The notes beneath the pieces were generated by a model. That model saw only the letters and a program-made list of their open reading frames with translations, made no database searches and was not told the DNA's origin. This document shows positions 1 to 64,000 of a DNA stretch of 64,000 nt, piece by piece; the first letter of the stretch is position 1; each line of letters begins with the position of its first letter. This DNA comes from Heptranchias perlo (Eukaryota), in contig NC_090359.1 of NCBI RefSeq assembly GCF_035084215.1, forward strand, positions 16,492,001 to 16,556,000, read 5' to 3'. The position numbers and the translations under genes are program-made.

Positions 1-200
1 GTTTCCTGACCCTCAACACATTCCATATAAGTCCCTCCAAGGTTTGCCTGTCCGACCTCTGCAAACGCCTCCATCTCCATGTCCCACACTCTTTGATCCT
101 CCAACACTGGCCTTCTGTGCATTCACTCATTCCTCGGTTCCCCTTCTGCGGCAGTGCCTCCAGCTAACCCGGCTTTACTCTCTGTTAATCCCTTCTGAGT
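1..200 (+). mobile_element. Degraded L2/CR1-type LINE 3' fragment
   Basis: The motif tcctccaacactggccttctgtgcat...ggcagtgcctccagct resembles the common chondrichthyan L2-type 3' region. Recognised from memory only. Confidence 0.35.
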
Positions 201-325
201 GACTGAAACTTCATCTACTCCTGTGAAATTCCTCCATCGACTATTCTAACTGAGTCATTGGCCTGATTTTTAAAAAAAGACTTAACGCCTGTTTTGAAAC
301 ATCAACAGACCTTCTGTGCCTGAAT

Positions 326-810
326 GATTCCGTGTTTCATGTCCACAAGGAGTGTGAGAGGTTGCAGCCCCTGTTCCACTATTTAAAGGGGCTGCTCCAC
401 AACTTCTGGCTGCGCTTCAGTCCCACGCTCCTCATCTTTGGCCACCGGGTGAGGAGGAGGGCGGGTCAGTCGGAGGATCTCCTCGTGGGCCTGTCCAAGG
501 TGGCCATCCACAGGTCCAGGTTAGACGGGGCCCGTGGGGGCGGTCGCTCCAACTGTCGGCCTCTCTTCCGCGGAATTCTCCGTGCCTGGGTGGCCCTGGA
601 GATGGAGCACGCGGTGTCTGCCGGTACGCTTGGGGCTTTCCGCGACCGGGGGGCACCGCAGGGGCTGGAGTGCATCCTGGACCAAAATAATAAAATTTAA
701 ATTTGACACTTATTTTGGGTTGTTTGGTTTTTCTGCACATGAACACACCCTAAACCCCGCTTCTTATAAAAGGGGGGCCTAAAAACACAAAAAAACTCAA
801 AAAAAATCAA
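326..810 (+). mobile_element. 5'-truncated Tx1 (L1-clade) LINE 3' fragment
   Basis: ORF 332..700 matches the C-terminus of the Tx1 ORF2 at 46470..47852 (...ALEMEHAVSAGTL...QGLECILD). It is followed by the family 3'UTR hairpin ccccgcttcttataaaaggggggcc and an A-rich tail at 781-810. Confidence 0.9.
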
Positions 811-1406
811 GCGTCATTCTGACTGCACTTCCAGTCGACACTTCAGAACCGAGCTGAGTGGAGGTCTGAGCAGAGCAAAACGACAGCCCTTGCCTGCCTC
901 CTGAATCTGGGAGAAGGCAGAAAAAAAAACCATCAGTGATTCCCAGACTATTGAGGACCAACAGCTGTTAAAATATCACAGACACGGAGTTACAGGAATG
1001 TTTTAAGGGGGCCCAGAAATAGTTAAAAGAGAGAATTAACCCCACAGATGCTGTCGGCGGGGCTCGATTATCAGTCCGGTCCGGTGGAAACTAATATCCA
1101 GTCGCTAATTCACAGCCCTTCCTCCGGACAATTACATTTCGGGTCAGACTCCCTGAGGATGTGTTTAAAAAAATGATCTGAATACAGGAACATGTTTTGA
1201 TAATGTTACTGTCTGTTGCTTTTGCTCATTTTTTGTCGGCTGCTGTAAAATTAAATTTTGATCTAACTTTTGAGAAGAAATGTGTTTAAAGGAGATATCG
1301 ATGGCCCTGATGCTGAGTCCCTTTGGTAAATTGAGGTGATAATTGTGATCTGGAATTGAGTTGTGATGTTGGGAAGTCAGTTCCAGCTTCACTTCAGCCG
1401 TTTTCC

Positions 1407-3777
1407 TCATTTGACCAATTTACCAATTAGAGTAAACGGATATTTAATCACATTGAGCAGCTCCTCTCTGAACTTACTCTGGGTCACTGTGTAAATGACC
1501 GTGTTCGTGCAGGAACTCAGAAGCTGAAGCAGAATTCCCGCTTGTTCGAAGGTTGCAAAAGGGTTAAACAAAGATCGGCGGTTAAAGACACCTGAAATTC
1601 GATAATATAAAAAATATACGACCGTTGTCATCCAGAGCAGGATAAAACTGCCGGATATGGCAAAAAGTAAAACGATGGACCTTCTGCGGTTCTTCATCTC
1701 AGGGTCCTTGTCATTCTCACCATTGCTGAGGTCCCGGAGGCTCCTTCGGGCCCGACTGGCCACTAAAATGCGTCTGACGGTGAGAGCATTAAACAATAAA
1801 ATCAAACAGAATGGAAGCAACGGGGTTAACAGCTGTTCAATCCAAGAAAATGCGATCCATGTGGGTAGAATATAAAACTGTGATGATACAAGGCAACCCC
1901 ACGGTATATTGTTAACAGTATGGTAATGAACATACACGAAGGGCCGGGGAATATTCTTTAAACCGAACAGCGCGCTCAAAGTCACGATAATCACAAGTGA
2001 AGTTTTCTCGGTGCAATATTTTGTTTTCAGCTTCTGACAACTAATGGCTACAAAACGATCAAAGGTAAAAGCGACCGTTAACCAAACAGAACTGTCTGTG
2101 GCAGTAGGAGCCAGGAAGAGAATGAATCTGCAAACAGGAGTGTAGAGCAGGAAAGTGTCCCCCCAATAAAGATGAGCAATCCGATATAAGATCACATTAC
2201 AGGCAATCACCAGGAGATCCGCCGTCGCCATGGCCACCAGGTAGCGAGTGATACATTTGGAGAGACCGCACTTTCCACGGGACAGGATCACAATCGCCAG
2301 CAAGTTCACTGAGAGAAAGAGAGAAACAGAAACAGTGAAATCACTAACCGGGCTGATCAATGAGCTCTCAGTTTAACCGATGTACATGGGCTATGATTGT
2401 GTTTATTTATTGGTTTTTCCCCTTGGCTTCTGTCTCCTGTTCCGAAGGAGCAGCTCATTCTGGGAAGTTCCTTTCGGGTGACGGTCGCCCCGGGATCCCT
2501 CACCCGACAGCTGAGTCCTCACTTGTGATCCTTGAGATTAAGTTTATTTTGTCGATTCCGACACTGGGAGGTCCGCGGGGCAGGACGTCACCAACTATGA
2601 AAGTGAAAGGCGACAAGACGAGTTAAATCAGGAAGTACAGACAAGGTGACTCTGGATTTGGTTTAAATCGTAATACGGGGGAAAAACCTAATGCCTTGAC
2701 CCACACAATACCAGAGACTTTGATTTTAGAAAATACATTGAAAACACGAGCCTGGTATTGAGTTGCTGCCCGTCATCTTTCAGTAATTAATTAGATGAGG
2801 TTTCCAGTGGAGTATTGTGAATGCATCATGACACAATATGTCAAGGAATTTAATTCTGTAACGTGCTCCAGTTATAACCAGGTCCAGTCTTTATATCTCA
2901 GCACAAGGCGTGAGAAAAACAAAGGACAGTCGGATCCTCGGAATAAGAGATCGATCCCAGGAGCCGCGCGGAATAAGAACAAATCACCGCCAACTCTCAC
3001 TCATGGTCTCCAGTTCATCCCCCTCCCGAACCAGTGTCAAGACTGGTTTCCCCACTCTCCACAATAACACACATGGACTGAAGTATACAGTCATCGTCAT
3101 TCAACTAGTCCAAACAATACTTTAAACATCAAATACATCAAAAGTCCTGTGAAGCCATTTTGCTGAAATATAATTATGATCTGAGGGGAACATTTGACGG
3201 GAACACAAGATTGCACCTTCGAGTGAGGAGGACAGTTTCTGTCACATGTTTTATTTATCTGATGCGTATTCCGTTTGTTCCCTGTCTTTCTATCCTGAAG
3301 ACACTGACTCATGCCGGGATACACAGCCGCAATCTGCTCTCCGGAACCCCAGGCGATCGGTCCTCGGGAAACACGACAATCTCACCCGGTCCTTCCTCAC
3401 CCGATCTCCACAACAGGCGCGCTTTCCACCAGGAGGCAGTGGATTACACTCAGGACTGTGCGCCCTGCCTGTTTTACCCCTGCCTGGCCAGGGAGCACCA
3501 AGGACACATTTAGACCCCAGACTCGACAGTTCAGCACAGAGCGAGGGTGAGTTACTCGGTGCATTGACCAATGGGACAAGGATGGAAGTTTTAACTGTAT
3601 CCCAAAACGGTGAAGAATAACATTCTACATTTACCAGGCTCAGAGCACAAACAGCAATATAGTTAAACATTCTGTTACTTACACCGTACGTGCTGATAAT
3701 GACTTACCAGGCACCCCAATTGCTGCCAGAACTGGGTAATAAACGAATTCTATCTGCGTAAATGGAGACAAATGCAT
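1407..3777 (-). CDS. GPR139-like: GPR139-like class A orphan GPCR, 2 exons (3708-3777; 1407-2308), 323 aa, intact
   Basis: Exon 1 MHLSPFTQIEFVYYPVLAAIGVP ends at a gtaagt donor (3707). A polypyrimidine-cag acceptor at 2309 joins it in frame to VNLLAIVILSRGKCGLSKCITRYLVAMATADLL. The protein has seven hydrophobic segments, a FDRFVAI (DRY-like) motif and an NTVIY (NPxxY-like) motif. Stop at 1407. Confidence 0.9.
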
Positions 3778-3831
3778 TTCTGTGTGGAGACGATGTCTTT
3801 CGGTGCTGTGAAGAGGTTTGCGAACTGCGAT

Positions 3832-3922
3832 AGTCACCTGAGGAAGGAGGAAGCCTCCGAAAGCTTGTGAATTTAATATAAAATTGCTGGACTATAACTT
3901 GGTGTTGTAAAATTGTTTACAA
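3832..3922 (+). mobile_element. Penelope-like element terminal fragment carrying a minimal type I hammerhead ribozyme (3834-3870)
   Basis: tcac-CTGAGGA-a-ggagg(aag)cctcc-GAAA-gc-TT-gtga gives the hammerhead core, stem II, a palindromic aagctt stem III and a tcac/gtga stem I. It is followed by the ggactataacttggtgttgtaa tail typical of this shark repeat. Confidence 0.65.
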
Positions 3923-4194
3923 AGCTCTGCATTGTGGGAGATTTGGCCGCCATGACGGGCCGGTCACCGAGTTCATCCAATCACAGGTGAAGCTTCCCGG
4001 ATTGGTGGAACCGACAGAGTGCAGGTGGTCTGTGGAGCGAGAGAATCTCTGAGAAGAGGGGCAGCCAATTGGGGAAATCACAGGAGGTGGTGACCCGTCA
4101 TAAACCCAATCGGTGAATGACGGATTGAACCAAGGAAAGGAATGAAGAAACTCCACTGGGACCTGTGGGAACAGGCGGACAAATAAATTTAACC

Positions 4195-4830
4195 CGTGTC
4201 CAGTTCAGGTCACCACATTACAGGAAAGATGGGATTGGACCAGAGAGGGTCCAGAGGAGATTTACAAGGATGGTCCAGGACTGGAGAATTTTAGCTGTGA
4301 GGAAGGATTGGATCCGCTGGAGTTGTTTTCATTGAAACAGAGGATGCTGATGGGGGATTTAATTGAGGTGTATAAAATTATTGGGGGCCACGCGGACTGC
4401 GTCACTTCAAGGCGGCAACTCACCCCCACCTTCTCAAAGGCAAATGGGATGGGCAATAAATGCTGCCCTTGCCAGTAACACCCACATCCCATGAACAAAT
4501 AAAAAAAGAATATGAAGTTCCGATATCCCTTAGCAGAGAGGCCAATAACCAGGGGGCATATATTTCAAATAATTGGAAGAATTCGAGGGGATCTGGGGAT
4601 AATTTTATTCACCCAGAGGGTGGTGTGGGTTTGAACCTGACTCGCTGAAAGGGTGGTAGAGGCAGAAACCAACATCGCTTTTTATAAGTACTTGGATGCG
4701 CACTTGAAGTCCCGTCACCTGCAAGGCTGCGGACCAAGACCAAGAGTGCGATTAGGCTGGATAGCTTTTTCAGCTGGCACAGACAATGGGCCGAATAGCC
4801 TCCTTCTGTGCTGTAAATTTCTATGATTCT
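4195..4830 (+). mobile_element. Degraded CR1 LINE 3' fragment with a nested short LINE/SINE 3' tail (about 4395-4510)
   Basis: Resembles the RT C-terminus and 3'UTR of the CR1 at 18900-19430 (cacattacaggaaagatg...gagagggtccagaggagatt). The nested piece cttctcaaggcaaatgggatgggcaataaatgct...cccacatcccatgaacaaataaaaaaa ends in an A-tail. Confidence 0.7.
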
Positions 4831-5859
4831 ACAACCCCTACGTTCAAATGTAACATGGCAAAAGATACATGTCTACGGTTCAAAAAAATATCTTTATAGG
4901 GAGGGGACAATGTAGAGTTCTGCCCGAAAATGTTGTTCACACAGACTCCATGAATTATTTTAAATGGGAATAATAGTGGAGGCACCTTGGAACAGAGGAA
5001 CATTAAATTGGATGAGGGGGCGAGAGGAAAGTCACCTGTTTCTGTCCTGTAAGATCCTAAGCTTCATTGAGAATGAATTCATGAAGCATTTCTACATGGT
5101 ATTTTGTTGCAACATTTTAAAAATACCCCAAAGTAGTTCTCCTGGTGTCCTGGCCAGTATATCCAGTTTGTAAAGCCTCCCTGAAATGTTTACATGTAAA
5201 TCAGACAACAGTCAGAAGAGGGTAGGATGGCCCTACACTACACTACAATGTATTGTCATCTATTGGGTTTAATGTTTCCTAACATTATTTATCAATAGTG
5301 TGAGGAAGCTCAGAGTGAAAGTGAGGAGGGGCCGTCTGACTGCAGTTTCCACTGGAAGAAAAATCACCTTGTGTGTAGTAAGCAGAAATGAATTGCTATT
5401 GTTAAAAGTTCCCACTAACTTATTGTGATTCTACTGCAACAGAACGAGCCTGGATCTCCTGCTATGTTTAAACACTAAACTTCAGTGATTATAGCTGAAG
5501 TAAAATATTACTATGATTTGATTTAAATGGAGGAATGGTTTCCACCTGCCAAAGAATGTTGTCTGAAGCGAGGGTGTTTACTGCTAACAGCTCCCATCCT
5601 GTTTAATAGACCCCCTGAATGTCTGATTTACCAAAAAGAAAAACCCAGCTCAGTAAAGATAAACAAATATGCTCTTATTAAATCTGAAGAACATTTTATG
5701 AACAAATTTCAGTATTTCAAAGGCAAGGTTGTCCCAGACATGGATTGTACCCAATTCACTGTAAAGTTATAAAGACACAGCCAGTTTAACGACCAGGGGA
5801 CAGAACCTCGAAGTTCGAATTAGGACTTTCAGGAATGAAGTTAAGAGACACTTCTGCAC

Positions 5860-6075
5860 GCAAAGATTGGGAGATGTTAGGAACACTCTTCCACAAATGG
5901 CAGTTGATGCTAGCTCAATTGTTAAATCTATTATCTCAGGTTAAAATTTTGTTAATCAAAAAGGTAAGGGATATGACTAAGGCAGGTATATGGAGTTATG
6001 TCACAGATCAACCATGATCTCATTGAATGGTGGACCAGGCGAGAGGGGCTAAATGGCCAACTCCTGTTCCTATTG
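5860..6075 (+). mobile_element. CR1-type LINE 3' end fragment
   Basis: cagatcaaccatgatctcattgaatggtgg...aggggctaaatggccaactcctgttcctat, similar to the CR1 3' end at 32950-33030. Confidence 0.6.
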
Positions 6076-6875
6076 CCACCCCTCAAATATAGTGAATGAT
6101 AAACAATAACGTAATCTGAAAAATAGGACTAAGTACTTACAATACAATCCTGAGGGCCTGCCGTGAGGGGAAGCTGAGGATAACGAAACTTCAGTCTGTG
6201 CTCACGAGAAGACAGGTGAAATTAAAATCCAACAGAGGTAAATCACAACCGCTGGGCTCCCCGTCCCTCGCACTCTGTGCCTGTACCCAATGAGCACAAC
6301 ATTGCCCCCTGTGAACATTAATCTTTACACTGGGCATTGGAAATTTACTTGGAGCCCCAGCCCAACAAAACAAAGATCTTCACACCAGGGGCAGAGATCT
6401 TCAATCTTGGAAGAGAGTTCAAGTCCACCCACTTTCAATCCTATTGGTGTTTGGACAATTAGCTCCAAATGGGAAAGTTTCGGAGTTTGGAGCCCATGTG
6501 CGGATTCGAGTGATCAATGGCCACAGAGCACCAAGGGAATGATTGGGCCGTCAACCACCCGGCACCAGTACTTCAGGCCAGTCCCACTGTCCCTTCAGAG
6601 CTCATTGACCTGCACAATGAGGGCCTGGCAAGCCTTCACCCATTGCTGCAGCCATCCCTGGACTGGGCCTGGATACACTATTACCAGCCATTCTGCCACT
6701 AGTGACATGGACCCATTTCAACCCATTTCACTAACAGGAGGAACTGACGGAGGAGTGCAGTGTGTTACTAACACGGTATTGAGCACTCATTGTGTCGTTG
6801 ACTGGAGACAGTGAGAAATGAGCAACCAGCCATGAGAAGATACAAGTGGTCACTGCTTTATTGGTCATTTGATAA

Positions 6876-9728
6876 CTAGATAAACTGGGTTTGCTTGTGT
6901 TTCCTGTTCAGGAACAAGGCAATCCAAGAAGCAGAGATCAGAGAGACAGCGCTCACAGTCAGGGCCAAGATCAGGACCACCTCAGACGCCACACCTATAA
7001 AGCAACAAGAAACCAATGGTTAGTGAAGGAAATACTGAGGGGAAAATGGAAACTAGCAGTCGGCCAACTCACCACCTGGAGACCTCTCCTGCATCCTTTG
7101 CTCAACATCATTAAGGGGCTCAGTTGCCAGGTCTGTCACATGAGGATCCAGAATGACCAAGGGTCCAAGTGAGGCCTCACCCTCCCACTTCAACTCAGCA
7201 TCACTCTCTGCAATATCAAACATTCCAGTTAGAGAGTAAAGGGTGACCTCCAACAATCAAGAGGATCAATGTCCTACCAGGTCCAGATACAAGATCCCTC
7301 CTTCCTCTGGAATCAACGAGGAAATCCCTTGTGGCACTGCAGTTGCCCAGATGACAACAGGCACACACGTCATTGGTCGATTCTTCCAATGGGGTCCAGC
7401 TCAACCAGAGAATCAGTTTATCAACCAGGTTGTCCATCACCCTTTAATCAACACATCCCTGAACGAGAGAGGGAACTTACATATTCTGGAAAGTACAAGC
7501 CTTGTTCATGGAATCTCTCCGATCCACTGCAGCAACTTTCAGGTGACAGGTGATGAAAATCTGAGGGACACATTCAATACAAGTTGTTATTTCGTGACCT
7601 CCTCCCAACATGGGGAACCCAATGTTTGGCTTCCTCTTACCAAGGAACGGTCATCTCCAAAGAAGCGGAACGCATCCAGATCAAACTGGAGTTTGTCCAG
7701 CTCACGTTCACCTCTTGGCAACACAAAGGTTGAAAAGGAGTCCTCAGCTTTGCTGTCCAGGAGGCAACTGAAGAAAGATTTAAAAAGGGACAAAGTGAAT
7801 TAAGTGAACCGATTGAGACAGAACCAGCTGGAGAAAGCAGAGAGCTCCTTACCCATGGGAGTCAATGATGTTGTATCTTGGGGTGGAATCCTTGTCTGGG
7901 CTCAATGTAGCTGCACAGCTGTCAATGTAGAGCTTCAAGGGCATGTGGTTGGTCATTGAAACAGAGGCCTCAATGTGAATGAGGCCACCCAGGTAGTAGA
8001 CAGTCAAGGTGCGCTCTGTAAGCCAGTCATCTGAAGTACAAGAGGAAAAGGGTTGGAGACAGTGGGTGTAACTCCCAGTGGGAGACGACAGAAAAGCACT
8101 CCCCATCCACCCATCACATACCGTTCATAAGACGCAGTGAGAATGACAGAAGCCCTTCTCCAGACTTGGTCGAGCTGAATGGGATCCAGGTGGGCTTGAT
8201 AGGGTCACTGCTCACATTGCCCTTCCTGAAAGGACAGTACAGTAATTTCAGGACAACTTCACAGAACTGCACCTGCTGTGGACCTTATTTGCAATAGAGT
8301 AAAGATTCTTACCTAAAATAGTGGCACTCAATGGGAATGACTGCTCCATTAGTTCTCACAATAACAGATCCACGAGCATTTGGGGTGTGGTTCAGGTGGG
8401 TGGTGTCGACCAGGAAATCGCCAGCCATCTGAAAGACATCAGGTTAAGGAATGAAGAGCTGGTCTCATTGAACAAAAGCTATTTCTGGTCATTTTCCTAC
8501 CCTGTTAAGCAGCAGTTTAAGGGGTTTCAGCTGCTCCTCAATGACACATGATTGAAGTAGCTCCACCATTGGTAGAAGTTGCCTGGAGCAGCCTCTGTTC
8601 CTCTGCTCAGTCCACCTTCTTTTCCAGGGGACTTCAGGCCTGCAGTCAGAAACCCCTGAAATGATTGGCACTGCCAGATTTGATGAGCATTCTTTCCCAT
8701 ATAGATTAGAGCTTTCACCTAAAGGGGCTCAAGTTACCCCTGATATGGAGCACAAAACACAACATCACATTTAAATCTCATCTGTGTCCGTGGAATCAAT
8801 CGTATTGGCAGGTGTAACAACCAAAAGTGGAGTTCCCCTTCAATACAGTGTATCCCAATTATTGTTCCACTTGTTTCATCTTTCAAGGGAAGTCTCAACA
8901 GGAACTTCCACACTGAACATTCATTGACCACAAGTTGAGGCAACAGGCCTGAATATCCACAGGAAGGAAAGGAAAAGATAAATCAATTGAGGCACAAAAG
9001 AACAGAGTGGTTTGGAGAAATGCAGGTGAAGGTTCAAGGTCAATAGAATTGAATCTCTGAGTTAGAGAGTAGCAATGACCCATTTAAGAAAGATGCAGTC
9101 CCTCAGTGACAAGTTGAAGTTCTTTTTAAATATAAAGCGAAGATTGACATGTCAACATAAAGAAGTAGTTTCACACAGGGTGATACTTCACAGTGGGCAA
9201 AAATTTATACACAGATTTCATTCAGGGATCTCCTCAGTGGCTGGAGTTTCACCTGATGTTAATGAGTTCAGAGTGGGCAGTAATCTACACAGTGAAATTG
9301 GAGCAAGAGTTGAGGAATCACATTACCTGCAATCTGCTGCCACATTCATGGAGCCCATAGTCAAAGAGGACAGTGTGGTTCTGAGAGTAGATCCCAGTTG
9401 GCCGATAACCTGCTGTCTCCAGGGTCAGGTCAGCAGCTTTAATCAGGTGCCTGGTTCTAAATAAATCCATGTCTCCCCTCACCAGCAGGTTCTGCTCTCC
9501 ACACTGCACCATCACAGTCTGCAGTGGAGACAGACTTCTCCCCTCAGACACACTGAAATGGGAACCAAAGGGAGGGACAGGGAGAGGGACTCTCTGGGGC
9601 ACAGGGGTGGGTTTTACTCTTCTCCATGGAAATCTCTGCCCTCTAAACTGTTGCCAAATATCAGAGCAACAAACCACTCCAACTAACACCAGCACTGGGA
9701 ACAAACCTCTCACTACAAAATCCCCCAT
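6876..9728 (-). CDS. zp3: Zona pellucida sperm-binding protein 3 (ZP3/ZPC)-like, 9 exons, 460 aa open frame; possibly decaying
   Basis: Exons 9327-9728, 8313-8428, 8122-8225, 7853-8030, 7641-7767, 7481-7560, 7278-7399, 7073-7207 and 6876-6994 are all GT-AG and in frame (1383 nt). The protein has a signal peptide, ZP-N (VQCGE...LHECGS...IPIECHY), the IHP/PTWIPF linker, ZP-C ([32 protein letters not shown]), furin site RGRR, EHP (ASLGPLVIL) and a TM helix. AATAAA at 6857-6862. Confidence 0.92.
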
Positions 9729-9745
9729 GATACCAAATAACTCAA

Positions 9746-9842
9746 CTATCACTTTACCCACCAACCAGCACCTTTTTTTTTTCTCTTTTTTTTTTTCCTT
9801 TTTTTCTTTTTCTTTTATCACTTTAACCACCAACCAGCACCC
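9746..9842 (-). repeat. About 26-bp direct duplication of the ZP3 5'UTR flanking a pure A-rich tract
   Basis: tatcactttacccaccaaccagcacc (9747-9772) and tatcactttaaccaccaaccagcacc (9817-9842) are separated only by a T-rich tract (A-rich on the minus strand). Confidence 0.85.
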
Positions 9843-10165
9843 TTTTTTTCCCTTTTTTTTTGTGTTTTTTAGGCCCCCCTTTTACAAGAAGCGGGGGGGT
9901 GTAGGGTGTGCTTAAGTACTAAAAACCAAATAAAACGAAACCAGGCATCAAATTAAAATTTTATTTTCCTCGTCCAGGATGCACTCCAGCCCCTGCAGTG
10001 CCCACCGGTCGCGGAAAGCCTCAAGCGTACCGGCAGACACCGCGTGCTCCATCTCCAGGGCCACCCGGGCGAGGAGCAACCCGCGAAAGAGAGGCAGACA
10101 AGCCGAGCGCCCGCCCCCACGGACCGCGAGCATCCTGGACCTGTGGATATCCAGGATGCACTCCA
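9843..10165 (-). mobile_element. Tx1 3' fragment inserted at the ZP3 TATA position
   Basis: ORF 9948..10133 is the Tx1 ORF2 C-terminus (...ECILDEENKILI). The 3'UTR hairpin and A-tail abut the ZP3 5'UTR. Confidence 0.9.
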
Positions 10166-10179
10166 GTTTCGTCTAGTTT

Positions 10180-11459
10180 TCTGGTGGGTCAGTGGCGGGT
10201 GGACTCCCTGCCGGAGGAGCTCAGGCCTTTCGCCTGGAGTACCACGCACCTCCGGTACCTGGGAGTCTACCTCGGCCCGGCCGAGGAAGCCTGGCCGGCG
10301 AACTGGGAAGAGCTGGAGGCCAAGGTCGCCGCTCGCCTGGCGCGCTGGACAGGACTGCTCCGAGTGTTATCCTACAGGGGTCGAGTGCTGGTCATAAACC
10401 AGCTGGTGGCCGCCATGTTGTGGTACAGGTTGGTCACTTTGACCCCACCCCCCGAATTTGTCGCCAAGATTCAGAGGAAGTTCGTCGACTTCTTCTGGGC
10501 CAGAGGGATACACTGGGTCGCTGCCGCGGTCCTGAGTCTCCCGCTTAGGGAGGGCGGTCAGGGGCTGGTGTGCGTCCGCACCCAGGTGGCAACTTTCCGC
10601 CTTCGGACGCTGCGGTGATACCTGTACGTTGAGCGTCCTCTTAGATGGCGTGCGCTGGCGACGTATTTTTTCCGCCAGCTGCACGGCCTGAACTCCGACA
10701 CGCAGCTCCTGTTCGTCTCGCTGCTGGGCGGCCGCATGTCTTCCTCGCCCTCGTCTCTCGGCCGGACACGCCCTGGCGTACCATCCTGCCGTCCGGCGGA
10801 GACGGGGGTTCCCAGTGGGGTGCTCTCTACTCAGGGATCCTCCCGTGTTCCATCGGGGATCTGGGGTGGAGGGTGGCGTACGGAGCAGTCGCGTGCAACC
10901 GGCGGTTACGCCATTTCACGGACACCCAGGCCGCTTGTGATTTCTGCGGCCTGGAGGAGTCCGTGTTCCATCTGTACACTGGGTGTGCGAGACTGCAGCC
11001 CCTGTTTGATTATTTGAAGGGGCTGCTCCTCAAGTTCTGGCTGCATTTCAATCCCACGCTCCTGATCTTTGGCCGCCCGGTGAGGAGGGGAGCGGGCAGG
11101 TAGGTGGACGTCCTCGTGGGCCTGCTCCTGGGCCTGTCCAAGGTGGCCATCCACAGGTCTAGGATGATCGTGGTCCGTGGGGGCGGTCGCTCGGCCTGTC
11201 TGCCTCTCTTCCGCGGAATGCTCCGCGCCCGGGTGGCCCTGGAGATGGAGCACGCGGTGTCTGCCGGTACGCTCGAGGCTTTCCGCGACCGGTGGGCACC
11301 ACAGGGGCTGGAGTGTATCCTGGACGAGGAGAATAAAATTTTAATTTGAACACTTGGTTTTGGTTTGTTTGGTTTTAGTATTTAAGCACACCCCACACCC
11401 CCCTCTTATAAAAGGGGGGCCTAACAAAATAAAAAAAAAGAAAAAAGGAAAAAAAAAAA
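10180..11459 (+). mobile_element. 5'-truncated, internally deleted Tx1 (head-to-head with the previous fragment)
   Basis: ORFs 9998..10618, 10645..11103 and 11104..11349 match Tx1 ORF2 (LVGQWRVDSL...; CDFCGLEESVFH; ENKILI). About 540 bp are missing at 10742 relative to 46700-47240, with premature stops. A-tail at 11425-11459. Confidence 0.92.
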
Positions 11460-11910
11460 TCTGAAAGTGAAAAAAAAAATCTGAAAGTTTCTCTTTGTTT
11501 CAATCTCTTGGAATCATAACTTTGAATTATTTGATAATAATTTGATATTTTCACTGAAGTGGCTTTTCATAATCTGGTCAAGTTTATTACTTGTTAGTGA
11601 TTGTGATGTTGAGACAATATTCAAAGCAATCAAGTTGTCTTGAGTGAATTTGCAAACCATCCATTGGTCAGAGAAATGGAAATTCCATCCCATGGATGGT
11701 GTGAATCGTCCCCAGTTCTAATATAGAGAATGGGTGTGTCTGAGGATTGGCAGCATGGGGGCATCAACTGGGCAAAGCATTGTGGGATGCATCATTTTTA
11801 GTTTTGATTCTCATGAAATGTTGTTTGGTAAAATTCAGGATATTCAGCGAGAATGAGAGGCAGTGAAGATTACTGAATGCAATGTCACCCACACAAACAT
11901 CTCCATTTGT

Positions 11911-34153: not shown

Positions 34154-37100
34154 TCAAATTAAAATTTTATTATCCTCGTCCAGGATGCACTCCAGCCCCT
34201 GCGGTGCCCACCGGCCGCGGAAAGCCTCGAGCGTACCGGCAGACACCGCGTGCTCCATCTCCAGGGCCACCCGGGCGCGGAGCATTCCGCGGAAGAGAGG
34301 CAGACAGGCCGAGCGACCGCCCCCACGGACCACGATCATCCTAGACCTGTGGATGGCCACCTTGGACAGGCCCAGGAGCAGGCCCACGAGAACGTCCACC
34401 GACCTGCCCGCCCCCCTCCTCACCGGGCGGCCAACGATCAGGAGCGTGGGACTGAAATGCAGCCAGAACTTGAGGAGCAGCCCCTTCAAATAATCAAACC
34501 GGGGCTGCAGTCTCCCACACCCCGTGAACAAATGAAACACGGACTCCTCCAGGCCGCAGAAATCACAAGCGGCCTGGGTGTCCGTGAAATGGCGTAACCG
34601 CCGGTTGCACGCGACTGCTCCGTGCGCCACCCTCCACCCCAGATCCCCGATGGAACACGGGAGGATCCCTGAGTAGAGAGCCCCCCACTGGGAACCCCCG
34701 TCTCCGCCGGACGGCAGGATGGTACGCCAGGGCGTGTCCGGCCGAGAGACGAGGGCGAGGAAGTGGATGGTGTGCAGGAGCAGCCCGTACAGGAAATCCC
34801 TCCGCGCGGTGTGAAACGGCACGGAGGGAATTTCCGAGAGACGGCTGAAGTTGTGAGGCGCGGCCCTCCGAGGGAGGTTCCGGGGTTTGGCGCCGAGGAG
34901 GAAGTCCGTCCGAACGGGGGTCAGGTCGGACGGGATGGCTCCGCACGACTGAGCCGCCTCCACATCCCGAGTGGAGTCAGGGCCGAGCGCCGATTTCAAC
35001 GCCCAGATGGCGATGGCCGCGTCACCGGCACGCCACGAGGACATCCGTGCGGCGAGCGCCCACGGCTCCAAACAACCCGACCCACCGCCATCCAGGACGT
35101 CCCTGACTCTGGTCACCCGACCGGCCACGGCCCTCCGCACCGACAGCCGCGAGTGGCCGAAGCCGATATCGCGGAGGAACGGATTCCCGAGCAGCGGCTC
35201 CTGCAGGACGGCCGCTACCCCTGACGGGCGAGAGCTCCGACCGGAGGCGACCATGTTCCAGACCCTGAGCAGATCCTGGTAAAAGACAGGCAGCTCCTGC
35301 AAAGACATGCGGCCGCCCACCAGCGAGATGAACAGGAGCTGCGTGTCGTAGTTCAGGCCGTGCACCTGGCGGAAAAAATACGTCGCCAGCGCACGCCATC
35401 TAAGAGGACGCTCAACGTACAGGTATCGCCGCAGCGTCCGAAGGCGGAAAGTTGCCACCTGGGTGCGGACGCACACCAGCCCCTGACCGCCCTCCCTAAG
35501 CGGGAGACTCAGGACCGCGGCAGCGACCCAGTGTATCCCTCTGGCCCAGAAGAAGTCGACAAACTTCTTCTGAATCTTGGCGACAAACTCGGGGGGTGGG
35601 GTCAAAGTGACCCATCTGTACCACAACATGGCGGCCACCAGCTGGTTTATGACCAGCACTCGACCCCTGTAGGATAACACTCGGAGCAGTCCTGTCCAGC
35701 GCGCCAGGCGAGCGGCGACCTTGGCCTCCAGCTCTTCCCAGTTCGCCGGCCAGGCTTCCTCGGCAGGGCCGAGGTAGATTCCCAGGTACCGGAGGTGCGT
35801 GGTACTCCAGGCGAAAGGCCTGAGCTCCTCCGGCAGGGAGTCCACCCGCCACTGACCCACCAGGAGTCCGGAACATTTCTCCCAGTTGATCCTTGCGGAA
35901 GACGCCGCAGAGTAGACCTCTTGGCACTCGCGCATCCTCCGCAAGTCAAGGGGATCGGTGACCACGAGGAGCACGTCGTCGGCGTAAGCCGAAAGGACGA
36001 CCTCCACGTCCGGCTCGCGCAGAGCCAGTCCCGACAACCTCTTGCGCAAGAGGCGCAGGAAAGGCTCCACGCAGACGGCGTATAATTGGCCGGACATGGG
36101 GCACCCCTGACGCACTCCTCTCCCGAAGCGAAGGGGCGCCGTCAAGGATCCGTTAACCTTAATCAGACACTCCGCGGCGGCGTACAGAAGTCGGATCCGG
36201 GCGACGAAATGCGACCCGAACCCGAAAGCGCGCAGAGTCCCGAATAGATACTCGTGATCCACCCTGTCGAACGCCTTCTCCTGATCTAAGGAAAGGAAGG
36301 GGACCGACAGACCAGCCCTCTGGGAATGGTGGATCAGGTCCCGGACCAGATGGATGTTATCGTGGATCTTCCGGCCCGGGACCGTGTAGGACTGGTCGGG
36401 GTGGATTATGTGGGCCAGCACGGTGCCCAGGCGAGCAGACATCGCCTTGGCAAAGACCTTATAATCCGTGCTGAGGAGGGAGACCGGGCGCCAGTTTTTA
36501 AGGTTGCGGAGATCCCCCTTCTTAGGCAGCAGGACCACGACCGCCCTGCGCCACGAAAGGGGCATCTCCCCGGTCGCCAGACATTCCCCCAGGACCCGCG
36601 CGTAGTCGCCCCCCAGGACGTCCCAGAAGGCCCTGAGGAACTCCACGGTCAGCCCGTCCAGCCCCGGGGATTTGCCCCTAGAGGGCTGGTGGAGGGCGCC
36701 CGTCAGCTCCGCCAAACTCAGCGGAGCGTCCAGACTGTCGGCGTCCTCCGGGCCGACCTTCGGCAGGTCCTCCCACAAAACTCTGCGCGCCTCCTCGCTG
36801 GACGGATCCGGAGAGAACAGAGCCTCGTAGTAAGATCGAGCCCGGGCCCTGACTCCCTCCGGGTCCGAGACGAGGGACCCGTCGTCGGCCAGCAGCGTAA
36901 GGAGCTGCTTACGAGCCCCCCGCCGCTTTTCCAGCGAGTAGAAGAAGGGAGAGCCGCGGTCCAGGTCCCGCAGGAGCTGGAGCCGCGACCTCACGTACGC
37001 TCCTCGGGACCCGACCAGTTGCAGGTCCCTCAGAGCGTCCTTCCTCTCCTCGTACACCTGCCGCAGGGCCGGATCCTCGGCGGCCTGACCGAGACGGGAC

Positions 37101-38060
37101 TCCAGGCCAAGCACCTCCTGCTCCAACCGCCTGACCTCGGACTCCCGCCTCTTAGTCGACCCCCTCGCGTACTCTTGACAGAAGAGGCGGACGTGAGCCT
37201 TGCCCACGTCCCACCATAGCCTCAAGGAGGAGAAGCCTCCCCGCTTCCCTCTCCAGTCGCTCCAGAACAGACGGAACGAGTCCCGGAACCGCGCGTCCTC
37301 CAGCAGCCGGTTGTTAAAGTGCCAGTACGCGGACCCCGACCGGGCGCGGAGCAGAGCGAGCTCCATCCACACCAGGTGGTGGTCCGAGCACCACACCGGC
37401 CGGATGGAGGCCGACGGGACGCAGGAGGCGTACGCCCGCGAAACGTACAGGCGGTCGATTCTGGTGCTCCCCCCTCCGGCCCTCACAAAGGTGAACTGGC
37501 TGGAGTCGGGATGGAGATTCCGCCAGACGTCCACCAAGTCGAAGGACCCGACCAGGTCCCTCAACTTCTCCGTCGCCGTTCGGGCACGCGCGGGACCGGA
37601 GCGGTCCCTCGCCTCGAGGGTACGGTTAAAATCCCCCCCCGAGGATAATGCACTCGCCGGCGTCGACGGAGTTCAGGTAAGTGGACACTTCTTCAAAGAA
37701 GCTCACTTGCTCGGCTCCGGACCAGGGGGCGTACACGTTCACCAGGTGAAGCGGCACGTCCCCGTGGCGAAGGGCTCCGTGGAGCAAGCGGCCCGGCACC
37801 GGCTCCTTGACCCCCAAGATCTCCGGCTGAAAAGTCGGGGCCAACAAGATGGCCACCCCACTCGAAACGCTGGCGAGGTGACTCAAGTAGACCCCCCCTC
37901 CCCATTCCAGGATCCACGTGGCCTCGTCTCCCGGAACGGTGTGGGTTTCCTGCAGAAAGCACACCGCATACTTCCCGTCCCGAAGGACCGAGAACTTGTC
38001 AAATCTACGGCGGGCGTCTCTGCCGCCGTTGATGTTGAGGCTGGCTATGGTTATCTCCAT
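34154..38060 (-). pseudogene. Tx1-A ORF2: APE endonuclease, reverse transcriptase and C-terminal zinc-binding domain; one +1 frameshift in a C-run at about 37635
   Basis: SLNING, LQETH, GGDFN and SDH (APE); LDQEKAFD, QGCPMS and YADD (RT); CDFC...ESVFH. The downstream part is the 1136-aa ORF 34154..37564. Confidence 0.93.
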
Positions 38061-38090
38061 GGCAAGAGCACAGCGCAACCTACCTAAAAA

Positions 38091-40140
38091 CTAATGCGCG
38101 GAGGGAGCGGGGCCGCTAGTCGACCTCCTCTCCCCCCAAGAGCCCGGTGAGGAGGGATCTGAGCCGGCGCAGACCGACCCCGCCGCCGTCCTCCTCCGCG
38201 GCCACGGACACGACGGCGGCCCGGACCGAGCGGATCAGATGCGCCGGCTCCGACCAACGGTCGAGGGCCCGCCGGGCGCCATTGCCATGATGGGTCCAAC
38301 CGGACACAAAATCCCGGAGTTCCTCAACGGGGATGAGGGGAGACTCGGTGCAGGGCACGAGGGCGTCCACCACCTCACTGGCGGCGAACTCTAAATCCTC
38401 CCCAGTGCCCACCACCGAGTCCCCGACCTCCTCCGGGCCATCGTCGCCCGCGGCCGACCCACTCCCCGCACAGGGTGCGGAGAACGGGATGGCCGCGCCG
38501 GCCGGCCCCAACTCTGTCACGATCCCACCCCCAGGATCGTCGGCAGAGGATTCCTCCCCGGGCTCTACCGGGGGGTCCGGGTCGGAGGGCGGCTCCGGGC
38601 GAGGACCCTCCCCAGCCTCCGAGCGGTGGTAAACGGGCACCCGGATATAATGGGAAACCGGGGAAACCGGGGAGAACATATATTCCAGCTCTCCAACCTC
38701 CCCCGGCTCCGCGCCCAGAGACTGGGAGAAGGGGGTCTCCCCACCCACACCGCCACCGACCGACCCGGCCCGTGACATTTTCGTGTTAAAACCCGCCACC
38801 AGGTCGAGCAGGTCCTGGGAGAGGTCGAGCCGAGGGCAGACGAATCCGGCCTCTTCGGCCTCGCCCGCTCCGGCACCCAGGACCCCCGACCCGGTGAACG
38901 GGAAGCTCGCGTCGGCGCACGAATCCGCGGCCCCCCCTTTCGGCAGGGTCTCTCCATCCCCCCCGGGAGGCACGGGCACGATCTCCTCCCCCCGAGAGGT
39001 GGATGACCCCCGCTGGCGGTGGGAAATGGAGGGTGGAGTCGCAGGATCCGCCGCCGGCGCCGACTCCGATTCCCTTTTCGCGGGGGGGCCGTCCCTTGGC
39101 AGGGTTCCCCTCCGCTTCCAGGGAGCGGCGCCTTTTCTGTTTTCCGGAGGGTGGCGGAGGGAGGGCGAGCCCCATGTCTGTTGGGCACCCCCCCTCCGCT
39201 CCCTCCTGAATACCCGCCAGCCCTGGCTCTGCCGCGACCGCGAGTTGCCGTTTGGCCGCGGTCACGACCTCGGGCTGGCTGGAAGGATTTCCAACCCGGG
39301 GACCAGCCTCCTGATGTTTACTCTTCTTCCGCGCCTTCTTCGGGCGAGGGTTCCCCCCCCACCCCCGGCGGAGGCCTCGTCGGCACCCTCCGCCCGCGCA
39401 GTGGACTCTCCCGACGCGGGGGCGGGTTTGGGGGGAGGAGCGGTGGCGGCGCCAGCCTCGGCCGCCGGAGCTGCTTTGGCGGCCTGGGAGGCGGGGCAGT
39501 TCTTCCTCAGGTGCCCCACCTCCTTACAGGCATGGCACCGCCCACCCTCTGCCGTCCAGAAGACGCGGTAGGCGGTCCCCTCGTGGAGGGCGTTAAAGCC
39601 CCCCTCCGTAACCTCCTCCCGCGCCAGCTTGATAAACGCCTGGCGACGGAAGGAGTAGACATGATGGAGGCTGGTGTCCCTGAGGCCGAGCGACAGCGGC
39701 GTTACCCCCGACCTCACCTCCCCCAGTTGACGCAGGTGAGGGAGGAGGAGCTCATCCGGCAGGAAGGGCGGGACGTTTGACAGCACCACCCGCTGCGCGG
39801 TGGCCTCCAGCGGGTCCACCGGCAGGAAAGTCCCGCCCACCGTGAGCCCCTTACTAAGGGCCAGGGACACCGCCCGCTCGGACCTCAGGAAGACTACAGC
39901 CTTCCCGTACACTTTCGAGGCCGCGACGATGGCCGAGGGGCCGACAACCTCGGCCATGGCCTTCACGCAGGCCTCAATCGTCATGCCGGGGTGGGCATAG
40001 GCTTTGACCCCGTGCTTCCTCGTCACGAGGCGGAATGGCGCCGGGCCAGCAGGAGTAGCACGAGCAGCGGGAGCAGCAGCCGCAGTAACGCCCGCATACG
40101 TCCTGCTGGGTCCCGGCACTGGCGAAGATGGTGTTGCCAT
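38091..40140 (-). pseudogene. Tx1-A ORF1 (nucleic-acid binding, CCHC zinc knuckle), frameshifted
   Basis: MATPSSPVPGPSRTYA...VVLSNVPPFLPDELL...CHACKEVGHLRKNC, split over ORFs 39262..40314, 38786..39265 and 38116..38979. Confidence 0.88.
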
Positions 40141-41039
40141 TCTCTTGTACGCCACGCCCACCCCAAATCTTAGGTCTTCCAGGTATTTTTCTTTTTTTTT
40201 GGTTGGACCAAAAGCCCAAGGAAACCTCCTCTCCCCAAAATGGTACTGATCTATTGGGAGAGGGGCTCCTTTTCTGGGGCGTTTTTTCTTTTTGTTTTTA
40301 AATGCGGAAACCACAAGAGAGAGAGGGAGGGATGTTCCTTAAAGAGGAAGGAGGGAGTCTGCAGGGGCGGGCCGCTGCAGAAATGTCTCTGGAGGGAAGG
40401 AACGTACACGTACACGGGTGGCCGATAACGTGGAGTCTTCCGGTGGGCAGGGGGAGGAGATGTCTTCCCCTAGACAGCCGGAGCTGACTCGGCTCAGTCC
40501 TCCACAGATGGCAAAAGTTTCTTCACCCAGGCAGCTCCAGCTGTCCCGGGCCAGACACTTGGGGGTGGAATCCCCTGTTGGAAAAAGATCTTCTTACCTC
40601 CCCCTACCTTCAGTCGGCCACCACGATCGCCGTCGACCTCCTCTTCCTGCTGTTTGAGGCTGACAGCAGCAGCAGCAGCAACAGCACACCCCTCGCAGCT
40701 GCCTGATATTTTTTTTTCGCCTCCTTCTTTCTTTCTCCCTCCTTCCCTCTCGATGGCTTTCCTCTCCTCTGTGCTCTGCACCTGCTTGCAGCACTTCCGC
40801 AGGGCCACACTCGATTGGCTGGCAAGTGGCTCGCCAATACCGACCGGCCCCAGCACTCTCCTCACAGGCCTCTCTCCGTGGGAGACGTGTGGATGTTGTC
40901 AGAGTCCGTGAGCCACGGACTCTGCTTCAGGCTGATTGGGACAGACAATTACTGCCAGTTAACAGCCCGCAGTTCGCACCGTCACTGATGTTGAGACCCA
41001 AAAGGTCAATCCTTTTTTTTTTCCAAAGAAACTTGTGAA

Positions 41040-41237
41040 ACAGGACAGTGGAAGTGATTGAAAAAAAAAGGATTCTAATGACATTGAGTTTTTTTTCTGA
41101 AAGACATCCAATCGCATCACAACAGCGACTCATTGAAATGGAATCAGGTGACTGCAGTGTATAAAAGGTGCTGGTTGGTGGGTAAAGGAATAGTTGAGTT
41201 GTTTGGTATCATGGGGGATTTTGTAGTGAGAGGTTAA
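41040..41237 (+). promoter_or_regulatory. Orphan ZP3 promoter, 5'UTR and first 8 codons in the palindrome spacer
   Basis: CCAAT 41108-41112, E-box CAGGTG 41145-41150, TATAAAA 41160-41166. 41167-41235 matches the reverse complement of 9704-9772 with 3 mismatches, including ATG GGG GAT TTT GTA GTG AGA GGT (MGDFVVRG), then stops at the Tx1-B junction. Confidence 0.88.
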
Positions 41238-41869
41238 TCACTGTGACACGAACAACTTGCTGAGAGCAGAGCAGAGCAGAGCACAGTCAGCCAGAGGAGA
41301 AGGAGACGAGAGGAACCATCAACAGGGAAGGAGGGAGAAGGAGAACACCATCACCATCAACATCAGCCGTGAGGGGTGTGCTGCTGCGGGTTCGGCCGTC
41401 AACACAGAGGGAGGAAGAGGAGGTCGGCGCCGTGAGGTGTGGACGGCTGGAGGTAGGGGGAGGAAGAAGACCATAAAAGGACAGGGGGTTTCCCCCCAAG
41501 TGTCTGGCCCGGGACGGCTGGAGCTGCCTGGGTGAAGTTACTTTTCTTTTGTTTCCATCCTTGGAGGACTGAGCCGAGGCAGCTTCGGCTGTCTAGGGGA
41601 AGACATCTCCTCCCCACTGCCCACCAGAAGGAAGAAGGTGCAGCCCCGCCCCTCTTCGACCCACTTCAGCGGCAGCCCACCCCTGCGGACTCTCTCCTTT
41701 CTTTGGGCGCCATCCCTCCCTCACTTGCTCTCCTGCTCTTGTGAGCTATACCTCTTAAGGCATAAACATCGGACAAAGGAGCCCCTCTCCCAAATTAATA
41801 TTGGCAGACGTGGGAGAGGCGGTTATCCCGACGTCCATTAAGGCCGTCTCCATCCATCGGCCTGAGACT

Positions 41870-43916
41870 ATGGCGTCACCATCTTCGCCGGTGCCGGGAC
41901 CCAGCAGGACGTATGCGGGAGTTGCCGCGGCGGCCGCTCCTGCTGTTTCTGCCGCTCCTGCTGGGCCGGCGCCGTTTCGCCTCTTGACGAGGAAGAATGG
42001 GGTCAAGGCCTACGCCCACCCCAACATGACCATTGAGGCCTGCGTGAAGGCCATGGCCGAGGTTGTCGGCCCCTCGGCCATCGTTGCGGCCTCCAAGGTC
42101 TACGGGAAGGCTGTTGTCTTTGAGGTCCGAGCGGGCGGTGTCCCTGGCCCTGAGCAAGGGGCTCACGGTGGGCGGGACTTTCCTGCCGGTGGACCCGCTG
42201 GAGGCCACCGCGCAGCGGGTTGTCATCTCCAACGTCCCGCCCTTCCTTCCGGATGAGCTCCTCCTCCCCCACCTGCGTCAACTGGGGGAGGTGAGGTCGG
42301 GGATAACGCCGCTGACGCTCGGCCTCAAGGATAACAGCCTCCGGCATGTTTACTCCTTCCGTCGCCAAGCCTTTATTACACTGGCACGGGAGGAGGTGAC
42401 GGAGGGGGGCTTTAACGCCCTCCATGACGGGACAGCCTACCGTGTCTTCTGGACGGCGGAGGGTGGGCGGTGCCATGCCTGTAAGGAGGTGGGGAACCTA
42501 AAGAAGAACTGCCCTGCCTCCCAGGCCGCCAAACAAGCTACGGCGGCCGAGGCTGGCGCCGCCACCGCTCCTCCCCCTAACCCCGCCCTCGCGTCGGGAG
42601 AGTCAACTGCGCGGGCGGAGGTTGCCGACGAGGCCTCCGCCGGGGGGGAAGGAGGGCACCCTCGGCCGCGAAAAGCGCTGAAGAAGACGAGGCACCAGGA
42701 GGCTGGTCCCCGGGACGTTAACGGGTCGAGCCAGCCCAAGGCCGTGGTCGTGACCGCGGCTGATCAACATCTCGCGGTCGCGACAGAACCCGGGCTGGCG
42801 GGTAGTCAGGAGGGAGCGGAGGTGGGGGCCCCAGCAGACATGGGGCTCCCCCTCCCTCCGCGACCCTCCGGCAAGAAGAAAAGGCGCCACTCCCTGGAAG
42901 CAGGGGGGAAACCTGCTGAGGGACGGCCCCCCGTGGATGGGGAGTTGGCGCCACTCGCGGATCCTGCGGCCCCACCCGCTACATCTAAACAGCGGCGGGG
43001 GTCTTCTGCCTCTCGGGGGGAGGAGATCGTGCCCGTGCCGCCCGGGGGGGATGGAGAGACCCTGCTGATAGGGGGGGTCGCGGATCCGCCCATAGACATA
43101 CGTACCCCGTTCACTGGGTCGGGCGGCCTGGGTGCCGGGGTGGGCGAGGCCGAAGAGGCCGGATTCGTCTGCCCTCGGCTCGACCTCTCCCAGGACCTGC
43201 TCGACCTGGTGGCGGGGTTTAATAAAAACATCTCACGGGCCGGGTCGGTCGGTGGCGACGTGGGTGGGGGGACCCCCTCCTCCCAGTATCTGGGCACGGA
43301 GCCGGGGGAGGTGGGAGAACTGGAGTATACGTTCTCCCCGGTTTCCCCGGTTTGCCCCTATATCCGGGTGCCTGTTTTTCACCGCCCGGAGGAGGGGGAG
43401 GGTCCCCGGCCGGCGCCACCCTCTGACGCGGACCCCCCGGTAGAGCCCGGGGGGGACTCCTCTGCCGACGATCCGGGGGGTGGGATCGTGACAGAGGCGG
43501 GGCCGGCCGGCACGGCCGTCTCGTTCTCCGCACCCTGTGCGGGGAGTGGGTCGGCCGCGGGCGACGATGACCCGGAGGAGGACGGGGACTCGGTGGTGGG
43601 CACTGGGGAGGATTTGGAGTTCGCCGCCAGTGAGGTGGTGGACGCCCTCGTGCCCGGCACCTAGTCTCCCCTCATCCCCGTTGAGGAGCTCCGGGATTTT
43701 GTGTCTGTTTGGAGCCATCGTCGCGATGACGTCCGGCTGGCCCTCGACCGTTGGTCGGAGCCGACGCAATTAATCCGCTCGGTCCGGGCCGCCGTCGCGT
43801 CCGTGGCCGCAGAGGAGGGCGGCGGCAGGGTCGGGTTGCGCCGGCTCAGGTTTCTCCTCACCGGGCTCTTGAGGGAGTGGCGGTCGACTAGCGGCCCCGC
43901 TCCCTCCGCGCATTAG
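41870..43916 (+). pseudogene. Tx1-B ORF1, disrupted (frameshift at about 42120, stop at 43662, zinc-knuckle H>N)
   Basis: MASPSSPVPGPSRTYA... continues in ORF 42063..43664 (CHACKEVGNLKKNC) and ORF 43701..43916. Confidence 0.88.
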
Positions 43917-43945
43917 GTTTAAGTAGGTTGCGCTGTGCTCTCGTC

Positions 43946-46900
43946 ATGGAGATCACCATAGCCAGCCTCAACATCAACGGCGGCAGAGACGCCCGCCGTA
44001 GATTTGACAAGTTCTCGGTCCTGCGGGACGGGAAGTATGCGGTGTGCTTTCTGCAGGAAACCCACACCGTTCCGGGAGACGAGGCCACGTGGATCCTGGA
44101 ATGGGGAGGGGGGGTCTACTTGAGTCACCTCGCCAGCGTTCCGAGCAGGGTGGCCATCTTGTTGGCCCCGACTTTTCAGCCGGAGATCTTGGGGGTCAAG
44201 GAGCCGGTGCCGGGCCGCTTGCTCCACGTAGCCCTTCGCCACGGGGACGTGCCGCCTCACCTGGTGAACGTGTACGCCCCCTGGTCCGGAGCCGAGCAAG
44301 TGAGCTTCTTTGAGGAAGTGTCCACTTACCTGAACTCCGTCGACGCCGGCGAGTGCATTATCCTCGGGGGGGATTTTAACCGTACCCTCGAGGCGAGGGA
44401 CCGCTCCGGTCCCGCGGATCGCCGGTCGGCGACGGGGAAGTTGAAGGACCTGGTCGGGTCCTTCGACTTGGTGGATGTCTGGCGGAATTTCCATCCCGAC
44501 TCCAGCCAGTTCACCTTTGTGAGGGCTGCAGGAGGGAGCACCAGAATCGACCGCCTGTACGTTTCGCGGGCGTACGTCTCCTGCGTCCTGTCGGCCTCCA
44601 TCCGGCCGGTGTCGTGCTCGGACCACCACCTGGTGTGGATGGAGCTCGCTCTGCTCCGCGCTCGGTCTGGGTCCGCGTACTGGCACTTTAACAACCGGCT
44701 GCTGGAGGACGCGCGGTTCCGGGACTCGTTCCGTCTGTTCTGGAGCGACTGGAGAGGGAAGCGGGGAGGCTTCTCCTCCTTGAGGCTATGGTGGGACGTG
44801 GGCAAGGCTCACGTCCGCCTCTTCTGTCAAGAGTACGCGAGGGGGTCGACTAAGAGGCGGGAGTCCGAGGTCAGGCGGTTGGAGCAGGAGGTGCTTGGCC
44901 TGGAGTCCCGTCTCGGTCAGGCCGCCGAGGATCCGGCCCTGCGGCAGGTGTACGAGGAGAGGAAGGACGCTCTGAGGGACCTGCAACTGGTCGGGTCCCG
45001 AGGAGCGTACGTGAGGTCGCGGCTCCAGCTCCTGCGGGACCTGGACCGCGGCTCTCCCTTCTTCTACTCGCTGGAAAAGCGGCGGGGGGCTCGTAAGCAG
45101 CTCCTTACGCTGCTGGCCGACGACGGGTCCCTCGTCTCGGACCCGGGGGGAGTCAGGGCCCGTGCTCGATCTTTCTACGAGGCTCTGTTCTCTCCGGATC
45201 CGTCCAGCGAGGAGGCGCGCAGAGTTTTGTGGGAGGACCTGCCGAAGGTCGGCCCGGAGGACGCCGACAGTATGGACGCTCCGCTGAGTTTGGCGGAGCT
45301 GACGGGCGCCCTCCACCAGCTCTCCAGGGGCAAATCCCCGGGGCTGGACGGGCTGACCGTGGAGTTCCTCAGGGCCTTCTGGGACGTCCTGGGGGGCGAC
45401 TACGCGCGGGTCCTGGGGGAATGTCTGGCGACCGGGGAGATGCCCCTTTCGTGGCGCAGGGCGGTCGTGGTCCTGCTGCCTAAGAAGGGGGATCTCCGCA
45501 ACCTTAAAAACTGGCGCCCGGTCTCCCTCCTCAGCACGGATTATAAGGTCTTTGCCAAGGCGATGTCTGCTCGCCTGGGCACCGTGCTGGCCCACATGAT
45601 CCACCCCGACCAGTCCTACACGGTTCCGGGCCGGAAGATCCACGATAACATCCACCTGGTCCGGGACCTGATCCACCATTCCCAGAGGGCTGGTCTGTCG
45701 GTCGCCTTCCTTTCCTTGGATCAGGAGAAGGCGTTCGACAGGGTGGATCACGAGTATCTATTCGGGACTCTGCGCGCTTTCGGGTTCGGGTCGCATTTCG
45801 TCGCCCGGATCCGACTTCTGTACACCGCCGCGGAGTGTCTGATTAAGGTTAACGGATCCTTGACGGCGCCCCTTCGCTTCGGGAGAGGAGTGCGTCAGGG
45901 GTGCCCCATGTCCGGCCAATTATACGCCGTCTGCGTAGAGCCTTTCCTGCGCCTCTTGCGCAAGAGGTTGTCGGGACTGGCTCTGCGCGAGCCGGACGTG
46001 GAGGTCGTCCTTTCGGCTTACGCCGACGACGTGCTCCTCGTGGTCACCGATCCCCTTGACTTGCGGAGGATGCGCGAGTGCCAAGAGGTCTACTCTGCGG
46101 CGTCTTCCGCAAGGATCAACTGGGAGAAATGTTCCGGACTCCTGGTGGGTCAGTGGCGGGTGGACTCCCTGCCGGAGGAGCTCAGGCCTTTCGCCTGGAG
46201 TACCACGCACCTCCGGTACCTGGGAGTCTACCTCAGCCCTGCCGAGGAAGCCTGGCCGGCGAACTGGGAAGAGCTGGAGGCCAAAGTCGCCGCTCGCCTG
46301 GCGCGCTGGACAGGACTGCTCCGAGTGTTATCCTACAGGGGTCGTGTGCTGGTCATAAACCAGCTGGTGGCCGCCATGTTGTGGTACCGGTTGATCACTT
46401 TGACCCCCCCCCCCTGAGTTTGTCGCCAAGATTCAGAAGAAGTTTGTTGACTTCTTCTGGGCCAAAGGGATGCACTGGGTCGCTGCCGCGGTCCTGAGTC
46501 TCCCATTTAGGGAGGGCGGTCAGGGGCTGGTGTGCGTCCGCACCCAGATGGCAACTTTCCGCCTTCGGTCGCTGCGGCGATACCTGTACGTTGAGCGTCT
46601 TCTTAGATGGCGTGCGCTGGCGACGTACTTTTTCCGCCAGGTGCACGGCCTGAACTACGACACGCAGCTCCTGTTCGTCTCGCTGCTGGGCGGCCGCACG
46701 TCTTTGCGGGAGCTGCCTGTCTTTTACCAGGATCTGCTCAGGGTCTGGAACATGGTCGCCTCCGGCCGGTGCTCTCGCCCGTCAGGGGTAGCGGCCGTCC
46801 TGCAGGAGCCGCTGCTCGGGAATCCGTTCCTCTGCGATGTTGGCTTCGGCCGCTCGCGGCTGGCGAAGCAGATGGCCGTGGCCGGTCGGGTAACCAGAGT

Positions 46901-47852
46901 CAGGGACGTCCTGGATGGCGGAGGGTCGGGTTGGCTCGAGCCATGGGCGCTTGCCGCACGGATGTCCTCGTGGCGTGCCGGGGACGCGGCCGCCGCCATC
47001 CGGGCGTTGAAATCGGCGCTCGGCCCTGACTCCACTCGGGGTGTGGAGGCGGCTCAAGCGTGCGGAGCCATCCCGTCCGACCTGACCCCCGTTCGGACAG
47101 AATTCCTCATCGGCGCCAGGCCCCGAAACCTCCCTCGGAGGGCTGCGCCTCACAACTTGAGTCGTCTCTCGGAAATTCCCTCCGTGCCGTTTCACACCGC
47201 GCGGAGGGATTTCCTGTACGGGCTGCTCCTGCACACTCTCCACTTCCTCGCCCTCGTCTCTCGCCCGGACACGCCCTGGCGTGCCATCCTGCCGTCCGGC
47301 GGAGACGGGGGTCCCCAGTGGGGGGCTCTCTACTCAGGGATCCTCCCGTGTTCCATCGGGGATCTGGGGTGGAGGGTGTTGCACGGAGCAGTGGCGTGCA
47401 ACAGGCGTTTACGCCATTTTACGGACTCCCAGGCCGCCTGCAATTTCTGCGGCCTGGAGGAGTCCGTGTTTCATTTGTGCACTGGGTGTGCGCGACTGCA
47501 GCCCCTGTTCGATTATTTGGAGGGGCTGCTCCTCAGGTTCTGGCTGCATTTCAGACCCACGCTCCTGATCTTTGGCCGCCCGGTGAGGAGGGGGGCGGGC
47601 AGGTCGGTGGACGTTCTCGTGGGCCTGCTCCTGGGCCTGTCCAAGGTGGCCATCCACAGGTCTAGGATGATCGTGGTCCGTGGGGGCGGTCGCTCGGCCT
47701 GTCTGCCTCTCTTCCGCGGGTTGCTCCGCGCCCGGGTGGCCCTGGAGATGGAGCACGCGGTGTCTGCCGGTACGCTCGAGGCTTTCCGCGGCCGGTGGGC
47801 ACCGCAGGGGCTGGAGTGCATCCTGGACGAGGAGAATAAAATTTTAATTTGA
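43946..47852 (+). pseudogene. Tx1-B ORF2 (APE, RT, zinc-binding domain); one +1 frameshift in the C11 run at 46404-46414
   Basis: ORFs 43928..46417 (829 aa, APE and RT with YADD) and 46470..47852 (460 aa) join if one C is removed. Confidence 0.93.
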
Positions 47853-61863: not shown

Positions 61864-63912
61864 ATGGCTTCCCAAGTGTGTCAGAACTATCACAAGGAGT
61901 GTGAGGATGGTGTCAACAAGCAGATCAATATGGAGCTCTATTCCTCCTATGTTTATCTTTCTATGGTGAGTTTTGTTTCTTTGACCCCTTCACATTGGAG
62001 ATTCTAATGTGACATTACAAAATTCTGTTTTCTCCAACTCATCTATTGCCTTTTCTCTAATCTGCACCCCTCCCCCCAATTGATGGATGGTGAGTGTCTT
62101 TTTAAAGCTGTAATATAATGTGATTTATTGTACAGTCATTATCAAAATGTCTCCCTCTTCCTTGCAGTAGTTGCACCACATTCTATATCTTAAATCTCAA
62201 TTGTTCACTTTCCTGGTGTCTGAGCTTTCTATTGAAGTTGTGTTTTGCAGTACACTCTGCATTCAATGCCTGGGATTCATATTTCTTACCCTCTATTCTA
62301 CATCTCTCCACAGTCTTTCCCCACATTCTCCTTGCAATGGGGGGGGGGGGGTCATAATCTTAAATTAGAGCTAGTCCATTTAGGAGGTAAGTGAGGAAGC
62401 ACTTTTCCCCTCAAAGGTACTGGAAATCTAGAACTCTCTCCCTTGAAAGTCTGTGGATGTTGGGGATTAATTGGTGCTTTCAAGACTGAAATCTTTTGTT
62501 GGGTCAGGGTATTGAAGGATGAGTTGATGTACAGATCCATGTTCTAATTAAATCATTGAGTTGGCTCAAATGGCTGTATGTCCCACTTCTGTTTCCATGC
62601 TCTGAACCTTCACTTTTTAAGTACCAGCTTGTCCCTGTCTGTCTTCTCTCTCTGCCTTTGCTCTATTGGTGGTAGGGCCTTCAGCCATTTTGGTCCTCCT
62701 CAGTGTAACTGTTAATCCCTTTGCCTTCCTACCTCTGTCTGTCTCTCAAAGCATTCAAATGCTAACAGTTTCTAGTCATGCAACTCTTACTGCTTGGTAT
62801 CTGTTTCTCCTCTGAAATGCCTTGATGTTTAGTGTTGAAGGTGCTAAGTTAATGCTGTTTGTGGTAGTTGTAGAAAGGGGTTTGTTTCAAATTTCAGTCA
62901 TGAAAAGGATGTAAGCTTTTATGTTCCTTCACTAATTTCTAGACATATAATTCAGTCTTGGGTGTGAAGATTAAAGTGAAATATTGTGTTGAGCATGTTC
63001 AAAGCTGAATTGGTAATTTTCCATTGGCCAGCTTCCCTATTGCTAGGAGTGAGATTATCTCACTACCAGGTTAGTGAAGCAAGTCAGCCTGTGCTAGTTT
63101 TCAGAACCATCTGCCTACAAGCTCAGTGAGACTTGAACCCTTGACAGAAAGCAAAATATTGAGGTTGGCTTTATGTACAATACCCATGATGATAATTCTG
63201 ATACCCAACTACTTTTGATCTCACCAGTCCTATTACTTTGACCGGGATGATGTTGCCCTGCTTCACTTTGCTGAGTTCTTCAAGGAGCAGTCGCATGAGG
63301 AATGGGAGCACGCTGAGAAACTGCTGAAATTCCAGAATCAGCGTGGGGGCCGAGTCATCTTGGAGGATATCAAGGTTAGATTTAATGGAGTGGCCTTCTG
63401 AATGGCTCCCCTTAAATGGACAATTTTAAATATTTCTAAAGCAATTTGTTCTCATGCACATAATTACATAGAATGTCCAGCACAGAAACAGGACATTTAG
63501 CCCAACTGGTCTATGCTGGTGTTTATGCTCCACATGAGCTGCCTCCCACCTTCATCTTGCCCTATCATCACATCCATCTATTACTGTCTCCCTCAGTACT
63601 TCTCCTTAAAGACATTTATACTATTTGACTCGTGGTTGTGGTGGTGTAATTCTATATTCTTGGGACAATTGGTTCATGGCAACATGGACATCTGATTGCT
63701 TTTCACCCCTATTTTCCTTCAGTACTTTCTTGTGTATTTTGTTTAATCCATTAAGTGAACTGGCTGAGACCTGATTCCCTTTTCAGAAGCCAGAGCAGGA
63801 TGAGTGGAGCAATGGTCTGGAGGTGATGCAGAGAGCTCTGCAGATGGAGAAGAATGTAAACCAGAGTCTGCTGGATCTGCACAAACTCTCCACTGAGAGG
63901 ACAGACCCTCAT
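61864..63912 (+). CDS. fth1: Ferritin copy A' (exons 1-3; exon 4 beyond window)
   Basis: Exons 61864-61965, 63228-63374 and 63787-63912, open frame. No CR1 in intron 1. R>L, R>W and A>V changes relative to A. Confidence 0.92.
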
Positions 63913-64000
63913 GTAAGTTTTAAATGTGGGCCTTTGGGTAAGTTCGAGGTGGTGGAAATTTACTGTCCTTGAGCCGATTCAAAAGATCTTCATACCCAAT

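Follow-up and report, generated by a model that had tools for sequence, protein, structure and literature searches.

A young LINE of Heptranchias perlo, related to Xenopus Tx1L, leaves target-site duplications (TSDs) of 10-18 nt, nicks at a short G/C|A and piles up at ZP3 and ferritin promoters; it probably inserts into RNA polymerase II (Pol II) promoters that are predicted, from their E-box and CCAAT motifs, to be open in the oocyte. Both the open and the germline nature of these targets are suggested by such motifs and by the identity of the genes. The stricter form of the original prediction, in which TATA boxes or ZP3 specifically are targeted, is not supported.

The window and the Tx1 element

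The stretch of DNA analysed, hereafter the window, comprises 64,000 nt of contig NC_090359.1 (positions 16,492,001-16,556,000, forward strand) and is one copy of a ZP3/ferritin amplicon present in 40+ copies in the genome. Most of the window is a palindrome having its centre at an orphan ZP3 promoter. Since the window is a copy of a duplicated amplicon, several of the Tx1 ends originally cited are single old events multiplied; all of them are present at the positions given.

One Tx1 copy retains intact ORF1 and ORF2. ORF2 encodes an APE endonuclease (PF03372) followed by a reverse transcriptase (RT, PF00078). For a C-terminal cysteine-rich zinc motif and an ORF1 zinc knuckle the matches (zf-RVT, E 4e-5, and zf-CCHC, E 0.002) both fall under the Pfam cut-offs; Pfam returned no chromatin-reader domain in the ORF1 pieces or in ORF2. 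ORF2 is 55% identical over 824 aa to Xenopus Tx1L (UniRef YTX2_XENLA, P0009) and, in a quick maximum-likelihood tree of 19 rows that did not include the crocodilian Tx1-8_Crp, Tx1-4_AMi and Tx1-9_AMi or Tx1-Mar, it clusters with Tx1L and with elements of sturgeon and turtle (SH-aLRT 96-100). Copies have a poly(A) tail, 5' truncation and TSD, as in the clade, and the element is a young, Tx1L-related non-LTR retrotransposon of the Tx1 clade.

Tx1 junctions at the ZP3 loci

The ZP3 loci of the window and the adjoining elements are as follows.

6910..9772, minus strand: ZP3-like gene (ATG 9728), from ZP-C domain and exon frames
9773..9816, minus strand: poly(A)-only insert within a 25-nt duplication (9748-9772 / 9817-9841)
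9843..11460, no single strand: back-to-back Tx1 pieces (9843-10148 minus, 10181-11460 plus)
34054..40990, minus strand: frameshifted full-length Tx1 (5' UTR variant b), whose 5' end lies ahead of the TATA of the orphan ZP3
41016..41235, plus strand: orphan ZP3 promoter (CCAAT 41108, E-box CAGGTG 41145, TATA 41160, ATG 41211)
41236..47950, plus strand: full-length Tx1, 5' UTR variant a, frameshifted; 5' end inside orphan ZP3 exon 1
47951..64000, no single strand: palindrome arm with mirrored ferritin block, 96-99% identity

The ZP3-like gene carries a ZP-C domain (PF00100, E 9e-11) in exon 7852-8034, is presumably of the ZP3 subtype given its exon layout, and lacks, in this copy, its own TATA and upstream promoter. 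A look-up of the ZP3 stretch listed no RNA run as containing it (nine runs presumed to be RNA, share at most 0.30), a result that has no bearing on expression or TSS. Tx1 had been placed at the ZP3 TATA by two ends, 9773 and 9843, of which the second holds: at 9843 a minus-strand Tx1 is joined by its 3' end just past the ZP3 TATA position, a junction common to 25 of 30 ZP3 copies. In the window the TATA box is deleted and the Tx1 block inverted; the un-inverted precursor of the block is present at two loci (L035 and L049), and the arrangement reads as a 3' junction at the ZP3 TATA site followed by an inversion between two opposed Tx1 copies. The insert at 9773..9816, found in 6/30 ZP3 copies, is poly(A) only, with no Tx1 body sequence, and either was carried in as a transduced piece or arose when the TATA site was hit a second time.

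At the orphan promoter, which sits at the palindrome centre, 41236 is a full-length 5' end lying 25 nt into the exon 1 coding sequence and 76 nt past the TATA, and its junction recurs in 5 sampled places. A second full-length 5' end, overlooked originally, lies at 40990; counted along an intact promoter, this is 147 bp before the orphan TATA. The Tx1 ends in 47951..64000 duplicate those of the other arm and add no new events.

Tx1 junctions at the ferritin loci and elsewhere in the window

14067..20569, minus strand: ferritin A gene; here its intron 1 contains a CR1-type LINE
20783..20960, plus strand: old Tx1 3' fragment (80%), upstream of ferritin A
21250..21329, minus strand: Tx1 remnant, from sequence comparison, some 500 bp ahead of ferritin A
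23314..26459, minus strand: ferritin B gene (PF00210, E 3e-11, exon 24642-24794)
about 25450..25620, plus strand: old Tx1 remnant (family D16) in ferritin B intron 1, from local alignment
26560..26640, plus strand: 3' end of a Tx1, very short, some 100 bp ahead of the TATA-like box of ferritin B
27191..27915, no single strand: 5'-inverted old Tx1 (77-81%) and short 3' remnants, in the interval between the divergent promoters of ferritin B and C
28113..28375, plus strand: young Tx1 3' fragment (28126-28362) with TSDs, directly past the ferritin C TATA (28104)
28422..30330, plus strand: ferritin C pseudogene, with exon 1 stop and frameshift
318..806, plus strand: old 5'-truncated Tx1 on the downstream side of a GPCR-like ORF (82% to the young copy)
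33495..34053, no single strand: old Tx1 remnants downstream of ferritin C, flanking full-length copies

The insertion just past the ferritin C TATA has the clean TSD that had been claimed for it (13 nt, 28113-28125 / 28363-28375), and its 28126 junction recurs in 6 sampled places. Upstream of ferritin A, 20783 is a 5' junction 214 bp from the TATA-like box and is common to 30/30 ferritin A copies. The ferritin promoters here contain CCAAT boxes, two of them in ferritin A (-61 and -92), and no proximal CAGGTG.

The supposed absence of Tx1 from the introns of these genes is refuted by the remnant inside the first intron of ferritin B (which scores 125 locally, shuffles reaching no more than 82) and by intragenic ZP3 insertions in other amplicon copies, at +434, +827, +2355 and +2854. 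Non-promoter Tx1 events are found at 318, 33495, 34054, 11460, ZP3 +2355 and ZP3 +2854; the first two correspond to the counter-examples conceded at the outset, at 326-810 and 33.5-34 kb. The 318..806 junction recurs in 4 sampled places, and the 33495..34053 remnants form the 3' flank of both full-length Tx1 copies and are a source of transduced tails.

Clustering at amplicon promoters

Most of the cited ends, 9843 and 20783 among them, are common to amplicon copies through duplication and are therefore not independent. Clustering was thus counted after collapse of duplicates in 1.06 Mb of amplicon (the window plus five evenly spaced 200-kb blocks), and there it lies far beyond chance: 22/33 Tx1 blocks with both flanks unique, and 10/17 with either flank unique, fall within 300 bp of a ZP3 or ferritin ATG, as do 2.6% of positions by chance, an enrichment of more than 20-fold, in a measure which excises Tx1 sequence and takes orphan exon stubs as anchors, so that rearranged blocks such as the 33495 group appear too near. 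The predicted preference for these promoters survives comparison with other retroelements in the same 1.06 Mb, no CR1 end (0/121) and no SINE end (0/13) lying within that distance.

Distinct junctions occur at -147, -87/-75, -69, -27, +4 and +76 in ZP3, and at -247, -235, -214, -164, -100, -88, -77, +8 and +17 in the ferritin paralogues; they span -250 to +80 in both orientations and differ in age (74-97% identity). The 5' ends of other Tx1 copies also receive Tx1 insertions.

Dispersed insertions

A first screen of the assembly gave about 1,445 candidate Tx1 copies. The dispersed sample consists of 130 Tx1 copies (discovery 90, replicate 40), among which 75 sites with a clean TSD (10-18 nt, mode 14) were retained after 8/64 automatic calls had been dropped from the discovery set (7 judged spurious, 1 duplicate locus) and 3/22 from the replicate (2 nested in Tx1, 1 doubtful). 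The nick is G/C|A in 56/75 sites. Around the nick, composition departs from background only at positions -2 to +2, with no long consensus, and A+T amounts to 54% within 10 bp of the nick. An L1-type TTTT/AA nick in T/A-rich DNA, originally named as the explanation that could undo the promoter preference, is ruled out, T|AAA occurring at 1/75 sites.

The E-box CAGGTG lies within 150 bp of 23/55 discovery TSD sites, against 160/881 distal windows (18%), and of 10/19 in the replicate, whose test was fixed beforehand. It is the top 6-mer of a de novo scan (33 observed against 12.7 expected, per locus), its excess is specific among the ten E-box cores tested, and it persists without the LTR sites described below (16/48 discovery, 9/18 replicate); CR1 3' flanks contain it in 1/25 cases. 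CAGGTG shows no enrichment at the 54 dispersed sites that lack a clean TSD (4/39 on the 5' side, 5/34 on the 3' side), 20 of the 54 having been left out of one such count as their flanks derive from Tx1 or the amplicon. CAGGTG is bound also by SNAI, ZEB and other bHLH factors, so that FIGLA is a putative factor only. CCAATC[AG] is found at 12/55 discovery TSD sites (background 7%); its 3/19 in the replicate is not significant (p 0.15), nor is there an excess over CR1.

Other candidate targets were rejected: TATAWAW occurs within 150 bp of 17/74 sites (background 19%) and within 30 bp of 5/75, CpG-island promoters account for 7/74 sites (background 8.5%), and GC box, CRE and YY1 motifs show no enrichment at dispersed sites. 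Most dispersed sites lie without a recognisable gene promoter, and about half of the TSD sites (36/74) have neither CAGGTG nor CCAATC[AG]. Several are in CpG-rich housekeeping-type promoters (L100, L291 and L312).

One type of solo LTR, endowed with E-box, TATA and AATAAA, has 12/130 dispersed Tx1 sites in or beside it (3/40 in the replicate); nine of the ten copies of it in the 537 kb of discovery flanks are at a Tx1 site. An exact 17-mer of this LTR, with 3,095 genomic matches, was hit at 4/90 discovery sites (expected 0.047) and 2/40 replicate sites (expected 0.021), a replicated enrichment of about 90-fold by this exact-motif test. Apart from short promoter motifs, the LTR has no sequence in common with ZP3 or ferritin. 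The targets are not confined to multicopy genes, as had been proposed: dispersed copies favour E-box surroundings and a solo LTR.

Transduced tails and alternative explanations

Pieces of the amplicon are transduced in the tails of at least 24 of the 130 dispersed copies; the amplicon is therefore a source. Searched for as a pattern, one transduced ZP3 promoter variant turned up in two copies only, both already in the sample. These tails lend themselves to an unlikely alternative, in which the cluster results from duplication, from expressed source copies that survive and from homing by base-pairing of transduced tails with ZP3/ferritin promoter DNA, with no general chromatin preference. Along the same line, most Tx1 ends in the window are duplicates and the flank of the 9843 insertion recurs in the structure at 9773; yet clustering remains once duplicates are collapsed, the tail pieces often mismatch the target position (L008, L016, L035), and the LTR and E-box enrichments involve sites on other chromosomes without homology to the Tx1 tails.

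Equally improbable is that these promoters are hotspots of double-strand breaks, meiotic or transcription-linked, which capture Tx1 RNA, the endonuclease contributing little to site choice. The same promoters do carry small templated inserts, deletions and inversions, among them a 20-nt Tx1 piece in place of the ferritin A TATA and a 36-nt intron piece within the 5' UTR of a ferritin paralogue, and the window palindrome is centred on a ZP3 promoter; however, the enriched class bears the endonuclease-primed signature of clean 10-18-nt TSDs and G/C|A nick, and CR1 and SINE ends avoid these promoters.

That the endonuclease itself reads TATA boxes or ZP3/ferritin promoter sequence is very unlikely: two junctions do fall 10 bp or less from a TATA box (9843, 28126) and the endonuclease of Tx1L, a close relative, is sequence-specific (PMC1950540), but TATAWAW stays at background, a long consensus is lacking, and the junctions are scattered in both orientations. 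A generic taste for any accessible DNA in the early embryo or male germ line, for which the housekeeping-type sites and the weak general promoter preference of the fly I-element (PMC10018349) might be invoked, has as little to commend it, for CAGGTG is enriched whereas CpG islands and GC boxes are not, and the hottest targets include ZP3, reported as oocyte-restricted in catfish (PMC13704971).

Proposed mechanism and implications

Insertion into promoters predicted to be open in the oocyte may be accounted for by a relaxed endonuclease that has lost the long sequence target of Tx1L; because of this loss, it is proposed, the site would be set by nucleosome-free DNA opened by FIGLA/E-protein and NF-Y, or by tethering to these factors. 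FIGLA is described as binding an E-box within 200 bp of the Zp1-3 promoters (PMC1906760), and NFYA as opening oocyte promoters (PMC13060261). Promoter hits would be tolerated in the redundant amplicon and in neutral solo LTRs and purged at single-copy genes, while copies at amplicon promoters, being transcribed, would become the next source elements, their tails recording those addresses. The wider picture is offered tentatively, as a serious possibility rather than the expected outcome: FIGLA/E-protein and NF-Y chromatin would steer a vertebrate LINE to oocyte promoters, the ZP3/ferritin array would be a safe nursery both attracting and expressing it, the poly(A)-separated tails would log earlier addresses, and the 'transposon inside transposon' targets of related Tx1 elements may be the same promoter-seeking.

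If true, this would be a natural case of LINE target choice moving from sequence reading by the endonuclease to chromatin, open to direct comparison with the well-studied Tx1L enzyme. In a fish lineage for which chromatin data are scarce, the insertions would map, as fossils, the sites open in the oocyte, and they would offer a mechanism by which an array of egg-coat and ferritin genes turns over and is rearranged.

Comparison with known systems

Tx1L has a single target sequence, within the Tx1D transposon, at which it nicks and inserts (PMC1950540). The present family resembles it in its APE endonuclease, RT and TSDs, and differs in having a G/C|A nick only and many unrelated targets. Within the clade, Keno targets U2 snRNA and Kibi and Koshi target microsatellites (PMC4494074); their targets are likewise multicopy, but fixed in sequence and position, whereas here the position varies over about 300 bp on both strands. 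Tx1-8_Crp and Tx1-4_AMi target LTR retrotransposons and Tx1-9_AMi inserts about 300 bp inside Harbinger 5' ends (PMC4494074), so that these crocodilian elements and Tx1-Mar share with the present family a preference for other transposons, LTR elements included; in them one target accounts for more than 20% of flanks, the threshold of that source, whereas the solo LTR here stands below it at 12/130 dispersed sites. The portion of PMC4494074 drawn upon names no host protein-coding promoter as a Tx1 target, and no description of a promoter preference of this sort in a vertebrate LINE was found in the literature.

Outside the clade, the P element, maize Mu, fission-yeast Tf1, fly LTR elements and the I-element insert near Pol II promoters, often 100-200 bp upstream, and in the germ line single-copy promoters are purged of promoter-seeking elements (PMC10018349). 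Strong promoter targeting is described for DNA and LTR elements, the fly I-element, a LINE, reaching about 1.7-fold and human L1 having no enrichment; the present case, by contrast, is a vertebrate LINE whose enrichment exceeds 20-fold at the promoters of the amplicon and is about 90-fold in the case of a solo LTR.

Clustering of Tx1 ends at amplicon promoters

The window (positions 16,492,001-16,556,000 of contig C38, in a 3.25-Gb genome) is one copy of a multicopy ZP3/ferritin unit and contains the following:

GPCR-like ORF
ZP3-like gene (ZP-C domain)
Three ferritin genes (A, B and C), C being a pseudogene
Two full-length Tx1 elements, head-to-head, flanking the orphan ZP3 promoter (41016..41235)

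In a sample made up of the window and five 200-kb blocks taken at even spacing from C38, 67 Tx1 blocks were reduced to 33 unique by both flanks and 17 unique by either flank. Measured with Tx1 sequence removed, which flatters rearranged blocks, 22/33 and 10/17 respectively are no more than 300 bp from the ATG of ZP3 or of a ferritin gene, against 2.6% of positions, bearing out the predicted promoter preference at these genes; the same sample gave none of 121 (0/71) CR1 and none of 13 (0/7) SINE controls at that distance. Because of this bias the junctions were also inspected singly: of some 27 events, roughly two in three are no more than 330 bp from a TATA box or from the 5' end of a Tx1 copy; the others fall in distal ZP3 exons or on the downstream side of the GPCR or of ferritin. 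Junctions occur on either strand, anywhere between -250 and +80, and copies are 74-97% identical; the preference is therefore old and repeated, and not for a fixed site. Tx1 is also present in introns and downstream of amplicon genes, contrary to the original statement of none in introns.

Every Tx1 end cited in the original prediction is present, but not all are independent, since junctions are common to amplicon copies: 25 of 30 ZP3 copies have the one at 9843, and all 30 ferritin A copies sampled have the one at 20783, under queries favouring copies that resemble the window's. Of the five remaining ZP3 copies, four have other Tx1 insertions, about 100 bp or less from the TATA box. Comparison of alleles, including the sampled copies L035 and L049, suggests that 9843 began as a 3' junction at the ZP3 TATA site; some 50 bp would then have been lost and the block inverted against an older copy in opposite orientation.

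A non-promoter hotspot with CCAAT boxes lies about 3 kb downstream of ferritin (11460-11900 and 33400-33500); it flanks several young Tx1 copies, is the source of seven dispersed tails (see below), and may be an enhancer.

The amplicon and the element

ZP3 and ferritin copies are 96-100% identical (best 40 of 241 and best 40 of 200 candidates) and are located on C38, mostly at 9-18 Mb, and on contigs C725, C1048, C1246 and C43. This large, recent amplicon, present in 40+ copies and containing palindromes, holds ZP3, the GPCR-like gene and four or more ferritin paralogues; it may be an array that is sex-linked or specialised for the ovary. Tx1 has destroyed the promoter in most of the sampled ZP3 copies that are of the window's type.

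In the window, 19431-40140 is mirrored in 41870-62919 at 96-99% identity, and at the centre of this 43-kb palindrome (19431-62919) the orphan ZP3 promoter, 220 bp long, is bounded on each side by the 5' end of a full-length Tx1, the two ends differing from each other; opposed Tx1 copies recombining likely produced the palindrome. A CR1-type LINE at 15600-19430, almost full-length and with an ORF1 encoding a GDSL esterase, sits in ferritin A intron 1 in 3 of 30 sampled ferritin A copies (seen in L068 and L072; the L082 region differs), and is therefore a recent insertion. In the C38 blocks at 10.9 Mb and 12.2 Mb, a ferritin A copy has a 20-nt Tx1 3' piece in place of its TATA box, and a ferritin paralogue has 36 nt from a ferritin intron inserted into its 5' UTR; both are small templated insertions at the same amplicon promoters.

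The Tx1 ORF2 has APE endonuclease and RT domains, shares 55% identity with Xenopus Tx1L across 824 aa and clusters with it in a quick tree. Both full-length window copies are frameshifted; ORF1 and ORF2 (1,301 aa) are both open in one of eight long copies examined. A 25-base 3'-end pattern has 496 exact matches, and of the 40 best matches to the 3' end of the window's element, 21 are on C38. Nearly identical ORF2s are combined with four or more distinct 5' UTRs of 73-82% similarity (window 41236 and 40990; C38 blocks at 9.6 and 14.8 Mb), the 5' end of each type lying at a ZP3 or ferritin promoter; this diversity would fit rapid promoter turnover or dependence on a host promoter.

Dispersed insertion sites

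The discovery set comprised 90 of the 100 pattern matches listed on contigs C1-C8, and the replicate set another 40 on C8-C37 (6 from the first listing, 34 of 46 new), tandem neighbours and known loci being excluded; three replicate tests were fixed before the replicate sites were analysed. Clean TSDs of 10-18 nt were found at 75 of these sites. The nick separates G or C from A at 56 of the 75 (the first A being partly ambiguous with the tail), follows TG at 27 and is of the T^AAA type at one.

TATAWAW (17/74) and CpG islands (7/74) are at background at dispersed TSD sites, so TATA recognition is not supported as the target rule; what stands of the original prediction is a real promoter-linked preference, broader yet looser than claimed. 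CAGGTG occurs within 150 bp of 23 of 55 discovery sites (p 7.5e-5) and 10 of 19 replicate sites (p 8.7e-4), against 160 of 881 distal windows, and ranks first among 6-mers de novo (p 6e-7; roughly 1e-3 corrected for all 6-mers). CCAATCA(G) gave the top 7-mers in the de novo scan, and CCAATC[AG] was not significant in the replicate (3/19). At the 54 dispersed sites lacking a clean TSD, no E-box excess was found on either side, which counts against an oocyte-open reading; the E-box signal is therefore confined to sites with a clean TSD.

One type of solo LTR contains, or lies within 100 bp of, nine discovery sites (the repeat at one of the nine being a 74%-similar relative) and three replicate sites. 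The repeat is roughly 215 bp, with TG...CA ends, a CAGGTG box, a TATA box and AATAAA, and has a 5-bp duplication in three of five copies with both ends found. No more than one copy in 537 kb of flanks was found away from a Tx1 site. Its 17-base core, with 3,095 exact matches genome-wide, was found at 4/90 discovery (0.047 expected) and 2/40 replicate sites (0.021 expected). Tx1 is the later arrival wherever its site falls within the LTR or the TSD takes in the LTR end.

Dispersed site L107 directly follows a TATA-like box of an apparent transposon gene, which we take to be Harbinger-type; sites L091 and L109 both lie in one shared CCAAT-rich repeat.

Transduced tails

Many Tx1 copies carry short pieces separated by poly(A) ahead of the true TSD. 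In 24 or more of the 130 dispersed copies the tail holds amplicon pieces (ZP3 +8, +790, +860, +1270 and -70; the 11460 flank), and in several more a Tx1 5' UTR piece; the amplicon is therefore a main source of dispersed copies, and the tails log earlier insertion sites. Among these sites is another cluster, within ZP3 intron 1, close to CAGGTG +966 and CCAAT +972 and +1114. The tails of L092, L110, L123, L303 and L307 hold several such pieces, a pattern consistent with serial 3' transduction logging successive source sites, and could serve for a genealogy of source elements.

Target choice and known Tx1 systems

Tx1 integrates by endonuclease-type insertion at a short nick motif, clusters at amplicon promoters, is enriched at E-boxes and LTRs, and transduces. 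Insertion into putative oocyte-open promoters is, on balance, probably the best explanation, the site being set, we infer, by accessibility or tethering there. FIGLA works via an E-box near Zp promoters (PMC1906760), fish ZP3 arrays are expressed in oocytes (PMC13704971) and NF-Y opens oocyte promoters (PMC13060261, PMC13274144). Promoter insertions are purged in the germ line of flies (PMC10018349), and such purging would account for single-copy CpG promoters not being enriched.

In the literature searched, which takes in few subscription papers or Repbase reports, no Tx1 or other vertebrate LINE favouring host Pol II promoters was found; the passages of PMC9341512 that came up are silent on such a preference. 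Known Tx1 targets include small-RNA genes, microsatellites, satellites and other transposons, among them LTR elements and Harbinger 5' regions (PMC4494074).
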